DNA from: Candidatus Omnitrophota bacterium
GTDB lineage: Bacteria; Omnitrophota; Gorgyraeia; Duberdicusellales; 4484-171
Direction: 5' to 3'
Assembly (NCBI GenBank): GCA_041652815.1
Contig: JBAZGN010000005.1
Span: 8,615 to 72,614, forward strand
Length of the DNA: 64,000 bases
Position 1 is the stretch's first letter, and every line of letters starts with the position of its first letter. The notes beneath the pieces are model-generated. The model did no database searches. It was not told the DNA's origin and saw nothing but the letters and a program-made list of their open reading frames with translations. Below are positions 1 through 64,000 of this stretch, in pieces. The translations under genes were made by a program, and so were the position numbers.

Positions 1-232
1 TTATAAAAAATGTCATTGAAAATATTAAGGACACAATTTTTGACAGAGCGCATTTTTTTTCTTTCGCTGATTCCAGTCTTGTGTTTGAGGTGGCCTATTA
101 TGTACTAAGTCAGGATTACAATAAATATATGGATATACAACAGGAAATTAATTTCGGTATTAAAGAGGAATTAGAAAAGCGTGGCATTGAATTCGCTTAT
201 CCTACACAAACTTTGTATGTTAACAAACAATT

Positions 233-1048
233 ATGAAGCACCTTTCTGCTTTCCTGGATAAATTAGTAAAAGTTATAGACGGGAAATCCATATATCTCTT
301 TCTGGATTACGATGGTACATTGGCGCCTATTGTCGATAAACCAGAGGAGGCTTTTCTTCCCAAAGAAACCAGAGAATTACTTATAAATTTAGCTAAGGAT
401 TGTAATTGCAAGATAGCTATTATCAGCGGCCGCACCATAAATGATGTAAAAGGAAGGGTAAAAATTAAAAATATTATTTATGCAGGAAACCATGGTTTAG
501 AGATAGAAGGCCCGAAAATAAAGTTCAGAGCAAGAATCCATCCCAAATTCCTAACTATGTTTAATTCTATAAAAGACAGCCTTGCTAAGAAACTTTCCGG
601 AATCAAGGGCGTATTTGTAGAAGACAAGGGCTTAACACTAAGCCTTCATTATCGATTGGTTAACAAAAAACATGTTTCTGATGTGAAAACAATTTTTCAC
701 GAAACTGTAATTACTTATTTAGCCGGCGATAGAATAAGAGTAAAATCAGGTAAAATGATATTTGAAATAAGGCCGCCGATAGACTGGGATAAAGGAAAAG
801 CCGTCTTATGGCTTTTGTCGAGACAGCAATTTGTTAACAAAAATAAAAATGTATTGCCTATTTATATTGGTGATGACATAACCGATGAAGATGCTTTTTG
901 CGCTATAAGAAACAAAGGCCTCACTGTCTTTGTGGGTTCACCTAAAGAATCTTGTGCGGAATATTATCTTAAATCTACTCAAGATGTTGCCAAATTATTA
1001 GGAAGAATACTAGACCATTATAATAGTGATAAACAATGCAGGAATTAA
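233..1048 (+). CDS. otsB: Trehalose-6-phosphate phosphatase-like HAD hydrolase (OtsB/TPP family)
   Basis: 271 aa. HAD motif I LDYDGTLAP near the N-terminus, motif IV GDDITDEDAF near the C-terminus, and overall TPP-family architecture. The ATG at 233 is preceded by an AT-rich leader. Confidence 0.7.
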   Translation: MKHLSAFLDKLVKVIDGKSIYLFLDYDGTLAPIVDKPEEAFLPKETRELLINLAKDCNCKIAIISGRTINDVKGRVKIKNIIYAGNHGLEIEGPKIKFRARIHPKFLTMFNSIKDSLAKKLSGIKGVFVEDKGLTLSLHYRLVNKKHVSDVKTIFHETVITYLAGDRIRVKSGKMIFEIRPPIDWDKGKAVLWLLSRQQFVNKNKNVLPIYIGDDITDEDAFCAIRNKGLTVFVGSPKESCAEYYLKSTQDVAKLLGRILDHYNSDKQCRN

Positions 1049-1701
1049 TAAGGGCGAAAGAATCTTTCCGGTTTCAGACCAGGCTTCATCTTACAGAACT
1101 AACTGGTTTATACGCTTCTAATCTAAATCAGCTTCTATCGCTTATCAAGAAAGTTTCCGGTTCTTGCATTTATCACCATACCCATAGGTTTTTGCAGCAA
1201 CATCAATATTTATCTCCCGAACCACCTAATGATTTTGCCTATTGGGTAACTGAAATTTTAGGAGAAGTTGAGCTTGGTGAGAAATTAGCAAGTATTGATA
1301 CTGTCCAATTTTTAACCATCCATGGTTTACGAGAAGCAATAATAGATGTTATTGAAGAGTATCTTAAAAGTAACCGTCTGGCAAAATTAAAATTTGCCAG
1401 AGAAAACGAAGAGTTCCACTTTATCAAATCAATTAGTTTTATTTTGCCTACAAATTATTTTGCTTATGATTTAAAAGAATTTGCTGATGTTTTAGGAAAA
1501 ATAACTATCGATTCTATATATTTTCATATTTTTGAAGCACGTCTAAGATTAGAGCGGCATACAAATGATTTCTCAAACTGGATAGAGACTTCTCTTGGCA
1601 ATAAAGAATTAGCTAACCGTATCGCGCGCCTAGACCCTTATACGCGTACCTTAGAAGATTTACGCAATACACTTATTGAGATGATTAAAAAAACAATATA
1701 A
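1036..1701 (+). CDS. Conserved hypothetical protein, 221 aa, translationally coupled to otsB
   Basis: Its ATG overlaps the otsB 3' end by 13 nt and its stop lies 7 nt before treT. I recognise no domain. It is acidic and helical. The three-gene arrangement suggests an operon. Confidence 0.5.
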   Translation: MQELIRAKESFRFQTRLHLTELTGLYASNLNQLLSLIKKVSGSCIYHHTHRFLQQHQYLSPEPPNDFAYWVTEILGEVELGEKLASIDTVQFLTIHGLREAIIDVIEEYLKSNRLAKLKFARENEEFHFIKSISFILPTNYFAYDLKEFADVLGKITIDSIYFHIFEARLRLERHTNDFSNWIETSLGNKELANRIARLDPYTRTLEDLRNTLIEMIKKTI

Positions 1702-1707
1702 TAACAA

Positions 1708-2919
1708 ATGATAAAGTTACAAGATTATATTCCCATCGTTGGGCAGCAGGTTGTTGACGATCTTCGATTGCTTGCTGATAAGCTGAAAGGGAGAGTCATT
1801 CAGAATATTAATTCTACTTCGGTAGGCGGCGGTGTTGCAGAAATTCTTAACCGTATGGTTCCACTTTTGCAGGAATTGAGCATAGATGCTCGCTGGGATG
1901 TTATTAAAGGAGGAGAACAATTTTTTGAAGTTACTAAAAAGTTTCACAACGCCCTTCACGGGTTACAGGAAAAAATGAATAAAAGCGATTTCGATATTTT
2001 TTTGGAAACCAGCCAAAAGAATATCGAAGAAATGAATATTTACGGTGATATTATTTTCATTCATGATCCGCAGCCAGTTGCTTTAATAAAAAATAAGAAA
2101 GATAACAAATGGATTTGGCGTTGTCATGTAGATGTGTCTAATCCTGACCAAAAAGTTTGGAAATTTCTGAAAAATTTTGTAGTAAAATACGATGCTGCTG
2201 TTTTTTCTGCGCCAAGTTTTTCGCAAAGATTACCTATACGGCAATTTCTTATTTCTCCTTCCATTGATCCGTTAAGTGATAAAAACAAAGAGCTTCCTGA
2301 AGACGTAATTAGCGAGGTATTGAAAAAGTACGGTATTACTAATGACAAACCTATCGTCACGCAAATTTCTCGTTTTGACCGCTTGAAAGATCCTTTGGGT
2401 GTAATTACGGCTTACCGGCAAGTAAAAAAATCTATTGATTGCCAATTGATTTTGGCCGGCGGTGGCGCAAAAGATGACCCTGAAGGGGTAAAAGTTTTTG
2501 AAGAAGTTACTGAAAGAGCAAAAGAAGATAAAGATATTCATATTTTATTACTGCCGCAAAATGATATAGAAGTTAATGCTTTGCAAAGAGCATCGACTGT
2601 TATTATTCAAAAGTCGCTCAAAGAAGGATTTGGTTTAACCGTAACTGAGGCTCTTTGGAAAGCAAAGCCTGTAGTGGCATCTCATGTGGGAGGCATACCC
2701 TTACAAATAAGACATAAATACTCTGGTTTATTGTGCCATTCAGTTGATGGGGCGGCATTTGCCTTAAAGCAGCTTTTAAACAGCCCGGGATATGCAAAAA
2801 AATTAGGCGAAAATGGCAGAGAGCATGTAAAGAATAATTTTTTGCTTACACGGCATCTCAAAGAGTACATATTATTGTTTCTTTCTTTATATTATAAAGA
2901 TGACGTTGTGTATTTATAA
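1708..2919 (+). CDS. treT: Trehalose glycosyltransferring synthase (TreT-like, GT4)
   Basis: 403 aa. Blocks match archaeal/Thermotoga TreT as I recall it: NSTSxGGGVAEIL, RCHxDxS, PPSIDPLSxKN, ITQxSRFD, DDPEG, EGFGLTVTEAxWKxKPV. Confidence 0.65.
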   Translation: MIKLQDYIPIVGQQVVDDLRLLADKLKGRVIQNINSTSVGGGVAEILNRMVPLLQELSIDARWDVIKGGEQFFEVTKKFHNALHGLQEKMNKSDFDIFLETSQKNIEEMNIYGDIIFIHDPQPVALIKNKKDNKWIWRCHVDVSNPDQKVWKFLKNFVVKYDAAVFSAPSFSQRLPIRQFLISPSIDPLSDKNKELPEDVISEVLKKYGITNDKPIVTQISRFDRLKDPLGVITAYRQVKKSIDCQLILAGGGAKDDPEGVKVFEEVTERAKEDKDIHILLLPQNDIEVNALQRASTVIIQKSLKEGFGLTVTEALWKAKPVVASHVGGIPLQIRHKYSGLLCHSVDGAAFALKQLLNSPGYAKKLGENGREHVKNNFLLTRHLKEYILLFLSLYYKDDVVYL

Positions 2920-2958
2920 AATAAAAAACACTTAATTTAAATAAGATACAAAACACAT

Positions 2959-3567
2959 ATGAATTTAAGCCAGTTCTTAACAATTTTTATATCCGCAATC
3001 TTTATTAACAACGTTATCCTGTCGCGTTTTTTAGGTTTATGCCCGTTTGTTGCTATATCTAAACACACAAAACAAGCTTTTGCTATGAGTATGGCAGTTA
3101 CTTTTATTACTACCATTTCGTCAGGTATAACGTGGCTTATTTACAGGTTTCTTTTATTGCCATTTAACGTAACGTACCTGCGCACTCTTTCTTTTGTTTT
3201 AGTGATCGCTACTTTCGTGCAATTGATTGAAATGATAATTAGGAAGGTTAGCCCGGCTCTATATCATGCTTTTGGTGTCTACCTGGCTTTAATTACCACA
3301 AATTGTGCTGTATTGGGTGTAGCGGTATTAAATATTGATATGTTTTTTAAAGACGGAAGCCCAATTGTCGGCAGTTTTTATTATTCTTTATTTCAAGGTG
3401 TATGCGTTGGGATAGGCTATACATTGGTCATGCTTTTAATGTCTGGAATTCGGGAAAGATTAGATTATTGTGCTGTACCTACAGCAGTGAAGGGCTTACC
3501 AATAGCATTTATCATTGCCGCCTTAATGAGCCTTTCTTTTATGGGTTTTAGCGGTTTTCGTTTCTAA
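2959..3567 (+). CDS. rnfA: RnfA/NqrE-family membrane subunit (orphan)
   Basis: 202 aa polytopic membrane protein. It is near-colinear with E. coli RnfA as I recall it: VLxxFLGLCPF, YLRTLxFxLVIA, QxxEMxxRKxSPxLY, LITTNCAVLGVAxLN, AIxxALMSLxFMGFSG. No other rnf or nqr genes are adjacent. Confidence 0.75.
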   Translation: MNLSQFLTIFISAIFINNVILSRFLGLCPFVAISKHTKQAFAMSMAVTFITTISSGITWLIYRFLLLPFNVTYLRTLSFVLVIATFVQLIEMIIRKVSPALYHAFGVYLALITTNCAVLGVAVLNIDMFFKDGSPIVGSFYYSLFQGVCVGIGYTLVMLLMSGIRERLDYCAVPTAVKGLPIAFIIAALMSLSFMGFSGFRF

Positions 3568-3579
3568 ATAAGGTGTTAA

Positions 3580-3711
3580 ATGAAACTTAGTGGTTGGATA
3601 TTTATGATAGTTTCTTGGAGTTTTATTATAGGATTAGCTATCTTTTGTTTCCGGACAGTATTTAGACAAGGCTTTGAAGGCAAGATTCCCAAAAAAACTT
3701 CAAAAAACTAA
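3580..3711 (+). CDS. Micro-ORF, 43 aa single-TM peptide
   Basis: MKLSGWIFMIVSWSFIIGLAIFCFRTVFRQGFEGKIPKKTSKN. A hydrophobic helix followed by a basic tail. It is not in the ORF track because it is under 60 aa. The RBS is weak (aaggtg). Confidence 0.3.
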   Translation: MKLSGWIFMIVSWSFIIGLAIFCFRTVFRQGFEGKIPKKTSKN

Positions 3712-3728
3712 AATAAGAGGTAAACAAA

Positions 3729-3884
3729 ATGATGGCCGATGCGTCTTCTGATTGGGCGGTATTAGTTATTGCAGCAGCATTCCTTTCGTTTATTATTTGC
3801 GTTAGGAATTTTTTTGGCAGTCAAAAGACGCTAAAAATGTTTCGGTGGAGAGATTATAAGATATTAAAACAACTTAAGAAATAG
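3729..3884 (+). CDS. Micro-ORF, 51 aa single-TM peptide
   Basis: MMADASSDWAVLVIAAAFLSFIICVRNFFGSQKTLKMFRWRDYKILKQLKK. The RBS is good (taagaggtaaacaaaATG). TM helix plus basic tail. Confidence 0.35.
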   Translation: MMADASSDWAVLVIAAAFLSFIICVRNFFGSQKTLKMFRWRDYKILKQLKK

Positions 3885-3893
3885 GAGATTTGG

Positions 3894-4013
3894 ATGTCAG
3901 CTAGAATATGGCAGAATTTAGGAGTGTTTGTTCTAATGGTTCTGTTTTCTGTATTATTTACTCTTATTAATAGTAGAGAGCGAAAAGCGCGAATAAGGAA
4001 TAATAGAATATAA
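3894..4013 (+). CDS. Micro-ORF, 39 aa single-TM peptide
   Basis: MSARIWQNLGVFVLMVLFSVLFTLINSRERKARIRNNRI. RBS aggagatttggATG. It has the same TM-plus-basic-tail architecture as the two preceding micro-ORFs. Confidence 0.35.
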   Translation: MSARIWQNLGVFVLMVLFSVLFTLINSRERKARIRNNRI

Positions 4014-4175
4014 AAGGCCTACTATGCTTGGGCCTAAAGATATGGACATCCTCAACCACTAAGCTCTGAAAGGATTATATAAATTTTGGTTTGAAAATAA
4101 CGGACAAAATGGCCTCCTTCGACGCGCTCGCTCCGCTCGCTTGCTCAGGATTTCGCTTGATAGTAGATTAATCCC

Positions 4176-4355
4176 TTTTCCTGGATTCCACGGATATAAT
4201 CCGTGGAAAAAATAGTAAGGGGCGTCGTCCCATCGGGCACTAGCCCACTGTCTTCGACATGGACGTCGTTGGGCTCCAGGGTGTTCAAAATTTTGCGAGC
4301 CTGCCTGCCGGTAGCCCAACAGGCTGAAAGCCTGGTGGACAGGCAGGGAAATACT
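4176..4355 (+). ncRNA. Unclassified GC-rich structured RNA-like element, copy 1, paralogous to 44346-44557
   Basis: About 60% GC island in a 40% GC genome. It contains a CCACGG-N7-CCGTGG hairpin, a GGGCGTCGTCCC...GGGC-ACTA-GCCC segment, a conserved GGGCTCCAG about 64 nt after the hairpin, and pseudoknot-capable complementarity GCCTGCCTGCC / GGACAGGCAGG. The second copy has the same ordered landmarks. The overlapping track ORFs on both strands have no RBS and no consistent frame. Confidence 0.35.
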
Positions 4356-4401
4356 TCTCTAAAACCCAAATATCTTGCCATATTGCCTATATAATTCTTC
4401 T
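4356..4401 (+). repeat. 45-nt conserved motif TCTCTAAAACCCAAATATCTTG(C/T)CATA...CTATATAATTCTTCT, copy 1
   Basis: Near-identical to 44294-44347. In this copy the -35/-10 spacer is shortened to 9 nt, so it is probably not a functional promoter. Confidence 0.6.
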
Positions 4402-4580
4402 ATATAAATATAGAGAAGTTTCCCGCGTGAAATACGAGCGGAACCCCAGTAATATCGTTCTCCTCCCATAACAGGAGAGGTTAAGGGCTAGAATAAGGAT
4501 AGGGAATAAGCTTGACAAGTTTAAAATAATATGTTAAATCTTAAGTGATATGAAGCACAGTGTTTGTGCTTAAGAGAATA

Positions 4581-4617
4581 ACAAAGGCGTTCGCAAGAAC
4601 GCCTTTGTCTATTTTGT
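4581..4617 (+). terminator. Rho-independent terminator
   Basis: ACAAAGGCGTTC-GCAA-GAACGCCTTTGT hairpin followed by CTATTTTGT. Confidence 0.6.
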
Positions 4618-4720
4618 AGCACATTTTGGGAATTGATTCGGACAAGGGCGTCCTTTTTGGCAAAGTAATCAGCCAGTAGGGATGCCCTTTCTCTTTTTAG
4701 GGTAAGGGTGATGGTGAAAT

Positions 4721-5233
4721 ATGGATTTTAGAATATTACTGGAAAAAATAACGCCTGCGCTTAAATATATTGCGCGTAAGCACTTATTTTATAGTTTCTA
4801 CAGCGAAGAAGACCTTTACCAGGAAATGTGCCTTTATCTGTGGCAGCATTATGGAGGAGGATTGCCGATAGGCATAAATGAGGCTTATGTAATTAAGGGG
4901 TGCGAATTTCATATCCAGAATTTTTTAAGAAAAGGCCGGCCTAAGGCAGTAACCGCAAGCCTTGATGAGTTTATAACTCCCGGAGGTTTAACTTTCGCTG
5001 ATATTCTTGAAGACAAACGCGCAGATTTTCGTTTAAACATAGAGAGCAAGGTTACGATTGATGAGATAGCAAACATAGGTTTAACCGATAAAGAAAAATC
5101 TGTACTTTCTTATTTACTTAAAGGTTGCACAATACGCGAAATCGCAAAGGAGCTTGGAGTTTCGCATGTAATGGTTTTAAAGCACAAAAAAGAGATAATA
5201 AAAAAATGGCGCAAAAAAGGTTACCAAAAATAA
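4721..5233 (+). CDS. Sigma-70 family RNA polymerase sigma factor (small, region 2 plus region 4/LuxR-type HTH)
   Basis: 170 aa. The N-terminus has sigma region-2-like aromatic residues (YQEMCLYLWQHY). The C-terminus has an HTH, LTDKEKSVLSYLLKGCTIREIAKELGVSHVMV. RBS aagggtgatggtgaaatATG. Confidence 0.6.
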   Translation: MDFRILLEKITPALKYIARKHLFYSFYSEEDLYQEMCLYLWQHYGGGLPIGINEAYVIKGCEFHIQNFLRKGRPKAVTASLDEFITPGGLTFADILEDKRADFRLNIESKVTIDEIANIGLTDKEKSVLSYLLKGCTIREIAKELGVSHVMVLKHKKEIIKKWRKKGYQK

Positions 5234-5398
5234 CCTAAACTTTCCTGCCAAAATTTCCGCTTAACACATCTATCTATTATTTTATATCAAAACTAAGGTT
5301 ACCAAGGAGAATGTTTTTTTACTTGTATTAGTGTAGAACGCAAAGGAGCGTAAGCAATGTAAGGTTGTTTCAAAAAACATTGTTAGTGCCTTACGACA

Positions 5399-5441
5399 CA
5401 GGCGTCTTATAAATTTAGGAAAAAGACGCCTTTTATTTTTT
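5399..5441 (+). terminator. Probable intrinsic terminator downstream of the sigma gene
   Basis: AGGCGTCTT...AGACGCCT stem of 9 bp followed by TTTATTTTTT. Confidence 0.45.
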
Positions 5442-5461
5442 AGTAAGGAGGATAAAGCAGT

Positions 5462-5800
5462 ATGAAGAAAATAGAAGCAATAGTTCGTTCTGAAAAGGTT
5501 GGCGAAGTGCGGCAAGCCTTAGAGAAAATACATTATAAAGGCCTAACGCTTACGCAAGTTGATGGGCATGGTAATCAACGTGGAACTACGCAAAAGTGGA
5601 AAGACAAGGAATATAAAATTGGAATTATACCAAAAACAAAAATAGAAATTATTACTGAAGATAAAGATGTAGAAAAAATCCTTGATGTTATTGTTTTATC
5701 AGCGAGGACCGGAGAAATCGGTGATGGCAAAATATTCGTGTACACAGTAGATATGGCGTTAAGGATTAGAACAGGAGAAGCAGGGGTGAATGCTTTGTAG
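5462..5800 (+). CDS. glnB: Nitrogen regulatory protein P-II
   Basis: 112 aa. P-II fold signatures: MKKIEAIV, T-loop region GHGNQRG, GDGKIFVxxV, RIRTGE. RBS aaggaggataaagcagtATG. Confidence 0.85.
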   Translation: MKKIEAIVRSEKVGEVRQALEKIHYKGLTLTQVDGHGNQRGTTQKWKDKEYKIGIIPKTKIEIITEDKDVEKILDVIVLSARTGEIGDGKIFVYTVDMALRIRTGEAGVNAL

Positions 5801-5816
5801 AAAAAAGGGGGTTTTC

Positions 5817-7139
5817 ATGAGTTTAAGTAGAAAATTTTGCTTAATCACGATACTTACTTTTATGGGGGTTTTGTGGCTTATCGTTCCGGTATTTGCGCAA
5901 AACTCAGCTAAAATTGATACTGGCGATACAGCTTGGGTTTTATTATCTTCTACTTTAGTTATGTTAATGACCCCCGGCCTTGCATTTTTTTACGGCGGTA
6001 TGGTAAGGCGTAAAAATATGCTTAGTATATTAATGCAATGTTTCATGATCCTATGTGTATTAAGTATTCAATGGGTATTATTCGGCTATAGCCTTTCTTT
6101 TCATCCAGGTAAAGGTTTTTGGGGAGGTTTTGGCTGGTTTGGTTTAAACGGTGTAGGATTAGAGCCTTATGCTGATTATGCAGGGACTATTCCCCATCAA
6201 GCCTTTATGATTTTTCAGGCAATGTTTGCTATTATTACCCCCGCGCTTATTATCGGGGCGTTTGCTGAGCGGATGAAATTCTCGGCATTTTTAATTTTTA
6301 CAGTATTATGGGCAACCTTTGTATATGATCCGGTGTGCCACTGGGTTTGGGGAATGGGCGGTTGGCTGCGGAATTTAGGCGCGCTTGATTTTGCCGGCGG
6401 AACCGTCGTGCATATTAATGCCGGTATCGCAGCTTTGGTAGCGGCGTTAGTAATTGGCAGAAGAAAGAATCTGGATTCTAATACTCCGCCACCGCACAAT
6501 CTCCCTTTTGTAGTATTAGGAACAGGATTACTTTGGTTTGGTTGGTTTGGTTTTAATGCGGGAAGTGCTTTAGCGGCAAATGGTTTAGCGGTAAATGCAT
6601 TTGTGGTAACTAATACCGCAGCTGCCGCAGCCGGGCTATCGTGGGCGCTTTTAGAGTGGCTTCGTAATGGCAAACCTACAATGTTTGGGGTAGCCAGTGG
6701 TGCGGTAGCGGGGCTTGTGGCAATAACTCCGGCTGCAGGGTTTGTGGGCGTAATACCTGCAATAGTGATAGGAATTTTAGTAAGCGTTCTTTGTTTTACC
6801 GCCGTCAGTATCATTAAACCAAAATTAGGCTACGATGATGCATTGGATGCTTTTGGCGTTCATTGCGTAGGCGGTATTTGGGGCGCGTTAGCTACTGGTT
6901 TGTTTGCCTCTAAAGCAATAAATCCTGCGGGTGCGGATGGGTTATTTTTTGGTAATCCTAAACAATTTTTAATCCAATTATTGACGGTTCTCATAACAGT
7001 TGCCTATACTTTTATAGCCACCTTTATTATTTATAAATTAGTTAATTTGTTTGTTAGCGTACGGGTTGGCGAAAAAGAAGAACTTATGGGCCTTGACCTT
7101 ACGCAACACCGTGAAAGAGCGTATACGATATTAGAATAA
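5817..7139 (+). CDS. amt: Ammonium transporter (Amt family)
   Basis: Signal peptide plus 11-12 TM segments. Amt signatures: DFAGGTVVHINAGIAALVAALVIGRR, GWFGFNAGS, FGVHCVGGIWGALATGLFA. I moved the start to the ATG at 5817, preceded by aaaaaggggg, rather than the upstream track start. Confidence 0.9.
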   Translation: MSLSRKFCLITILTFMGVLWLIVPVFAQNSAKIDTGDTAWVLLSSTLVMLMTPGLAFFYGGMVRRKNMLSILMQCFMILCVLSIQWVLFGYSLSFHPGKGFWGGFGWFGLNGVGLEPYADYAGTIPHQAFMIFQAMFAIITPALIIGAFAERMKFSAFLIFTVLWATFVYDPVCHWVWGMGGWLRNLGALDFAGGTVVHINAGIAALVAALVIGRRKNLDSNTPPPHNLPFVVLGTGLLWFGWFGFNAGSALAANGLAVNAFVVTNTAAAAAGLSWALLEWLRNGKPTMFGVASGAVAGLVAITPAAGFVGVIPAIVIGILVSVLCFTAVSIIKPKLGYDDALDAFGVHCVGGIWGALATGLFASKAINPAGADGLFFGNPKQFLIQLLTVLITVAYTFIATFIIYKLVNLFVSVRVGEKEELMGLDLTQHRERAYTILE

Positions 7140-7272
7140 CGCGAATTCACGTTAATTGAATGCGAAGATACGCAAACAAATTCAATTCGCGATAATTCGC
7201 GTTTCCGCCAGAGGCGGATCCGCCCACATATGAAAAACGTCAGTGGCGGAAGATTCGCGATCATTCGCGTTA
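7140..7272. repeat. Nested-palindrome intergenic element, copy 1 (core TTCCGCCAGAGGCGGATCCGCCCACATAT...GTGGCGGAA)
   Basis: Outer inverted repeat TTCCGCCA/TGGCGGAA encloses a perfect 12-bp palindrome GGCGGATCCGCC. Flanks contain reiterated ATTCGCG/CGCGAAT units with AACGCGAAT...ATTCGCGTT termini. A second copy of the core lies at 11880-11960. Confidence 0.6.
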
Positions 7273-7288
7273 TAAAAAAGGAGTGAAT

Positions 7289-7630
7289 ATGAAACTAATT
7301 ATCGCTATCATCCAGCCTTACAAGTTAGAAGAAGTTAAAGAAGAGCTTTACAAGCAGGAAGTCAATCTTATTACCGTCAGCGAAGTGCTTGGTCACGGCC
7401 GGCAAAAGGGGATAACTGAAGTTTATCGCGGCGCAAAAGAAACAGGTAATCTCTTACGTAAAATACGCCTTGAAATTGCCGTAAACGAAAATTTCGTAGA
7501 ACCTACGATAAAAGCAATTGTTAAGGGCGCAAAAACCGGGGAAACCGGCGATGGAAAAATATTTGTATTAGACCTTAAAGAGTGTATTCGTATCCGTACT
7601 GAAGAACGCGGGCAATTAGCTATAGGATAG
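7289..7630 (+). CDS. glnK: Nitrogen regulatory protein P-II (GlnK-type, adjacent to amt)
   Basis: Canonical P-II: GHGRQKG T-loop, [15 protein letters not shown]. The track started at a GTG. I prefer the ATG at 7289 with RBS aaaaaaggagtgaat. Confidence 0.85.
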
Positions 7631-7672
7631 TTTTTCAGCTAAAAAGCGTATAAATAAGGAGATTTTTTATTT

Positions 7673-8935
7673 ATGCTAAAGAAAGTATTTCTTTTAATGA
7701 TGGCTTCTTTGTTGTGTTGCTGCCTTTCTTTCGCTGACGAGTTAACAAAAGATGAATTGATTCAAAAGCTGACGCAACGCGTTGAGCAATTAGAAAAGAA
7801 AGTTGAAGAGTTAAATAAAAAACAAGGCGTGTATGAAAATATCTCTGGTTCTTCAGAGGAAGTTATTCAAAAGAAAGTTGAAGACGCTTTAGCAAAGAAA
7901 GAAGAACAATCAGGAGGCCTGGCGAAAGCTTTAAAGAGCATTACCTTAAGCGGATTCGTTGATGCAGCCTATACCTATAATTTTAACAGGCTTAATTCAG
8001 GTACAAATACTGCAAGAGTATTTGATACTGAACCGAATAGTTTTACTCTACAAGCGGCAAAAATCGCCTTGGAAAAACTTCCGACCCCTGAAGATAGAGT
8101 TGGTTTTCGCACCGACGTTTTATTTGGCCAGGATGCCAAGATAATAAAACCGTATGGCTGGAATACGGATGATGTTAATCTTGAGCAAGCATACGCCGAC
8201 ATTCTATTTCCTCCTGGAAAAGGGTTAGATGTAAAAGCGGGCAAATTTGTTACTCTCGCCGGCGCGGAAGTGATTGAGTCAAAAGATAACTGGAATTTCT
8301 CACGGTCTTTGCTCTTTGGTTATGCTATTCCGTTTACGCATACGGGCTTACGCGCAAGTTACCCGCTTATGGATAATTTAACAGGGTTTTTCGGTGTGAA
8401 TAATGGCTGGGATGACATTAAGGATAACAATAAAGGAAAGTCTTTTGAAACTGCTTTAGCTTACACGGTATCGGATAAATTATCTTTTAATCTTACAGGA
8501 ATATTTGGGCCGGAACAACCTTCGAACAATCATTCCAATAGGGCTCTTGTTGATTTTGTCGCAACCTATAAACCGTTTGAGAAAATTACACTTAAGTTAA
8601 ATACCGATTATGGCCACGAAGACGATGCTGTAGCGCCGGGTAAAAACGGCGAATGGGCCGGTATTGCCGGATATATCCGTTATGACGTAAATAATTGGCT
8701 TAGTTTTTCAAATAGGACAGAATATTTTAGCGACCCGCAAGGTTTAAGAGTTGTAGCTGGGACGCCGCAGGATTTATGGGAAAATACTTTGACTACGGAA
8801 GTAAGGCCGTTTAAAAACATTATCACGCGCCTGGAGTATCGTTATGATGCGTCCAGCAAAGATGTTTTTACTAAAAATGAAACACCGATTGACCATCAAA
8901 GTACTATAGCAGCAGAGGCTATTTATATTTTTTAG
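7673..8935 (+). CDS. Outer-membrane porin with N-terminal coiled coil (phosphate-selective porin O/P-like family)
   Basis: 420 aa. Signal peptide, coiled coil ELIQKLTQRVEQLEKKVEELNKK, then a beta-rich sequence with alternating hydrophobic residues ending ...EAIYIF (terminal aromatic). Confidence 0.6.
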   Translation: MLKKVFLLMMASLLCCCLSFADELTKDELIQKLTQRVEQLEKKVEELNKKQGVYENISGSSEEVIQKKVEDALAKKEEQSGGLAKALKSITLSGFVDAAYTYNFNRLNSGTNTARVFDTEPNSFTLQAAKIALEKLPTPEDRVGFRTDVLFGQDAKIIKPYGWNTDDVNLEQAYADILFPPGKGLDVKAGKFVTLAGAEVIESKDNWNFSRSLLFGYAIPFTHTGLRASYPLMDNLTGFFGVNNGWDDIKDNNKGKSFETALAYTVSDKLSFNLTGIFGPEQPSNNHSNRALVDFVATYKPFEKITLKLNTDYGHEDDAVAPGKNGEWAGIAGYIRYDVNNWLSFSNRTEYFSDPQGLRVVAGTPQDLWENTLTTEVRPFKNIITRLEYRYDASSKDVFTKNETPIDHQSTIAAEAIYIF

Positions 8936-9329
8936 TGAGCACGTTGTTTCTGCAAGCGTTTAGCACGAAGTAAAAACAACAGTGCGGATTGACCCCGCAC
9001 CGACCTTGTTCTGGTGCAGGGTTATGTCGAATTCATAAATTTTCCAATGAATGATAATTTTTCCAATTTTCTTGATCCGATTGCAAAAGTCTGGAACAAC
9101 CAACAAGTATTACCTTATGCCTTGTCTATGCCAAAAGCAAAAATAGATAAGAAAATAAAGCCTTTTAAACGAAATCAGCCTCAAATCCAAGGTTTAAGCC
9201 CGACGAAAAAAGTTAAAACAAAAATAATTTTAAAAAAAGGTTACCAAGCAGGCTAAATCTTTACTTATATAGTAAAGGGTTAGAACTATAACCAGAGAAG
9301 CACAAGGTTTGTGCAAAAGCTATTAAAAC

Positions 9330-9372
9330 AAGGGTGTTTTAAGGCTATCAGAGCTTAAAACACCCTTTTTTT
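9330..9372 (+). terminator. Intrinsic terminator upstream of glnA
   Basis: AGGGTGTTTTAAG...CTTAAAACACCCT stem followed by TTTTTTT. Confidence 0.55.
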
Positions 9373-9399
9373 ATAACAAAAACATTAAAGGAGGTTGAA

Positions 9400-10731
9400 A
9401 TGGCTAAGAAGACAAAACAGGACATTCTAAAGTTAGTAAAGGAAAACGATGTAAAATTTATTCGTTTATGGTTTACCGATGTGTTGGGGCAAGTGAAGAG
9501 TTTTGCTATTACAGATAAGGAATTAGAGGGCGCCCTTGAAAACGGAATGGGTTTTGACGGTTCTTCTATCACTGGTTATCAGGATATAGAAGAATCCGAC
9601 ATGATCGCAATGCCAGATCCGGATACTTTTGCGATTTTACCCTGGCGGCCAAGCGAAAAAGCCGTTGCCAGAATGATTTGTAACGTGTTAAATCCCGATA
9701 AAACCCCGTATGAGGGTGACCCGCGTTATGTACTAAAAAGAGCACTAGAGCGCGCAAACAAAATGGGGTTTGACCATTATTATTTAGGGCCTGAATTAGA
9801 GTTCTTCTATTTTAAGACAGATTCGGCTACAGATATTTTAGATAAGGGGGGATATTTTGACCTTACAACGCTTGATGTTGCCAGCGATCTTCGGAGGGAA
9901 ACTGTTTTAGCTCTTGAAAAAATGGGCATCGACGTGGAATATTCCCATCATGAAGTTGCACCCAGCCAGCACGAGGTTGATATGCGTTATAAAGATGCGC
10001 TGGAAATGGCAGATAGCGTAATAACTTACAGGGTTGTTGTCAAAGAGATTGCGAGTAAGTTTGGAGTGTATGCCACTTTTATGCCAAAACCTATTTTTGG
10101 CCAGAATGGTTCAGGTATGCATACGCATCAGTCGCTATTTAAAGGAAGTAAAAATGCTTTCTTTGATGCAAAAGCGGATGATTCTCTTTCCGATACTGCC
10201 CGTTGTTTTATCGCCGGACTCCTTAAGCATTCAAAAGAAATATGCTCAATATTTGCCCAAACCACAAATTCTTACAAAAGGTTAGTGCCTGGTTACGAAG
10301 CGCCTGTATACATAGCATGGAGCCGTAGGAACAGAAGCGCGCTTATAAGGGTGCCGCTCTATTATCCGGGAAAAGAAAAAGCTACCAGGTGCGAATTTAG
10401 AGCATGTGACCCGGCATGCAATCCGTATCTTGCATTTGCCGCCATGCTTCATGCGGGGTTAGATGGTATAGAAAAAAAATATAAAGCGCCTAAACCGATG
10501 GATCAGAATTTGTATCATTTAACCGATGAGGAACGAAAAGAAAAAGGCATTGAAACATTACCTGATAACCTTGGGCACGCAATTGCCATAACCGAAAGCA
10601 GCGAACTTGTGAAGAAAGTTTTGGGAAAACATATTTTTCCAAGATTTGTTGAATTAAAGAAAAAAGAATGGGATGAGTACAGGATTCAAGTTCCTCAACA
10701 TGAACTTGATAAGTATCTTTCAATTTTATAG
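9400..10731 (+). CDS. glnA: Glutamine synthetase type I
   Basis: 443 aa. GS-I signatures: FDGSSI, DPDTFAILPW, KPIFGQNGSGMHTHQS, NSYKRLVPGYEAP, ALIRVP. RBS aaaggaggttgaaATG. Confidence 0.9.
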   Translation: MAKKTKQDILKLVKENDVKFIRLWFTDVLGQVKSFAITDKELEGALENGMGFDGSSITGYQDIEESDMIAMPDPDTFAILPWRPSEKAVARMICNVLNPDKTPYEGDPRYVLKRALERANKMGFDHYYLGPELEFFYFKTDSATDILDKGGYFDLTTLDVASDLRRETVLALEKMGIDVEYSHHEVAPSQHEVDMRYKDALEMADSVITYRVVVKEIASKFGVYATFMPKPIFGQNGSGMHTHQSLFKGSKNAFFDAKADDSLSDTARCFIAGLLKHSKEICSIFAQTTNSYKRLVPGYEAPVYIAWSRRNRSALIRVPLYYPGKEKATRCEFRACDPACNPYLAFAAMLHAGLDGIEKKYKAPKPMDQNLYHLTDEERKEKGIETLPDNLGHAIAITESSELVKKVLGKHIFPRFVELKKKEWDEYRIQVPQHELDKYLSIL

Positions 10732-10740
10732 GAAACTACG

Positions 10741-11448
10741 GTGATTCTTATCTTGCAGCATACAAAAGAGGAAGGGCCTGGAACGCTTGGCAGTTTCCTA
10801 AGAAACAGCAGCTGGGAGATAAGGATCACCCGTCTTTATAAAAAAGAAAAGTTACCGGATGATTTATCTAGAGTTGAGGCGGTTATAGTTATGGGTGGGC
10901 CAATGAATGTTTACGAAGAAAAAAAATTTCCATTCTTAAAGAGTGAAGATATCTTCTTAAAAAAAGTAATAGGCGAAGAAATTCCTATTCTGGGAATTTG
11001 TCTTGGCGCGCAGCTTTTAGCCAAAGCTCTTGGCGCAAAAGTAAAAAAAGCGCATCACGCGGAAATAGGGTGGGGTAATGTGAATTTAACAGATAATGGA
11101 AAGAATGACCAGCTTTTAAAAGGTTTAGATAAAAAACTAGACATCTTCCAGTGGCACGAAGATACTTTTGAACTTCCGAAAGGGGCGGCTCTACTTGCAA
11201 AAAATTCTTTATGCCCTAACCAGGCATTTCGCTACGGTAAAAACTGTTACGGATTGCAATTTCATATAGAAGTAGATGCTCCTTTAATTTTATGCTGGAT
11301 AAAAGATTATTGCAAAAGCCGTAATTTGAATATGCGGTTTAAGGGGCAAGAAATGTTATTTGATTATTATCAAAAGCAAGAAAAGTTCAACCGGCAAGCA
11401 GCAAATATTTATCTGAATTTTTCAAGGCTTATACAGCCGCTGAATTAA
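10741..11448 (+). CDS. Class-I glutamine amidotransferase (GATase1, GuaA-like small subunit type)
   Basis: 235 aa. ILGICLGAQLL with the catalytic Cys, and a His near the end (LQFHIE). GTG start immediately after glnA. Confidence 0.7.
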   Translation: MILILQHTKEEGPGTLGSFLRNSSWEIRITRLYKKEKLPDDLSRVEAVIVMGGPMNVYEEKKFPFLKSEDIFLKKVIGEEIPILGICLGAQLLAKALGAKVKKAHHAEIGWGNVNLTDNGKNDQLLKGLDKKLDIFQWHEDTFELPKGAALLAKNSLCPNQAFRYGKNCYGLQFHIEVDAPLILCWIKDYCKSRNLNMRFKGQEMLFDYYQKQEKFNRQAANIYLNFSRLIQPLN

Positions 11449-11529
11449 GCGTATAGGTTTTTTTGGAAAAGGTTGCATAAAATTTAGGCATAAATTGCCA
11501 GTGTTTAAGGAGGTTCATTAGCCCACAAT

Positions 11530-11763
11530 ATGGAACCGGATAAAATTGTAGATGAAATTTATAATTCTTTTTTAATCGGCAACGACGGAAAGGTTTATGC
11601 AAACACTATTGAATATATAGAAAAAATTATCATTGAAAAGGTACTTGAAAGAAGCTTCGGCAATCAATTCAGGGCAGCAAAGATTTTAGGGATTAATCGT
11701 AATACTTTACGTTCCAAAATAAAGAAATTGAATATAGACGCAAGTAGGTGGAAAGGTTATTGA
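11530..11763 (+). CDS. Standalone Fis-type helix-turn-helix DNA-binding protein
   Basis: 77 aa. C-terminal AAKILGINRNTLRSKIKKLNI matches the Fis/NtrC-C-terminal HTH. RBS taaggaggttcatta. Confidence 0.5.
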   Translation: MEPDKIVDEIYNSFLIGNDGKVYANTIEYIEKIIIEKVLERSFGNQFRAAKILGINRNTLRSKIKKLNIDASRWKGY

Positions 11764-11981
11764 TAGCTAATGAATAAAACTCTAAACCCTAAACTCGAAA
11801 CTCTAAACAAACTCGAAATCACAATGTTCCAAATCCTAAACGTTTCGAGTTTGGGATTTCGAGTTTGTAGTTTGTTTAGGATTTTCCGCCAGAGGCCCTC
11901 GGCTTCGCCGAGAGGCGAGCGGATCCGCCCACATATAAAAAATATATCGGTGGCGGAAGTGTTTAGAGTTTTAGGGTTTAA
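11764..11981. repeat. Compound palindromic repeat region containing copy 2 of the TTCCGCCAGAGGC...GGATCCGCCCACATAT...GTGGCGGAA core
   Basis: Terminal inverted repeats AAAACTCTAAACCCTAAA / TTTAGGGTTTAGAGTTTT-like. Internal AACTCGAAAC/GTTTCGAGTT reiterations. The core is near-identical to 7201-7250 with a 24-nt internal duplication. Both track ORFs here, 11757..12089(-) and 11770..11994(+), are spurious. Confidence 0.6.
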
Positions 11982-11983
11982 AT

Positions 11984-14900
11984 ATGAAATATAAGCATTT
12001 CCCAGGACAACAAGGTCTCTACTACCCGGAATATGAGCATGATTCTTGCGGGGTGGGGTTTGTTTGTAACATAAAAGGCCAGAAATCAAATGCTATCGTC
12101 CGGCAGGGAATTGAGGTTTTACGCCGGCTGTCGCACCGAGGAGCAGTAGGTTCGGACCCAAAAACCGGAGATGGCGCGGGAATCTTAATTCAGATCCCGC
12201 ACGAATTTTTTAAAAAGTCCGCTCAAGCAATAAAAATTAATTTACCGGAATTAGGTTTCTACGGCACCGGTTTGATATTTTTGCCGAAAGATATTAAAGA
12301 ACGTGAATTCTGTAAAAAAACATTTGAAAAAATTATAAAAGATGAAGGCCAAATTTTTTTAGGATGGCGTAGTGTGCCGATAGATAATTCGGATATAGGC
12401 AAAGGAGCCAAGGCCAGCGAGCCGGTTTTTGAACAAGTTTTTATTGAGAGAAACAAAGATGTAAGCGGGGAACTGGATTTTGAAAGGAAACTTTATGTAA
12501 TCAGAAAACAAGTGGAAAATATTATCCGTTCATCCGAATTACAGCAAAAGAAATCTTTCTATATTACTAATATTTCCACCCGCACATTTTCCTATAAGGG
12601 TTTGCTCATGCCTGGCCAGCTGGAGAACTTTTTTGTTGACCTTAAGGATGAAAGTATAGAAAGTTCACTATGTTTAGTGCATTCACGTTATAGTACTAAT
12701 ACTTTTCCTACCTGGGACTTAGCGCAGCCATTTAGATTCTTAGCTCACAACGGAGAAATAAATACTTTACGCGGGAATATAAACGGAGTACGGGCAAGAG
12801 AACGGTTAATTTCCAGCGAGATTTTTGGGGCAGATATAGAAAAGCTAAAACCAGTTATCGTTGAAGGAGGGAGCGATTCGGCTGCAATTGATAATCTATT
12901 TGAGCTGCTGGTTTTATCGGGCCGGCCCCTTGAGCATACAATGATGATGCTTATTCCTGCGGCTTGGGAACACGATAAATTTATGGATTGTGAGCTTAAA
13001 GATTTTTATAAATATCATGCTTGTTTTATGGAGCCTTGGGATGGGCCGGCGGCAATGGCTTTTACCGACGGAAAAAATATTGCTGCCGCTTTAGATAGAA
13101 ACGGACTTAGGCCAGCGCGTTATATTATAACTAAAAATGATTTTGTAGTGATGGCATCTGAGGTAGGCGTTTTGGATATTGCACCTAAAGATATTAAGAT
13201 TTCAGGCCGTCTTGAGCCGGGAAAATTATTTTTTATTGATACGCAAGCAGGCTGCATAGTAGACGATTCCCAGATAAAAAAAAGAGTATCCGGCAATTGC
13301 CCATATGGTAAATGGAATACCGAAAATATGGTTGATCTTGATAGCCTTGTAGGCGGCAGTACAGGCAATAAAAAACCCGCAGATATAATAGCTTGCCTTA
13401 AGGCTTTTGGTTATTCCCGGGAAGACCTGAAAATAGTTATTCGGCCTATGGCCGAAGAAGGGAAAGAGCCCGTAGGTTCAATGGGCAATGATACTCCGCA
13501 TGCTTTTTTGTCAAAGAAACCCCAGCTTCTTTATAGCTATTTTAAGCAATTGTTTGCGCAAGTAACAAATCCGGCGATAGATTCTATCAGAGAAAAGCTG
13601 GTGATGAGTTTAGAAAGTTTTATCGGCCCTGAGAAAAATATTTTAGAGGAAACTCCTAAGCATAGCCATAAACTTAAAGTAAGGAATCCGATATTAACAA
13701 ACGAAGAACTTATAAAAATTCGAGATATCAGCATAAATAATTTTAGAACCAAGACGATTTATACTTTTTTTGACGCAGTTAATCCTAAGGAAGGTTTTGT
13801 CCGCGCGCTGGAAAGGATTTGTTTTGAAGCGGAATATGCCATTGATAAAGGGTATTCTTTTATTATATTAAGTGACCGTGGAATTGATAAGGATAGAATT
13901 GCTTTGCCGGCACTTTTAGCAATGAGCGCAGTCCATCATTATCTGGTAAGAAAAACTATACGTTCGCAGGTTGCGATAATAGTTGAAAGCGCAGAGCCCA
14001 GAGAGGTACACCATTTTGCTTTGCTTTTTGGTTACGGCGCAGACTGCATAAACCCATATCTTGCCTATGAAACAATAGAATATCTTATCAGCGAAAAAGA
14101 GATTAATTTAGACCGTAAAAACGCATTGAAGAATTACAATAAAGCTTTAACAGACGGCATATTAAAAATATTGTCAAAAATGGGGATATCTACCTTAAGA
14201 AGCTATCGCGGAGCGCAAATATTTGAAGCTTTAGGTTTAGACGATGAGCTTATAGAGAAGTATTTTACCGGAACCGTATCGCGAATAGCCGGCGTTGGCC
14301 TTCCCGGGATAGCGCAGGAGACTATCGAAAGGCATAAAGAAGCTTTCGCCCAAAGAGGCGTAGTTAGCCCGTATTTAACCAGCGGTGGAATTTATCAATG
14401 GAAAAGAGATGGAGAATTTCATCTTTGGAATCCCGAAACTATCGCTGCCTTGCAAGATGCTACGCGCAATAACGATTATGACAAATATAAAGAATTTGCG
14501 CGGATGATAAATAATCAGTCAGATAATCCTGTGACCTTGAGAAGCTTGCTTAAGTTCAAAAAAGAAAAACCGATTCCTATTGATGAAGTTGAACCCGTTC
14601 AAAGTATTATGCGGCGTTTTACAACCGGCGCAATGAGTTTTGGTTCAATCAGTGCTTTAGCGCACGAAACAATTGCTATCGCCATGAACAGAATAGGCGG
14701 AAAATCTAACACCGGTGAAGGTGGCGAAGATCCGGACAGATTTACGGCCCTACCTAACGGCGACTCAAAAAGAAGCGCCGTAAAACAAGTTGCCTCCGGA
14801 AGATTCGGTGTCACTACAAACTATCTTGTTAATGCAGATGAAATACAAATAAAGATTGCTCAGGGGGCAAAGCCAGGCGAAGGAGGCCAATTACCGGGGC

Positions 14901-16513
14901 ATAAAGTAAGCCCGATAATCGCCCGAATCAGGTATACAACCCCCGGCGTTACTTTAATATCTCCGCCGCCGCATCATGATATATATTCTATTGAGGACCT
15001 TGCACAATTAATATTTGATTTAAAAAATGTTAATCCTCGCGCCCGCGTAAGCGTAAAGCTTGTATCAGAAGTAGGAGTAGGAACTGTTGCCGCAGGCGTT
15101 GCCAAAGGGCATGCGGATATGATTCTTATTTCCGGCGGAGACGGCGGCACCGGCGCATCTCCTCAGAGCTCAATAAGATATGCAGGGCTTCCGTGGGAGC
15201 TTGGCGTTAGCGAGACGCATCAAACACTCCTGCTGAATAATTTACGTTCAAGAGTGCGCATACAAACTGATGGGCAGATGCGAACCGGCCGCGATGTGGC
15301 AATAGCCGCTTTGTTAGGAGCGGAAGAATTTGGTTTTTGTTCGAGCGTGCTTGTTGTAAGCGGCTGCGTTATGCTTAGGCATTGCCAGCTTAATAATTGT
15401 TCAGTTGGCATAGCTACGCAAGATGAGGCTTTACAGAAACGCTTTGGAGGAAAACCTGAATATATAGTGAACTATTTTAATTTCATAACACAGGAACTAC
15501 GCGAAATTATGGCAAGTTTAGGCATAAGGACTATAAACGAAATGATTGGCCGCGCAGATCTTATTGAAGTAAATAAAGAGATTATTCCTTCCAAAGCGCG
15601 CGGAGTAAATTATTCCAAAATCCTTTATGTGCCGGAATTACCTCGAGATTATGCAAGATATTGTAAAGTAAAACAGGAAAGCGGGCTTGATTTTGTTTTA
15701 GACAAAGAACTTATAAAAATGTGTGGTGTTTTTAAAGAGAATGAGCCAATAAAAATTTCAGTTAAGATTAATAATACCAACAGAACTGCAGGTGCAATGC
15801 TTAGCGGAGAGTTAATCCGGCGCTATGGAGAAGCGGGGTTGCCCCATGATTCTATAGTTTGTAAATTTAAAGGCATTGCCGGCCAAAGTTTTGGCGCTTT
15901 TCTGGCGAAAGGAATTACTTTTGAATTAGAAGGTATGGCTAATGATTATGTTGGCAAAGGAATTTCCGGAGGAAAAATTATTATTTATCCAGATAAACAG
16001 ACAGGATATAAGGCCGAAGAAAATATTATTATTGGAAATACCGCGTTTTATGGTGCTATCGCTGGTGAAGCTTATATTGGAGGTGTTGCCGGCGAACGGT
16101 TTTGTATACGAAACTCAGGCCTTAAGGCAGTAGTTGAAGGCGTGGGGGATCATGGTTGCGAGTATATGACCGGCGGGTATGTCGCTATAATCGGTAAGAC
16201 CGGCCGTAATTTTGCCGCAGGTATGAGCGGCGGCATTGCGTATGTATATAATGCAGGAAAAGATTTTAATCAGAAATGTAATTTAGAAATGGTGGAGTTG
16301 GAAATTCTTTCCCAGAATGATGAAAAAGTACTTTACGATTTACTCTGTAACCATCATAAATACACTCAAAGCGCAATTGCTAAGAAAATTATTGAGCATT
16401 TTAAAAAAGAAATTAAACATTTTGTCAAAGTTATGCCAACAGAATATAAACGTATTTTAGCAGGGAAAAAAGCGATAAAGAAACCGGATTTGGTTGAGGT
16501 GTCAGATGGGTGA
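11984..16513 (+). CDS. gltB: Glutamate synthase large subunit
   Basis: 1509 aa. N-terminal amidotransferase domain with CGVGF, central domain, FMN domain (GEGGEDP, KQVASGRFGV), C-terminal GXGXG repeats. Confidence 0.95.
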   Translation: MKYKHFPGQQGLYYPEYEHDSCGVGFVCNIKGQKSNAIVRQGIEVLRRLSHRGAVGSDPKTGDGAGILIQIPHEFFKKSAQAIKINLPELGFYGTGLIFLPKDIKEREFCKKTFEKIIKDEGQIFLGWRSVPIDNSDIGKGAKASEPVFEQVFIERNKDVSGELDFERKLYVIRKQVENIIRSSELQQKKSFYITNISTRTFSYKGLLMPGQLENFFVDLKDESIESSLCLVHSRYSTNTFPTWDLAQPFRFLAHNGEINTLRGNINGVRARERLISSEIFGADIEKLKPVIVEGGSDSAAIDNLFELLVLSGRPLEHTMMMLIPAAWEHDKFMDCELKDFYKYHACFMEPWDGPAAMAFTDGKNIAAALDRNGLRPARYIITKNDFVVMASEVGVLDIAPKDIKISGRLEPGKLFFIDTQAGCIVDDSQIKKRVSGNCPYGKWNTENMVDLDSLVGGSTGNKKPADIIACLKAFGYSREDLKIVIRPMAEEGKEPVGSMGNDTPHAFLSKKPQLLYSYFKQLFAQVTNPAIDSIREKLVMSLESFIGPEKNILEETPKHSHKLKVRNPILTNEELIKIRDISINNFRTKTIYTFFDAVNPKEGFVRALERICFEAEYAIDKGYSFIILSDRGIDKDRIALPALLAMSAVHHYLVRKTIRSQVAIIVESAEPREVHHFALLFGYGADCINPYLAYETIEYLISEKEINLDRKNALKNYNKALTDGILKILSKMGISTLRSYRGAQIFEALGLDDELIEKYFTGTVSRIAGVGLPGIAQETIERHKEAFAQRGVVSPYLTSGGIYQWKRDGEFHLWNPETIAALQDATRNNDYDKYKEFARMINNQSDNPVTLRSLLKFKKEKPIPIDEVEPVQSIMRRFTTGAMSFGSISALAHETIAIAMNRIGGKSNTGEGGEDPDRFTALPNGDSKRSAVKQVASGRFGVTTNYLVNADEIQIKIAQGAKPGEGGQLPGHKVSPIIARIRYTTPGVTLISPPPHHDIYSIEDLAQLIFDLKNVNPRARVSVKLVSEVGVGTVAAGVAKGHADMILISGGDGGTGASPQSSIRYAGLPWELGVSETHQTLLLNNLRSRVRIQTDGQMRTGRDVAIAALLGAEEFGFCSSVLVVSGCVMLRHCQLNNCSVGIATQDEALQKRFGGKPEYIVNYFNFITQELREIMASLGIRTINEMIGRADLIEVNKEIIPSKARGVNYSKILYVPELPRDYARYCKVKQESGLDFVLDKELIKMCGVFKENEPIKISVKINNTNRTAGAMLSGELIRRYGEAGLPHDSIVCKFKGIAGQSFGAFLAKGITFELEGMANDYVGKGISGGKIIIYPDKQTGYKAEENIIIGNTAFYGAIAGEAYIGGVAGERFCIRNSGLKAVVEGVGDHGCEYMTGGYVAIIGKTGRNFAAGMSGGIAYVYNAGKDFNQKCNLEMVELEILSQNDEKVLYDLLCNHHKYTQSAIAKKIIEHFKKEIKHFVKVMPTEYKRILAGKKAIKKPDLVEVSDG

Positions 16514-16600
16514 GCGTTACACGTAACAAGTATCACGTAACACGTTTAAAAAAAGACGCGATACTTGTTACATGATACGTGTTACTTAATAAAGGAAAAG
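16514..16600. repeat. Palindromic GTAAC/CACGT-rich element (member of the GTATCACGTAAC-termini family) between gltB and gltD
   Basis: GTTACACGTAAC, GTAACAAGTATC...GATACTTGTTAC inverted pair, GTATCACGTAACACG. It shares terminal motifs with the elements at 23552-23662 and 50333-50461. Confidence 0.6.
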
Positions 16601-18064
16601 ATGGGTGATGTAAAAGGTTTTCTAAAAGTTAGGCGCCAAACAGCGAAATACAGGCCGGTTTGCGTGCGCGTAAAAGACTACCGTGAAGTGGCAATGCCGC
16701 GCTCTGATGAGGCTATGAAAGAGCAGGCATCGCGTTGTATGGACTGCGGAACTCCTTTTTGCCATTGGGGTTGCCCTCTGGGAAATTATATTCCCGAGTG
16801 GAATGACGCAGTTTTTCGCGGCCGATGGAAGAAAGCCTTTCAATTGCTTGAGGCAAGCAATAATTTTCCCGAATTTACCGGAAGGCTTTGCCCCGCGCTT
16901 TGTGAGTATGCTTGTATTTTGGGAATAAATGATGACCCGGTAACTATAAAAGAGAATGAATTGACGATTATTGAATATGCTTTTGATGCTGGTTTTATCC
17001 GGGCAAATCCGCCTAAAGTTCGTACCGGAAAAAAAATTGCTGTTATCGGTTCCGGCCCGTCCGGGCTTGCTTGCGCCAACCAGTTGAATAAAGCTGGGCA
17101 TAAGATAACGGTTTTTGAAAAGGATGACAAAATAGGAGGTATTTTACGCTACGGTATCCCGGATTTTAAACTTGAAAAGTGGCTCATTGACCGGCGGGTT
17201 AACCTGCTTGAGAAAGAGGGTATTGAATTTAAAACCAATGTGAATGCCGGCATAGGCTATAAAGCCTCAAAACTTAAAAAAGAATTTGATGCCATTGTGC
17301 TTACCGCTGGTTCCCGTGTTCCCCGTGACCTTAATATTGAAGGCCGAAAGCTCAACGGTATATATTTCGCTATGGATTATTTAATCCAGTCAAACAGAAG
17401 AGTTGCCAAAGAAAAAATACCCGTTAATAAGTTAATCGATGCCAAAGGAAAAAAAGTTGTTGTTATCGGCGGAGGAGATACCGGCGCTGATTGTGTCGGC
17501 ACGGCGAACCGGCAAGGCGCAAGCTGTGTGGTGCAAATTGAAATTATGCCAAAGCCTGAAGAATGCCGTACCAAAGAATACCCGTGGCCAAAATACCCGT
17601 TGATTTTAAGAACTTCTACTAGCCACGAAGAAGGAAGCGAGCGCCAGTGGAGCATTCTTACTAAAAAATTTATCGGTGAGAATGGTAAACTTGAGAAATT
17701 ATCTTGTGTCCGTGCCGAATTTATAAACGAACAACGAACAGCGAACGACAAACGGCAAGCTTGTCCGGTAATGCGCGAAATCCCTGGTTCTGAATTCGAG
17801 ATTAGCGCCGATATGGTCTTGCTGGCAATGGGTTTTGTGCATCCCGAACATTCAAAACTGCTTACAGATTTAGGCGTAGAACTGGATAAACGCGGCAATA
17901 TAAAAACAGATGCAAATTATATGACTTCCAATGAGAAAGTATTTTCTGCAGGAGACGCCAGAAGCGGCCAGTCATTAATTGTACGGGCTATTGCAGAAGG
18001 CAGGCAGGCTGCTTTCTGTGTTGATAAATATCTTATGGGCGAAAGTAGTTTGTCTATTATATAA
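16601..18064 (+). CDS. gltD: Glutamate synthase small subunit (NADPH)
   Basis: Fe-S cluster cysteines CMDCGTPFC and CPLGN; FAD/NAD Rossmann motifs GSGPSGLACA and VIGGGDTGADC. I moved the start to the ATG at 16601 (RBS aaaggaaaag). The track start lies inside the repeat. Confidence 0.9.
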   Translation: MGDVKGFLKVRRQTAKYRPVCVRVKDYREVAMPRSDEAMKEQASRCMDCGTPFCHWGCPLGNYIPEWNDAVFRGRWKKAFQLLEASNNFPEFTGRLCPALCEYACILGINDDPVTIKENELTIIEYAFDAGFIRANPPKVRTGKKIAVIGSGPSGLACANQLNKAGHKITVFEKDDKIGGILRYGIPDFKLEKWLIDRRVNLLEKEGIEFKTNVNAGIGYKASKLKKEFDAIVLTAGSRVPRDLNIEGRKLNGIYFAMDYLIQSNRRVAKEKIPVNKLIDAKGKKVVVIGGGDTGADCVGTANRQGASCVVQIEIMPKPEECRTKEYPWPKYPLILRTSTSHEEGSERQWSILTKKFIGENGKLEKLSCVRAEFINEQRTANDKRQACPVMREIPGSEFEISADMVLLAMGFVHPEHSKLLTDLGVELDKRGNIKTDANYMTSNEKVFSAGDARSGQSLIVRAIAEGRQAAFCVDKYLMGESSLSII

Positions 18065-18225
18065 GATTTGGTAACGGTTAAGGTAACCTATCATTATTAT
18101 TTTAGGTTACGCGCCTGCCGTAGGCAGGCAGGTTACCTAGGTTACACTAAATCACGAGTTTTTTGATGTAACCTTCGTAACCTACCCGTAACCTACGTAA
18201 CATATAGGCAGAAATAGCTGTTAAA
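18065..18225. repeat. GTAACC/GGTTAC heptamer array with central GC hairpin
   Basis: GGTAACGGTTAAGGTAACC; AGGTTAC-GCGCCTGCCGTAGGCAGGC-AGGTTAC; GTAACCTTC-GTAACCTACCC-GTAACCTAC-GTAAC at roughly 9-11 bp phasing, directly upstream of the 857-aa gene. Confidence 0.5.
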
Positions 18226-18233
18226 GGAGCAAA

Positions 18234-20807
18234 ATGATAAGTACTGGTATAAAAGGCCTAGATGGCGTAGTCACAGGTTTAAGAGCAGGAGATAATGTTG
18301 TCTGGCAGATAGATGACATAAATGATTATATTGATTTGGTGAAACCTTTTGTGCAAGAGGCTTTAAAGGAAGACAAGAAAGTTATATACATAAGATTTGC
18401 TTCACATAAAGAGCTGCTCAATCCTTCTAAAAACATAAAGCGATACGAACTTAATGCCTATGCGGGTTTTGAAACTTTTGCTGCCAAGGTAAACAGCATC
18501 ATTACCGAATCTGGTGAAGGTGCATATTATGTGTTTGATTGTTTATCTGAGCTTCTTTTAGCCTGGGCTACGGATCTTATGATCGGAAACTTTTTTATGG
18601 TTACCTGTCCGTATCTTTATGAACTTAAGACTGTCACGTATTTTTCTATATTACGTAATAACCATTCTTTTAAATCTATAGCCCGCATCCGCGAAACAAC
18701 ACAATTGCTTATTGATGTATATCGTTGCGAAGGGAATTTATATATACATCCTCTAAAGGTATGGAACAGGTATTCGCCGACGATGTTTATTCCCCATCAA
18801 AAAGAAGACGACAGGTTTATCCCGATCATTGACAGCGTCAATGCCGCCAAATTGTTTTCTTATATTCACGAAAAAGGCACCGAAAGCGTAAAAAGAAACC
18901 TTGATTATTGGGACCGCCTGTTCCTTGAGGCCCAGGATCTGCTTGAAAAATCTCCGGTAGCAGAAAAACTGAAAGGCACAATAAATAAACTTTCCAATAT
19001 TATGATTACCAAGGATAAAAAGATTCTATCCTTGGTAATGGATAATTTTTCGCTTCCTGAACTGATAGAAATAAAGTCAAGGTTAATAGGCACCGGTTTT
19101 GTCGGCGGAAAAACCGTCGGAATGCTTTTGGCGAGAAAAATTCTTTCCAAAAATTTTCCCAATTGGCAAAAAGTTTCCGAGCCCCATGATTCCTTTTATA
19201 TCGGTTCCGACATCTTTTATTCCTATATTGTGCAGAACCACTGGTGGAAACTGCGCATGCAGCAGAAAACAGAAGAGGGGTATTTTGAGATTGCAAAAGT
19301 TTTAAAAGAAAAAATGCTCTACGGCGTATTTGACGAGGAAGTAATGGAGCAATTTCAACAGATTATAGAATATTTCGGCTCTTCTCCTATAATTATACGT
19401 TCCAGTTCGCTTTTGGAGGATGGTTTCGGCAATGCTTTTGCCGGAAAATACGAAAGCATATTTTTAGCAAATCAAGGCAGCCCCGAACAAAGATATATTC
19501 AGTTCGCCGAAGCTGTAAAAAGAATTTACGCAAGCACTATGAACGAAGACGCCCTTACTTACCGCAAACAGCGCGGCTTGGATAAGTCTGATGAGCAAAT
19601 GGCGCTTTTAGTCCAGAGGGTTTCCGGCACGCACCATAAACAGTATTTTTTCCCGGATTTAGCCGGAGTGGGCGTATCCTACAATACCTATGTCTGGAAT
19701 GAAAATATGAGCCCCAAAGCCGGCATGCTTAGGCTGGTATTCGGGCTTGGCACAAGGGCAGTCAATCGCGTTGAGGGAGATTACCCCAGGATGGTGGCTC
19801 TGGATAACCCGTTACGCCGCCCATATTCGCAAAAGGATGATTTAAAAAGGTATTCCCAGCACGAAGTTGACCTTATCGATGTCCGAGAGAACCAGCTTAA
19901 AACTATTTCCCTAAAACAGCTTTTAAGCGAAAAATGTTATAAAGACATTAGCCGCATAGCAGTAAAAGATGATTCTATACCGATAGCAGATGAAACCGCG
20001 GAAGAAAATGAATTTTGGATTTTAACCCTGGATGGTTTATTTGATGGGGAGTTATTTGCCAATTCTTTTAAACAAATATTAGAGTCATTAGAGAAAGCTT
20101 ATGATTATCCGGTTGAAATAGAATTTACGGTAAACTTCACAAAGAATGACAAATTTAAAATTAATTTACTGCAATGCCGGCCACTGCAGACCCGCGGTTT
20201 AGGGCATAAGGTCAAAATGCCTGAGCATCTGGAAAAGCAGGATATCATTTTTGAATCGTCCGGGTATTTTCTTGGCGGAAATATTTCCCAGAGTATTTTA
20301 AGAATCATTTACATTGACCCGGAAAAATACAGCAAGCTGATTTTATCGGATAAGTATGAAATCGCTCAAATCGTAGGAAAGCTAAACACAAATATCGGCA
20401 ACAAAGATGAAACGCCTACGCTGCTTATTGGCCCGGGCAGATGGGGCACTTCTACGCCGTCTTTGGGCATACCCGTGAAATTCGCACAAATAAATAATGT
20501 TACAATACTGGCGGAACTTGCTTTTTCCGATGGCAACCTTAATCCGGAAGTTTCTTTCGGAACGCATTTTTTCCAGGACTTGGTGGAAACAAATATTTTT
20601 TATCTGGCGCTATTTCCCGAAAAAAAATATAATAAGTTTAAATGGTTCCTGCAGCAAAAAAATAGGTTTGAGGAACTTTTGCCGGCGTCTTCTAAATACA
20701 AAAATCTTATCGCGGTTTACGATATCGCGGATAACCATGTAAAGATTATGTCCGATGTCATATCACAAAAAGTGATATGCTTTTCTGGCAGTAAGAATTC
20801 TAAATAG
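18234..20807 (+). CDS. Two-domain protein: N-terminal RecA/KaiC-like fold with degenerate P-loop, plus PEP-utilizing-enzyme (PPDK/PEP synthase N-terminal ATP-grasp)-like domain
   Basis: 857 aa. N-terminus [23 protein letters not shown] follows the RecA/KaiC GxxGLDxxxxGGLxxG pattern but lacks GKT. The middle [24 protein letters not shown]...ALLVQRV matches the PPDK_N nucleotide-binding signature (RSSxxxED...FAGQ). The C-terminal ~300 aa is unassigned. RBS ttaaaggagcaaaATG. Confidence 0.8.
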
Positions 20808-20827
20808 TAAAGAGAGGAGGGCGTAGA

Positions 20828-22447
20828 ATGCCAAAATATATCTTCATAACCGGCGGGATTATTTCGAGTTTAGGTAAGGGAATAGCTTCTGCTTCTATCG
20901 GTAAGATTTTAGAAACTCGCGGCGTCAAAGTTACCATTATGAAGCTTGACCCTTATATTAATGTTGATCCTGGGACGATGAACCCTTATCAGCACGGAGA
21001 AGTTTACGTTACCGAAGATGGCGCCGAGACCGATTTAGACCTCGGCCATTACGAGCGCTTTACCAGTATTAATACTTCTAAATGCAATAATATCACTACC
21101 GGTAAGATTTATAACCAGGTTATTTCCCGGGAAAGAAAAGGAGATTATTTAGGAAAAACTATCCAGGTTATCCCGCACATTACCGATGCCATAAAAGGGG
21201 AAATCAAAAAATGCGCAGATGCGTCAAAAGCCGACATTATAATCGTTGAAATCGGCGGCACTGTTGGCGATATCGAAAGCTTGCCCTTTTTGGAAGCTGC
21301 GCGCCAATTCCGGCTGGATATGGGTTACGAAAACACCCTTTATATCCATTTAACGCTAGTCCCTTACATTAAAGCTGCCGGAGAGTTGAAAACCAAACCT
21401 ACCCAGCACAGCGTTGGCACTTTACGTGAGATAGGAATTATTCCGGATGTTTTGATTTGCCGCGCGGAAAAGCCTTTGTCAGACAGCGTTAAGGAAAAAA
21501 TTTCTTTATTTTGCAATGTCAAGAAAGAAGCTGTTATCGAATCCGTAGATATGGAGTCAATTTATCAGATACCGTTACTTTTCAAAAAACAAATTCTAGA
21601 CGAAATAATTCTTAGCCATTTTAAATTAATCTGTAAGTTTTCCGACCTGAAAGATTGGGAAGTAAATGTAGTTCAGCGAGCGCTTAATCCTAAACATAAG
21701 GTGACGGTTGCCGTCGTTGGAAAATATATTGAACTGCAGGATACCTATAAATCCATATATGAGGCAATAATTCACGCCGGTATTTTTAATAATGCTAAAG
21801 TGGAAGTTAAAAAAATTGATTCCGAAACTTTGGAAAAAGGAAACCCCAAAGAATTGCTGAAAGATGTTTGCGGAATACTTGTTCCCGGAGGTTTTGGCTA
21901 CCGCGGTATTGAAGGAAAGATTGCGGCGATTGAATTCGCAAGGTATAATAACGTTCCATTTCTAGGGCTTTGTTTGGGGATGCAATGCGCGGTCATAGAG
22001 TTTGCCAGAAATGCCTGCAATTTAAAAAGCGCTAATTCCACAGAATTTAAAAAAACAAAATATCCCGTTATAAGCCTGCTTAAAGAGCAAAGAGGGGTTA
22101 AAGATTTAGGCGGCACTATGCGCCTGGGCGCTTATCCCTGTAAAATCAAGAAAAACACCCTCGCCTTTAGCGCTTACGGTAAAGGATTGATTTATGAGCG
22201 CCATCGGCATAGGTATGAGTTTAATAATAAATATAAAAAATTGCTGGAAGAAAAAGGGATGGTCTTTTCCGGCATTTATCCTCAGAGAAATTTAGTAGAG
22301 ATAGTTGAGGTAAAAAAGCATCCTTATTTTATCGCGGTGCAGTTTCATCCGGAATTTAAATCCAAACCGGACAAAGCGCATCCGTTGTTTAGGGATTTTA
22401 TTAAAGCAGCATTAAAAAAGACAGCGGATATTGAAACTATCCGCTAA
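20828..22447 (+). CDS. pyrG: CTP synthase
   Basis: 539 aa. [19 protein letters not shown]; GATase domain GLCLGMQ...HPEF. Confidence 0.95.
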
Positions 22448-22465
22448 GCGTTAATCGCTAATAAT

Positions 22466-23551
22466 ATGCAAGCATTACTTGTTTTAGAGGACGGCACAAC
22501 ATTTCGGGGTAAGTCCTTTGGCGCAACCGGCATACGTTTCGGAGAAGTGGTTTTTAACACTAGTATGTCCGGATATCAGGAGATAATTACTGACCCTTCC
22601 TATAAAGGGCAGATTGTTGTAATGACTTACCCTTTAATTGGCAATTACGGCACAAATGACGAAGACGTTGAATCGGCAAAGCCGTATCTGGGAGGTTTTG
22701 TGGTTAAGGAATACAGTAAACTCTTCAGCAACTGGCAGGCCAAAGAATCTCTGGGGGATTATTTTAAAAGAAATAATATTTTAGGCATTGAGGGAATTGA
22801 TACCCGTGCCCTTACTTTGCATATCCGCCACTCCGGCGCTATGAAAGCAGTGCTGGCAACCGGCAATGTAAATGAAAAAGAGTTAATCCAAAAAGCGAAA
22901 AATTCACCGGGATTAGTCGGCATAGATTTAGTTAAGGAAGTTACCTGCGATAAAAAGTATCTTTGGAAAAAAGCCAAGGACAGTAAATATAAGGTAGTCG
23001 TGCTTGATTGCGGAACAAAATATAATATTTTAAGAAACCTTGTAAAAAACAAATGTGAGGTTATAGTTGTGCCGGCAAATACCCAAGCGGATGAAATTTT
23101 AGGTTTAAAGCCGGATGGCGTATTGCTTTCTAACGGCCCCGGAGACCCGGTAGCAGTCAAATATGTGATAGAGGCTACCAGAAAGCTAATCGGGAAAGTA
23201 CCTCTATTTGGCATTTGTTTGGGCCAGCAGATTTTAGGCCTGGCGTTCGGCGGGAAAACTTACAAACTTAAATTCGGCCATCACGGAGCTAACCAGCCGG
23301 TTAAAGATTTACGAACAGGAAGAGTTTTAATTACCGTGCAGAATCACGGGTTTTCCGTCGATATAAAATCCCTGAATAAAAAAGATATTGAAATAACTCA
23401 TATAAATTTAAATGACCAGACGCTGGAAGGCATCCGGCACAAAAAATTACCGATATTTTCCGTGCAATTTCATCCTGAAGCAAGCGCCGGACCGCATGAC
23501 GCTCAATATCTATTTGGAGAATTTGTTCAGATGATGAATAAATATAAGTAA
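22466..23551 (+). CDS. carA: Carbamoyl-phosphate synthase small subunit
   Basis: 361 aa. LxLEDGTxFxGxSFG N-terminus; GATase triad GICLGQQ...QFHPE. Confidence 0.95.
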   Translation: MQALLVLEDGTTFRGKSFGATGIRFGEVVFNTSMSGYQEIITDPSYKGQIVVMTYPLIGNYGTNDEDVESAKPYLGGFVVKEYSKLFSNWQAKESLGDYFKRNNILGIEGIDTRALTLHIRHSGAMKAVLATGNVNEKELIQKAKNSPGLVGIDLVKEVTCDKKYLWKKAKDSKYKVVVLDCGTKYNILRNLVKNKCEVIVVPANTQADEILGLKPDGVLLSNGPGDPVAVKYVIEATRKLIGKVPLFGICLGQQILGLAFGGKTYKLKFGHHGANQPVKDLRTGRVLITVQNHGFSVDIKSLNKKDIEITHINLNDQTLEGIRHKKLPIFSVQFHPEASAGPHDAQYLFGEFVQMMNKYK

Positions 23552-23662
23552 CACGTATTACGTAGCACGTTCATAAAATATTTCTTTGACGTGTTACCTC
23601 TACTTCAAGCGGACTCGCCTGAATATTTTTTATATTGTGGCGAGGTTACGTGATACCTGATA
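23552..23662. repeat. MITE/REP-like element with GTATCACGTAAC-type termini between carA and carB (inverted relative to the 50333-50461 copy)
   Basis: The reverse complement of 23589-23652 aligns at about 80% with 50345-50410. Shared core: CCTCGCCAC(A/C)ATATAAAAATATT(C/T)AGGCGAGTCC...GAGGTA(A/G)CACGTC. Confidence 0.6.
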
Positions 23663-23671
23663 CGCAATATT

Positions 23672-26600
23672 ATGCCTAAAAGAAAAGATATTAAAAAAAT
23701 CCTGATCATTGGATCGGGGCCGATTGTCATCGGCCAAGCCTGTGAATTTGATTATTCCGGAACCCAAGCCTGTAAAGCTTTAAAAGAAGAAGGTTTTAAG
23801 GTTATTCTGATTAATTCTAATCCCGCCACGATTATGACTGACCCGCAAACTGCAGATGTTACTTATATTGAGCCGATAACTGTGGAAATGGTTGAAAAAA
23901 TTATTGCCAAAGAAAGGCCGGATGCTTTACTTCCTACTTTAGGCGGCCAAACCGGGCTTAACACCGCTATGAAATTATGCGAAATGGGCGTGCTGGATAA
24001 ATATAAAGTAAAAATGATTGGCGCGGATTATAAAGCCATTAAAAAAGCCGAAGACCGCAAATATTTTAAAAACACTATCATAAAAATCGGCCTGGATTTA
24101 CCAAAAAGCGCGCTGGCCTACAGCATAAAAGAAGCCAGAGCTGCGCTTAAAAAAATCGGTTTACCGGTGATTGTCCGGCCAAGCTTTACTTTGGGCGGTA
24201 CCGGCGGAGGAATTGCTTATACGCTAAAAGAATTTGAAAAAATAGCCGATAACGGCTTAAGAAACAGTATGATACACGAAATTCTCATTGAAGAATCCGT
24301 AGTCGGCTGGAAAGAATATGAATTGGAAGTAATGCGCGACCTTAAAGATAACGTGGTTATCGTCTGTTCCATAGAAAATTTTGACCCAATGGGCGTGCAT
24401 ACCGGAGATTCCATAACTGTTGCGCCGGCACAAACCTTAACCGACAAGGAATATCAGGCAATGCGCGATGCCGCAATCAAGATTATCAGAGAAATCGGCG
24501 TTGAAACCGGCGGCTCCAATATTCAATTTGCCGTCCATCCCAAAACCGGCAGGATGGTGGTTATTGAAATGAACCCGCGGGTTTCCCGCAGTTCCACTTT
24601 AGCCAGTAAAGCCACAGGTTTTCCCATTGCAAAAATTGCCGCAAAACTTGCCGTAGGCTACAGCCTGGATGAAATCCAAAACGATATTACCAAAAAAACC
24701 CCGGCTTCCTTTGAGCCGGCAATAGATTATTGTGTGGTAAAAATTCCGCGCTTTGCTTTTGAAAAATTCCCCGAAGCCGGCGACATCCTCGGCGTTTCTA
24801 TGAAGTCAGTCGGTGAAACTATGGCTATCGGCCGCACTTTTAAAGAAGCCTTGCAGAAAGGTTTACGCGGCTTGGAAATCGGCCATAGCGGTTTGGATAA
24901 TAAGTCCAATTACCGCAATATTTCCGATGAAAAAATCAGGCATCGTTTGAAAGAGCCTAATGCTTCACGCATATTTTACCTAAAATATGCCCTGCAAAAA
25001 GGCTTTAGCTTGCAAGAAATATACAAGCTTACTTATATTGACCCTTGGTTTATCCATAATATTAAAGAAATTGTGGATTTCGAAAAGGAAATTCAAAAAG
25101 CCGGTAAAAATATTTCTAAAAAACTACTTGAAGAGGCCAAGCAATATGGTTTTAGTGACAAACAAATAGGGGATTTAATCGGTTTAGAGGAATCAGCCGT
25201 CCGGAAAAAAAGAAAACAGCAAGGCATTGCAGCAACTTTTAGGTTAGTCGATACCTGCGCCGGAGAATTTGAAGCTTATACCCCTTATTATTATTCAACT
25301 TACGAAAGTAAAGACGAGGCGCGCAAATCCACCAAAAAGAAAATTATGATTTTAGGCGGCGGCCCCAATCGTATCGGACAGGGAATAGAATTTGATTATT
25401 GCTGTTGTCATGCTTCTTTTGCCCTGAAAGAAATGGGGTTTGAAACGATTATGGTTAATTCCAACCCCGAAACAGTTTCTACCGATTATGATACCTCGGA
25501 TAAATTATATTTTGAGCCGCTGACTTTTGAAGATGTTATGAATATCATTGATAAGGAAAAGCCATATGGCGTAATCGTGCAATTTGGCGGCCAAACCCCT
25601 CTTAATCTGGCAAGAAAGCTGGAGGATGCCGGCGCGCCCGTTATCGGAACAACCGTTGATTCAATTGACATTGCCGAAGACCGCGATAGATTTGCTAAGG
25701 TGCTGAATAAATTAAACATCAAACAACCGCCCAACGGTTCAGCCTATTCCAAAGAGGAAGCCGTAAAAATTGCCAAAAAAATCGGTTACCCGGTTTTAGT
25801 ACGGCCTTCTTATGTTTTAGGCGGAAGAGCGATGAATATTGTTTATGATGAAAACTCTTTGGAAAAGTTTATCAAGGAAGCGCAAAAAGTTTCGCAGGAA
25901 CATCCGGTTTTAATCGATAAATTTTTGGAAGACGCAGTTGAGGTGGATGTGGACGCGATTTCCGACACTGAAACGACAATTATCGGCGGCGTAATGGAGC
26001 ATATTGAAGAAGCCGGTATTCATTCCGGAGATTCTGCCTGTGTGCTTCCGCCACATACCTTAAACGATGAAATCATTTCCGTGATTAAAAAATATACCTG
26101 CGATATCGCTAAAGAGTTAAAAGTAAAAGGGTTATTCAACCTGCAATGCGCGGTAAAAAAAGATGTGGTTTATATGCTGGAAGTTAATCCCCGTGCTTCA
26201 CGGACAGTGCCTTTTGTCAGCAAAGCTACCGGTGTACCATTAGCTAAAATTGCCAGCCAGGTTATGGCGGGTAAAAAACTGGCTGATTTTAAACTTAACG
26301 GCAAAAAAAATCTTTCTCATGTTGCCGTGAAAGAGGCGGTTTTGCCTTTTTCTAAATTTTCCGGCGTGGACATTATTCTTGGCCCGGAGATGAAATCAAC
26401 CGGCGAAGTTATGGGTATTGATACCTCTTTCGGAAAAGCGTTTTTTAAAGCCGAGGCTGCCGCCGGTCAAACCCTTCCTTTATCGGGAAAAGTATTTTTA
26501 AGCGTTAAAAACGATGACAAACGCAATATTGTCTTTATCGCCAAGAAGCTTTTTGATATGAATTTCCAAATTATTGCCACCAACGGCACATGGAAGGTTC

Positions 26601-26887
26601 TTGCCTCCAACAACATCAAAGCTAAAAGAGTAGAGAAAATTGCCGAAGGTTCAAGCCGCCTTCTGGATTTAATCAAAGGAGAAAAAATAAAACTTATCAT
26701 CAACACCCCTTCCGGAAAAAAAGGCCAATTTGATATGAAAACTATGCGCAGTCTAGCTGTCCGCTATGGTATACCCTGCATTACCACCATTTCCGGTGCT
26801 CAAGCCGCAGTCAACGGAATAGAGGCAACGTTGAAAGAGCAGCTTGGAGTGAAGGCGTTGCAGAAGTATTTTGGAACCAACAAATAA
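23672..26887 (+). CDS. carB: Carbamoyl-phosphate synthase large subunit
   Basis: 1071 aa. Duplicated ATP-grasp halves ([21 protein letters not shown] / [21 protein letters not shown]), MGS-like C-terminal domain. Confidence 0.95.
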
Positions 26888-26924
26888 CCTTATATTTTCC
26901 CTAACCCATATCTCTCTCGCGGCC

Positions 26925-27055
26925 TTAATCTAAATTCCACCGCCGCGGTGGGCTTTAGGTTTCTATCGAGCAGCTTACATTTTATTTGCTTACATTGAAT
27001 CCCCGTATTAAAATACTTTTAATCTAAATCCCACCTACGCGGTGGGTTATGGTTT
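26925..27055 (+). repeat. Pair of 37-nt direct repeats, each with a CCACC..GGTGG hairpin (26925-26962 and 27019-27055)
   Basis: TTAATCTAAATTCCACCGCCGCGGTGGGCTTTAGGTTT versus TTAATCTAAATCCCACCTACGCGGTGGGTTATGGTTT. CTTACATT x2 lies between them. They are upstream of phoB. Confidence 0.55.
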
Positions 27056-27095
27056 AATAATAGTTTTCAGTAAAAATTTTACTTGAGGAGAGAGA

Positions 27096-27788
27096 ATGAA
27101 AGAAACAATATTAATTGTCGAAGACGAGAAAGATATAGTCAAAATGTTGGGCTATAATCTGGAAAAAGAAGGGTTTAAGACGCTGTCGGTTTATGAGGGA
27201 GAAGACGCTTTGGATACGGCCGTTAGCAAACACCCGGACCTTATAATTTTGGATTTAATGCTTCCGGGCATGGATGGATTAGAAGTATGCAAAACGCTTA
27301 AAGCTGATTCTAAAACCAGCTCCATACCTATTATTATGCTTACGGCAAAAAGCCAGGATTCCGATAAAATCGTAGGGCTTGAGTTAGGGGCAGATGATTA
27401 TATGACCAAACCTTTTAGCCCCAGAGAGCTTATTGCCCGCATAAAAGCAGTGTTGCGCCGCGTGAAAGAAAAGGATAAATTGCCGGAGGTGTTAAAAATC
27501 GGCGAGTTGATGATAGATTTTTCAAAGATAGCAGTGGCCGTTAAAGATAAACCTGTAGAGCTTACATCAAAAGAGTTCGAGCTTCTAAAGACATTGGTAA
27601 AAGTAAAAGGAAGAGTCCTGTCGCGTGATTATCTTCTTGATAATATATGGGGCTTTGATAATGCTATGGAAATCCGAACCCGCACTGTGGATGTGCACAT
27701 TAGAACATTGCGTAAAAAACTAAAAAGCGAATCTAAGCGGATTCTTACCGTGAAAAATTACGGATATAGATTTAATTATGAAGATTAG
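27096..27788 (+). CDS. phoB: OmpR/PhoB-family response regulator
   Basis: Receiver domain (DDE...D54-like LDLMLPGMDG, K in TAK) plus winged-helix C-terminus (RVLSRDYLLDNIWG...VDVHIRTLRKKL). Confidence 0.85.
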   Translation: MKETILIVEDEKDIVKMLGYNLEKEGFKTLSVYEGEDALDTAVSKHPDLIILDLMLPGMDGLEVCKTLKADSKTSSIPIIMLTAKSQDSDKIVGLELGADDYMTKPFSPRELIARIKAVLRRVKEKDKLPEVLKIGELMIDFSKIAVAVKDKPVELTSKEFELLKTLVKVKGRVLSRDYLLDNIWGFDNAMEIRTRTVDVHIRTLRKKLKSESKRILTVKNYGYRFNYED

Positions 27789-29544
27789 AAGCTTTCGGTT
27801 GAAACTGATTCTTTCATATGTCTTTGTAATATTGGTATCCTTTGGGTTTGTCGGAATCTTTTTGGATAAAAATTTAGAAAAAAATTCCCTCCGTAATATA
27901 GAAACTTCTCTTATCAATCAAGCAAAATTAATCGAAAATCAGATTTTTCCGGAAAGTATCAGAAAGGAAGATGCTCCCTATTTGGAAAAATTAGCCAGGG
28001 TATCATCCTTAAAGACAAAATGCCGTATCACTATCATTGATACCCGCGGTAAGGTTTTAGCGGATTCGGAGAAATCACAGGAAGATATGGAAAATCATCT
28101 TAACCGTCCGGAGGTGCAAGCTGCTTTAAAAGGCGGCATCGGCAGCGATACACGTTATTCTTCCACTCTTAAAATAGATATGCTTTATGTCGCCTTGCCG
28201 CTCAAAGACAAAAACACTACTATCGGAGTATTAAGATTGGCCCTTACTTTAGAGGGCGTACAGAAGACATTATTGGCGATTAGAAAAACAGTCCTTCTGG
28301 GGTTGCTTTTTGCTTTGGGTTTTGCTTTTGTCTTAGGCTCTGTGTTGGCAAGCCGGGCTACCAGGCCGATTAACAAGATGATTCAGGTTTCCCGTAAGTT
28401 TTCAGAAGGCGATTTTAGCCGCAGGATAATCCAGTCTTCCCAGGATGAAATAGGGGAATTGGCAGTGACTTTGAATAAGATGGCCCAAGACATAGAAAAT
28501 AAGATTAAAGAGATTGAAAATCAAAGCCAAAAACTTGCTGCAATTTTTAACAGCATGATTGAGGGGGTTATTGTTATAGATAAATCCGGGCGCATAATTT
28601 CCATGAATCCAACGATTGAAAAAATATTCGGCGTTTCTAAAGGTGATGTCGAAGGCGCGGTTTTCCTGGAAGCGATACGCAATAATGATATTGCAGAGGT
28701 TATTGATGCGGTTTTAAAAAAGGGAAATTCGTTATCTGTAGAAATAACGCTTATTTATCCTATACGTAAAATCTTCGAGGTCAGCGCAGTGCCTATTTTT
28801 GATAGTGGCGCTATTGCCGGATGTTTGGTGGCCATACATGACATAACCGAAATTCGAAAGCTTGAGACAGTCCGCAAAGATTTCGTAGCCAATGTCTCCC
28901 ATGAATTAAAAACGCCGCTTACCTCTATAAAAGGTTTTGTGGAAACACTTCTTGAGGGCGCGTTGGATGACAAAGAGAATAACCGTAACTTTTTAAAGAT
29001 TATCCAGGAGCACGCCGAACGCCTTAATAGTTTGGTTGAGGATTTGCTTTCTCTTTCGCATCTTGAATCGAAAGAGGTAGCGCTCGATAAGAAAAATTTT
29101 AATTTGCGGCAACAGCTTGAAGGGATTATTTCAGGTTTTAAATCTCAATTAAAAAAGAAAAATATTGAAATAAAGAATGAGTTGCCTTCCGGCATTTCAG
29201 TGAGTGCCGATAGAGGCAGGATAGAGCAGGTATTTACCAATCTAATCGATAATGCGACAAAATTTAATAAAGAAAATGGCGCTATCCGGGTATATGCAGA
29301 AGAATTAAACGGAAAAATAAAAGTTTTTGTCGAAGATTCGGGGATAGGTATTCCCGAAAAAGATATTCCCCGCATATTCGAACGTTTCTACCGCGTAGAC
29401 AAAGCGCGCTCGCGCGAACTCGGAGGAACCGGCCTTGGGCTTTCTATCGTCAAACACATCGTTGAACTGCACGGTGGTATGGTTGGCGTAGAAAGTATTG
29501 AAGGTTTTGGTTCAAAATTTTGGTTCATACTGCCCAGAGCATAA
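27778..29544 (+). CDS. phoR: PhoR-like sensor histidine kinase (2 TM, HAMP, PAS, HisKA, HATPase)
   Basis: 588 aa. H-box SHELKTPLTSI; N/G boxes NLIDNATKF, DSGIGI, GGTGLGLSIV. Overlaps phoB by 11 nt. Confidence 0.85.
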   Translation: MKIRSFRLKLILSYVFVILVSFGFVGIFLDKNLEKNSLRNIETSLINQAKLIENQIFPESIRKEDAPYLEKLARVSSLKTKCRITIIDTRGKVLADSEKSQEDMENHLNRPEVQAALKGGIGSDTRYSSTLKIDMLYVALPLKDKNTTIGVLRLALTLEGVQKTLLAIRKTVLLGLLFALGFAFVLGSVLASRATRPINKMIQVSRKFSEGDFSRRIIQSSQDEIGELAVTLNKMAQDIENKIKEIENQSQKLAAIFNSMIEGVIVIDKSGRIISMNPTIEKIFGVSKGDVEGAVFLEAIRNNDIAEVIDAVLKKGNSLSVEITLIYPIRKIFEVSAVPIFDSGAIAGCLVAIHDITEIRKLETVRKDFVANVSHELKTPLTSIKGFVETLLEGALDDKENNRNFLKIIQEHAERLNSLVEDLLSLSHLESKEVALDKKNFNLRQQLEGIISGFKSQLKKKNIEIKNELPSGISVSADRGRIEQVFTNLIDNATKFNKENGAIRVYAEELNGKIKVFVEDSGIGIPEKDIPRIFERFYRVDKARSRELGGTGLGLSIVKHIVELHGGMVGVESIEGFGSKFWFILPRA

Positions 29545-29570
29545 ATACAACACTCTTTTCTCACGCTAAA

Positions 29571-29640
29571 TATTTTACCCACATTTAACCACTTCTTTAG
29601 ACGCATTTAATACCACAATTGTATACTTTGTTTAACCGTG
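29571..29640 (+). promoter_or_regulatory. Cluster of phased TTT(T/A)ACC heptamer direct repeats (Pho-box-like), copy A
   Basis: TTTTACC (29574), TTTAACC (29584), TTTAATACC (29606), TTTAACC (29631), at roughly 10-11 bp or multiples. This fits tandem binding of an OmpR/PhoB-family dimer. It sits between phoR and the porin-pst operon. Confidence 0.4.
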
Positions 29641-29782
29641 AAAAGAATAAAAAGAGCAATTGTGTATTTGCGTCAGGTATTCAAACGGATTATCGAAGGA
29701 GAAAAGGAAAGTATTGCTAGATTTTGCTCAGATAGCAATCGTCCGTTCCAATGCTTTGAACAAACATACAAGGAGGTGAAAC

Positions 29783-29971
29783 ATGTGTCCGTGTATAAGT
29801 TCAAAAAGTAAATATGCGATATGCTTAAGAAATGCATCCGAATTAATGGTTCCTTCTGTTTCAGAAAGGGTTAATTATTGTTTTGGCGTATACGAACTTT
29901 GCCCATTTTTTGGCTTTAAAGAACTAAACGATGTAACCATCATTAATGGCTTGCATGAAGGGGCTATGTGA
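29783..29971 (+). CDS. Small Cys-rich protein, 62 aa
   Basis: Strong RBS caaggaggtgaaacATG. MCPCISSKSKYAICL... with 6 Cys. It follows Pho-box-like cluster A. Confidence 0.35.
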   Translation: MCPCISSKSKYAICLRNASELMVPSVSERVNYCFGVYELCPFFGFKELNDVTIINGLHEGAM

Positions 29972-30035
29972 TTTTACCCATATTTAACATTACCTTAAGG
30001 CTATCTTAACACCCGTATTTTATACTTTAATTGGA
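29968..30035 (+). promoter_or_regulatory. Pho-box-like heptamer repeat cluster, copy B (paralogous to 29571-29640)
   Basis: ATTTTACCCATATTTAAC... aligns with copy A (ATTTTACCCACATTTAAC...). It is followed by TTAACACC and TATACTTTAAT. Confidence 0.4.
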
Positions 30036-30056
30036 GAATGAAAGGAGATGTGGCAT

Positions 30057-30188
30057 GAAAAGAATAATTTCAAGTATATTAAATTCAATAAGAAATTTTT
30101 TTAAAAAAATGTCAGATAACGAAGCAAAAAGATTCATTGAACTTTACAAACATGTTTTCGATTCCAATTCTAGAAAAGGGAGGTGAGG
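30057..30188 (+). CDS. Small basic protein, 43 aa
   Basis: RBS aaaggagatgtggcATG. MKRIISSILNSIRNFFKKMSDNEAKRFIELYKHVFDSNSRKGR. Its stop lies 1 nt before the next ATG. Confidence 0.3.
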
Positions 30189-30189
30189 T

Positions 30190-30387
30190 ATGGTTAAGGT
30201 AAAAGGCGCAAACGCGGATGAGATGGCGGCAGGTTTGCGCTCAATCGTTCTTGAATTAGAAATATTACTTCAGGCGATAGAGAAGAACGACACTGTTGTT
30301 GACGGGTATTTTGAAGAAAATTTAAAGAAAATAGGCTCTACCATTAATATATTAAGGAGACGATTCCAGGAAAGGAGGTTTGTATGA
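30190..30387 (+). CDS. Small helical protein, 65 aa, translationally coupled to the porin gene
   Basis: Strong RBS aaagggaggtgaggtATG. Its stop overlaps the porin start (ATGA). Confidence 0.45.
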   Translation: MVKVKGANADEMAAGLRSIVLELEILLQAIEKNDTVVDGYFEENLKKIGSTINILRRRFQERRFV

Positions 30388-31688
30388 GAAGGTGGGAATT
30401 CTTTGTTTCTTTTATCGCATTAATTTTTATCTCAAAAGTTGTCTTTGCAGGGGAAGTCGACATTCTTGTCCAGAAGCTCGTTGATAAAGGTATATTAACT
30501 CCCGGTGAGGCGCAGCAAATTGTTACTGAGACAAAAGAAGAGGTAAAAAAAGAGATTGCTAAAGGCACTTATTCCTCGCTTCCGTCATGGGTTCAGAACA
30601 CTAAACTAAAAGGAGATTTCAGATTACGGTACCAGCATGACCATGCAAAAGTTTTGGCTAATTCCACAACAAATAAAACCGGCGATCAAAATAGAGCCAG
30701 AATCCGCATGCGCCTGGGCTTTGAAAGTAAAGTTAACGACAAATTACTAGTTGGTGTAGGCATAGCGACCGGTAAATCCGACGGTTCTGCTGACGCGGCT
30801 CGTTCTACTAACTGGACATTGGGCGATGGTGGTTTTGGCAAAAAACCAATAGCTTTAGACTACGCATATGCGCAGTATAACGTTACCCCGTGGGCTACGG
30901 TTATCGGTGGTAAATTTAAAAATCCGCTTTGGGAGCCGGGAGACCTGATCTGGGATACAGATATTAATCCCGAGGGCGGCACTGTTAAATTAAGCATGAC
31001 AAAATTAATCCCAAACACAGAATTATTTATGAACGCTGGAGTTCTGTTGCCAGGAAATTCAAGCAGTTGGTCAGCTGACCCCACGCTTTTTGCTGTCCAA
31101 CCGGGCATCGTCTATAATTTTAACGATAAAGTTCAGCTAAAAGGCGCTTTCTCTTACTATGATTTTACCGGAGTTCGTGGCAAAGTTTTAAGCGGTAATG
31201 CCGGCACCAACAGCGGCGCGACTACAGGTTTAGCATATAGCTACAGGAATATCATTCCAGCAGCGGAACTCACCATAAAAGAACCATTAAAATTTGCGGG
31301 CCTGGATCTCCCATATTTTGCGCTTTTTGGAGAATACGTCCAAAACGTTGCGCTTAGAGCGGATGACACAAATGGTGACGACAATACCGGGTATATGTTA
31401 GGACTAAAGTTTGGCGCGGAGAAAGTGGAAAAATGGGCAGATTGGCAGGTTAGATATAATTATGCCATGCTTGAAAAGGATGCGGTATTAGATACACTTC
31501 CTGATTCTGATCGTTATGGTGGGAAAACAGGAATGCGGTCGCACGAGCTTATGTTTGACTGGGGTTTGGGTAAAAATACCTGGATTGGTATTGACGGTTA
31601 TTATGGATGGCAGCTTAAAGGAAATTTTGGTTCTACCCAGTCTAAACCGGCCTCGGTATTACAAATTGATTGGAATTTAAAATTTTAA
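30384..31688 (+). CDS. Outer-membrane porin (phosphate-selective porin O/P-like) preceding pstS
   Basis: 434 aa. Signal peptide, short coiled coil, beta-barrel-like body, C-terminal ...WNLKF. Positioned as the first gene of the pst operon. Confidence 0.6.
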   Translation: MRRWEFFVSFIALIFISKVVFAGEVDILVQKLVDKGILTPGEAQQIVTETKEEVKKEIAKGTYSSLPSWVQNTKLKGDFRLRYQHDHAKVLANSTTNKTGDQNRARIRMRLGFESKVNDKLLVGVGIATGKSDGSADAARSTNWTLGDGGFGKKPIALDYAYAQYNVTPWATVIGGKFKNPLWEPGDLIWDTDINPEGGTVKLSMTKLIPNTELFMNAGVLLPGNSSSWSADPTLFAVQPGIVYNFNDKVQLKGAFSYYDFTGVRGKVLSGNAGTNSGATTGLAYSYRNIIPAAELTIKEPLKFAGLDLPYFALFGEYVQNVALRADDTNGDDNTGYMLGLKFGAEKVEKWADWQVRYNYAMLEKDAVLDTLPDSDRYGGKTGMRSHELMFDWGLGKNTWIGIDGYYGWQLKGNFGSTQSKPASVLQIDWNLKF

Positions 31689-31707
31689 CTATCAGGAGGA
31701 AAAATAT

Positions 31708-32526
31708 ATGAGGAATTTAAACAGAATTTTTTTCTCGGTACTGCTTATCTTGGGATTGGCAATACCGTGTTTTGCCGGAACTAAAAATATAAAAATTAAC
31801 GGTTCAACTACCGTGCTTCCTATCGCGCAAGCGTGTGCGGAAAAATTTATGGAAAAAAATTCTGATATAAATATTTCTGTGCAAGGCGGCGGCTCAGGCG
31901 TGGGCATCTCTTCCCTTATTGATAAAACTACAGACATCGCCGATTCTTCAAGGGCGATAAAGGATACTGAATTAGATAAAGCAGTGGCTAATGGTGTAGA
32001 GCCAAAAGCACACGTTGTTGCTATGGATGGAATCGCTCTAGTAATTAATCCTTCAAACAATATCAGTGCACTTACCAAGAAACAAATAAGAGATATTTAC
32101 ACAGGGGCCATATCTAACTGGTCGCAGCTTGGCGGTCCTGACGAAAAAATAGTAGTTGTTTCCAGGGACACATCAAGCGGAACATTCGAAGCATTTAATG
32201 AACTTGCTTTAGATAAAGTCAAAGTTAGGACTGATGCACTGATGGAAGCGTCCAATCAGGCTGTAGTTTCCGTTGTCGATAAAACTCCCGGAGCTGTAGG
32301 CTATGTTGGGCTTGGATATATTCAAGCGGGAGTAAAAGCAGTTAGTGTAAATGGGATAATGCCTTCTAAGGAAACGGTCCTTTTAGGTAAATACCCTATT
32401 TCGCGGCCGCTTTTTATGTATACAAATGGTGCGCCTCAAGGAGCGATTAAAAAATTTATCGATTTTGTTTTAAGCCAAGAGGGGCAAAAAATAGCTGACG
32501 AGCAAGGTTATGTAGGAATTAAATAG
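31708..32526 (+). CDS. pstS: Phosphate ABC transporter substrate-binding protein
   Basis: Lipoprotein-like signal (LAIPCFAG), GSTTVLP, SVQGGGSGVGIS, SSRAIKD, YPISRPLFMYTNG. Confidence 0.9.
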   Translation: MRNLNRIFFSVLLILGLAIPCFAGTKNIKINGSTTVLPIAQACAEKFMEKNSDINISVQGGGSGVGISSLIDKTTDIADSSRAIKDTELDKAVANGVEPKAHVVAMDGIALVINPSNNISALTKKQIRDIYTGAISNWSQLGGPDEKIVVVSRDTSSGTFEAFNELALDKVKVRTDALMEASNQAVVSVVDKTPGAVGYVGLGYIQAGVKAVSVNGIMPSKETVLLGKYPISRPLFMYTNGAPQGAIKKFIDFVLSQEGQKIADEQGYVGIK

Positions 32527-32588
32527 TTTTTACTCATTAGTCACTTTCCTTTATTTATCAGTCCCGATGTAACATCGGGACTGATAAA

Positions 32589-33482
32589 TTGAATAACATG
32601 AAAGAAAAAATATATAAATGGATATTTACGATGGTTGCTTTTGCCTCTTTGCTTTTTTTAACCGGGATTACCATAATTCTTTTTAAAGAAAGTTTGCCTC
32701 TTTTTCAAAAAGTAAAATTCTTTGATTTTATCTTTGGAAAGGCCTGGTATCCCACATATGAACTTCCTGAATTTGGAATTTTACCGCTCATTTTAGCATC
32801 GGTACTAGTTACGATAGGCGCTCTGTTTGTATGCGTACCTTTAGGTATAGGAAGCGCCTTGTATATACATGAATTAGCAGGACCAAAACAAAAATCCATT
32901 TTGAAGCCAACAATAGAAATATTGGCAAGTATCCCTTCAATAGTTTTCGGATTTTTTGCGATGGCTATAATGGCACCTTTCCTGCAAAAGCTTTTACACA
33001 TCCCTGTTGGCCTTTGCGCGTTTACGGCAAGCTTAGTTTTAGGCATAATGGCCGTTCCAACCGTATGCAGTATAGCTGAAGACGCATTAAGTTATGTCCC
33101 GAAAAGTTTCAAAGAAGCTTCTTTAGCGGTTGGAGCAAACAGATGGCAAACATTGATAAGGGTTGTGATTCCTGCGGCTGGTTCCGGGATATCAACCGCA
33201 ATAATCCTTGGAATGAGTAGAGCTATAGGAGAGACCATGACGGTGCTTATGGCTGCCGGAGGCGCGGCAATCATCCCAAGCAAATTAAGCGATTTATTTG
33301 CGCCTGTCAGGCCAATGACTGCGACAATTGCAGCTGAGATGGGTGAAGCAGCCATGGGAGGTTTGCACTACCATGCATTATTTGCGATAGGTCTTATTCT
33401 TTTTATCGTTACATTTGTATTTAATATTATTGCCGAGCTAATAAGCAGAAAATTCAGGCTTAAGCTTGGGCTTAGTGGATAA
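32589..33482 (+). CDS. pstC: Phosphate ABC transporter permease PstC
   Basis: 6-TM permease with EAA-like loop EASLAVGANRWQTLIRVVIPAAGSGI. Confidence 0.9.
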   Translation: MNNMKEKIYKWIFTMVAFASLLFLTGITIILFKESLPLFQKVKFFDFIFGKAWYPTYELPEFGILPLILASVLVTIGALFVCVPLGIGSALYIHELAGPKQKSILKPTIEILASIPSIVFGFFAMAIMAPFLQKLLHIPVGLCAFTASLVLGIMAVPTVCSIAEDALSYVPKSFKEASLAVGANRWQTLIRVVIPAAGSGISTAIILGMSRAIGETMTVLMAAGGAAIIPSKLSDLFAPVRPMTATIAAEMGEAAMGGLHYHALFAIGLILFIVTFVFNIIAELISRKFRLKLGLSG

Positions 33483-33486
33483 GCCT

Positions 33487-34428
33487 ATGAATGGAAATGG
33501 ACAATTAGCGTCGGTCAAAGCATCTTATTCTATAGAAAAAGCTTTTGACCGGATAACTAAAATACAACTTCCGGAAAAAAAATCAAGCGGTAAGCTCAAG
33601 CAAAAACTTGGTTTTTTCCTTTTAGGATTATCTATGGCAATAGTGCTTCTTTTTTTGGGAAGCATTGTGTATTTTATTGTTACAAAAGGGATAAGGGCAA
33701 TCTCTTGGGAGTTCTTAACGCAGGTGCCGAAATCAGCAATGACCAAAGGCGGGGTTGCGCCGGCCATTGTAGGTACGCTTTATCTAACGCTTGGTTCGAT
33801 AATTTTTGCGCTTCCACTAGGTCTTGCTTGCGCAATATATCTTTGCGAATACAGCCCAAAAAATATTATCGTTAATATAATTCGTATTAGCATCAATAAC
33901 CTTGCCGGAGTGCCTTCTGTGGTGTTTGGTTTATTTGGCTTGGCGGTGTTTGTTAAATTTTTTGGGTTTGGCGTGTCAATACTATCAGGAAGCCTTACGC
34001 TGGGGATATTGGTATTACCTTCGATAATCTCTGCAACGCAAGAATCTCTTTTGGCTCTGCCTCAATCAATAAGAGAAGCTTCTTTGGCACTCGGCGCAAC
34101 CCAATGGCAAACCATAAAAAAAGTTATTTTGCCTTCAGCTTTACCCGGAATTCTTACCGGAATTATTTTAAGTATCGGCCGTGTTGCCGGAGAAACCGCG
34201 CCTATTCTGTTTACGGCAGCAACTTTTTATATGCGCGGCTATCCGAAATCATTGTTTTCAGAGGTGATGGCTTTGCCTTATCACATATATGCGCTTATGA
34301 CTGAAGGAACACACCCCGAAGCGCAAACACAAATTGCTTACGGTTGCGCTTTAATATTACTTGTGCTGGTGCTTTTTATTTCAAGTATCGCAATAATTAT
34401 CAGGCAAAGAACAAAAGATTTAGTTTAG
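33487..34428 (+). CDS. pstA: Phosphate ABC transporter permease PstA
   Basis: [32 protein letters not shown]. The start is ambiguous between the TTG at 33466 (track) and the ATG at 33487. I give the ATG. Confidence 0.8.
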
Positions 34429-34442
34429 ACAAAGAAAATATT

Positions 34443-35207
34443 ATGGAAAACAATAAAACAAGAATTAAGGTAAGAGAGGTAAATTTTTATTATAATAAAA
34501 CCAAGGCATTAAAAAATATCGATTTAGATATTTACGAAAATAAGGTAACAGCGCTAATAGGGCCTTCGGGTTGCGGGAAATCTACGTTTATAAGGTTAAT
34601 CAACCGCATGAACGACCTTATAATACATAGCCGGTTTGAAGGAAATATTTACCTGGATGGAGAAGATGTTTACAGTCCGGCGATAGATGTGGCTGATTTA
34701 AGGCGGCGCGTGGGTATGGTATTTCAAAAACCTAATCCTTTCCCAAAAACAATTTTCCAGAATATAAGTTATGGTATGGAAGTCAACGGCATAAAAAACA
34801 AATTATTTATAAACAACCGGGTTGAAGAATCGCTTAAAAAAGCAGCTTTATGGGAAGAGGTAAAAGATAGATTAAACGATAGCGCTCTTAGGCTTTCCGG
34901 CGGGCAACAGCAGCGTTTGTGTATCGCGCGTGCGCTTTCGGTTGAACCGGAAGTAATTTTATTTGATGAGCCATGCGCAAGCTTAGATCCTGTTTCAACC
35001 AGAAAGATTGAAGAATTACTTCTTGAATTAAAAAAAGAGTATACGATAGTTATCGTTACACATAATATGCAGCAGGCGGCTCGGGTTTCCGATTATACCG
35101 CCTTTTTATATCTTGGAGAATTAATTGAGTTTGGAAGAACCGAAAAAATATTTACCGTTCCGAAAAGTAAAATGACCGAAGAGTACGTTACGGGAAAATT
35201 TGGATAA
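34443..35207 (+). CDS. pstB: Phosphate ABC transporter ATP-binding protein PstB (canonical motifs)
   Basis: Walker [10 protein letters not shown], signature LSGGQQQRL, Walker B ILFDEP, H-loop VTHN. I moved the start to the ATG at 34443 (RBS aaagaaaatattATG). Confidence 0.9.
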
Positions 35208-35226
35208 CAGCTATAAAGGAATACAA

Positions 35227-35652
35227 ATGGAAAAGAAAAAAGTATTATTCATATGCAAGCATAATTCTGCAAGGAGTCAAATGGCTGAAGGGTTGCTTAA
35301 AAATTTCTTTGGCGATTATTATGAAGTTTATAGTGCAGGTGCAGAACCGTCTACAGTTAATCCTTTTGCTATAAAGGCAATGGAAGAAATAGGCATAGAT
35401 ATATCAAGGCAACGCTCAAAAAGTATTAACGAGTTTATCGATTCGCAATTTGATTATGTGATTACGGTATGCGATTCCGCAGAGACTGCCTGCCCATTTT
35501 TCTCTAACAGCAGATACTATGTACATAAAAGTTTTAAGGATCCTTCGCAAATTTCCGGCTCTCACGCAAAAAAGCTGGAAGCTTTTCGTAATACCAGAGA
35601 CGAGATAAAACAATGGATGGAAAAATCATTTTTTAAGGAAATAGGTAAATGA
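35227..35652 (+). CDS. arsC: Thioredoxin-coupled arsenate reductase / LMW-PTP family (ArsC, three-Cys type) embedded in the pst operon
   Basis: CKHNSARSQMAEG P-loop (CX5R), downstream Cys pair TVCDSAETACP, and DP motif, as in B. subtilis ArsC. Lies between pstB and phoU. Confidence 0.75.
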   Translation: MEKKKVLFICKHNSARSQMAEGLLKNFFGDYYEVYSAGAEPSTVNPFAIKAMEEIGIDISRQRSKSINEFIDSQFDYVITVCDSAETACPFFSNSRYYVHKSFKDPSQISGSHAKKLEAFRNTRDEIKQWMEKSFFKEIGK

Positions 35653-35683
35653 TTCTAATCTTCTGGAAAAAAGGAGAAAAACA

Positions 35684-36352
35684 ATGGAAAGGCATTTTGA
35701 CGAGGAATTAAAAAAATTGAAAGAAAATATTATCACGATGTCTTTGATATCGCAAGATATGATTGAGGATGCAATTATTATGCTCAAGGAAAGAAAAAGT
35801 GAATTAAAAGAAAGCGTATTTGAGAAAGAAAGAAAACTTAATATGATACAGATAGAGATAGACAACATAGCTTTTAAACTTATCGTGCTTAGGCAACCGG
35901 CTGCGGGGGACTTGCGATTTCTTATATCAGCTATTAAGATTAATTCCGACCTGGAAAGGATTGGTGACCTTGCGGTAAATATAGTCGAACGTAACCAGGA
36001 ATTACTTAAAGAGCTGCCGTTAAAACCGCTGATAGGTATACCACGAATGGCAAAGATATCACAAAAGATGGTGCATGACGCTATAGATTCTTTTATTAAT
36101 AGAAAAGCGGAATTAGCGCAACAGGTGTGTTGTCAGGATGATATAGTAGATAACCTGAACGAGCAAATTTTCAGAGAGTTATTGACATATATGTTGCAGG
36201 ATACGAAAAACATAACTCGCGCAATAAGCCTTACATTTATTTCGAAATATCTCGAACGCATTGCCGATCATGCTACTAACATCGGTGAAGATGTATACTA
36301 TATGGTAGAAGGTAAAGATATCCGGCATCATAGCGATGACTATTGTAAATAA
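35684..36352 (+). CDS. phoU: Phosphate signalling regulator PhoU
   Basis: 222 aa. Two PhoU repeats with DLERIGD / ERIADHATNI metal-binding motifs. Confidence 0.9.
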   Translation: MERHFDEELKKLKENIITMSLISQDMIEDAIIMLKERKSELKESVFEKERKLNMIQIEIDNIAFKLIVLRQPAAGDLRFLISAIKINSDLERIGDLAVNIVERNQELLKELPLKPLIGIPRMAKISQKMVHDAIDSFINRKAELAQQVCCQDDIVDNLNEQIFRELLTYMLQDTKNITRAISLTFISKYLERIADHATNIGEDVYYMVEGKDIRHHSDDYCK

Positions 36353-36512
36353 GATATAACTATAAACTTTCCACTGAAATCTACTTGCCCGAAGTTTATC
36401 AAACAATCAAAGAGCTAATCTGGGTGATATTCTGATTTTACATAGATTTTACATAGATTTTACACTCACCTAACATACCTATCATAAAATACTTTATTAA
36501 AAGGAGGCAAAC

Positions 36513-37367
36513 ATGTTTAAGAGATGGTTATTTATTTTAGGAATAATTACTTTTGCAAACCCGCTATTCGCCGCGTCAAATAAAAATTCTATCCAAATCA
36601 AAGGTTCAGATACCATGGTCAATTTAGGCCAGGCGTGGGCTGAAAAGTACATGGAGAAAAATACCGCTGAATTTGTAGCAGTCACCGGCGGCGGTTCAGG
36701 CACTGGGCTTTCCAGTTTAATCAGCGCTACCTGCGATATTGCGATGAGTTCAAGAAATATCAAAGATAAAGAAATTTCCTTAGCTAAACAAAAAGGAATA
36801 AATCCTTACGAGATAAAAGTAGCTTTGGATGGTTTAGCCGTAGTGGTTAACCCCAAAAATCCTGTGAGCAAATTGACTATTGACCAGCTTGCTCAGATTT
36901 TTACCGGGAAGATTACTAATTGGAAGGAACTTGGCGGGCAAGATATGAAAATTGTTATTCTTTCGCGTGAGGTCAACTCAGGAACGCACGTTTATTTTAA
37001 AGAGCATGTGTTAAGAAGAGGCGACCCAAACGCGAAAGATGAATTTGCTCCGACTGCACTATTACTTTCTTCTTCTCAGGCAATCGCAGACGAGGTAGCG
37101 GGTAACTCTGCAGCAATAGGATATTACGGGATGGGATATATTTCGGCTAAACAAAAGCCCATTATGGTAGCTAAAGATGAGAAGGCTGCGTATGAAACAC
37201 CATCCATAGAAAATGTGGTTAATGGTAAGTATCCAATATCTCGGCCGCTATTCCTTTATACGAACGGAGAGCCAAAGGAGTTGGTAAAGAAATTTGTAGA
37301 TTTTTGTCTTTCCAAGGAAGGGCAAGATATTGTTCTAAAAACTGATTTTGTTCCCGTAAGCAAATAA
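36513..37367 (+). CDS. pstS: Phosphate ABC substrate-binding protein, second system
   Basis: GSDTMVNLGQAWAEKY, TGGGSGTGLSS, SSRNIKD, YPISRPLFLYTNG. Confidence 0.9.
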   Translation: MFKRWLFILGIITFANPLFAASNKNSIQIKGSDTMVNLGQAWAEKYMEKNTAEFVAVTGGGSGTGLSSLISATCDIAMSSRNIKDKEISLAKQKGINPYEIKVALDGLAVVVNPKNPVSKLTIDQLAQIFTGKITNWKELGGQDMKIVILSREVNSGTHVYFKEHVLRRGDPNAKDEFAPTALLLSSSQAIADEVAGNSAAIGYYGMGYISAKQKPIMVAKDEKAAYETPSIENVVNGKYPISRPLFLYTNGEPKELVKKFVDFCLSKEGQDIVLKTDFVPVSK

Positions 37368-37373
37368 ATTTCC

Positions 37374-38237
37374 ATGCGTAAAATTAAAGAGTTCATCATT
37401 GAGAAGCTAATCTTGATTTCAGGATTAGCTTCTATCTTTTTCGTTATTCTTATCTTTTTATTTCTCCTCAAGGAAGGATTCGCAGTATTTAAAATAGAAA
37501 GCCCGCTTAATTTTCTTTTCGGCAGAAGCTGGTATCCGATTTCAGAACCGCCTCAACTAGGGATATTGCCGTTGATTCTTGGTTCTTTGCTGGTTACCCT
37601 GGGGGCTGCGATAATTTCCATACCCATCGGAATAGGATGCGCGGTTTACATTGCCGAAATAGCCCCGGTTAAAATCAAAGAAATACTTAAGGCAGGTGTA
37701 GAGTTATTAGCGGCTATACCCAGTGTTGTTTTGGGTTTTGTAGGTATGGTAACGTTGGTGCCTTTGGTAAAGACAATTTTTCATTTGCCCACAGGCCTTA
37801 CCGCGCTGTCCGGTTCGATAATGCTGGCATTTATGGCTATGCCGACAATCGTTTCGATTGCCGAAGATGCTCTTTATTCAGTTCCAAAAAATTATAAAGA
37901 AGGTGCTCTCGCGCTAGGAGCAACCCATTGGCAAACCATTTGGCGAGTGATGCTTCCGGCAGCGTCCAGCGGGATACTTGCCGCGGTAATGTTGGGGATT
38001 GGCAGAGTAATAGGCGAGACAATGGCGGTTATGATGATTACTGGAAATGCCGCGGTGATTCCGCAGAGCATTTTGGTTCCGGTAAGAACCTTGACTGCAA
38101 CTATCGCGGCAGAAATGGGCGAGGCTGTAGTAGGGAGCGAGCATTATTTTGCTTTGTTCGCTATTGGCATAGTTTTATTTGTTATAAGCTTCGCAATTAA
38201 CGTAACCGCAGATTTATTTTTGCATAAGAAAGAATGA
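37374..38237 (+). CDS. pstC: PstC permease, second system
   Basis: EGALALGATHWQTIWRVMLPAASSGIL. Confidence 0.9.
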   Translation: MRKIKEFIIEKLILISGLASIFFVILIFLFLLKEGFAVFKIESPLNFLFGRSWYPISEPPQLGILPLILGSLLVTLGAAIISIPIGIGCAVYIAEIAPVKIKEILKAGVELLAAIPSVVLGFVGMVTLVPLVKTIFHLPTGLTALSGSIMLAFMAMPTIVSIAEDALYSVPKNYKEGALALGATHWQTIWRVMLPAASSGILAAVMLGIGRVIGETMAVMMITGNAAVIPQSILVPVRTLTATIAAEMGEAVVGSEHYFALFAIGIVLFVISFAINVTADLFLHKKE

Positions 38238-39082
38238 AAAATCCATATCGGACACAAAAAATCGCATTTTTCTTTTTACTCCTAGCAACTCTTTTAATTG
38301 TTATTCCTGTCGGTCTTATCGTCGTAATTATTATCCAGAAGGGTTTACCTGCGATAAATTGGCAGTTTCTTTCGGATATACCACGACAGGGGATGCGCGC
38401 AGGAGGAATATTCCCCGCCATTATAGGCACTATATATTTGGTTTTCGGTGCAATTATTTTTGCTCTGCCCATAGGGCTTCTGGCAGCGATATATTTAAGC
38501 GAATATTCCAAAGATAATTTACTTACCCGGATTATAAAATTAGCAATCATAAACTTGGCAGGCGTGCCGTCTGTCGTTTACGGCCTTTTTGGTTTAGCGC
38601 TCTTTGTAATATTTTTCAAATTTGGAGCGTCTATACTTTCTGGTTCACTTACGCTGGGGATAATGATTCTTCCTTTAATTATCACTGCTTCGCGTGAAGC
38701 TTTGGAAAGTGTTCCGCAAACCTTTCGCGAGGTAAGTTTATCTCTGGGAGCAAGCAAATGGCAGACTATCAGGCATATAGTTTTGCCTAATGCCATACCA
38801 GGCATATTAACCGGGACAATTTTAGGGTTAGGCAGAGCCGCCGGCGAAACAGCGCCAATTCTTTTTACTGTGGCAGCTTTTTATCTACCGCGGCTGCCAA
38901 AGTCTATTTTTGACCAGGCTATGGCTTTACCTTACCATCTTTATGTTATTTCAACGCAGGTACCTAATGTTGATGAGAAGATAAGATACGGAACGGCCTT
39001 TGTGCTCTTGGCATTGGTTTTGTTTATGAATTTGGTGGCAATAATAATACGTTATAAATTCAGAAGGAAGAAGAAATGGTGA
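38234..39082 (+). CDS. pstA: PstA permease, second system
   Basis: EVSLSLGASKWQTIRHIVLPNAIPGILTG. Overlaps its neighbours by 4 and 7 nt. Confidence 0.9.
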   Translation: MKNPYRTQKIAFFFLLLATLLIVIPVGLIVVIIIQKGLPAINWQFLSDIPRQGMRAGGIFPAIIGTIYLVFGAIIFALPIGLLAAIYLSEYSKDNLLTRIIKLAIINLAGVPSVVYGLFGLALFVIFFKFGASILSGSLTLGIMILPLIITASREALESVPQTFREVSLSLGASKWQTIRHIVLPNAIPGILTGTILGLGRAAGETAPILFTVAAFYLPRLPKSIFDQAMALPYHLYVISTQVPNVDEKIRYGTAFVLLALVLFMNLVAIIIRYKFRRKKKW

Positions 39083-39822
39083 AATTTAAGGTTCATGATT
39101 TAAATATATGGTTCGGCTCCATACATGCGATAAAGCAGGTAAGCATGGAGATAGAAGCTAATGAGATTTTAAGCATCATTGGCCCTTCTAATAGCGGTAA
39201 AACAACTTTCTTGCGTACGTTAAACCGCTTGAACGATCTAAGCCTAAGTTTTAAACTTACTGGCGCGGTGGAATTAGAAAGAGAAAATATCAAAGCGATA
39301 GATGTTGAGGTGTTACGCCGTAAAATAGGAATGGTTTTTGCGCTACCTCTACCGCTCCCGTTATCTATATTTGATAATGTGGCTTATGGGATAAAGATGC
39401 ATGGAGAAAGAAAAAAGAAAAAGCTTGCGGAAAAAGTAGAAGAAGCATTACGGCAAGCCTATCTTTGGGAAGAGGTAAAAGACAGGCTTAGTGAGTCAGC
39501 CTTTAAATTATCCGGAGGCCAACAGCAGCGTCTTTGTATAGCAAGAACATTAGCTGTTTGCCCAGAAGTAATTTTATTTGATGAACCTTGTTCCGGATTA
39601 GACCCTATTTCTACCGCAAAAGTAGAGGATGCTATGGTTAAGTTAAAAGAGAAATACACAATAGTTTTAGTGACTAATAACGTAAAACAAGCGGCAAGGG
39701 TTGGGGATAAAACCGCATTCTTTTTAAGTGGAGAGCTTATCGAGATAGATAAAACCGATAAGATTTTTACAGCGCCAGGAGATAAACGTACAGATGGTTA
39801 TATTAGGGGAAAATTTGGATAA
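39076..39822 (+). CDS. pstB: PstB-like ATPase, subunit 1 of a probable heterodimer (H-loop His replaced)
   Basis: Walker [10 protein letters not shown], signature LSGGQQQRL intact, Walker B ILFDEP, but the H-loop reads VLVTNN instead of VTHN. Confidence 0.85.
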
Positions 39823-39824
39823 AG

Positions 39825-40577
39825 ATGAAAATAATAACTAAAAATCTAAATCTTTGGTACGGCAGTTTTCATGCCTTAAAAAATATAAATTCCTGTTTTG
39901 AAATAAACAGGATTACCGCGATAATCGGGCCATCTGGTTGTGGTAAGTCAACAATGCTACGGGTTTTTAACCGGATGAATGATTTGATTGAAGGTGTGCG
40001 CACAGAAGGTGAGGTTATAATTGATGAAGCAAATATTCTTGATGAAAATGCTGACTTAGTTACTTTACGTAAAAAAGTGGGGATGGTATTTCAGAGGCCT
40101 AATCCGTTTCCGTTATCTGTTTATGAAAATATTATTTTTGGAGAAAAAATCCATGGAGAAAGAGTAAAGCGAGATAGATTGGATGAAATAGTTGAAGAAA
40201 GCTTAAAAAGTGTTCTGTTGTGGGATGAGCTGAAAGATAAACTCAATGAACCAGCTTTAAGATTATCATTAGAACAAAGGCAAAGGTTATGCATTGCAAG
40301 GCTAATTGCCGTTAAACCCGATGTGTTATTGATGGATGAACCGTGTTCTGCTTTAGACCCCCAGGCAACCCAGAGGATTGAGGAATTAATGCGTGAACTA
40401 AAAAACAATTATACTATAATAATAGTGACGCATAACATGCAGCAGGCAGCGCGCGTTTCGGACGATACCGGATTTATGCTTTTAGGTGAATTGATAGAAT
40501 TTGGTAAAACCGAAAACATATTTACTGCGCCCCGCGATAAACGCACGGAAGATTACATCACCGGTAGATACGGATAA
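39825..40577 (+). CDS. pstB: PstB-like ATPase, subunit 2 (degenerate ABC signature)
   Basis: Walker [10 protein letters not shown], Walker B LLMDEP, H-loop VTHN intact, but the signature reads LSLEQRQRL instead of LSGGQ. Confidence 0.85.
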
Positions 40578-40595
40578 AAAAATCGGAGGTTTAAA

Positions 40596-41273
40596 ATGGA
40601 GAGACATGTTGATCAAGAATTAAAAGGGTTGAATAAAGAAATTCTGAAGATGAGTGCCTTAGTAGAAGAAGCCATCTGTAAATCTATTGAGGCGCTAAAG
40701 AACAGAGACAGGGGAATGGCCATAAGCGTCATAGATAATGACTCCAATATTGATAAGTTAGAATTATCCATAGATGAAAAGTGCATTGATTTGATAGCGC
40801 GCTATCAACCTATGGCTAAAGATCTCCGCTTTATTACCACCGGCATGAAAATAAATGCTGAATTAGAGCGGATAGCGGATATTGCTGTAGATATAGCCCA
40901 ACGCACGCTTGAAATAGTAGATAAGCCGCTCTTAAAGCCGCTAATTGATATACCTAAGCTAACAGTGGTTGCGCAAAACATGGTAAAGCTGTCTATAGAC
41001 GCATTTGTTAAAGGTGATATCGCGCTCGCCAAAAAAGTTTTACTGTCTGATTCCGAAGCTGACGAGCTTCGGAATATAATACAAAAAGAGCTTATCGAAG
41101 ATTACATGGTAAAAGATGGAACGACTGCTCCAAGGGCAGTGCAGCTGTTGTTGATAGCCCGTTTTCTGGAACGTATATGCGACCACACTACTAATATTGC
41201 CGAAGATGTGATTTATATGGTTCAGGCAGAAGTTGTAAGGCATCATCCTGAGAAATTAAAAAATGGAAAATAA
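40596..41273 (+). CDS. phoU: PhoU, second copy
   Basis: 225 aa. ELERIADIAVDI / ERICDHTTNI. Confidence 0.9.
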   Translation: MERHVDQELKGLNKEILKMSALVEEAICKSIEALKNRDRGMAISVIDNDSNIDKLELSIDEKCIDLIARYQPMAKDLRFITTGMKINAELERIADIAVDIAQRTLEIVDKPLLKPLIDIPKLTVVAQNMVKLSIDAFVKGDIALAKKVLLSDSEADELRNIIQKELIEDYMVKDGTTAPRAVQLLLIARFLERICDHTTNIAEDVIYMVQAEVVRHHPEKLKNGK

Positions 41274-41369
41274 AATGTCTACTTCTTGGCGAGGAAACAT
41301 CTCTCAAATTTACCAAAAACACTTGACAAGATTACGCCTTAGTGTTATCTTTCTAAGGAAGGTGTTACT

Positions 41370-41771
41370 ATGAGAACAATAAAAAGATTTGGCGTATCAT
41401 TAGAGGAAGAGCTGTTTAATGAATTGGATGCTATTGTCAAAAAGCATAAATTTCCTAACAGAAGCCAGGCCATCCGTTTTCTCATACGTAAGAATACAGC
41501 CGAAGAAGCATACGAAGAAAATAAAGAAGTTTCAGGAGCGGTTGTTATAATTTATGACCATCATAGAAGGGAGCTTGTTAATAAGTCATTAGATATCCAG
41601 CATGAGTTTACCAATATAATCTTAGCCAGCCAGCATGTTCATTTAAGCCATCACAGCTGTTTAGAGATAATCGCTCTTAAGGGGAAAGCTTCAAACCTTA
41701 AAGCGTTAGCAGATAAACTGATAGCCTTAAAAGGAGTAAAACACGGTAAGCTCGTAGTTACTTCAGCGTAA
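41370..41771 (+). CDS. nikR: Nickel-responsive regulator NikR
   Basis: Ribbon-helix-helix N-terminus (KRFGVSLEEELFNELDAIV...NRSQAIRFLI). C-terminal ACT-like domain with His/Cys cluster HVHLSHHSC. The promoter region contains a CCTTAG-N10-CTAAGG palindrome. Confidence 0.8.
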   Translation: MRTIKRFGVSLEEELFNELDAIVKKHKFPNRSQAIRFLIRKNTAEEAYEENKEVSGAVVIIYDHHRRELVNKSLDIQHEFTNIILASQHVHLSHHSCLEIIALKGKASNLKALADKLIALKGVKHGKLVVTSA

Positions 41772-41815
41772 AAATTTTTTTAATTTCTGGTAGCACGATT
41801 TTTAGAAAAGTAGCA

Positions 41816-41977
41816 ATGAATAATAAAAATGTAGCAACAGAAGATAAAGAAAAGCAGCAAATTCTTGCTGAAATTAAAACCGCAATGGAAAAAATAAAAT
41901 ATGGAGAAGTAGTGATTACGATCCATGATTCAGAAGTTGTACAAATTGAAAAAAGAGAGAAGAGGCGGTTTAAATAG
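41816..41977 (+). CDS. YezD/DUF2292-family small protein, 53 aa
   Basis: ...IKYGEVVITIHDSEVVQIEKREKRRF matches the DUF2292 signature (GxVxIxxxDGxVVQIExxEKxR). Not in the track because it is under 60 aa. Confidence 0.5.
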   Translation: MNNKNVATEDKEKQQILAEIKTAMEKIKYGEVVITIHDSEVVQIEKREKRRFK

Positions 41978-42065
41978 CGAATACTACTGCGCCCGCAGTG
42001 TCAGATATTAAATAGTAGTTTTTTCGACTGGACAACCAGAGAAAGAAATAAAGGAGGTTGTCCAG

Positions 42066-43412
42066 ATGCGGATAATTGCATTTTTAATTGGCATTTGTTT
42101 TTTTACAAATGCTTGTTTTGCTGAAGAAGTTTCCATAAAAGATGAGATTACTCAACTTAGGGCTCGCCTTGAAGTTTTGGAGCAGAAATTAGCTATCCAG
42201 GAAAAAAGTATGGGTGAACAAAAGCAGTGCATTCTAGACCAAAATAAGAAAATTTCCGATTACGAATCAAAACTAAGCCAATTTGATACGAAGTTACATC
42301 GCGAGGCAGGCAAACCCATTCCGCTCGTAGAAGGCCTTGATATCAGCGCCGGCGCTACAATGATTGTGCAGGGCACCAATAACGTAAACAGCGCTTCAGA
42401 TGCCGCGGCGCTAAAAGACAGCCGTGCTGATGGTTCCTATTCTACCGACATCACTATAGCTAAAGAATTTGAAGAAATCAGCGGCCGGGCCTTTCTGCAC
42501 CTTGAAAACGGCCAGGGCGAAGGACTTGAAGATAACCTTACCTTGTACAGTAATGTCAACCGTGACGCTGACGATGATGTCAATGTCAGGGTTACCGAAG
42601 CCTGGTATGAACAAGGTTTTTTCAATAATAAAGCAGCTATAACCTTTGGAAAGTTAGATCCTACGGTTTATTTCGACAACAATGAAGTTGCCAATGATGA
42701 AACTACCCAGTTTTTAGGCAGAATGTTTCGTAACGCTGCGACAATTGATTTTCCGGATAATACTGCCGGTATCCGCCTTGCCTACATGCCGAAAGAATGG
42801 ATTGAATTCAACTATGGCGTATTTGATGGAAACAATGATTGGGAAAAAATTACCGATAACCTGGTTAATATGGGCCAGGTAACTTTTAAAACTAACTTCT
42901 TCAATCTTCCCGGTAACTACCGTTTCTACGGCTGGAACAATAATACCTATTACACTAAATGGCTCGATGAAACTAAAAACAAAGAAAATGCCTATGGTTT
43001 TGGCTTAAGTTTTGACCAGAAGGCAAACGATATCGTAACTCTTTTTACCCGTTACGGTTGGCAGAATCCGGAAGTTTATAATCCTAATATCACGGCAACC
43101 GGAGATTTAAGTTATTCCCTTGAACAATCCTGGAGCGCAGGTTTTCAGGTGGAAGGTAAACCCTGGGGTAGAGAGAACGATGTAGCTGCTTTTGCGATTG
43201 GCCAGATTTTCCCTTCCGATAATTACAAAGAAGCCACCGGACGTCTGGGTAAATCCGAAGGCCATCTTGAAGCTTATTACAAAATATTTGTTAACAAGCA
43301 CCTTTCCTTAAGCCCTGATTTCCAATATATCTGGAATCCTTTTGGAAAAGATATACCAGATGATACAAACGGAGTGTTTGTAGGCGGAATGAGGACACAG
43401 GTGGATTTTTAA
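42066..43412 (+). CDS. Outer-membrane porin with long N-terminal coiled coil (OprB/carbohydrate-porin-like barrel)
   Basis: 448 aa. Signal peptide, ~60-aa coiled coil (ITQLRARLEVLEQKLAIQEK...), beta-rich body ending ...GGMRTQVDF. A CTGGACAACC-N18-GGTTGTCCAG inverted repeat abuts the start codon. Confidence 0.55.
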   Translation: MRIIAFLIGICFFTNACFAEEVSIKDEITQLRARLEVLEQKLAIQEKSMGEQKQCILDQNKKISDYESKLSQFDTKLHREAGKPIPLVEGLDISAGATMIVQGTNNVNSASDAAALKDSRADGSYSTDITIAKEFEEISGRAFLHLENGQGEGLEDNLTLYSNVNRDADDDVNVRVTEAWYEQGFFNNKAAITFGKLDPTVYFDNNEVANDETTQFLGRMFRNAATIDFPDNTAGIRLAYMPKEWIEFNYGVFDGNNDWEKITDNLVNMGQVTFKTNFFNLPGNYRFYGWNNNTYYTKWLDETKNKENAYGFGLSFDQKANDIVTLFTRYGWQNPEVYNPNITATGDLSYSLEQSWSAGFQVEGKPWGRENDVAAFAIGQIFPSDNYKEATGRLGKSEGHLEAYYKIFVNKHLSLSPDFQYIWNPFGKDIPDDTNGVFVGGMRTQVDF

Positions 43413-43561
43413 GTGAAACATTAACCCCGCACCCAGTCTGTATAAAAGAAAATTTAAGGGTACTGGGTGCGGAGTAATTCGCGCTAACATTTTTTCTGCG
43501 CCACGCCCGCTTTACAGCGGTCAGGGCTCGAAAAAATGTTGCGCTCATTAGGAGGTAAAAA

Positions 43562-43840
43562 ATGTGGTTAGCAACAACTTCTATTGCGGCAAGCTGTGCA
43601 ACTTTAGCTAAATTTGCTTTGCCAAAAAAATACAAATTAGGTTTTTTGGCTTTAATGTTATGGGGGGCGACAATAATGATTTTTATTGATCATATATTAG
43701 GGTACGAAGGCGGAGGGTTTTTAGAGAAAACAACAGATGGAATGATTAAGAATAGTACAGTGTTAGGGCTTGCAATGTTGGTGCCGGTGTTTATAATATG
43801 GGGAATATCACTTTTAATTTCAAATTTAAAAAGGAGGTAA
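43562..43840 (+). CDS. Small membrane protein (3 predicted TM), paralog A
   Basis: 92 aa. RBS ttaggaggtaaaaaATG. Shares LxxMLWGxxxMxxxxH and IWGI motifs with the next ORF. Confidence 0.5.
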   Translation: MWLATTSIAASCATLAKFALPKKYKLGFLALMLWGATIMIFIDHILGYEGGGFLEKTTDGMIKNSTVLGLAMLVPVFIIWGISLLISNLKRR

Positions 43841-43843
43841 CAA

Positions 43844-44158
43844 ATGGCTTGTTTTGTTGTTCCAATGAGTGCGGCAATAGTAACCACTGCTGTAAGCAAA
43901 AAAGTTCCTGAAAAATATCATCTTAGTTGGTTAAATGCGATGTTATGGGGCGGCGTGGCAATGTTGGCAGTTGAACATGTCACTCACGGCGAAGTTGTTC
44001 TTTATCCGCCCTTTCTAACCGCTGGCCTTCCTGAGGTTTTGCCGGAAATGGCAAGAGTTGGCATCCCGATGACCCTGTCTATTTTCCTAATATGGGGAAT
44101 AATGGTAACAGTAGCCGCGGTGATGAGTAAAAAATTAAAGTATGTAGAAACGCGATAA
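43844..44158 (+). CDS. Small membrane protein (3 predicted TM), paralog B
   Basis: 104 aa. RBS aaaggaggtaacaaATG. The HVTHGE motif and conserved LWG/IWGI segments parallel paralog A. Confidence 0.5.
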   Translation: MACFVVPMSAAIVTTAVSKKVPEKYHLSWLNAMLWGGVAMLAVEHVTHGEVVLYPPFLTAGLPEVLPEMARVGIPMTLSIFLIWGIMVTVAAVMSKKLKYVETR

Positions 44159-44179
44159 AGAATTACGATAGACATAACC

Positions 44180-44210
44180 AAGGCCCACCTATTAGGTGGG
44201 CCTTGTGTTT
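44180..44210 (+). terminator. Rho-independent terminator
   Basis: AAGGCCCACC-TATTA-GGTGGGCCTT perfect 10-bp stem followed by GTGTTTAT. Confidence 0.6.
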
Positions 44211-44293
44211 ATGCAATCTTAACTTCCACTTAAACCGTAAATGGAGAAGCCGTCCCTTTGTAGATTATTTCTGCCATTCGATGTTGGAATGCC

Positions 44294-44347
44294 TCTCTAA
44301 AACCCAAATATCTTGTCATAACGCTACATCGTCTATATAATTCTTCT
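44294..44347 (+). promoter_or_regulatory. Conserved motif copy 2, containing a consensus sigma-70 promoter (TTGTCA-17-TATAAT)
   Basis: TTGTCA at 44313-44318 and TATAAT at 44336-44341 with a 17-nt spacer. Near-identical to 4356-4401 apart from spacer length. The predicted TSS is about 44346-44348, at the start of the GC-rich element. Confidence 0.5.
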
Positions 44348-44557
44348 CTCCCATTGCCAGAGGCCACGGACTACGCCCGTGGACGAATGGTGGAGCGGGA
44401 CGCCGCCCCACTGGGACGTATTTAGAGAACAGGGACCATGGGTATGCCAATGGGGCTCCAGTATAAATAGGGAGGGGTTTTCCCTCGGTCGATGCGAGTG
44501 GGATCTCAATATTATGCCTTTCAACGTGCGAGGCAGAGAGATAATAGCGCCGGTTTT
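44346..44557 (+). ncRNA. Unclassified GC-rich structured RNA-like element, copy 2 (paralog of 4176-4355), with its own promoter
   Basis: Same ordered landmarks as copy 1: CCACGG-N7-CCGTGG hairpin, GGGACGCCGCCCCACTGGGA, and GGGGCTCCAG about 70 nt downstream of the hairpin. A second consensus promoter (44611-44639) follows, so this is probably an independent transcript. The overlapping track ORFs lack RBSs. Confidence 0.35.
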
Positions 44558-44610
44558 TAAATATGATCAGTACTATTTTTATGCCCAAGTATAGAAAAAT
44601 GAACTAAAAA

Positions 44611-44639
44611 TTGTCATTTAATTTGCTATCTGTTATAAT
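44611..44639 (+). promoter_or_regulatory. Sigma-70 promoter for the porin/MFS operon
   Basis: TTGTCA-17-TATAAT, 12 nt before the ATG region of the 44651 gene. Confidence 0.5.
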
Positions 44640-44650
44640 GTATACGACAA

Positions 44651-45982
44651 ATGAAGAAAATTATCACTTTCTCGATAGTATTTCTTCTAATAGCTAATTG
44701 TGCATTCGCGCAAGAGGCGATAATTTCTCCTTCCAAGCCTGCGACATTATTTCAACAATTAAAATCATGGTGGAGCGGTGAGTATTTTTTCGGTAATTGG
44801 GGCGGTAAACGGAAAGAATTAAGTGAGCGCGGAGTAGATTTTACCAGCACTTACGTTACCGACCTTTTAACGAATGTCCACGGCGGCATAAGAAAGAACC
44901 GTTTCCGTTATGACTCATCTTTAGGTTTGGATATTAACGTTGACCTTGAAAAAGTTTTCGCTTTAAACGGATTACAATTCCATATTTCTGGCGTCTATCG
45001 TGAAGGAAAAAACCTTTCCGGAGACATAGGTAATCGTTTCCCGCCTTCGAGTATCTACGGCTCAGAGTATGTACAGCTTTATAACCTTTATCTGGAACAA
45101 GAGATGTTTCAGGATAAGGTAAGCCTTAAAGTAGGGCGTCTTGGTACAGGAGACGACTTTGCGCAATCGCCGCTCTACGGGACATTTCTTACCAATTCCA
45201 TAGATGGCTGCCCCATCAGTTTGCCGATAAACTTTTTTTTCACGGTTTATCCAACCGCCACCTGGGGTGCCCGTTTGAAATTGAAACCGGCGAATGCTTT
45301 TGTGTGGCAGGGCGGGATTTATCACCAGGATTCAGGTGTTAGCCGCGAAGCTGCGCACGGAGCAGATTTAACATGGAGAAGCAATAAGGGAATTCTTTTC
45401 ATTCAGGAATTTAGTTTCTTGCCCAATCAATATGCTGAAGCAGAAGGCCTTCCGGGAAATTATAAATTAGGAGTTTTTTATTCCACGGGGCGTTTCAAGG
45501 ATTTATATGCGGACGAAAACGGAGGCTCTTATGCTTCAACGGGTTTGCTTCAGAAGAGGCGTTATGGAAATTACGGCCTTTACCTTCATGCCGATCAGAT
45601 GCTCTATCGCGAGCCGGATTCTAAAGACCAGGGGTTTACGCCATTTTTTGTAGTGGTATTGCAGCCAAGCGATATGAATGAACTACCGCTTTTCATAGAT
45701 TTAGGGCTTACTTATAAAGGATTAATTCCCGGCCGCGATAATGATGTTGCCGGAATAGGCCTTGCTTATGGCAAGTGGAGCAGGCAATTAAACAAACACC
45801 ATAGTGATGCCGGAGAAGAAAAACAGACATTTGAAACCGTAATTGAGGCTACTTATAAAATCGCCATAAACCAATGGCTATATTTCCAACCGGATATTCA
45901 ATATATCATTAATCCCAACGGCGGTAATCAGGATACTGGTAACGCTTTAGTTACCGGAGCAAGAATCGGCATTACCTTTTAG
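44651..45982 (+). CDS. Carbohydrate-selective porin (OprB family)
   Basis: 443 aa. Signal peptide. GNWGGKR..L...GV.F motif near the N-terminus. Barrel body ending ...GARIGITF. Confidence 0.65.
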   Translation: MKKIITFSIVFLLIANCAFAQEAIISPSKPATLFQQLKSWWSGEYFFGNWGGKRKELSERGVDFTSTYVTDLLTNVHGGIRKNRFRYDSSLGLDINVDLEKVFALNGLQFHISGVYREGKNLSGDIGNRFPPSSIYGSEYVQLYNLYLEQEMFQDKVSLKVGRLGTGDDFAQSPLYGTFLTNSIDGCPISLPINFFFTVYPTATWGARLKLKPANAFVWQGGIYHQDSGVSREAAHGADLTWRSNKGILFIQEFSFLPNQYAEAEGLPGNYKLGVFYSTGRFKDLYADENGGSYASTGLLQKRRYGNYGLYLHADQMLYREPDSKDQGFTPFFVVVLQPSDMNELPLFIDLGLTYKGLIPGRDNDVAGIGLAYGKWSRQLNKHHSDAGEEKQTFETVIEATYKIAINQWLYFQPDIQYIINPNGGNQDTGNALVTGARIGITF

Positions 45983-46035
45983 TTTTTATAAAGTTACGGA
46001 CGTTACATTCGTAACATAAATACAAGGAGGCAGAT

Positions 46036-47415
46036 ATGCCCAAGCCCCAACGTTTGGACAATCTTTTTATTATTTATATTATCGCCTTTATCGCAGCTTT
46101 GGCTGGTTTGCTCTTTGGTTATGATACAGGCGTAATTTCCGGAGCAATACTTTATCTGAAAGACCAATTCAACCTGACTTCCCTGGTTGTTGAGAGGGTA
46201 GTCAGTGCTGTATTGTTAGGTGCCGTTATCGGAGCAGCTTTTAGCGGAGCAATGGCAGATAAGCTTGGCAGGCGCCGCAGCATAGTGATTACCGCTTTGC
46301 TTTTTTCTATTGGAGCAGTCGGCAGCGCATTCTCGCCGAGTATCCTTGTTTTAATCGGCTGTCGTCTCCTTATCGGCCTGGCAATAGGCGTTGCTTCTTA
46401 TGTCGCCCCTTTGTATATTTCGGAAATTTCTCCCGCTAAAGCAAGAGGTTCTTTAGTTTCGCTAAATCAGCTGATGATTACCTGCGGCATAGTAGTTTCT
46501 TATCTGGTTGATTATATGCTGACACTCGGAAAAAACGAGTGGCGCTGGATGTTTGGCTTGGGTGCTATTCCGGCAACGATTTTGCTTATCGGTATGATTT
46601 ATCTTCCTGAAACCCCTCGTTGGCTTATCAGCAGAGGATTGATAGATAAAGCAAAGGATGTTCTTTGCCGCACCGGCTCAGCGGATAATATTGATAATGA
46701 GATAAAAAATATTTCCAGTTCCATATCCGATAAAGTCTGCTGCTGGAGCGAGGTTTTTGCACCCTGGGTGAGGCCGGCGCTTTTTGTGGGTATTGCTTTA
46801 GCTTTTTTTCAACAGGCAACCGGTATAAATACTATTATTTATTATGCCCCGACGATATTTGAATTCGCCGGTTTTGGGACGCATAAGGTAGCGATATTGG
46901 CTACCGTTGGAGTGGGGATGGTTAATGTTTTGATGACATTGGTAGCAATTTGGCTTTTGGATAAATTAGGCCGTAAACCCCTGTTGTATATCGGCATGGC
47001 TGGTATGGCATTAAGTTTGGCAGTTTTGGGAATAGCTTTCAATATGGCTACTTTATCAGGTTTTTTAAAATGGATTGCCGTAGGCAGTGTAGTCTTTTAT
47101 ATTGCTTCGTTTGCGATTAGCCTCGGGCCGATATTCTGGTTAATCATCGCCGAAATTTATCCGCTTAGAATTCGCGGAAGAGCAATGAGTTTGGCTACCG
47201 TGGCGAATTGGGGGTTCAATATGATTGTGGCCGCCACTTTTCTTACTTTGATTGAAAAGCTGGGCAAGGCAGGAACATTCTGGCTTTTTGCGTTGATTTC
47301 TCTTGCTGGAATAGTTTATTGTTATTTCTTTGTTCCCGAAACAAAGGGCTATACATTAGAACAAATTGAAGAGCATTTACATAGCGGCAAAGGTTTAAGA
47401 AAATTAGGCGCTTAG
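46036..47415 (+). CDS. MFS sugar porter-family transporter
   Basis: 12 TM. GRRRSI motif after TM2, PETPRWL, second-half repeat motifs, PETKG near the C-terminus. Confidence 0.85.
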   Translation: MPKPQRLDNLFIIYIIAFIAALAGLLFGYDTGVISGAILYLKDQFNLTSLVVERVVSAVLLGAVIGAAFSGAMADKLGRRRSIVITALLFSIGAVGSAFSPSILVLIGCRLLIGLAIGVASYVAPLYISEISPAKARGSLVSLNQLMITCGIVVSYLVDYMLTLGKNEWRWMFGLGAIPATILLIGMIYLPETPRWLISRGLIDKAKDVLCRTGSADNIDNEIKNISSSISDKVCCWSEVFAPWVRPALFVGIALAFFQQATGINTIIYYAPTIFEFAGFGTHKVAILATVGVGMVNVLMTLVAIWLLDKLGRKPLLYIGMAGMALSLAVLGIAFNMATLSGFLKWIAVGSVVFYIASFAISLGPIFWLIIAEIYPLRIRGRAMSLATVANWGFNMIVAATFLTLIEKLGKAGTFWLFALISLAGIVYCYFFVPETKGYTLEQIEEHLHSGKGLRKLGA

Positions 47416-47776
47416 AATAAATACCGGTTGGTGCAAAAATTACAAGTTATGTGAGTGAATTGCTTTCTTAATTCCGGAATTTTGCCGCTAATCTTTTCAA
47501 ATTCTACAAAACCTGCTTGTAGTGAGCATTTCACGGCGAGTTAATTTTGTTATCCAAAAAGTGAAGGCTGGTTTCATGGATATCAGTGCCAAAAACTCTC
47601 TATCTATTTTTTCTTGATTGCAATATATAAAAGAGTATAATCCTAATGAAAGTTTTTAAGGTGGAGGCCGCTTGAAGAAGATAAATAAAATTATAGTTGG
47701 ATTGGTGATTTTTTTGAATTAACCCAAGCCTTACAGAAATGCAAGCCTTGGGTTTTTTGTTTATGTAGTAAATAAT

Positions 47777-50128
47777 ATGCCAAAGAAGAAAAAGGAGAAA
47801 TCTAAAAAATTGGCGCAGCCCAAGGAATTGCAATACAGGGCACTTATTGAGAACCTTCCTCAAAAGATTTTCCTCAAAGATATAAATTCAATATATACAT
47901 CCTGTAATGAAAATTATGCCAGGGATTTAAGAATCAAAGCAGACGAAATTGTCGGTAAGACAGACTATGACTTTTTCCCGGAATATTTAGCAGAAAAATA
48001 CAGGGCTGCCGATAAGAGAGTTATGGAATCAGGGGAAACAGAGACGATGGAGGAGGAGTACATAGTAATCACTGATTTTACTAGCAAATTCGAAGAGAAG
48101 TTTATCAATACAGTGAAAGTTCCTGTTCGTGATGAAAGCGGAAAAGTCATAGGGGTATTAGGCATATTTTGGGATATCACTGAGCGTAAGAAAGCAGAAG
48201 ATGAAATACGCAATCTGAATAAGCAAGTAGAGTTCATACTTGGAGCTACAAAGACCGGCCTTGATATTATAGATTCCAATTTCAATTTGATGTATATCAA
48301 CCCGGAATGGCAAAAAGTTTATGGAGACCCGGAAAATAAAAAATGTTACCGGTATTTTATGGGCAGGAATAAAGAGTGCCCTGATTGCGGTGTCAGAAAA
48401 GCTTTCGAGACGAAAAAAGCTGTGATTACCGAAGAGATTTTGGTAAAAGAGGGAAACCGTGTTGTGCAGGTAACCAGCATTCCATTTCAGGATAGAAAAG
48501 GCGATTGGCTTGTAGCTGAAGTTAATGTCGATATTACCCAGCGCAAGCAGATGGAAGAAGAGCTGCTTTTAAGCGAAAAAAAGATTCGTGCTCTCTTCGA
48601 CCAGACTTTTCAGTTTATCGGCATGATGACGCCGGATGGGAGGCTAATTGAGGCGAATAAGACGGCTATGCAGTTTGCTGGAATCGCTGAAGTTGATTGC
48701 ATAGGCAAGTTTTTCTGGGACACGCCCTGGTGGGCTCATTCAAAAGAGATGCAAGGCAGGCTGCGTGAAGCTACGATAAAAGCGGCTGGTGGCCAATCGG
48801 AATTTTTTGAAGCAACCCACCTTGCTGCCGATAAAAGCATTCACTTTATAGATTTTTCGCTTAAACCAGTTAAAAATCGAGATGGAAAAGTTATATTTAT
48901 TATTCCTGAAGGGCGTGATATCACCGAGCACAAGCGGATTGAAGATGAATTGAAGAGATATCGTGAGCATTTGGAGGAGCTTGTTAAAGAAAAAACAGAG
49001 GCAATAGAGGAAAGTGAGAAAAAATTCAAGGCCATATTTGAAAATTCTAGAGACGGTATCCTCCTGGCGGATGCAAAGACTAAAAAATTTAGCTTGTGTA
49101 ACAAAATGATGACTAATATGTTAGGATATACCGAGGAAGAGATAAAAAATCTTAGCGTAAAAGATATTCATCCAGAGAAAGATCTGGCACGAATTGTGGA
49201 AATATTTGAAAAGCAGGTGCGGGGGGAGTTGATGACTGCAGATGGTTTGCCTGTAAAGAGGAAAGATGGCAGTATCTTTTATGCGGATATTACTACGTCA
49301 TTAATAACTTTATTCGGTGACAAAATACTCGTGGGTAGTTTCCATAATGTTACTGTGCGCAAGGAAGTTGAAGACATACTGAAACGTGACAAAGAAACAT
49401 TCGAAAGGCTTGTTCAAGAAAGAACAAAAGAACTGCTTGAGATACAGATGGAACTAGAGAGAACAAAGCGCCTTTCTGATATTGGAGTATTGGCGGCTAC
49501 TGTTGCGCATGAGCTTCGAAATCCCTTGGCTGTGATAGATATGGCTGTTTATAATATCAAGCGAGAAATAAAAACACCGGATATTGATAAATACATTGCA
49601 GATATCGAAAAAAAAATAAGGGAAAGCAATCAGATTATCAGCAACCTCCTTTTTTACTCGCGTTTAAAGCCGCCTCACTATGAAAATGTTAACATGTTTA
49701 ATATTATCGAGGAATCAATAGTCACCGTCAGAAACTACCTTAATAAGGGCGTATCGATAATTAAGAACATTAATTCGTTTGAGGGTATTTTTATAGAGGT
49801 TGACCCTATTCAAATTAAAGAAGTTTTTCATAATATATTAAATAATGCCTGCGACGAGGTTATGCCGGCGAAGGGACAAATAGAGATTATGGGTATATGT
49901 GAAGATGGATTTATCAGGGTTGTCTTTAAAGATAACGGACAGGGAATGGATAAGGAGACTTTAACAAAAATATTTGATCCATTTTTCACAACAAAAGCGA
50001 AAGGAATAGGCCTCGGGCTTACAGTCTGCCAGCAGATAGTTAATCTGCATCATGGTTCAATTTGTATTGAGAGCGAAGTTGGGAAAGGAACCACGGTTAT
50101 GATTTGCCTGCCAAAAAAGAAAAAATAA
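47777..50128 (+). CDS. Multi-PAS sensor histidine kinase (cytoplasmic)
   Basis: 783 aa. Several PAS/PAC repeats (FWDITERKKAEDE, GRDITEHKRIEDE), HisKA H-box AHELRNPLAVI, HATPase N/G boxes NNACDEV, DNGQGM, GIGLGLTVC. Confidence 0.85.
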   Translation: MPKKKKEKSKKLAQPKELQYRALIENLPQKIFLKDINSIYTSCNENYARDLRIKADEIVGKTDYDFFPEYLAEKYRAADKRVMESGETETMEEEYIVITDFTSKFEEKFINTVKVPVRDESGKVIGVLGIFWDITERKKAEDEIRNLNKQVEFILGATKTGLDIIDSNFNLMYINPEWQKVYGDPENKKCYRYFMGRNKECPDCGVRKAFETKKAVITEEILVKEGNRVVQVTSIPFQDRKGDWLVAEVNVDITQRKQMEEELLLSEKKIRALFDQTFQFIGMMTPDGRLIEANKTAMQFAGIAEVDCIGKFFWDTPWWAHSKEMQGRLREATIKAAGGQSEFFEATHLAADKSIHFIDFSLKPVKNRDGKVIFIIPEGRDITEHKRIEDELKRYREHLEELVKEKTEAIEESEKKFKAIFENSRDGILLADAKTKKFSLCNKMMTNMLGYTEEEIKNLSVKDIHPEKDLARIVEIFEKQVRGELMTADGLPVKRKDGSIFYADITTSLITLFGDKILVGSFHNVTVRKEVEDILKRDKETFERLVQERTKELLEIQMELERTKRLSDIGVLAATVAHELRNPLAVIDMAVYNIKREIKTPDIDKYIADIEKKIRESNQIISNLLFYSRLKPPHYENVNMFNIIEESIVTVRNYLNKGVSIIKNINSFEGIFIEVDPIQIKEVFHNILNNACDEVMPAKGQIEIMGICEDGFIRVVFKDNGQGMDKETLTKIFDPFFTTKAKGIGLGLTVCQQIVNLHHGSICIESEVGKGTTVMICLPKKKK

Positions 50129-50280
50129 ATATTTAATAATACGGTAATATCCGGCAGCATCATTTAGGTGCTTATATTTGGGGGAAGGTATAGTATCCTG
50201 ATTGGAAAAATCAATCAGGATTTTTGTTTTTAGATAGGTAAAGAGATTAATTGACACAATAAAAAAATATGCTAAGCTGT

Positions 50281-50298
50281 TATGAACATATGTTCATA
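50281..50298. promoter_or_regulatory. Perfect 18-bp palindrome TATGAACATATGTTCATA (candidate operator)
   Basis: Self-complementary. Lies about 190 nt upstream of the first gene of the arsenic cluster. Confidence 0.4.
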
Positions 50299-50332
50299 AC
50301 AAACGTTACCTATATCTTATCTTTTGAAATAT

Positions 50333-50461
50333 GTATCACATAACACGTATCCTCGCCACCATATAAAAATATTTAGGCGAGTCCACTTGGAGTGGAGGTA
50401 GCACGTCACGTAATCATTAGAGGATGAAAAAACATAATACCTGTTGCCTGCGACGTGATAC
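50333..50461. repeat. MITE/REP-like element with inverted termini GTATCAC(A/G)TAACACG ... CGACGTGATAC
   Basis: The core 50345-50410 is about 80% identical to the reverse complement of 23589-23652. Contains hairpins CTCGCC-loop-GGCGAG and CCACT-TGG-AGTGG. Confidence 0.55.
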
Positions 50462-50489
50462 TTAACCAATATGAGGTATATTAAAATTT

Positions 50490-50795
50490 ATGAGGCCTAA
50501 AAAAACAAGATGGGTTAAGTGCGAGCCTGGGGAGAGGTGTTTTAAGCCGGTATGTAAACCTTTAAACAGGCTTACGTGTGTGTGTTTAACTTTGGATGAG
50601 TTTGAAGCCATAAGATTAGCTGACCTTGAGGAGTTAAAGCAGATTGATGCGGCTAAAAAACTAAAAATATCGCGGCCGACATTCTCGAGGATTATATCGT
50701 CTGCACACAGCAAGATTGCTGATGGATTGGTTAATATCAAAGCCATTAGAATTGGCGGTGGTTGCTGCAAGATTGGCGGAAGGAGTAAGAAATGA
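50490..50795 (+). CDS. DUF134 (UPF0251) family putative DNA-binding protein, Cys-rich
   Basis: 101 aa. Central sigma-region-4-like HTH (LTLDEFEAIRLADLEELKQIDAAKKLKISRPTFSRII). N-terminal Cys cluster C11/C17/C22/C30/C32 and C-terminal GGGCC. First gene of the ars cluster. Confidence 0.6.
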   Translation: MRPKKTRWVKCEPGERCFKPVCKPLNRLTCVCLTLDEFEAIRLADLEELKQIDAAKKLKISRPTFSRIISSAHSKIADGLVNIKAIRIGGGCCKIGGRSKK

Positions 50796-51997
50796 AGGAG
50801 TGGAAAAAGTTTCTTTATATCTTAGCCATATTCTTAGGATGTTTTTATCTGCCGGTAGAGAATTTACGATTTACCCTGCTAGAAAATAATTTTCTAACGG
50901 GGTTTACCAATGCTATCCTTGAAGCTCTTGCTCTTGTTAAATGGTATGCCCGGGAGCATGTTATTTTGTGCCTTGTCCCGGCATTCTTTATCGCAGGAGC
51001 CATTTCGGTATTTGTCAGCCAGGCATCAGTCATAAAATATTTTGGCGCAAAAGCTAATAAATTTCTTTCATATGCTGTTGCTTCGATATCAGGAACTATC
51101 CTTGCCGTGTGTTCCTGTACGGTGCTCCCGTTATTTTCCGGTATATACAAACGCGGCGCAGGCCTGGGCCCCGCGATTGCTTTCCTATATTCCGGTCCTG
51201 CCATAAATATTTTGGCTGTTATTCTAACGGCACGTATTCTTGGCTGGCAATTGGGGTTGGCAAGAGCCATAGGTGCTATTATGTTTAGCGTTGTAATCGG
51301 CTTATTAATGCATCTCATTTTTTTAAAGGAAGAACGAGAACGTCATGCCACCGGTGATTTTAATGTAGGTGAGATAAAAGAAACCCGTTCTTTGGGTAAA
51401 ACAGTTCTATATTTTGCTTCAATGGTTGCGTTTCTTGTTTTTGCTAACTGGGGTAAACCCCTTGAAGGTGACTATGGGATATGGACTTTGGTGTATCAAT
51501 ATAAATGGTGGATAGCTGGTTTTTCATTTATCAGTTTACTGGTTATGATTTTTAAATGGTTCAAAAAGGATGAATTAAAGGAATGGACTTCTGCAACCTG
51601 GGGCTTTGCTTTACAAATCCTGCCGCTTTTATTGGGCGGCGTGCTCATTTCCGGATTTCTATTGGGCCGAGTTGGCCATGAGGGCGTTATTCCTTCCAGT
51701 TTTATAGAGGCACTTGTCGGAGGCAATTCTTTGCGGGCAAATTTCTTTTCTTCGATTGTTGCGGCGTTTATGTATTTCGCTACTCTTACTGAAGTGCCGA
51801 TTTTACAAGGATTAATTGGTTCAGGTATGGGCAAAGGTCCGGCGCTTGCGCTTCTTCTGGCCGGGCCCGCATTGAGTTTGCCTAGTATGCTTGTAATTAG
51901 AAGTGTCATTGGTACAAAAAAAACAGTTATATATGTTTCTTTGGTTGTTATCATGGCTACAGTTACGGGAATGATTTTTGGTTTTATTGCCGGTTAA
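50792..51997 (+). CDS. arsP: ArsP-like permease (DUF318 family)
   Basis: 401 aa polytopic. Conserved CSC motif in a TM segment (AVCSCTVLPLFSG), as in organoarsenical efflux permease ArsP. Confidence 0.65.
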   Translation: MKEWKKFLYILAIFLGCFYLPVENLRFTLLENNFLTGFTNAILEALALVKWYAREHVILCLVPAFFIAGAISVFVSQASVIKYFGAKANKFLSYAVASISGTILAVCSCTVLPLFSGIYKRGAGLGPAIAFLYSGPAINILAVILTARILGWQLGLARAIGAIMFSVVIGLLMHLIFLKEERERHATGDFNVGEIKETRSLGKTVLYFASMVAFLVFANWGKPLEGDYGIWTLVYQYKWWIAGFSFISLLVMIFKWFKKDELKEWTSATWGFALQILPLLLGGVLISGFLLGRVGHEGVIPSSFIEALVGGNSLRANFFSSIVAAFMYFATLTEVPILQGLIGSGMGKGPALALLLAGPALSLPSMLVIRSVIGTKKTVIYVSLVVIMATVTGMIFGFIAG

Positions 51998-52021
51998 GTT
52001 AAACGAAAAGGGAGTTATAAG

Positions 52022-52855
52022 ATGAAAAAAGATACAAAAAATATTAAAGACGTGGTTAAAAAAGGTTATGCCAAAATTGCAGTTAATGAAGTTTCGTGTT
52101 GTTCTGGAGGTTCGTGTTGTCCAGGCATAGCGCAAGCTAAAGATATAAGCAAGATTGTCGGTTATACTGATAAAGAAATGAATGTAGTTCCTGATGGTGC
52201 TAATTTAGGCCTTGGCTGTGGAAATCCTGTGGCTATCGTATCTTTGAAAGAAGGTGAGGTTGTGCTTGATCTGGGCAGCGGTGCTGGATTTGATGCTTTT
52301 CTTGCTTCCCCTAAAGTAGGCAAGACTGGACGTATTATTGGCGTTGATATGACTTCTGAAATGATTAAAAAAGCGCGTACGAATGCTAAAAAAGGAAACT
52401 ATACAAACGTTGAATTCAGGCTTGGCGAGATTGAAAAGCTTCCGGTTGAAAATAATTCAATTGATGTAATTATTTCAAACTGCGTGATCAATCTTTCTCC
52501 GGATAAAGAAAGTGTTTTTAGCGAAGCTTTTAGGGTTTTAAGGCCGGGCGGAAGGCTTATGGTTTCAGATCTTGTTTTGGTAAAGGAGCTGCCGGCAATT
52601 ATTAAAGATTCTGTTGAGGCTTATGTGGGCTGTCTTGCCGGAGCGATTATGAAGGATGAATACTTGGAATATATCAAGGAAGCCGGGTTTAAAAACGTAG
52701 ATGTTGTAAGCGAGACTAATTATCCTATTGAGGCGATGGCGAATGATATCACCGCACAGATTGTCAAAAGTAATCCCGGCATAAAACAGAAAGACCTGCA
52801 AGGCGTTGAAAGTTCAGTAGTAAGTATTAAGGTTAGTGCGTTAAAACCTAAATAA
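52022..52855 (+). CDS. arsM: Arsenite S-adenosylmethionine methyltransferase
   Basis: Near-colinear with ArsM as I recall it: LGLGCGNP, VLDLGSGAGFD, IGVDMTSEM, DVIISNCVINLSPDK, AFRVLRPGGR, VGCLAGA. N-terminal Cys pairs CCSGGSCC. Confidence 0.9.
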   Translation: MKKDTKNIKDVVKKGYAKIAVNEVSCCSGGSCCPGIAQAKDISKIVGYTDKEMNVVPDGANLGLGCGNPVAIVSLKEGEVVLDLGSGAGFDAFLASPKVGKTGRIIGVDMTSEMIKKARTNAKKGNYTNVEFRLGEIEKLPVENNSIDVIISNCVINLSPDKESVFSEAFRVLRPGGRLMVSDLVLVKELPAIIKDSVEAYVGCLAGAIMKDEYLEYIKEAGFKNVDVVSETNYPIEAMANDITAQIVKSNPGIKQKDLQGVESSVVSIKVSALKPK

Positions 52856-52868
52856 GAGGAAGGAAATT

Positions 52869-53102
52869 ATGAAAATTGAAATATTGGGAGTGGGCTGCTC
52901 TAAATGTAGGCAATTAACTGCAAACGCGGAAATGGCGCTTAAAGAGCTTAGTATTTGTGGGGACATTTCAAAAGTAACGGATATTGGAAAAATTACCGAA
53001 TACGGCGTGATGATGACACCGGCGCTTGCAATCGATGGCAAAGTGGTTTCTTCAGGCAAGGTATTGACGAAGGATGAGATAAAAAAATTAATAGCCGGAT
53101 AA
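52869..53102 (+). CDS. Small thioredoxin-fold protein (redox-active disulfide protein 2 family)
   Basis: 77 aa. CxxC as GCSKC near the N-terminus. Typical small Trx-like gene of anaerobe ars operons. Confidence 0.6.
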   Translation: MKIEILGVGCSKCRQLTANAEMALKELSICGDISKVTDIGKITEYGVMMTPALAIDGKVVSSGKVLTKDEIKKLIAG

Positions 53103-53112
53103 GGAGAGCTGT

Positions 53113-53529
53113 ATGCGCAAGAAAACATTGTTGGTTCTGTTTATGCTTGGATTCATCACAGTTTATTTTGCCGCCGATAAGCCATCAGATAGCAAAGTAA
53201 CAGCATATTATTTTCACGGAAACTATCGCTGTTCTACCTGTCGTAAACTTGAACAGTATTCCAAGGAAGCGATAGAATCAAATTTCAAAAACGAGCTTGC
53301 TTTGGGGAAATTGGCTTTTATTGCAGTTAATATTGATGAAAAAGGTAATGAACATTTCGTGAAAGATTACCAGCTTTATACAAAGTCCCTTGTATTGTCT
53401 TTGGTCAAAGATGGCAAAGAGATAAAATCAAAAAATCTTACTAAGATATGGGAGTATGTTCGTGATAAACAAAAATTCTTTGATTACATCAACGAAGAGG
53501 TAAATAATTTCTTAAAGGAAGCGCAATGA
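53113..53529 (+). CDS. Secreted thioredoxin-like protein (CxxC = CSTC), probable partner of CcdA
   Basis: 138 aa. Signal peptide plus YYFHGNYRCSTCRKLE. Overlaps ccdA by 4 nt. Confidence 0.5.
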   Translation: MRKKTLLVLFMLGFITVYFAADKPSDSKVTAYYFHGNYRCSTCRKLEQYSKEAIESNFKNELALGKLAFIAVNIDEKGNEHFVKDYQLYTKSLVLSLVKDGKEIKSKNLTKIWEYVRDKQKFFDYINEEVNNFLKEAQ

Positions 53530-54218
53530 CAGATATTTTGATTACTTTTGGCTCGGCATTATGGCTTGGGGTATTAACCTCAATAAGCCCTTGTCCTTTG
53601 GCTACCAACGTAGCAGCCATATCGTTCTTAGCAAAAAAGATAACTCATCCATTTTTTGTTTTACTCTCCGGAATCGCCTATACCGTGGGTAGAATGGCTA
53701 CCTATGCGATACTAGGATTTATACTCATCAATTCAATATTGAGCATCCCGCAGGTGGCGCAGTTTTTGCAAAAATATATGACCAAAGCCCTTGGGCCCAT
53801 TCTGATTGTTACGGGATTAATTTTACTTGATGTAATTAAGATAAACTTTACGGGATTATCGCTTTCCCAAAAGCATCACAGCAAACTTGTTGAAGCAGGT
53901 GTTCTGGGAGCATTTTTATTAGGAGCGATATTCGCTCTCGCGTTTTGTCCGGTATCAGCAGCTCTTTTCTTCGGCAGCCTCATTCCGTTTGCGCTTCAGT
54001 CTAAGTTTGGGGCAATACTACCTTTTATTTATGGAATCGGCACAGGGCTTCCGGTATTAATGTTTACTATCGCCATTGCCGCAGGCATTACTTCGTTAAG
54101 TCACTGGTTTCATAGGCTTGCAAAATTGGAATATTATATGCGAAAAGTTACTGGCGTTATTTTTATTCTTGTCGGTATTTATTACCTGGCATTAAATCTT
54201 TTGAAAGTTGGAGGTTAA
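53526..54218 (+). CDS. ccdA: CcdA/DsbD-family thiol-disulfide transporter membrane protein
   Basis: 230 aa, 6 TM. Conserved Cys in TM1 (SPCPLAT) and TM4 (AFCPVS). Confidence 0.8.
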
Positions 54219-54220
54219 TA

Positions 54221-55267
54221 ATGAAGGAAGCCATAACAAAAAAAATGTCTTTTTTTGATCGTTATCTTACTTTATGGATATTCTTGGCAATGGCAATTGG
54301 AGTCGTGTCCGGGTATCTCTATCCGCAGATTGTAAATTTTTGGAATCAATTCCAGGTTGGTACAACCAACATTCCTATCGCTATCGGCTTGATTCTAATG
54401 ATGTATCCGCCGCTGGCAAAAGTGAAATATGAAGAATTAGGCGATGTGTTTCGCGATTTTAGGGTCTTGGGATTATCTTTGGTTCAGAACTGGATTATAG
54501 GTCCGGTTTTGATGTTTTTATTAGCGATAGTTTTTTTACGCGGCTATCCCGAATATATGATTGGTCTGATTATGATTGGCCTGGCGCGATGCATTGCTAT
54601 GGTTATTGTTTGGAATGATTTAGCCCGAGGAGATACTGAATATTGTGCCGGCCTTGTTGCTTTTAATTCTATTTTTCAGGTATTATTCTACTCTGTTTAT
54701 GCTTGGGTGTTTATCACAATCTTGCCCGCCTGGTTCGGCCTAAAGGGGAAGACAGTTAATATTACAATGGTGCAAATAGCCCACAGCGTTTTTGTCTACT
54801 TAGGTATACCTTTTTTAGCTGGAATTATCACGCGCCTCGCCCTTATTAAAATAAAAAATAAAGAGTGGTATGAAAATAAATTTATCCCGGCAATAAGCCC
54901 GATAACCTTGATTGCCTTATTGTTTACTATCGTGGTAATGTTTTCGCTTAAGGGTGAGTATATCGTAAAAATTCCCTTGGATGTAATTCGTATTGCTATA
55001 CCGCTTCTGATTTATTTCATAGTGATGTTTTTGATTTCATTCTATATGGGAAAGAAGTTTAATGCCGGTTACGCTAAAACAGCAACGCTATCTTTTACCG
55101 CCGCAAGCAACAACTTCGAATTGGCGATTGCGGTTGCGGTAGCTGTATTCGGAATAAACTCCGGCGCAGCATTTGCCGCGGTTATTGGGCCTTTAGTTGA
55201 GGTTCCCGTTCTTATTGGTCTTGTAAATGTTTCGCTCTATTTTAAGAGGAAGTATTTCGATGGATAG
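54221..55267 (+). CDS. acr3: Arsenite efflux transporter ACR3 family
   Basis: 348 aa. [48 protein letters not shown]. Confidence 0.9.
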
Positions 55268-55679
55268 GAAGAAAGTTTTATTTATTTGCGTACATAATTC
55301 TGGCCGCAGCCAAATGGCTGAAGCGTTTTTAAAGCAAATGGCAGGGGACAGGTTTGAAGTAGAAAGCGCAGGGCTTGAGCCCGGTGCACTAAATCCTTTA
55401 ATTGTTGAAGTAATGAAAGAAATAGGCATAGATATTTCTCAAAATAAAACTAAAAGCGTTTTTGATTTTTACAGGCAAGGCAAACAATATGACTATGTAA
55501 TCACTGTTTGCGGCCAGTCGCAGGCTGCTAAATGCCCGGTTTTTCCCGGGGCTGTTCAACAGCTACACTGGGGATTTGATGACCCTTCGGCTTTTAAGGG
55601 AAGCTGGCAAGAGAAACTGGAAAAAACAAGACAAGTGAGAGATGAGATTAAGCAAAAGATTAAGGAATGGATAAAGTGA
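55260..55679 (+). CDS. arsC: Thioredoxin-coupled arsenate reductase (LMW-PTP type)
   Basis: [14 protein letters not shown]-loop, Cys pair [15 protein letters not shown] moved the start to the ATG at 55260 (MDRKK), overlapping the acr3 stop by 8 nt. Confidence 0.85.
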
Positions 55680-55727
55680 TTTTACGAATTTTCAAATAAG
55701 CCGATAAGCTGTCCTAAATGTTACTGC

Positions 55728-55755
55728 TTGATAAATATGAACAGTGTGGTATAAT
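55728..55755 (+). promoter_or_regulatory. Sigma-70-like promoter upstream of the DEAD-box helicase (TTGATA-16-TATAAT)
   Basis: Followed in the 5' UTR by a weak CCGTA...TACGG hairpin plus T7 run at 55782-55812. Confidence 0.4.
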
Positions 55756-55841
55756 TAATTAATTGGATTAGAATTCTTAAGCCGTAGAGGGAACTAGCCT
55801 TTACGGTTTTTTTCTTTAGCTAACTTTTGTTTAAAAATAAC

Positions 55842-57092
55842 ATGGATAAAAAACCTAATATAAACAATTTTCCTCAAGGAATTAATCAGCCAGAATCCGG
55901 TTTTTATGGTTTGGGTATTGCGCCTAAAATTTTAGATATACTTCAACGGATGAGATTTAAGGCGCCAACGCCGATACAAATGAAGGCTATACCTTTGGGT
56001 ATTCAAGGCAAAGATATTATCGGCGTAGCGCAAACAGGTACAGGGAAAACCCATTCATTTGCCATACCTATGGTGCAGAGGCTTGCTCAGGAAAAAGGAA
56101 CGGGTTTGGTGCTTGCGCCAACAAGGGAATTGGCTATCCAGATAGATGATGCATTTAGAATGCTCGCGCATGCTTTTGGTATGTATACAGTTTGTCTTAT
56201 CGGAGGTGCTCCAATGCAGCCTCAGATACAGAAACTGCGTAGAAATCCTCGTATTGTAATAGCCACTCCGGGAAGGCTTATTGACCATATATGGCAAGGC
56301 AATGCATCTGTGGATTATGTTTCAATGCTCGTTCTTGATGAAGCAGACCGCATGCTTGATATGGGATTTGCTCCACAAATTGAACAAATTTTACGTTTCC
56401 TGCCGCGTAACAGGCAAACGATGCTTTTTTCCGCAACTATTCCCAAAGAAATTATGGATATCACTTCCAAATATATGAAGCTTCCTGTTAGCGTAGAAAT
56501 TGCTCCTTCCGGAACTACTGCCGAGCGCGTTACCCAGGAAGTATTTATTGTAAGGCGCGAAGCTAAATTAACTCTTCTTAGCAGGATACTTGCTCAATAT
56601 CGCGGAGCAGTACTTTTATTCTCGCGCACCAAGCATAATGCCGGAAGAATTGTGAAGAGCATAAGGGATATGGGTTATAGAGCGGCTGAAATACACTCCG
56701 ACCGAAGCCTTGGCCAACGGCGCGAAGCGCTTGAAGGCTTTAAATCCGGTAAATATAAAGTGCTTGTTGCAACAGATATCGCGGCAAGAGGAATTGATGT
56801 AACCGGCATTGAGTTGGTTATCAATTTTGATTTACCTGACGATGCGCAAAATTATGTGCATCGTATCGGACGCACAGCGCGTGCCGGCCACCCCGGCCAT
56901 GCAATTTCTTTTGCAACACCTGACCAAGGCCAGGATGTGCATGCCATAGAGAAGCTTATAAGGGCGACACTCCCTATCTCAAAACACCCGCAAATTCCTT
57001 CGGAGCAATTTGTCCAAAGCCCTCCTAATCATCAAGCCCGCCACTTTAGGCGTGGTTTTGACCGTAACCGCCACAGGCCGCGCAAATTTTAG
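55842..57092 (+). CDS. DEAD-box ATP-dependent RNA helicase
   Basis: Q-motif region, Walker A AQTGTGKT, PTRELA, DEAD (VLDEAD), SAT, HRIGRTARAG. Basic R/H-rich tail. I prefer the ATG at 55842 to the track TTG at 55827. Confidence 0.9.
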   Translation: MDKKPNINNFPQGINQPESGFYGLGIAPKILDILQRMRFKAPTPIQMKAIPLGIQGKDIIGVAQTGTGKTHSFAIPMVQRLAQEKGTGLVLAPTRELAIQIDDAFRMLAHAFGMYTVCLIGGAPMQPQIQKLRRNPRIVIATPGRLIDHIWQGNASVDYVSMLVLDEADRMLDMGFAPQIEQILRFLPRNRQTMLFSATIPKEIMDITSKYMKLPVSVEIAPSGTTAERVTQEVFIVRREAKLTLLSRILAQYRGAVLLFSRTKHNAGRIVKSIRDMGYRAAEIHSDRSLGQRREALEGFKSGKYKVLVATDIAARGIDVTGIELVINFDLPDDAQNYVHRIGRTARAGHPGHAISFATPDQGQDVHAIEKLIRATLPISKHPQIPSEQFVQSPPNHQARHFRRGFDRNRHRPRKF

Positions 57093-57283
57093 TTAAGCAT
57101 ATATAATCAAATAAATAATCTGTTTATCTGCGAAACTGCCATCTGCTATCTGTAATGTAACCGTTTACAAAAAATTCTTCAAAAAATCTTCAACTATACC
57201 CCAAAAAATGGTATCATTTAAAGAGTACCGGTTAAAACGAGTTTACTATATATAGGTAAGGGCGGCTCTCAGAAATTTAAAAA

Positions 57284-60200
57284 ATGATTCCATTTCTTAT
57301 ATTACTTATGATCGGTGGCGTTGGTGCAGGGCTTTATGTGCTTTTATCTCCTTCTGGAGAAAAAGGTAAAGTTCCGGATATACAAAAAGAAGATTATGAA
57401 GCAACCATTAGAAGGCTTCAGGATAAAATAAGTTCTCTTAAGGAGAATGTTTCTTCGCTGAATACAAAACTAAAAAAAACCGATGAAAGTATAAAGAGCC
57501 TTGAAAAACAACTGCAGGCGCAGGAGAAAGAAAAAGCTGAGCTGGAAAAAATCATAGAGAAGCAGAAAAAATGGGAGGAATTAGGGACTAAAGATACGGG
57601 AAAAATAAAACAGCAGGCGATGGAATTTAAGGATAAGCTTCAGGAGAAAGAGAAAGAATTAGAGAAAAAGTTTTCAGAAAATGTAAAGCTGACGAGAGAA
57701 ATAAAAGAGTTAAGCGATAATATAGAGTCTCTTACTAAAAGCAATAACGAAAAAGAAGAGGAAATAAGAGTATTAAAATTTAAATTAAAGGATTATCTTT
57801 CGAAACTGCAGGAGCAGACAAAAACAACGCACGGTTTAAAAAGAAAGCTGGAGCAAAGCGATTGGGTAACGAAAGATGAGTACAAAGAGCTAAAAGGAAA
57901 CTTTGATTCGTTGGAGAAGGAAATAGAGGAGAAGAAAAAAATATTATTGGCCAAAGATGAGCGGCTTAACGAATTAGAAGCAAAAGTGCATCAATTAAAT
58001 GCTCAATTGACAGCTAAAGCAAAAGAAGTTCCGTCTAAGGATGCTTTACCTGAAGAAGGGGCTGATAAGAGTGTAGCAGGGCCTGCCGAGCAAGTTGAGC
58101 CGAAGCTTCTTGAGTCTACGCCTGAACCAAGTAAGGCTTTAGAGGCAACTTCTGAGAGCCTACCTACGCAACCGCAACCAGCGCTACAACCAGAAGCTGT
58201 TGAGGCGCCTCAGTTGGAAAATCCGATAAAGGAAGAAATCGAAACCAAGCCTAGCGAAGAAGCGCCGGTGGATTTGTCCGTTGAGCCAACACCAGAGCAA
58301 CCAGAAGAAAAAATAGATTTATCTGTAGACCTTAGCAAGGTAAGGAATATAGGTATTATGGCGCATATTGACGCCGGAAAAACCACACTTACGGAACGCC
58401 TGCTTTTTTATACAGGAAAGATCCACAAAGTTGGTGAAGTCCATGATGGTAAAGCAACTATGGATTGGATGAAGCAGGAACGCGAGCGCGGTATCACCAT
58501 AACTGCAGCTGCAACTACCTGTTTCTGGCTTGATACGCGAATCAATGTTATCGACACCCCGGGACACGTTGATTTTACCGCTGAGGTTGAACGAAGTCTG
58601 CGCGTCCTTGACGGTGCGGTTGTAGTGTTTTGCGCGGTTGGAGGAGTTGAAGCGCAGTCAGAAACTGTGTGGAGGCAATCCGATAAATACCATGTTTCAA
58701 AAATGGTATTTGTAAATAAAATGGACCGTCTCGGAGCTGATTTTTACAAGGTTCTGGGTGAAATAGAAGAAAAACTAGCAGCTAACGCAGTACCGGTAGA
58801 AATCCCTATCGGCGCGGAAGCTGAATTTAAAGGTGTGATTGATTTAATAGAAATGAAATCCTACATGTATGGTACGGACGAAGATGTGAAAAAAGTAGCT
58901 GCAGAGGATATACCTTCGGAGTATTTGGAAATTGCAAAAAAATGGCGGCATAATTTATTGGAGAAGGCTTGCTCTTTGGACGAATCCTTGGCGGATAAAT
59001 ATTTGAAAGATGAAAGTTCGGTAACCGAGGAAGAATTAAAATCAGCCATAAGAAAAGCTACTATTGCCAATAAAATTATTCCTATGCTTTGCGGCTCAGC
59101 GCTAAAAAATAAGGGGTTACAAAAGCTTCTGGATGGGGTAACATTTTATCTGCCTTCTCCGGTAGACCTTCCAGCGGTTATCGGGCATGACCCAAAGGAT
59201 AGCAGTAGCATAATTAAAGTTTCTCCTTCTGTGAATGAGCCTTTTGCCGCTCTTGCTTTTAAAATACAGTCAGACCCGCATGTTGGTAAGCTTGTATATT
59301 TCAGAGTATATTCTGGTTATCTTGCGGCTGGCTCATATATTTTAAACAGCACCAAAAATAAAAAAGAAAGAGTGGGAAGGCTTTTGCAAATGCACGCAAA
59401 TCAGAAAGAAAACAGAAGCTCTATTTGTGCGGGCGATATCGGCGCGGCAGTGGGCCTAGGTTCAACTGTAACCGGAGACACACTCTGCGCAGAAACACGC
59501 CCGGTAATCTTAGAAGCTATAGAATTTCCTGAGCCGGTAGTTTCCATAAGCATAAAACCAAAGACAAGGCAGGACCAGGATAGATTAGGCAAAGCCATAA
59601 TGAAACTTGTAGAAGAAGACCCGACTTTTGCTTTTGAAACCGATGAAGAGACGAATGAAATCCTTCTCTCGGGGATGGGAGAATTGCATTTGGAAATTAT
59701 GGTAGACAGATTAAAGGAGGAGTTTAATGTCCAGGCAGAAGTAAGCCCTCCTAAGGTTGCTTATAAAGAAACCATTCTAAAAGCAGTGACAGGTGAATAT
59801 AAACATATAAAGCAAACAGGAGGACATGGCCAGTATGGCCATGTAGTTATAGAATTTTCTCCTAACGAAAAAGGCAAAGGCTTTATTTTTGAGACTAAAA
59901 TAAAAGGCGGAGCAATACCGCAAAATTTTATACCTTCAATAGAAAAAGGCTTAAAGGAAGTTATGAAAAAAAGCGTATATGCGGGATATCCCGCCGTAGA
60001 TATAAAGGCAACATTGCTTGATGGTTCTTTCCACGAGGTTGATTCTTCGGATATAGCTTTCAGGCTTGCAGCCATGGGTTGTTTTAGGGAAACTTTTCCA
60101 AAGGCAGATCCCGTGCTCATTGAGCCTTATATGCGTATTGAGGTTCTGACCCCCGAAGAATATTTAAGCAGTATCGTGGGTTATATATGCTCTAAGAGAG

Positions 60201-60418
60201 GCAAGATTATAAATATAGAAGACAAAAGTAATCAAAAACTCGTCATATCAGAAGCTCCGCTTTCGGAAATGTTCGGCTATTCCCAGATTTTCCGCTCGCT
60301 TTCCAGCGGCCGCGCAACTTTTGCGATGGAATTTTCAAAATACGAGCCGCTCCCTTCGAACTTAGCAGAAAAAATTGTCGCAGAAAAAAAGAAAGAGAGA
60401 GAAGAACAGAACAAATAG
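57284..60418 (+). CDS. Membrane-anchored coiled-coil::EF-G fusion (N-terminal TM helix, ~230-aa coiled coil, Pro/Glu/Ala-rich linker, complete EF-G-like GTPase domains I-V)
   Basis: 1044 aa. [21 protein letters not shown] is a TM helix. Residues ~30-250 form heptad-rich K/E repeats. From ~345 on: [28 protein letters not shown], and the domain-IV loop GSFHEVDSS, diagnostic of EF-G-type translocases. Confidence 0.85.
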
Positions 60419-60458
60419 AGATTTGACCTGCCTATTTTGAATAAACAATCAATTTCTA

Positions 60459-60531
60459 TGAATTTCGCAAAGCAAATCTCAATTAATTTCAATTGAGATT
60501 GATAGAAATTTGTAGAAATTGATAGAAATTT
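60459..60531. repeat. AT-rich iteron-like repeats: AATTTCTAT inverted versus 2x TTGATAGAAATTT plus GTAGAAATT
   Basis: CAATTTCTATGAATTT ... ATTGATAGAAATTTGTAGAAATTGATAGAAATTTATCG. Lies in a ~350-bp AT-rich spacer. Confidence 0.45.
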
Positions 60532-60766
60532 ATCGTCGCGATCTTGACAAAAATATATTTTTGAATATAATTTTATTTCCGTTATGGTTTGGAAAATTTT
60601 TTCTTCTAAAGCATTAGAATATAAATAATTGTCTTCATACAACTCTTACAGTAAAAATATTCTTCTGCTTGATAAGATTCTAAAAATTTTCTACAGCCTA
60701 GTAATTTAATATTAAAAATTTAAGCTTGCGGCTATAATTTTATAAATAACCGCAAAAAGGCAGGTT

Positions 60767-61048
60767 GTGATGTCTTGGTTTAAACTTTCCTGGCTGTGTA
60801 GAATTTTCGGCCATCATTTTGTATTAATTAGAGATTTACGGATAAGCCTTAAAAGAGAAAGGCTTATCTACAGGTGCGTAAGATGCAACCACCCGGTGAT
60901 AATAAGGCAATCTGAGCACAGAAGGTTTGAACGCCGCAATAAGGTTGACAGAAGGAATGCGTTTCGCGGTCAATATGACAGGCGGCAATACGAAAGAAGG
61001 GGCGTTTACGTTTCGGGGCATGATATGCCGCACCTTTTGGGTAGATAA
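60767..61048 (+). CDS. Hypothetical small Cys/His plus Arg-repeat protein, 93 aa
   Basis: C-x4-HH ... C-x2-C, then (D/E)RR repeats (RRFERRNKVDRRNAFRGQYDRRQYERRG). No clear RBS. The coding status is uncertain. Confidence 0.3.
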   Translation: MMSWFKLSWLCRIFGHHFVLIRDLRISLKRERLIYRCVRCNHPVIIRQSEHRRFERRNKVDRRNAFRGQYDRRQYERRGVYVSGHDMPHLLGR

Positions 61049-61248
61049 AACATAAATCCAGCCAAATAACTGCAATTCCAAAGCCATAACCAGCGTTTTC
61101 TGTTTTTTCTCAAAGATGCCAAATTGCCGCTTGTAATTCATTTATAAAATGCTATTATATTTACGGTTTTAGGGTGTTTACTTAAAAAACGGCTTATCGC
61201 TTGTAAGGTAATATTATGGGTGTAAAGCTTACAAGAAAGGAGGTTTTT

Positions 61249-61692
61249 ATGAGTAAGGTGAAGTCGGAATTAATAATAATGCTTAATAAAGCTCTTGAAC
61301 TGGAACATGCGGCAAGGATACAGTATCTTGCTCACGCAGAACTTATCAGCGGCATCAATGCAGAAAAAATTATCGAGCGTCTCAAAGAAATAGCATCAGA
61401 CGAAGAAAAGCATGAGGGAAAATTCCGTGGATTAATCGGCGATTATCTTGGCGGAGAACCAGTGATGAGCCTTGCAGAAACCCATAAGGCAAAAGATTTG
61501 AAAAAGATATTAGATGTAAATCTTAAAGGCGAAAAAGACGCGATTGATTTTTACAAACAAATTTACCAAAAGGTCATTGAGAATAAAGAAGAATTTCAGT
61601 ATCAATTTGAAACTCTTGAGCATGAAATACGGCATGTAATAATAGATGAGCAAGAGCATGTGACCGAGTTAGAATTGTTATTAGGAAAATAA
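61249..61692 (+). CDS. Ferritin-like diiron-carboxylate protein
   Basis: 147 aa. Repeated E-x-x-H motifs (ELEHAA, EEKHEG, LEHEIRH, EQEHV). I moved the start to the ATG at 61249 with RBS aaggaggtttttATG. An inverted repeat CTTGTAAG...CTTACAAG lies immediately upstream. Confidence 0.7.
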   Translation: MSKVKSELIIMLNKALELEHAARIQYLAHAELISGINAEKIIERLKEIASDEEKHEGKFRGLIGDYLGGEPVMSLAETHKAKDLKKILDVNLKGEKDAIDFYKQIYQKVIENKEEFQYQFETLEHEIRHVIIDEQEHVTELELLLGK

Positions 61693-61779
61693 ATATTTAA
61701 AAGCTATCAGCTGTCAGCCTTCTGCTCTCAGCTGAAAGCTGAAGACTGAAAGCTGATGGCTTTTCGAAAGGAGATAAAT

Positions 61780-62175
61780 ATGCCTGACTTTAAAGACCTA
61801 TTCCAAAGCGCTGACTGGAAAGCCGAGAAACATGTCCCGGCAATTGAATCACCGGAAAAAGCGAAAAAGGGGGAGTTTTTTAAGGTAGCCGTTAGCGTGG
61901 GCAAGGAAATTGCTCACCCAAACAAAACAGAACACCATATCCGCTGGATTGACATATTTTTTCATCCAAAAGGAGAAAAATTTCCTTACCAGATAGCAAA
62001 AGTAGAATTTAATGCTCATGGCGAATCTGTCCAGGGGCCAGATACAAGTTCAATATACACACACCACGAAACTGTCGTAAGTTTCAAAACGGAAAAGCCA
62101 GGCACTATTTTCGCTTCAAGTTATTGCAATATCCATGGTTTATGGCAGGCTTCAAAAGAGATTGATGTTGAATAA
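61780..62175 (+). CDS. sor: Superoxide reductase (1Fe-SOR / neelaredoxin-type)
   Basis: KHVP motif, His ligands (HPNKTEHHIRWI), and C-x2-H (CNIHGLW). Start at the ATG at 61780 with RBS aaggagataaatATG. Confidence 0.85.
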   Translation: MPDFKDLFQSADWKAEKHVPAIESPEKAKKGEFFKVAVSVGKEIAHPNKTEHHIRWIDIFFHPKGEKFPYQIAKVEFNAHGESVQGPDTSSIYTHHETVVSFKTEKPGTIFASSYCNIHGLWQASKEIDVE

Positions 62176-62456
62176 ATTATACACGCAAACTTCATTTTTT
62201 GACGAATATCAATTTTTTTAGCTGCGATAGGTTCTCTTATATAAATCAGTACTGTAAGAAATAAAATAATATTGCGTAACATTTAGCGCAATCTCTGCCT
62301 CGGCAATAAACTAACCACTTGGGGCTTTAGCGTCTGCTTCCTTGAATAGCACCTCACGAAATGGCTGGTTACGCTTACTGTGATTCTCTTGTGTTTAAAT
62401 AAACTTATCGATTAGCGCTTTACAGCCTGGAATAAAGGGTATTATAATAAAATAAT

Positions 62457-64000
62457 ATGTTTTCAGAGCTTACAATAAAAATTGCCGGAGAAGCCGGCCA
62501 GGGAATGCAAACCGTTGGTTTAAACCTATGCAGGCTTTTTAAGTGTATTGGTTTTTATGTTTTTGCTAATCAGGATTATATGTCACGCGTGCGCGGCGGA
62601 AATAATTTTTTTCAATTACGCATAGCAAATAAACCGCTTTATGCCTTAAGGAAAAACAGCGATATAATCGTAGCGTTAGATGAGCCTAGCGTAGGGATGC
62701 ATAAGCCAACGCTTAATAAGGATGGAATAATAATTATAGACAGGAAAAAAAATAACATCGCCCAAGAGAGCCCGTTTGTAGATATTCCTATGCATGAAAT
62801 AGCAAAGAATCTGGGGAATGAAATATTTGTTAATTCCGTAGCTTACGGTGCTATAGGAAGTATTGTCGGCGCAGAGATAGATTGTATGATTGAAATCATT
62901 CAAAAGAATTTTTCTGCTAAAAATGCAGATGTAATTGCAAAGAACATAGAAGCGGTAAAGGCAGGGTATATGTTTGCCAAAGATAACATAAAGGAAGAGC
63001 GACTTAAGATAAAACAAAACAAAAATAAAAAAACAATGCTTCTAAACGGTAACGAAGCAATTGCCCTGGCAGCCGTACGCTCAGGGTGTAAATTTTATTC
63101 AGCTTACCCAATGACGCCTTCAACAAGTATAATGAATGAAATGGCAGCTTATTCAGGGCAATTCAATATTATCGTAGAACAGGCTGAAGATGAGATTGCC
63201 GCAGTAAATATGGCAATTGGAGCTTCATTTGCCGGCGCACGTTCAATGACAGCTACTTCAGGAGGCGGATTTTGTCTGATGGTTGAGGGGGTCAGCCTTT
63301 CGGCAATGACAGAGACCCCGGTTGTAATAGTGGATGCCCAGCGTCCCGCGCCTGCTACGGGTTTTCCTACACGCACAGAACAGGCAGACCTTCTTTTTGT
63401 GCTCCAGGCCGGCCATGGAGAGTTTGCCAAGGCAATTTTTTCTCCGGGTACAGCCGAAGAAACTTTTTATATTACGATGCGTGCGTTTAATCTGGCTGAA
63501 AAATACCAAATACCTGTATTTATTATGACTGACCAGTATCTCGCTGACTCTTACCGCAACATTGATATGTTTAATTGGGATACTGTTAAAGTAGAGAGGT
63601 CGATTATCCCCAAAGAATTATCAAAAAAAATATCCGGTTATAAAAGATATGAATTTAACGAAAATGGTATATCGCCCCGTGCGATACCTTCCTGGATAAA
63701 CGGTGTGGTTTATGCCGACAGCGATGAGCATACTGAAGAGGGGCATATTACGGAAGATGCTTCAATACGCATAAAAATGGTTGAAAAAAGAATGCATAAA
63801 AAAATGCGGGGTTTGATGGAGGAAGCAATAAAACCAAATACTTTTAATATAGAAAAAGCACAAATAGTGCTGATAGGATTCGGTTCAACGTATGGTGTTC
63901 TTCGCGAAATTTGCGAAGTTTATCCTGACAAGTTTGGTTTTATACATTTTCCTCAAGTATGGCCGTTGCCTGCGGATAGCGTGGTTAAATTCTTGAGAGA
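62457..64000 (+). CDS. 2-oxoacid:ferredoxin oxidoreductase, fused gamma-alpha subunit (KorA/VorA-like); 3' partial at window end
   Basis: N-terminal gamma domain (IAGEAGQGMQTVG...ANQDYMSRVRGG). Then the alpha subunit N-terminus (LNGNEAIALAAVRSGCKFYSAYPMTPST) and the TPP-binding region. The ORF stays open to position 64000. It is absent from the track because it has no in-window stop. Confidence 0.8.
   Translation, partial: MFSELTIKIAGEAGQGMQTVGLNLCRLFKCIGFYVFANQDYMSRVRGGNNFFQLRIANKPLYALRKNSDIIVALDEPSVGMHKPTLNKDGIIIIDRKKNNIAQESPFVDIPMHEIAKNLGNEIFVNSVAYGAIGSIVGAEIDCMIEIIQKNFSAKNADVIAKNIEAVKAGYMFAKDNIKEERLKIKQNKNKKTMLLNGNEAIALAAVRSGCKFYSAYPMTPSTSIMNEMAAYSGQFNIIVEQAEDEIAAVNMAIGASFAGARSMTATSGGGFCLMVEGVSLSAMTETPVVIVDAQRPAPATGFPTRTEQADLLFVLQAGHGEFAKAIFSPGTAEETFYITMRAFNLAEKYQIPVFIMTDQYLADSYRNIDMFNWDTVKVERSIIPKELSKKISGYKRYEFNENGISPRAIPSWINGVVYADSDEHTEEGHITEDASIRIKMVEKRMHKKMRGLMEEAIKPNTFNIEKAQIVLIGFGSTYGVLREICEVYPDKFGFIHFPQVWPLPADSVVKFLR

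Follow-up and report, generated by a model that had tools for sequence, protein, structure and literature searches.

The present analysis suggests that a regulator outside the ArsR/SmtB family governs the arsenic resistance operon of an uncultured bacterium of the Omnitrophota. Specifically, we consider it reasonably probable that the 101-aa DUF134/UPF0251 protein encoded by the first gene (50490–50795, + strand, in the 64,000-nt stretch of DNA analyzed here, the window) is an autoregulated repressor of the ars operon, released when As(III) or an organoarsenical binds its thiolates. Comparison across ~80 other genomes indicates binding to a conserved palindrome in its own promoter and makes it probable that the protein represents an arsenic sensor of a new type. 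A first-pass annotation of this DNA had already proposed that DUF134 senses arsenite in place of ArsR and acts through the palindrome. That proposal is supported by gene linkage and by what the computation shows of the operon structure, the conserved position of the operator, the coupling between operator and helix-turn-helix (HTH) sequence, and the clade-specific cysteines; dimeric binding, repression rather than activation, and, from cysteine gain and gene context, arsenic as the ligand are inferences.

The operon (50251–55818) is compact and has a terminator at each end. All eight open reading frames lie on the + strand, at the coordinates of the first-pass annotation, in the order DUF134, arsP, arsM, arsE/F/G-like, acr3, arsC, and both this order and the earlier family assignments agree with the profile matches. 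On the 5′ side, a PAS histidine-kinase gene ends at 50128 and is closed by an intrinsic terminator (50195–50230, + strand; 11-bp stem ATCCTGATTGG...CAATCAGGAT, then a T-run), which forms the limit of the ars unit; on the 3′ side, a second intrinsic terminator (55779–55818, + strand; 12-bp stem, then a T-run) lies just before a DEAD-box helicase gene at 55827. The arsP start codon shares an ATGA with the DUF134 stop codon, which makes separate transcription of DUF134, a possibility raised in the first-pass annotation, unlikely, and the other intergenic gaps are at most 24 nt. On the basis of this overlap, the short gaps, and the flanking terminators, DUF134-arsP-arsM-arsEFG-acr3-arsC is one transcription unit. 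Since the base composition of the region is no different from that of its flanks, "operon" is a better term than the "arsenic island" used previously.

The genes downstream of DUF134, all on the + strand, encode an ArsP_1-family permease of the organoarsenical efflux type with a CxC motif (AVCSCT; 401 aa, 50792–51997; PF03773, 261 bits, E=1e-77), the As(III) S-adenosylmethionine methyltransferase ArsM (277 aa, 52022–52855; NCBIfam NF008823, 358 bits against a cutoff of 263), an ArsE-like small thioredoxin-fold protein with a CxxC motif (77 aa, 52869–53102; TIGR00412 [MTH895/ArsE], 100 bits against 62; PF13192), an ArsF-like protein with an N-terminal signal or anchor and a CxxC motif (138 aa, 53113–53529; NF040494, 113 bits against 60), an ArsG-like membrane protein of the DsbD_2/CcdA fold (230 aa, 53526–54218; NF040495, 276 bits against 200; PF13386), the arsenite efflux transporter Acr3 (348 aa, 54221–55267; TIGR00832, 466 bits against 283), and ArsC, an arsenate reductase probably of the thioredoxin-coupled LMWP type (55260–55679; PF01451, LMWPc domain). 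The three genes previously read as a small thioredoxin, a secreted CxxC protein, and ccdA, and as a thiol-disulfide relay, match the curated ArsE, ArsF, and ArsG families, all above cutoff. Reduction and efflux of nitroaromatic arsenicals is the biochemical activity of ArsE/ArsF/ArsG, predicted here by family match. ArsC scores 137 bits against TIGR02691, under the cutoff of 174, and its sequence contains the CX5R motif and two downstream cysteines. Its start is more likely at 55260, as in the 139-aa gene call on an identical contig, than at the alternative 55227 adopted earlier. Described ArsEFG operons are reportedly ArsR-controlled, whereas here the regulator slot is occupied by DUF134. Among known systems, the nearest to this gene set are ars operons that include thioredoxin/CcdA-like genes, together with the ArsEFG group (Chen, Zhang & Rosen 2019, cited in PMC10190100), in which ArsE, ArsF, and ArsG homologs likewise accompany ArsP, Acr3, and ArsC.

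A σ70-type promoter can be read at 50251–50278 (+ strand), with a −35 box TTGACA (50251–50256), a 16-nt spacer, and an extended −10 element TGcTAAGCT (50270–50278). Its −10 hexamer matches the consensus at three of six positions, and the promoter is absent from a simple promoter scan; its layout is kept in 79 ortholog upstream regions that, when aligned on the palindrome, read TTGACA-~17-TGnTAnAnT-(1–3 nt)-palindrome-SD-start. The predicted operator is a perfect 24-bp palindrome (TGTTATGAACATATGTTCATAACA, 50278–50301) composed of the fully complementary 12-nt arms TGTTATGAACAT and ATGTTCATAACA, within which lies the core ATGAACA-TA-TGTTCAT; the "perfect 18-bp palindrome" noted originally is therefore real but longer than was stated. 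A single match to the core pattern ATGNNCANNTGNNCAT is present in the 64 kb, against 0.05 expected. The operator begins on the last base of the −10 box and extends across the site at which transcription is expected to start. The palindrome is conserved upstream of ~80 of 86 DUF134 genes. Moreover, in 1.05 Mb of DUF134 loci all 51 strict operator matches fall 22–40 nt before a DUF134 start, one per locus.

In the window, the palindrome is 208 nt from the start codon, compared with ~33 nt in orthologs, a displacement of ~175 bp by a MITE-like intergenic repeat of ~155 bp (50312–50466, + strand, limits approximate), which gives a transcript leader of ~200 nt. Repeats of the GTATCACGTAACACGT type are found inside the element, as is an inverted repeat (50330–50339/50455–50464). 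The element recurs twice in the window: a second copy at 23587–23691, 80% identical over 105 nt, lies on the minus strand, and a partial one is at ~16530–16589. Its existence, noted in the first-pass annotation, is confirmed; it is located downstream of the palindrome and ahead of the DUF134 start codon, rather than upstream of both. Among the orthologous loci only this genome has a repeat in that position, and identical contigs from other samples carry the insertion with the same 362-nt intergenic gap. A weak promoter-like site within the element (50455–50482, 9 of 12 consensus positions) could bypass the operator.

The DUF134 protein matches PF02001 over residues 2–93 (75.7 bits, cutoff 27; E=4e-21) and has in common with its family (DUF134/UPF0251/COG1342) the HTH, the IEGG motif, and, near the N terminus, the motif RPxKxRxV...P....FKP. 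Elsewhere in the family, proteins often exceed it in length, carry different C-terminal modules, and have NifX/NifB-like gene neighbors, and we found no publication on the function of DUF134/UPF0251. In an AF2 model (pLDDT 83) the HTH helices span residues 35–46, 51–58, and 62–81, and the best Foldseek match is the operator-bound DNA-binding domain of DeoR (Bacillus subtilis DeoR, 7bhy_A, which leads the PDB matches with an rmsd of 0.6 Å over 40 residues and 40% identity). DeoR is also the closest match to the HTH by sequence (phmmer E=0.13; NCBIfam DeoR model E=2e-5 over residues 39–84, far under cutoff). DeoR, a SorC-family protein (PDB 7BHY/8R7Y), has the recognition helix ISRPTVSRLL, near-identical to ISRPTFSRII of DUF134, and in its solved complexes it occupies a palindromic operator with a TGAACA half-site, where R34 and R39 make base contacts with 5′-TTGAACA-3′ (PMC11229326). 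These arginines align to R62 and R67 of DUF134, both more than 90% conserved. DeoR, however, has ~310 aa, a sugar-phosphate-binding effector domain, and a tetrameric form on DNA, whereas DUF134 has 101 aa, no effector domain, and cysteine-bearing tails. Of the features of the SorC/DeoR family (~250–310 aa), the protein has the DeoR-type N-terminal HTH and lacks the C-terminal effector domain. Of regions 2 and 4 of ECF sigma-70 factors, it has just a region-4-like HTH (TIGR02937 E=3e-4, below cutoff) and lacks region 2, and its palindromic site is downstream of the −10 box.

Operator and HTH vary together. Half-site GAACA accompanies HTH sequence ISRPTFSRI, GCACA accompanies VHRSTISRI, and GCACC..GGTGC accompanies VSRSTFTRI, while non-ars paralogs pair ATT[G/A]GCA with SRQTFGNI. 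The alignment columns with the highest mutual information with operator class (50, 53, 54, 60, 61, 63, and 65) lie in or beside model helices 2 (51–58) and 3 (62–81). Only ~3–4 independent splits among lineages underlie this coupling, and part of it is therefore due to shared ancestry. Collectively, binding of DUF134 to the palindrome in its own promoter is well supported as a prediction.

Species-representative genomes, mostly Omnitrophota, were surveyed where the sequence extends far enough downstream; in 71 of these 76 a DUF134 ortholog directly precedes ars genes, as first gene of the cluster in the position of ArsR. The gene content that follows varies (ArsP alone, Acr3-ArsC, ArsC-MIP, ArsFG-Acr3, or the full set) and DUF134 is the constant. 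More distant relatives that bear the Cys-Cys (CC) pair precede ArsP-ArsE-ArsF-ArsG (P0121), a MIP channel (P0128), and Acr3 (P0122); no ars linkage was seen for the nearest relatives without the pair. A few orthologs head non-ars genes, namely a CDF transporter (L077), a ferredoxin (L076), and ArsP_1-TrxR-ZIP (L032/L033), and the range of effectors may accordingly exceed arsenic.

The absence of an ArsR/SmtB repressor, remarked on in the first-pass annotation, was borne out in the 64-kb window, where tblastn with four ArsR/SmtB/CadC queries returned nothing significant. Nor is DUF134 itself a member of that family: a Pfam search of the protein gave no HTH_5/HTH_20 winged-helix domain, and the Foldseek top 50 contained DeoR and sigma region 4, and no ArsR. 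It could be argued that DUF134 is an accessory DNA-binding protein transcribed along with the ars genes, such as a constitutive autoregulator, and that the arsenic response comes from an ArsR/SmtB protein encoded elsewhere in the genome, given that the window covers 64 kb of a ~198-kb contig and that 5 of 83 loci do have such homologs within ~10 kb. We judge this highly improbable: the other 78 loci have none within that distance, the DUF134-linked palindrome is the sole conserved operator-like element of the promoter in the 79 upstream regions, and a clade-specific gain of cysteines would be left without explanation.

Together with gene context, that gain is what points to arsenic. The protein has exactly seven cysteines (C11, C17, C22, C30, C32, C92, and C93), as counted in the first-pass annotation, which arranged them in N- and C-terminal clusters; just five are conserved, and C30 and C32 are not in the set. 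C11, C17, C22, C92, and C93 are 86–92% conserved within the ars-linked clade, whereas other DUF134 proteins have at these positions a variable residue (Cys in only 20%), Tyr, Gly (81%), Asn, and Val. In the ars clade, Cys stands in place of the family's Y17 and G22, and the GG motif is followed by a CC pair. In a neighbor-joining tree the CC-bearing sequences form essentially one clade, and by these comparisons the five cysteines are clade-specific gains. The cysteine-bearing segments are modeled with low confidence (pLDDT ~71 for residues 1–20 and ~56 for 91–100). All five cysteines are kept in 59 of 81 orthologs; any single N-terminal one can be lost, and among the cysteine features the CC pair varies least.

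The same cysteines admit two other readings. They might not bind arsenic at all, and instead form a structural Zn or Fe-S center or a general thiol/redox switch, with a repressor that answers thiol-reactive or oxidative stress or other soft metals. Five cysteines spaced as C-x5-C-x4-C...CC could serve as ligands for Zn or an Fe-S cluster, DUF134 proteins outside the clade adjoin NifX/NifB-like cofactor-binding proteins, and CDF, ZIP, thioredoxin-reductase, or ferredoxin genes follow some orthologs. This is nonetheless quite improbable, in that the cysteine set is confined to the ars-linked clade, N-terminal cysteines that are individually dispensable are more in keeping with a flexible As(III) site of three thiolates than with a Zn or Fe-S site of four fixed ligands, and the genes controlled are arsenic-specific in 71 of 76 loci. 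Alternatively, within the same architecture, the effector might be a trivalent organoarsenical (methylarsenite or reduced aromatic arsenicals), bound mainly at C92–C93, rather than inorganic arsenite. ArsR proteins with two cysteines that are selective for MAs(III) offer a parallel, the one from Shewanella putrefaciens using a vicinal pair, and in our data the CC pair is the feature retained while each N-terminal cysteine is dispensable. ArsP_1 is, moreover, the commonest first gene after DUF134 (60 of 71 loci) and forms the core of these loci, followed by ArsE/F/G, organoarsenical-related families, with Acr3, ArsC, and ArsM as accessories. However, several orthologs with the same cysteine set head just Acr3-ArsC, ArsC-MIP, or ArsC, classic inorganic arsenic genes, and the five cysteines retained in most orthologs go beyond the need of a two-thiolate site, which makes an organoarsenical effector in place of arsenite rather unlikely.

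In the favored model, in which DUF134 is a repressor released by trivalent arsenic of either kind, a DUF134 dimer would bind ATGAACA-TA-TGTTCAT through its DeoR/sigma-region-4-like HTH and, with the palindrome adjoining the −10 box and covering the transcription start, would block RNA polymerase. Trivalent arsenic would then be captured by the near-invariant C92–C93 pair together with one or two of C11, C17, and C22, the arsenic-bound protein would be distorted or released, and DUF134-arsP-arsM-arsEFG-acr3-arsC would be derepressed as a single transcript. The As(III) repressors of the ArsR family are likewise small, operon-leading, autoregulated proteins with a palindromic promoter operator (autoregulation being predicted for DUF134), they follow the logic of derepression upon metalloid binding that is predicted here, and they have a cysteine cluster with a vicinal pair, of the kind used in S3 As(III) coordination, to which the DUF134 set appears comparable. 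In contrast, family and fold are unrelated, DUF134 having a DeoR/sigma-region-4-type three-helix HTH with its cysteines in N- and C-terminal tails.

We also lean, if only slightly, toward a broader proposal, namely that the DUF134 family as a whole consists of small repressors that control their own genes, with a DeoR-like HTH that binds TTAT-NNNCA-TA-TGNNN-ATAA-type palindromes beside their own promoters, and that one branch, mainly in Omnitrophota, gained a thiolate switch for As(III) or organoarsenicals and took over from ArsR in ars operons. If this is true, no earlier prokaryotic repressor that senses arsenic would lie outside the ArsR/SmtB family, DUF134 being the first, and the DUF134/UPF0251 family would gain its first functional assignment.

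The arsenic resistance genes of the window lie in eight ORFs on one strand, spanning 50490 to 55679, with intergenic gaps of no more than 24 nt and three overlapping gene pairs; the DUF134 stop codon overlaps the arsP start codon (ATGA). The products are a DUF134 protein (PF02001, E = 4e-21), an ArsP_1 permease (PF03773), ArsM (NF008823, score above cutoff), ArsE-, ArsF-, and ArsG-family proteins that each exceed their NCBIfam cutoff, Acr3 (TIGR00832, score above cutoff), and an LMWP-type ArsC, which scores below the equivalog cutoff and in which the catalytic cysteine pattern is visible. Terminator-like hairpins (50195–50221 and 55779–55809) flank the unit, with a PAS histidine kinase gene on its 5′ side and a DEAD-box helicase gene on its 3′ side. 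Farther along, at 57284–60418, is a gene for a 1044-aa EF-G-like GTPase with an N-terminal extension of ~345 residues, Lys/Glu-rich (coiled-coil-like) and Pro-rich, which is unusual for a translation-factor homolog. The first-pass annotation had called the ars unit an arsenic island. The ars gene set is indeed present. The GC content (0.35–0.42) is that of the flanks and no mobility genes are adjacent, and an ordinary chromosomal operon is favored over an island acquired by transfer. The same annotation saw no ArsR gene, and tblastn searches of the 64-kb window with ArsR, SmtB, CadC, and Bacillus subtilis ArsR as queries likewise gave no credible ArsR/SmtB homolog.

In one scan, 185,579 species-representative genomes yielded 280 relatives. 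The best 80 loci were kept, mainly from Omnitrophota, with a few from Auribacterota, Thermodesulfovibrionia, and Marinamargulisbacteria or labelled Planctomycetia; neighboring ORFs were annotated by BLASTP against the window proteins and, where unmatched, with Pfam. The linkage count was restricted to the 76 loci in which the sequence continues for 700 nt or more downstream of DUF134; in 71 of them, a chain of ars-type genes directly follows DUF134, in keeping with the earlier suggestion that DUF134 occupies the ArsR position. The gene immediately following encodes an ArsP_1 permease (60 loci), Acr3 (5), ArsF (3), ArsC (2), or ArsM (1), and the architectures comprise ArsP alone, ArsP–ArsEFG with or without Acr3, ArsM, or ArsC, Acr3–ArsC, ArsC–MIP, and ArsFG–Acr3. 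DUF134 is constant while the ars architectures vary, as would be expected for a dedicated regulator. Only 5 of 83 loci have an ArsR/SmtB homolog within about 10 kb. A nucleotidyltransferase gene is inserted before ArsEFG in one surveyed locus (L029), the sequence of another (L022) is too short to judge linkage, and the true exceptions are L076, L077, and L083, where DUF134 is followed by a ferredoxin gene, a CDF transporter gene, and an unknown gene, respectively. More distant DUF134 relatives that carry the Cys pair corresponding to C92–C93 of the 101-aa window protein (the CC pair) have ArsP–ArsE–ArsF–ArsG (P0121), a MIP channel (P0128), or Acr3 (P0122) downstream, and the closest relatives lacking the pair do not head ars-type genes. 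In L077 (9995–11476), a Cys-bearing ortholog precedes the CDF cation-efflux protein; in L032 (10001–13195) and L033 (1186–5413), it is followed by an ArsP_1 permease, a thioredoxin-reductase-like protein, and a ZIP transporter, with an extra unannotated 345-aa ORF between permease and reductase in L033. The effector or cargo range of the Cys-bearing orthologs may therefore be wider than arsenic. L061 (3601–4244) has tandem DUF134 genes before arsP, the second of which has HY in place of CC and no operator of its own.

The 18-bp palindrome first reported upstream of DUF134 is real and forms the central part of a perfect 24-mer (50278–50301). The 24-mer overlaps by one base the 3′ end of an extended −10 box (TGcTAAGCT, 50270–50278), with a −35 box (TTGACA, 50251–50256) 16 nt 5′ of the −10 hexamer, and the window has a single occurrence of the core pattern, where 0.05 would be expected. 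A palindrome of the form ATG[A/C]ACA-NN-TGT[T/G]CAT is found at about 80 of the 86 DUF134 genes in the surveyed loci. When 79 upstream regions were anchored on it, they shared the order TTGACA, ~17 nt, TGnTAnAnT, 1–3 nt, palindrome, Shine–Dalgarno sequence, and start codon. Moreover, strict matching across 1.05 Mb of locus sequence gave 51 sites, every one of them 22–40 nt before a DUF134 start and one per locus. Judged by this conservation, the palindrome is the predicted operator of DUF134, and since it would cover the transcription start, its placement argues for repression and against activation. A larger regulon reached through second operator copies was considered and rejected, as no further copies were found in the window or within 10 kb on either side in the 80 loci. 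The window also holds, at 31708–38237, a pstS–pstC–pstA–pstB cluster followed by an arsC paralog, phoU, and a second pstS–pstC set. This second LMWP-type arsC (35200–35652, 150 aa) makes sense within a pst operon because Pst is the entry route of arsenate; no DUF134-type operator was found ahead of the cluster.

The window is the only locus surveyed in which the palindrome lies 208 nt from the start codon, and most of the ~190 nt between the two is taken up by a repeated intergenic element (50312–50466), which is therefore a lineage-specific insertion; the insertion is also present in identical contigs from other samples. The proposed MITE-like element is borne out as a repeat by a second copy on the minus strand (23587–23691, 80% identity) and a partial copy at ~16530–16589. 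The element is about 105–155 bp long and MITE/REP-like, with internal repeats of the GTATCACGTAACACGT type. A structured RNA or riboswitch in the ~190-nt leader was rejected in favor of this inserted element: an Rfam E-value scan of 49900–56000 yielded a single chance-level match, within acr3, and no RNA family in the leader, the fold of which is no better than that of shuffled sequence (z = −1.86). Within 50463–50495, AACCAATATGAGG (50463–50475) resembles the start-codon context of the ortholog in L004 (AACCAAATATGAGG), and ATGAGG is repeated 19 nt downstream at the real DUF134 start codon (50490). The repetition at 50471–50495 could reflect a short, 19-nt duplication or a scar left by the element insertion.

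The variation among operators is mirrored in the protein. The alignment columns with the highest mutual information with operator class (50, 63, 65, 61, 32, 53, 60, and 54) all lie, except for 32, within or beside helices 2 and 3 of the AF2 model (pLDDT 83, pTM 0.73; helices at residues 35–46, 51–58, and 62–81). Specifically, half-site GAACA is paired with recognition helix ISRPTFSRI, GCACA with VHRSTISRI, and GCACC..GGTGC with VSRSTFTRI. The covariation comprises only ~3–4 independent splits, with a contribution from shared ancestry, but its localization to the HTH is specific. No solved DUF134 structure was found by sequence search of the PDB, where the only sequence match, and also the best Foldseek match, was the operator-bound DNA-binding domain of B. 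subtilis DeoR (7bhy), whose helix reads ISRPTVSRLL. In DeoR complexes, R34 and R39 make base-specific contacts to the 5′-TTGAACA-3′ of a palindrome (PMC11229326). These residues align with R62 and R67 of DUF134, both >90% conserved in the clade, and homology predicts a near-identical helix paired with a near-identical half-site, which lends independent structural support to binding of the palindrome by DUF134. Five paralogs that are not linked to ars genes and lack the Cys set (L017 4498–4971, L014 12951–13424, L078 12229–12552, L080 14411–14824, and L081 4362–4736, the last on the minus strand) extend the comparison. In four of the five, a palindrome of their own lies ~38 nt upstream, TTATT[G/A]GCATATGC[C/T]AATAA, its half-site ATT[G/A]GCA being paired with helix SRQTFGNI, and the L080 paralog has a different one, TGTGCATATGCACA, which suggests that autoregulation through a palindrome is a general property of DUF134 proteins. 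The L017 and L014 paralogs (157 aa, with a Zn-ribbon-like tail) share their genomes with ars-linked orthologs and have NifX/NifB-like neighbors; a NifX/NifB-like gene (121–127 aa) lies directly or one gene downstream in L017, L014, and L078. That the window protein binds DNA and autoregulates its operon is, on this evidence, highly probable.

How such a repressor would sense its ligand is suggested by its cysteines. Five of the seven (C11, C17, C22, C92, and C93) show 86–92% conservation across the ars-linked clade. In a set of 150 diverse DUF134 representatives, only 20% have C at position 11, which is variable, and the predominant residues at positions 17, 22, 92, and 93 are Y, G (81%), N, and V, respectively. 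Sequences bearing the CC pair form essentially one clade in an NJ tree. The five cysteines are complete in 59 of 81 orthologs, the CC pair being near-invariant and a single N-terminal Cys losable, a pattern that would suit As(III) binding at a flexible site of three thiolates or organoarsenical binding at a site of two; the Cys-bearing tails are low-confidence segments of the AF2 model. As(III) sites have arisen several separate times inside the ArsR/SmtB fold, and we take the Cys set of the DUF134 clade to resemble those independently evolved sites. The proposal in the first-pass annotation that DUF134 is a non-ArsR arsenite sensor acting on the palindrome is supported by linkage, operator, HTH coupling, and cysteines, with the arsenic step, in which trivalent arsenic is the direct effector via the Cys set, the less secure part and only somewhat favored.

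To our knowledge, all characterized repressors of bacterial and archaeal ars operons belong to the ArsR/SmtB family. DUF134 would resemble ArsR in being encoded by the first gene of its operon, in autoregulation, in a promoter operator, and in Cys-based metalloid sensing, but it has no winged-helix domain, adopts another fold, and is not a member of that family. The window protein is instead a member of DUF134/UPF0251. Its HTH is homologous to that of SorC regulators of the DeoR subclass and similar to σ70 region 4, and the other domains of DeoR-type regulators and of σ-factors are lacking. One of the oldest Pfam families of unknown function, DUF134 (COG1342) occurs commonly in anaerobes and archaea. 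NCBIfam holds just a "hypothetical protein" model for it, below whose cutoff the window protein scores, and in full-text literature outside subscription journals we found no functional study of DUF134, UPF0251, COG1342, PF02001, or IPR002852 and no link between DUF134 and arsenic resistance, the one paper matching both being an unrelated study of iron deficiency. Thiolate-switch repressors of ars operons are already known as a kind of system; what is new is the protein family that would carry out this role. If this is true, then arsenic biosensors would gain a compact part of 101 aa together with its defined operator of 16–24 bp, and the operator/recognition-helix variant pairs could provide a ready-to-use specificity code. 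In a phylum widespread in groundwater and sediment, regulated ars operons would go unnoticed in surveys that rely on arsR as a marker. The DUF134 family gains a concrete, testable function and a DNA target, and a second, unrelated scaffold acting as an arsenic sensor would extend the convergent-evolution view of metalloid sensing.

Follow-up and report, generated by a model that had tools for sequence, protein, structure and literature searches.

An elongation factor G paralogue with a predicted membrane anchor and coiled-coil stalk in Omnitrophota

Elongation factor G (EF-G) is, in textbook accounts, a freely diffusing translation factor. Specialised paralogues are known, including the EF-G2 of Thermus, the EF-G2 of spirochaetes and mitochondria dedicated to recycling, and EF-G1A/1B of Pseudomonas; in these cases a duplicate persists alongside another EF-G, pointing to a division of labour, and the catalytic body has diverged. 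For LepA/EF4, storage at the membrane has been proposed. In RNase Y and EzrA of Firmicutes, an N-terminal transmembrane (TM) anchor is followed by a coiled-coil or helical spacer and a cytoplasmic functional domain. Engineered L9-EF-G chimeras are also found in the PDB, in entries that we take to be ribosome complexes made for trapping EF-G on ribosomes. In these chimeras (PDB 4wpo, 4wqf, and others) the partner is N-terminal and EF-G starts at chain residue 68, but they are artificial, their tether is a ribosomal protein rather than a membrane, and they have no natural counterpart. Finally, YqjD, ElaB, and YgaM use a single TM anchor and a helical dimerising region to join ribosomes to the membrane, being small, C-tail anchored proteins that are reported to block the exit tunnel and inactivate ribosomes (bioRxiv 10.1101/2024.08.16.608256).

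Here, we propose that a gene in a 64,000-nucleotide stretch of a Candidatus Omnitrophota genome (the window) specifies an additional canonical EF-G, one that is tethered to the membrane, catalytically normal, and confined to its vicinity, a reading in which our confidence is moderate. The initial annotation knew of no anchored EF-G of this kind, and a literature search likewise found no paper describing a membrane-anchored EF-G architecture. The layout resembles that of RNase Y and EzrA, with the difference that the payload is a translation factor and the sequences are unrelated, Pfam giving nothing above generic coiled-coil noise for the anchor. The protein is similar to YqjD/ElaB/YgaM in its single anchor and helical region, yet its anchor lies at the N-terminus, its payload is a complete GTPase translocase, and a Pfam search gave no match to the YqjD/ElaB family. 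Compared with canonical EF-G of T. thermophilus (PDB 1dar, 1efg), which residues 346-1036 match over their full length (843 bits) with five domains, G1-G5 motifs, and domain IV tip loops identical in kind, it adds 345 N-terminal residues, lies outside the str operon, and coexists with one or more soluble paralogues. Its features are as follows.

57284..60418, + strand: anchored EF-G paralogue, whole gene (1044 aa plus stop; single ORF, ATG start)
57287..57346, + strand: N-terminal TM helix, residues 2-21 (AlphaFold2 helix, pLDDT ~80; predicted N-out/C-in signal-anchor)
57347..57394, + strand: juxtamembrane disordered K/R-rich segment, residues 22-37 (pLDDT <50 at 22-38; K/R enrichment family-wide)
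57395..57856, + strand: coiled-coil helix 1, residues 38-191 (a single 154-residue helix in AlphaFold2, pLDDT 74-87)
57857..57874, + strand: kink motif SDWVTK, residues 192-197 (family consensus S-E-W-V-x-K; AlphaFold2 helix break at 192-196)
57872..58018, + strand: coiled-coil helix 2, residues 197-245 (AlphaFold2 helix; period 3.55, power 41.9)
58019..58318, + strand: disordered acidic Glu/Pro/Ala linker, residues 246-345 (pLDDT ~30 at 247-340)
58319..59158, + strand: EF-G domain I, the G domain with G' insert, residues 346-625 (PF00009 at 352-625, E 1.6e-65)
59159..59518, + strand: EF-G domain II, residues 626-745 (PF22042 and PF03144 at 653-736)
59519..59749, + strand: EF-G domain III, residues 746-822 (PF14492 at 748-821)
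59750..60109, + strand: EF-G domain IV with both tip loops (PF03764 at 823-941; loops conserved in the long clade)
60110..60415, + strand: EF-G domain V and C-terminal helix, residues 943-1044 (PF00679 at 945-1030; carries K985)

As the initial annotation had it, the gene is one continuous reading frame: the window's ORF list gives 57284..60418 on the forward strand with no internal stop or frameshift. Full-length homologues match the whole 1044-aa protein at 50-87% identity and 95-100% coverage. At the ~40% G+C of the window about 6% of random codons are stops, and from this rate the chance that the 345 codons upstream of the G domain would stay open is calculated at ~1e-10. We favour the first ATG (57284) over a JGI call at Met9 because the TM helix of homologues begins at residues 1-4. 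Of 44 genes, 0 have an ATG in frame and no more than 25 codons from G1, and the sequences point to no soluble isoform encoded from a conserved internal start. An Rfam scan around the gene for an RNA leader or riboswitch returned nothing meaningful, and promoter and terminator scans gave counts no better than shuffles.

The C-terminal ~700 residues, in which EF-G hallmarks had been noticed, are those of a canonical EF-G. The EF-G equivalog model TIGR00484 scores 1006.4 bits against a cutoff of 659.4 (residues 347-1036, model positions 4-690 of 691), the five Pfam EF-G domains are all present and in order, and AlphaFold2 predicts the EF-G fold at pLDDT ~90. Motifs G1 to G5 are all found and agree with the canonical consensus (G1 AHIDAGKT at 360-367, DTPGH at 424-428, NKMD at 478-481, G5 GSALKNKG), with D424-H428, including the catalytic His of DTPGH, invariant and G5 conserved as in the canonical consensus while not residue-identical across the clade. 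The domain IV loops read GGHGQYGH (846-853) and HEVDSS (917-922) in the window protein and GG(R/H)GQYGH and H(E)VDSS in the clade, with G846, G847, G849-H853, H917, and V919-S922 invariant. Models for other members of this GTPase group all fall below their cutoffs: EF-G2/EF-G-like (NF009377, 498 bits against 890; NF058620, 484 against 1000), tetracycline ribosomal protection (NF012153, 401.5 against 775), BipA/TypA (209 against 757), LepA (185 against 534), and RF3 (254 against 473). Thus, the C-terminal part is not the EF-G2, Tet(M), BipA, or other non-EF-G GTPase that would have undone the initial annotation.

The N-terminal addition begins with a hydrophobic segment whose Kyte-Doolittle mean is 2.26 over residues 4-22 and, over 19 residues, 2.0-3.4 in nearly all long homologues; together with the AlphaFold2 helix, this upholds the TM anchor foreseen earlier. 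The helix and its topology are called from hydropathy, charge bias, and AlphaFold2. Across the family, the stretch of 20 residues that follows the helix contains 4.5 K/R on average and the net charge ahead of the helix is ~0, and at the family level the positive-inside rule predicts a single-helix, N-out/C-in anchor with the remainder of the protein in the cytoplasm. The window protein itself has a weak charge bias: its post-TM segment contains no more than 3 K/R and is net negative (-2).

The predicted coiled-coil stalk and Pro/Glu/Ala-rich linker were likewise recovered, the stalk at ~210-230 residues. Hydrophobicity in helix 1 has its best period at 3.50 (power 106.5; shuffles average 5.6 and reach at most 32), so that a heptad repeat runs across the long helix far above shuffles, as in a coiled coil. 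W97, K122, and an FSENV motif (130-134) are conserved in helix 1; the kink is conserved at S192 (95%), W194 (95%), and K197 (91%); and L203 in helix 2 is invariant among 76 sequences. For the stalk and linker only dN is usable, synonymous sites being saturated and dN/dS not interpretable: dN is 0.09-0.12 in helix 1, against 0.04 for the EF-G part (where dN/dS is ~0.03-0.04), and 0.44-0.60 in the linker, whose sequence is free while its composition is kept. Across homologues the linker holds E 26%, P 14%, A 12%, and K 10%, with a net charge of -0.16 per residue; its length, under a motif-anchored definition, is estimated at 0-130 residues (median 69). Only P328 reaches 70% conservation, and the alignment of homologues contains no conserved cleavage motif in the linker. 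The initial annotation had the GTPase held at a fixed distance from the membrane; "fixed" is softened by the ~100 disordered residues.

A Pfam search with the anchor gave only sub-threshold coiled-coil noise, and a PDB profile search only generic coiled coils. Matches were found instead to complete, stand-alone Omnitrophota proteins of 209-240 aa (phmmer E 1e-5 to 1e-16), all annotated as hypothetical, such as MCX7661742.1 and A2Y00_00805 (Omnitrophica WOR_2 GWF2_43_52). The alignment is colinear over residues 1-230 and nearly gap-free. Like the anchor, the stand-alone proteins have the TM helix, the K/R flank, a conserved Trp, EFSxN(V/L)xL, and the (S/T)xW(V/I)(S/A)KxEY kink, and their AlphaFold2 anatomy, kink included, is the same; they differ in ending ~25-30 residues past the kink motif, with no linker and no EF-G. 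Since the anchor is homologous to this ~220-aa family and shares its predicted fold, the gene is, on this homology, a fusion. The anchor is thus not novel sequence and belongs with a stand-alone membrane coiled-coil family. In several loci the stand-alone gene lies between DUF3108 and EPSP synthase; no stand-alone anchor gene adjoins an EF-G gene in the window or in ~90 loci.

With regard to the distribution of the fusion, which was raised at the outset as a check, the architecture is common to more than 100 full-length protein clusters, conserved in many Omnitrophota lineages and from Omnitrophota wherever labelled. In 44 of the best 80 species-representative loci (N-terminus within the contig), 257-407 residues precede G1, compared with ~10 in other EF-Gs. 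Truly short homologues among the top matches were considered and rejected, as the 3 of 3 tested were start miscalls, and P0056 likewise. In the tree, the long forms are monophyletic and their sister clade is a short, soluble Omnitrophota EF-G. Between the two (111 vs 116 sequences) there are no indels and only two fixed differences, H555R and Q985K, with Q in the short clade and K in the long clade at position 985; 229 columns are at least 90% conserved in both sets, with the same residue in all. A catalytic specialisation of the long form was therefore set aside for too little evidence, these two substitutions alone being fixed.

The short soluble paralogue is widespread, and the two forms occur together. 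Both are present in assemblies JBAZGZ01 and JBAYMZ01, and both lie on a single contig in WJJJ01000022.1 (7 kb apart, 65% identical) and in L016 (3 kb apart). Asked whether a canonical fusA is also present, we found that close relatives, with long forms 72% and 87% identical to the window protein, also encode a 702-aa soluble EF-G; from these relatives, we infer a soluble paralogue in the window's own genome. The genome scan used six exact peptide patterns and gave the best matches, and a second EF-G missing from the matches listed says nothing about a genome. The window gene does not have the str-operon location (rpsL-rpsG-fusA-tuf), which is typical for EF-G without defining it. Omnitrophota also have another EF-G that does lie in a str operon, and the idea that the long form is the str-operon fusA was rejected on this ground.

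Neighbouring genes in the window encode a DEAD-box helicase and a ferritin-like protein. A link to the helicase had been suggested, and as a functional link it was dropped: the pair share one direction across a gap of 191 bp in which no terminator is predicted, but the adjacency is lineage-specific, being absent even from an 81%-identical relative, and so it carries no functional weight. Contexts differ between lineages, and no conserved neighbour ties the gene to Sec, SRP, or YidC. A gene for a membrane M48 metalloprotease adjoins a long or short EF-G gene in five loci; as a general functional link this synteny was rejected, since a single subclade accounts for it (among the 33 long loci whose downstream flank is long enough, 3 have it, and there is one further case upstream).

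In light of this architecture, how might the protein have arisen and what might it do? On this reading the gene arose inside Omnitrophota or at the phylum's base, when an ordinary soluble EF-G was duplicated and one copy was joined to the C-terminal end of a membrane-anchored coiled-coil protein that already existed, with a disordered, acidic, Glu/Pro-rich linker between them. The product would be held in the cytoplasmic membrane by its one N-terminal helix, with all else in the cytoplasm. Its heptad-repeat stalk, ~23 nm long in helix 1 and ~7 nm in helix 2 at 0.15 nm per residue, probably pairs, and would carry an unaltered five-domain EF-G on a leash of ~100 residues. Because every catalytic and ribosome-contact motif is kept in the EF-G body, the protein most likely works as EF-G normally does, in GTP-dependent translocation and/or RRF-dependent ribosome splitting; the two fixed substitutions give no sign of which would be the selected activity. 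By analogy with the L9-EF-G chimeras, EF-G may still bind the ribosome with a partner fused to its N-terminus. The tethered copy would act only on ribosomes within ~30-40 nm of the membrane (at most ~60-70 nm), leaving the remainder of the cell to the soluble paralogue. As in the specialised paralogues, a duplicate is retained here beside another copy; those have diverged in the catalytic body, whereas here the body is nearly unchanged and a tether has been added, and therefore the copies would divide their work, if at all, by place and not by chemistry. Most Omnitrophota cells are ~0.2 um across (PMC10066038), so a reach of 30-40 nm spans most of the cytoplasm and the spatial restriction, along with its selective benefit, may be small or different.

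Several other readings have to be weighed against this one. That a sequencing or assembly error joined two genes, or that the ORF is over-extended, might be thought from the homologues that NCBI annotates at ~700 aa, but in these entries the start has been miscalled at TTG, ATA, or CTG, and a further 329-380 codons are open upstream of it. In addition, the continuous ORF recurs in more than 100 independent assemblies (JGI, ENA, NCBI, Logan), and the N-terminal part has conserved motifs and a constrained dN. We leave negligible probability to such an artefact, which is already refuted, and with it goes the view of the N-terminal 345 residues as a separate gene or the product of a frameshift, a weak point that the initial annotation had itself named. 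It is extremely improbable that the protein is exported, with a cleavable signal peptide and the rest secreted: the hydrophobic segment does sit at the extreme N-terminus and is directly followed by small residues (SPS) in the window protein, but the core has no positive n-region (net ~0), the K/R cluster after it is the opposite of a signal peptide, and an enzyme that depends on GTP and ribosomes, and that purifying selection strongly maintains, would find nothing to act on outside the cytoplasm. A non-translational use of the fold, in which the GTPase acts on a non-ribosomal target at the membrane, is a general possibility raised by the unusual location with nothing specific in its favour; all ribosome-contact elements tested are conserved as in bona fide EF-G, the score is far above the equivalog cutoff, and paralogues with changed functions (Tet(M), EF-G2) are much more divergent, which makes this reading very improbable.

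The remaining readings keep the protein at the ribosome. It could mainly hold idle or hibernating ribosomes at the membrane in a GDP-bound or stalled complex instead of driving elongation. The outcome would be analogous to that of the membrane-anchored ribosome binders YqjD/ElaB/YgaM. Membrane-tethered ribosome inactivators do occur in other bacteria (bioRxiv 10.1101/2024.08.16.608256), a free-living Omnitrophota cell type is reported to be low in ribosomes (PMC10066038), and a stalk that, from its periodicity, is probably dimeric would offer two ribosome-binding heads. A passive role, however, needs no strict upkeep of the DTPGH His, G4/G5, and both domain IV loops, all kept as in the soluble paralogue; the dN/dS of ~0.03 and the missing YqjD/ElaB match argue against it as well, and we judge ribosome storage to be unlikely. 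A latent pool, in which an EF-G reserve lies inactive or out of reach at the membrane until a protease cuts the linker and frees soluble EF-G, is in our view quite improbable. The long, fast-evolving, disordered linker would be accessible to a protease, the M48 genes beside EF-G could supply one, and the storage proposed for LepA/EF4 would be a precedent; against this, the cell already encodes a soluble EF-G (65% identical), the M48 linkage is restricted to its single subclade, and the linker has no conserved cleavage motif.

Returning to a tethered, catalytically normal second EF-G, a bolder extension of it is spatially partitioned translation, in which a dedicated, probably dimeric, tethered EF-G would serve long-docked ribosomes making giant membrane and secreted proteins and soluble EF-G the cytosolic ones, with the anchor representing a phylum-specific scaffold family and perhaps assembling together with the stand-alone members. 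We regard this extension as distinctly unlikely. The giant Omnitrophota proteins meant here are of 10,000 to >100,000 aa. If true, this would be the first natural bacterial core elongation factor compartmentalised by covalent membrane anchoring.

The NCBI pipeline trims such genes to ~700 aa on non-canonical starts and so hides the architecture, which may explain why it has been overlooked. For the uncharacterised Omnitrophota membrane coiled-coil family, EF-G is the first partner to be assigned. The two paralogues, differing almost only by the tether, are a natural experiment. A conserved, membrane-tied EF-G with an untouched catalytic body and a soluble twin in the same genome suggests that the location of an elongation factor may itself be selected, and it gives a handle on the spatial organisation of bacterial translation, especially in cells of ~0.2 um with few ribosomes and enormous membrane proteins.

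We propose that the gene at 57284-60418 (+) encodes an elongation factor G (EF-G) carried on a predicted membrane anchor. It is a single unbroken ORF of 1044 codons with an ATG start; the G+C of the window is ~40%, and the chance of 345 stop-free codons preceding the GTPase domain is, by our own arithmetic, ~1e-10. The initial annotation had described complete EF-G domains in one continuous ORF with the N-terminal 345 aa, and both points hold: the same long architecture recurs in ~105 homologues, and residues 347-1036 align along the whole of the NCBIfam EF-G equivalog model TIGR00484 (scoring 1006.4 bits, cutoff 659.4), with all five Pfam EF-G domains found in order. Scores against the EF-G2, Tet-type ribosomal protection protein, BipA, LepA and RF3 models are each far under the model's own cutoff. 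In a PDB search, the closest solved structures are the canonical EF-Gs of Thermus, Staphylococcus and E. coli (843-820 bits), and residues 1-341 have no match. By each sequence criterion tested, the window protein is an EF-G. The JGI call for an identical protein (P0001, 1036 aa) begins at Met9 (57308), cutting the TM helix; the homologues favour the ATG at 57284, which is thus supported as the true start.

AlphaFold2, run on an alignment of 76 full-length homologues (mean pLDDT 78.5), predicts the following for the window protein:

Residues 2-21, helix
Residues 22-37, disordered stretch
Residues 38-191, continuous 154-residue helix (pLDDT 74-87)
Residues 192-196, helix break
Residues 197-245, second helix
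Residues 247-340, disordered segment (pLDDT ~30)
C-terminal to these, five-domain EF-G, confidently predicted

The single TM helix, long coiled coil and flexible Pro/Glu/Ala-rich linker claimed at first reading are all supported, as predictions, by this model and by the family. A hydrophobic N-terminal helix starting at residues 1-9 is present in nearly all full-length homologues (Kyte-Doolittle mean 2.0-3.4 over 19 residues). On average 4.5 K/R lie in the 20 residues after this helix and no charge precedes it, so that the positive-inside rule predicts an N-out/C-in anchor; the window protein's own charge bias is weak (3 K/R, net -2), and its topology is therefore read from the family and from functional logic. 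Over residues 38-191, family-averaged hydrophobicity has its strongest periodicity at 3.50 residues (power 106.5, against a mean of 5.6 and a maximum of 32 in 500 shuffles), which gives the coiled-coil reading statistical support. Conserved positions in the extension are W97, K122, an EFSKNV motif near residue 130, S192/W194/K197 (consensus SEWVxKxEF, coinciding exactly with the predicted kink) and an invariant L203, all kept among sequences only ~50% identical overall. The linker keeps its composition (family-wide E 26%, P 14%, A 12%, K 10%; net charge -0.16 per residue) and not its sequence. Comparison with two closely related loci (L007 and L008) gives dN values rising from 0.04 in the EF-G part through 0.09-0.12 in the stalk and ~0.2 in the TM helix to 0.44-0.60 in the linker; dN/dS, usable for the EF-G part only because synonymous sites are saturated elsewhere, is 0.03-0.04.

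The EF-G body itself is nearly unchanged, which argues against a decayed or repurposed GTPase. In 154 long and 35 short EF-Gs, 229 columns reach at least 90% conservation in both groups, and at every one of them the two groups have the same residue; the long forms also retain G1-G5 and both domain IV loops intact. Compared with the sister short clade, using 111 long and 116 short Omnitrophota sequences, the long forms show no indels and two fixed differences only (short to long: H555R in the G domain and Q985K in domain V). Mean pairwise identity among the long forms is 0.70, among the short ones 0.77, and between the two clades 0.67. Judged on sequence, the long form is an ordinary EF-G plus a tether. 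Nor, from their start sites, do the long genes encode an alternative soluble product: in 44 of them, no in-frame ATG lies in the 25 codons ahead of G1, and a start codon of any kind with an SD-like sequence is present in just 3.

Where did the anchor come from? Residues 1-252, searched against 1.84 billion representative proteins, gave 113 matches, many of them fragments of long EF-G genes on short contigs. Among the remainder is a coherent set of complete 209-240-aa proteins, annotated as hypothetical proteins of Omnitrophota, whose genes, tightly packed among others on contigs of up to 224 kb, are genuine. They align colinearly and almost without gaps to the anchor, share its TM helix, K/R flank, Trp, EFSxN(V/L)xL and (S/T)xW(V/I)(S/A)KxEY, terminate 25-30 residues past the last motif, and match no Pfam family above threshold. 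AlphaFold2 predicts the same anatomy for them (TM 2-20, helix 44-190, kink at WVSK, helix 196-213; mean pLDDT 87), which makes the long gene a pre-existing membrane coiled-coil protein fused to an EF-G duplicate. No stand-alone anchor gene was found in the window or beside any EF-G locus examined. The stand-alone gene is repeatedly flanked by a DUF3108 gene on one side and EPSP synthase (aroA) on the other (L088 3-1414; L091-L093 5233-8022); an rRNA/tRNA SpoU methylase gene and one for an S4-domain pseudouridine synthase are near it in L087 and L091.

The architecture is conserved, and its concealment in RefSeq/GenBank protein sets is due to start trimming. In a search of 5.8 billion proteins, the best 120 clusters include the ~105 long homologues (990-1180 aa; query coverage 95-100%, identity 50-87%), drawn from JGI, ENA, NCBI and Logan assemblies, with every named one from Candidatus Omnitrophica/Omnitrophota. 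The ~700-aa NCBI entries among these clusters start at TTG, ATA or CTG. On their contigs, all three of the short entries checked have 329-380 more open codons upstream, coding the same TM helix, stalk and linker, and a fourth (P0056) has 452: the annotation pipeline cuts the long gene down to the EF-G model. The trimming is systematic in NCBI annotation, with ~700-aa products given TTG, ATA, CTG or late ATG starts at L002, L003, L004 and L090 (GCA_028710385.1, GCA_023819285.1, GCA_028711575.1, GCA_014729775.1), leaving 1.0-1.4 kb of actually coding DNA as "intergenic". In a scan of species-representative genomes limited to six exact peptide patterns, the best 80 loci include 44 long forms, which have 257-407 residues before G1 where the N-terminus lies inside the contig, against ~10 in all other EF-Gs. 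Some long-form records are titled "uncultured Planctomycetales", and their EF-G parts fall within the long clade. In L047 the N-terminal part is a separate 121-codon ORF (81-443), probably through a frameshift or sequencing error in the anchor region of this assembly.

Long and short forms coexist. Two assemblies were matched twice in the genome scan, JBAZGZ01 (L010, long, 1051 aa; L052, short, 702 aa) and JBAYMZ01 (L012, 87% identical to the window protein and cut by the contig end; L054, 702 aa); both short genes have 8-10 open codons ahead of the matched region, then a stop upstream, and a canonical [26 protein letters not shown]-terminus. Single contigs carrying both genes remove any doubt over binning: WJJJ01000022.1 has a long form (1151 aa, 59022-62477) and a short form (698 aa, 50156-52252) on the same strand, 7 kb apart and 65% identical, and L016 has 1036-aa (from the first ATG) and 695-aa forms 3 kb apart. 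In a neighbour-joining tree of the EF-G parts, a simple distance tree, all long forms group as a single clade whose sister is the short Omnitrophota EF-Gs, and other phyla branch outside both. The short paralogue is widespread (at least 120 clusters at 72-95% identity to L052, with mostly Omnitrophota names). A soluble EF-G is thus present in the assemblies of close relatives; the window's own genome very likely has one too, as two genomes of its subclade do. No str operon context was found for either paralogue at the loci inspected. One Omnitrophota-labelled MAG has a classic rpoB-rpoC-rpsL-rpsG-fusA locus (L085 1190-12052), with a 702-aa EF-G (TIGR00484 1035 bits, ~54% identical to the window EF-G part) outside the long-plus-short clade, and S12-S7-EF-G-EF-Tu operons are reported on several complete Omnitrophota chromosomes (10.64898/2026.06.07.730766). 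Omnitrophota may hold three EF-G-class genes.

The genomic surroundings in the window are:

233-2919, trehalose-phosphatase and TreT-type trehalose synthase genes, at the window start
5790-18064, nitrogen assimilation: Amt ammonium transporter, OmpL-like porin, glutamine synthetase, glutamate synthase large and small subunits
~50792-55679, arsenic-resistance-type cluster upstream of the EF-G region: ArsP_1 permease, SAM methyltransferase, thioredoxin-like and DsbD-like genes, and the next two
54221-55267, SBF/ACR3-type transporter
55227-55679, low-molecular-weight phosphatase/arsenate reductase, overlapping the preceding ORF by 41 bp
55827-57092, DEAD-box helicase
60544-60571, perfect sigma-70 consensus (TTGACA, 16 nt, TATAAT), 126 bp past the EF-G stop
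60767-61048, ORF of 93 aa, rich in Arg, containing Cys and without a match in Pfam, in an 800-bp stretch otherwise without annotation up to the ferritin-like gene

The helicase gene is 191 bp upstream of the EF-G gene with no predicted terminator between; ferritin-like and desulfoferrodoxin genes lie downstream. The suggested link to the helicase is not conserved: an 81%-identical relative has response regulator and histidine kinase genes upstream, and other long-form loci have SufBD and H+-PPase, or MgsA and a PPIase. A membrane metalloprotease gene of the M48 family (HtpX/Ste24-type) adjoins the long or the short form in one subclade only, in which the two EF-G genes are linked (L003 3798-4415; L014 ~14224-15384; L016 14468-15703; L019 6088-7269; L050 5158-6330; L089 3667-4932), the order in L016 and WJJJ01000022.1 being long EF-G ... 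M48 - short EF-G. This suggests an ancestral local duplication and is too restricted for a functional claim. Giant genes adjoin the long form in two unrelated loci (L090 1-2920; L006 13925-23126), one of >5887 aa with Laminin_G_3 and beta-helix repeats, one of >3371 aa with Methyltransf_28 and HATPase_c; this may be chance, Omnitrophota being rich in giant membrane proteins.

What might an anchored EF-G do? The localisation, oligomeric state and activity of the long form are predictions, and the reading we favour, at somewhat better than even, is of an EF-G with normal catalysis, set aside for ribosomes close to the membrane, with the rest of the cell served by the soluble paralogue(s). Its stalk of heptad repeats, its disordered leash and its unaltered EF-G would be held at the membrane by a single-pass anchor. 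With helices spanning ~23 nm and ~7 nm (0.15 nm rise per residue) and a 100-residue linker adding ~7-10 nm on average, or up to ~36 nm stretched, the head would explore a shell to 30-40 nm from the membrane, at most 60-70 nm, easily enough for the factor-binding site of a membrane-docked ribosome. PDB matches include engineered L9-EF-G chimeras, in ribosome complexes, with the partner N-terminal to EF-G; they indicate that attachment at this end need not prevent ribosome binding. As functional analogies, the closest are the membrane-anchored ribosome-binding proteins YqjD/ElaB/YgaM, together with RNase Y and EzrA for their TM-plus-coiled-coil layout; all of these are unrelated to the window protein in sequence. 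Most Omnitrophota cells are ~0.2 um across (PMC10066038), so such a reach would cover most of the cytoplasm, and the benefit is perhaps less in exclusion from the cell centre; it may be an assured membrane supply, a near two-dimensional search or coupling to an anchor-family scaffold.

The same parts could serve as a passive ribosome tether or hibernation device, which we regard as unlikely though the strongest of the alternatives, or as an EF-G reserve released by a protease, which is less likely again. A non-ribosomal role for the EF-G fold is hard to reconcile with so unaltered a body, and we think it very improbable. An exported protein is more improbable still, and an artefact, given long forms from four assembly sources, is scarcely credible.

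Nothing describing an EF-G with either a TM anchor or a coiled-coil extension turned up in the open-access literature or bioRxiv, in searches on Omnitrophota and EF-G, on membrane-anchored EF-G paralogues and on N-terminally extended translational GTPases, and to that extent the view that no such architecture was known stands. The main survey of the phylum (PMC10066038) never mentions elongation factors, a 2026 complete-genome preprint (10.64898/2026.06.07.730766) has EF-G only as str-operon cargo, and a 2015 survey of translational GTPases makes no mention of membrane, transmembrane or coiled coil. The novelty lies in the architecture: a known enzyme in a previously undescribed, conserved and, by prediction, membrane-tethered form.
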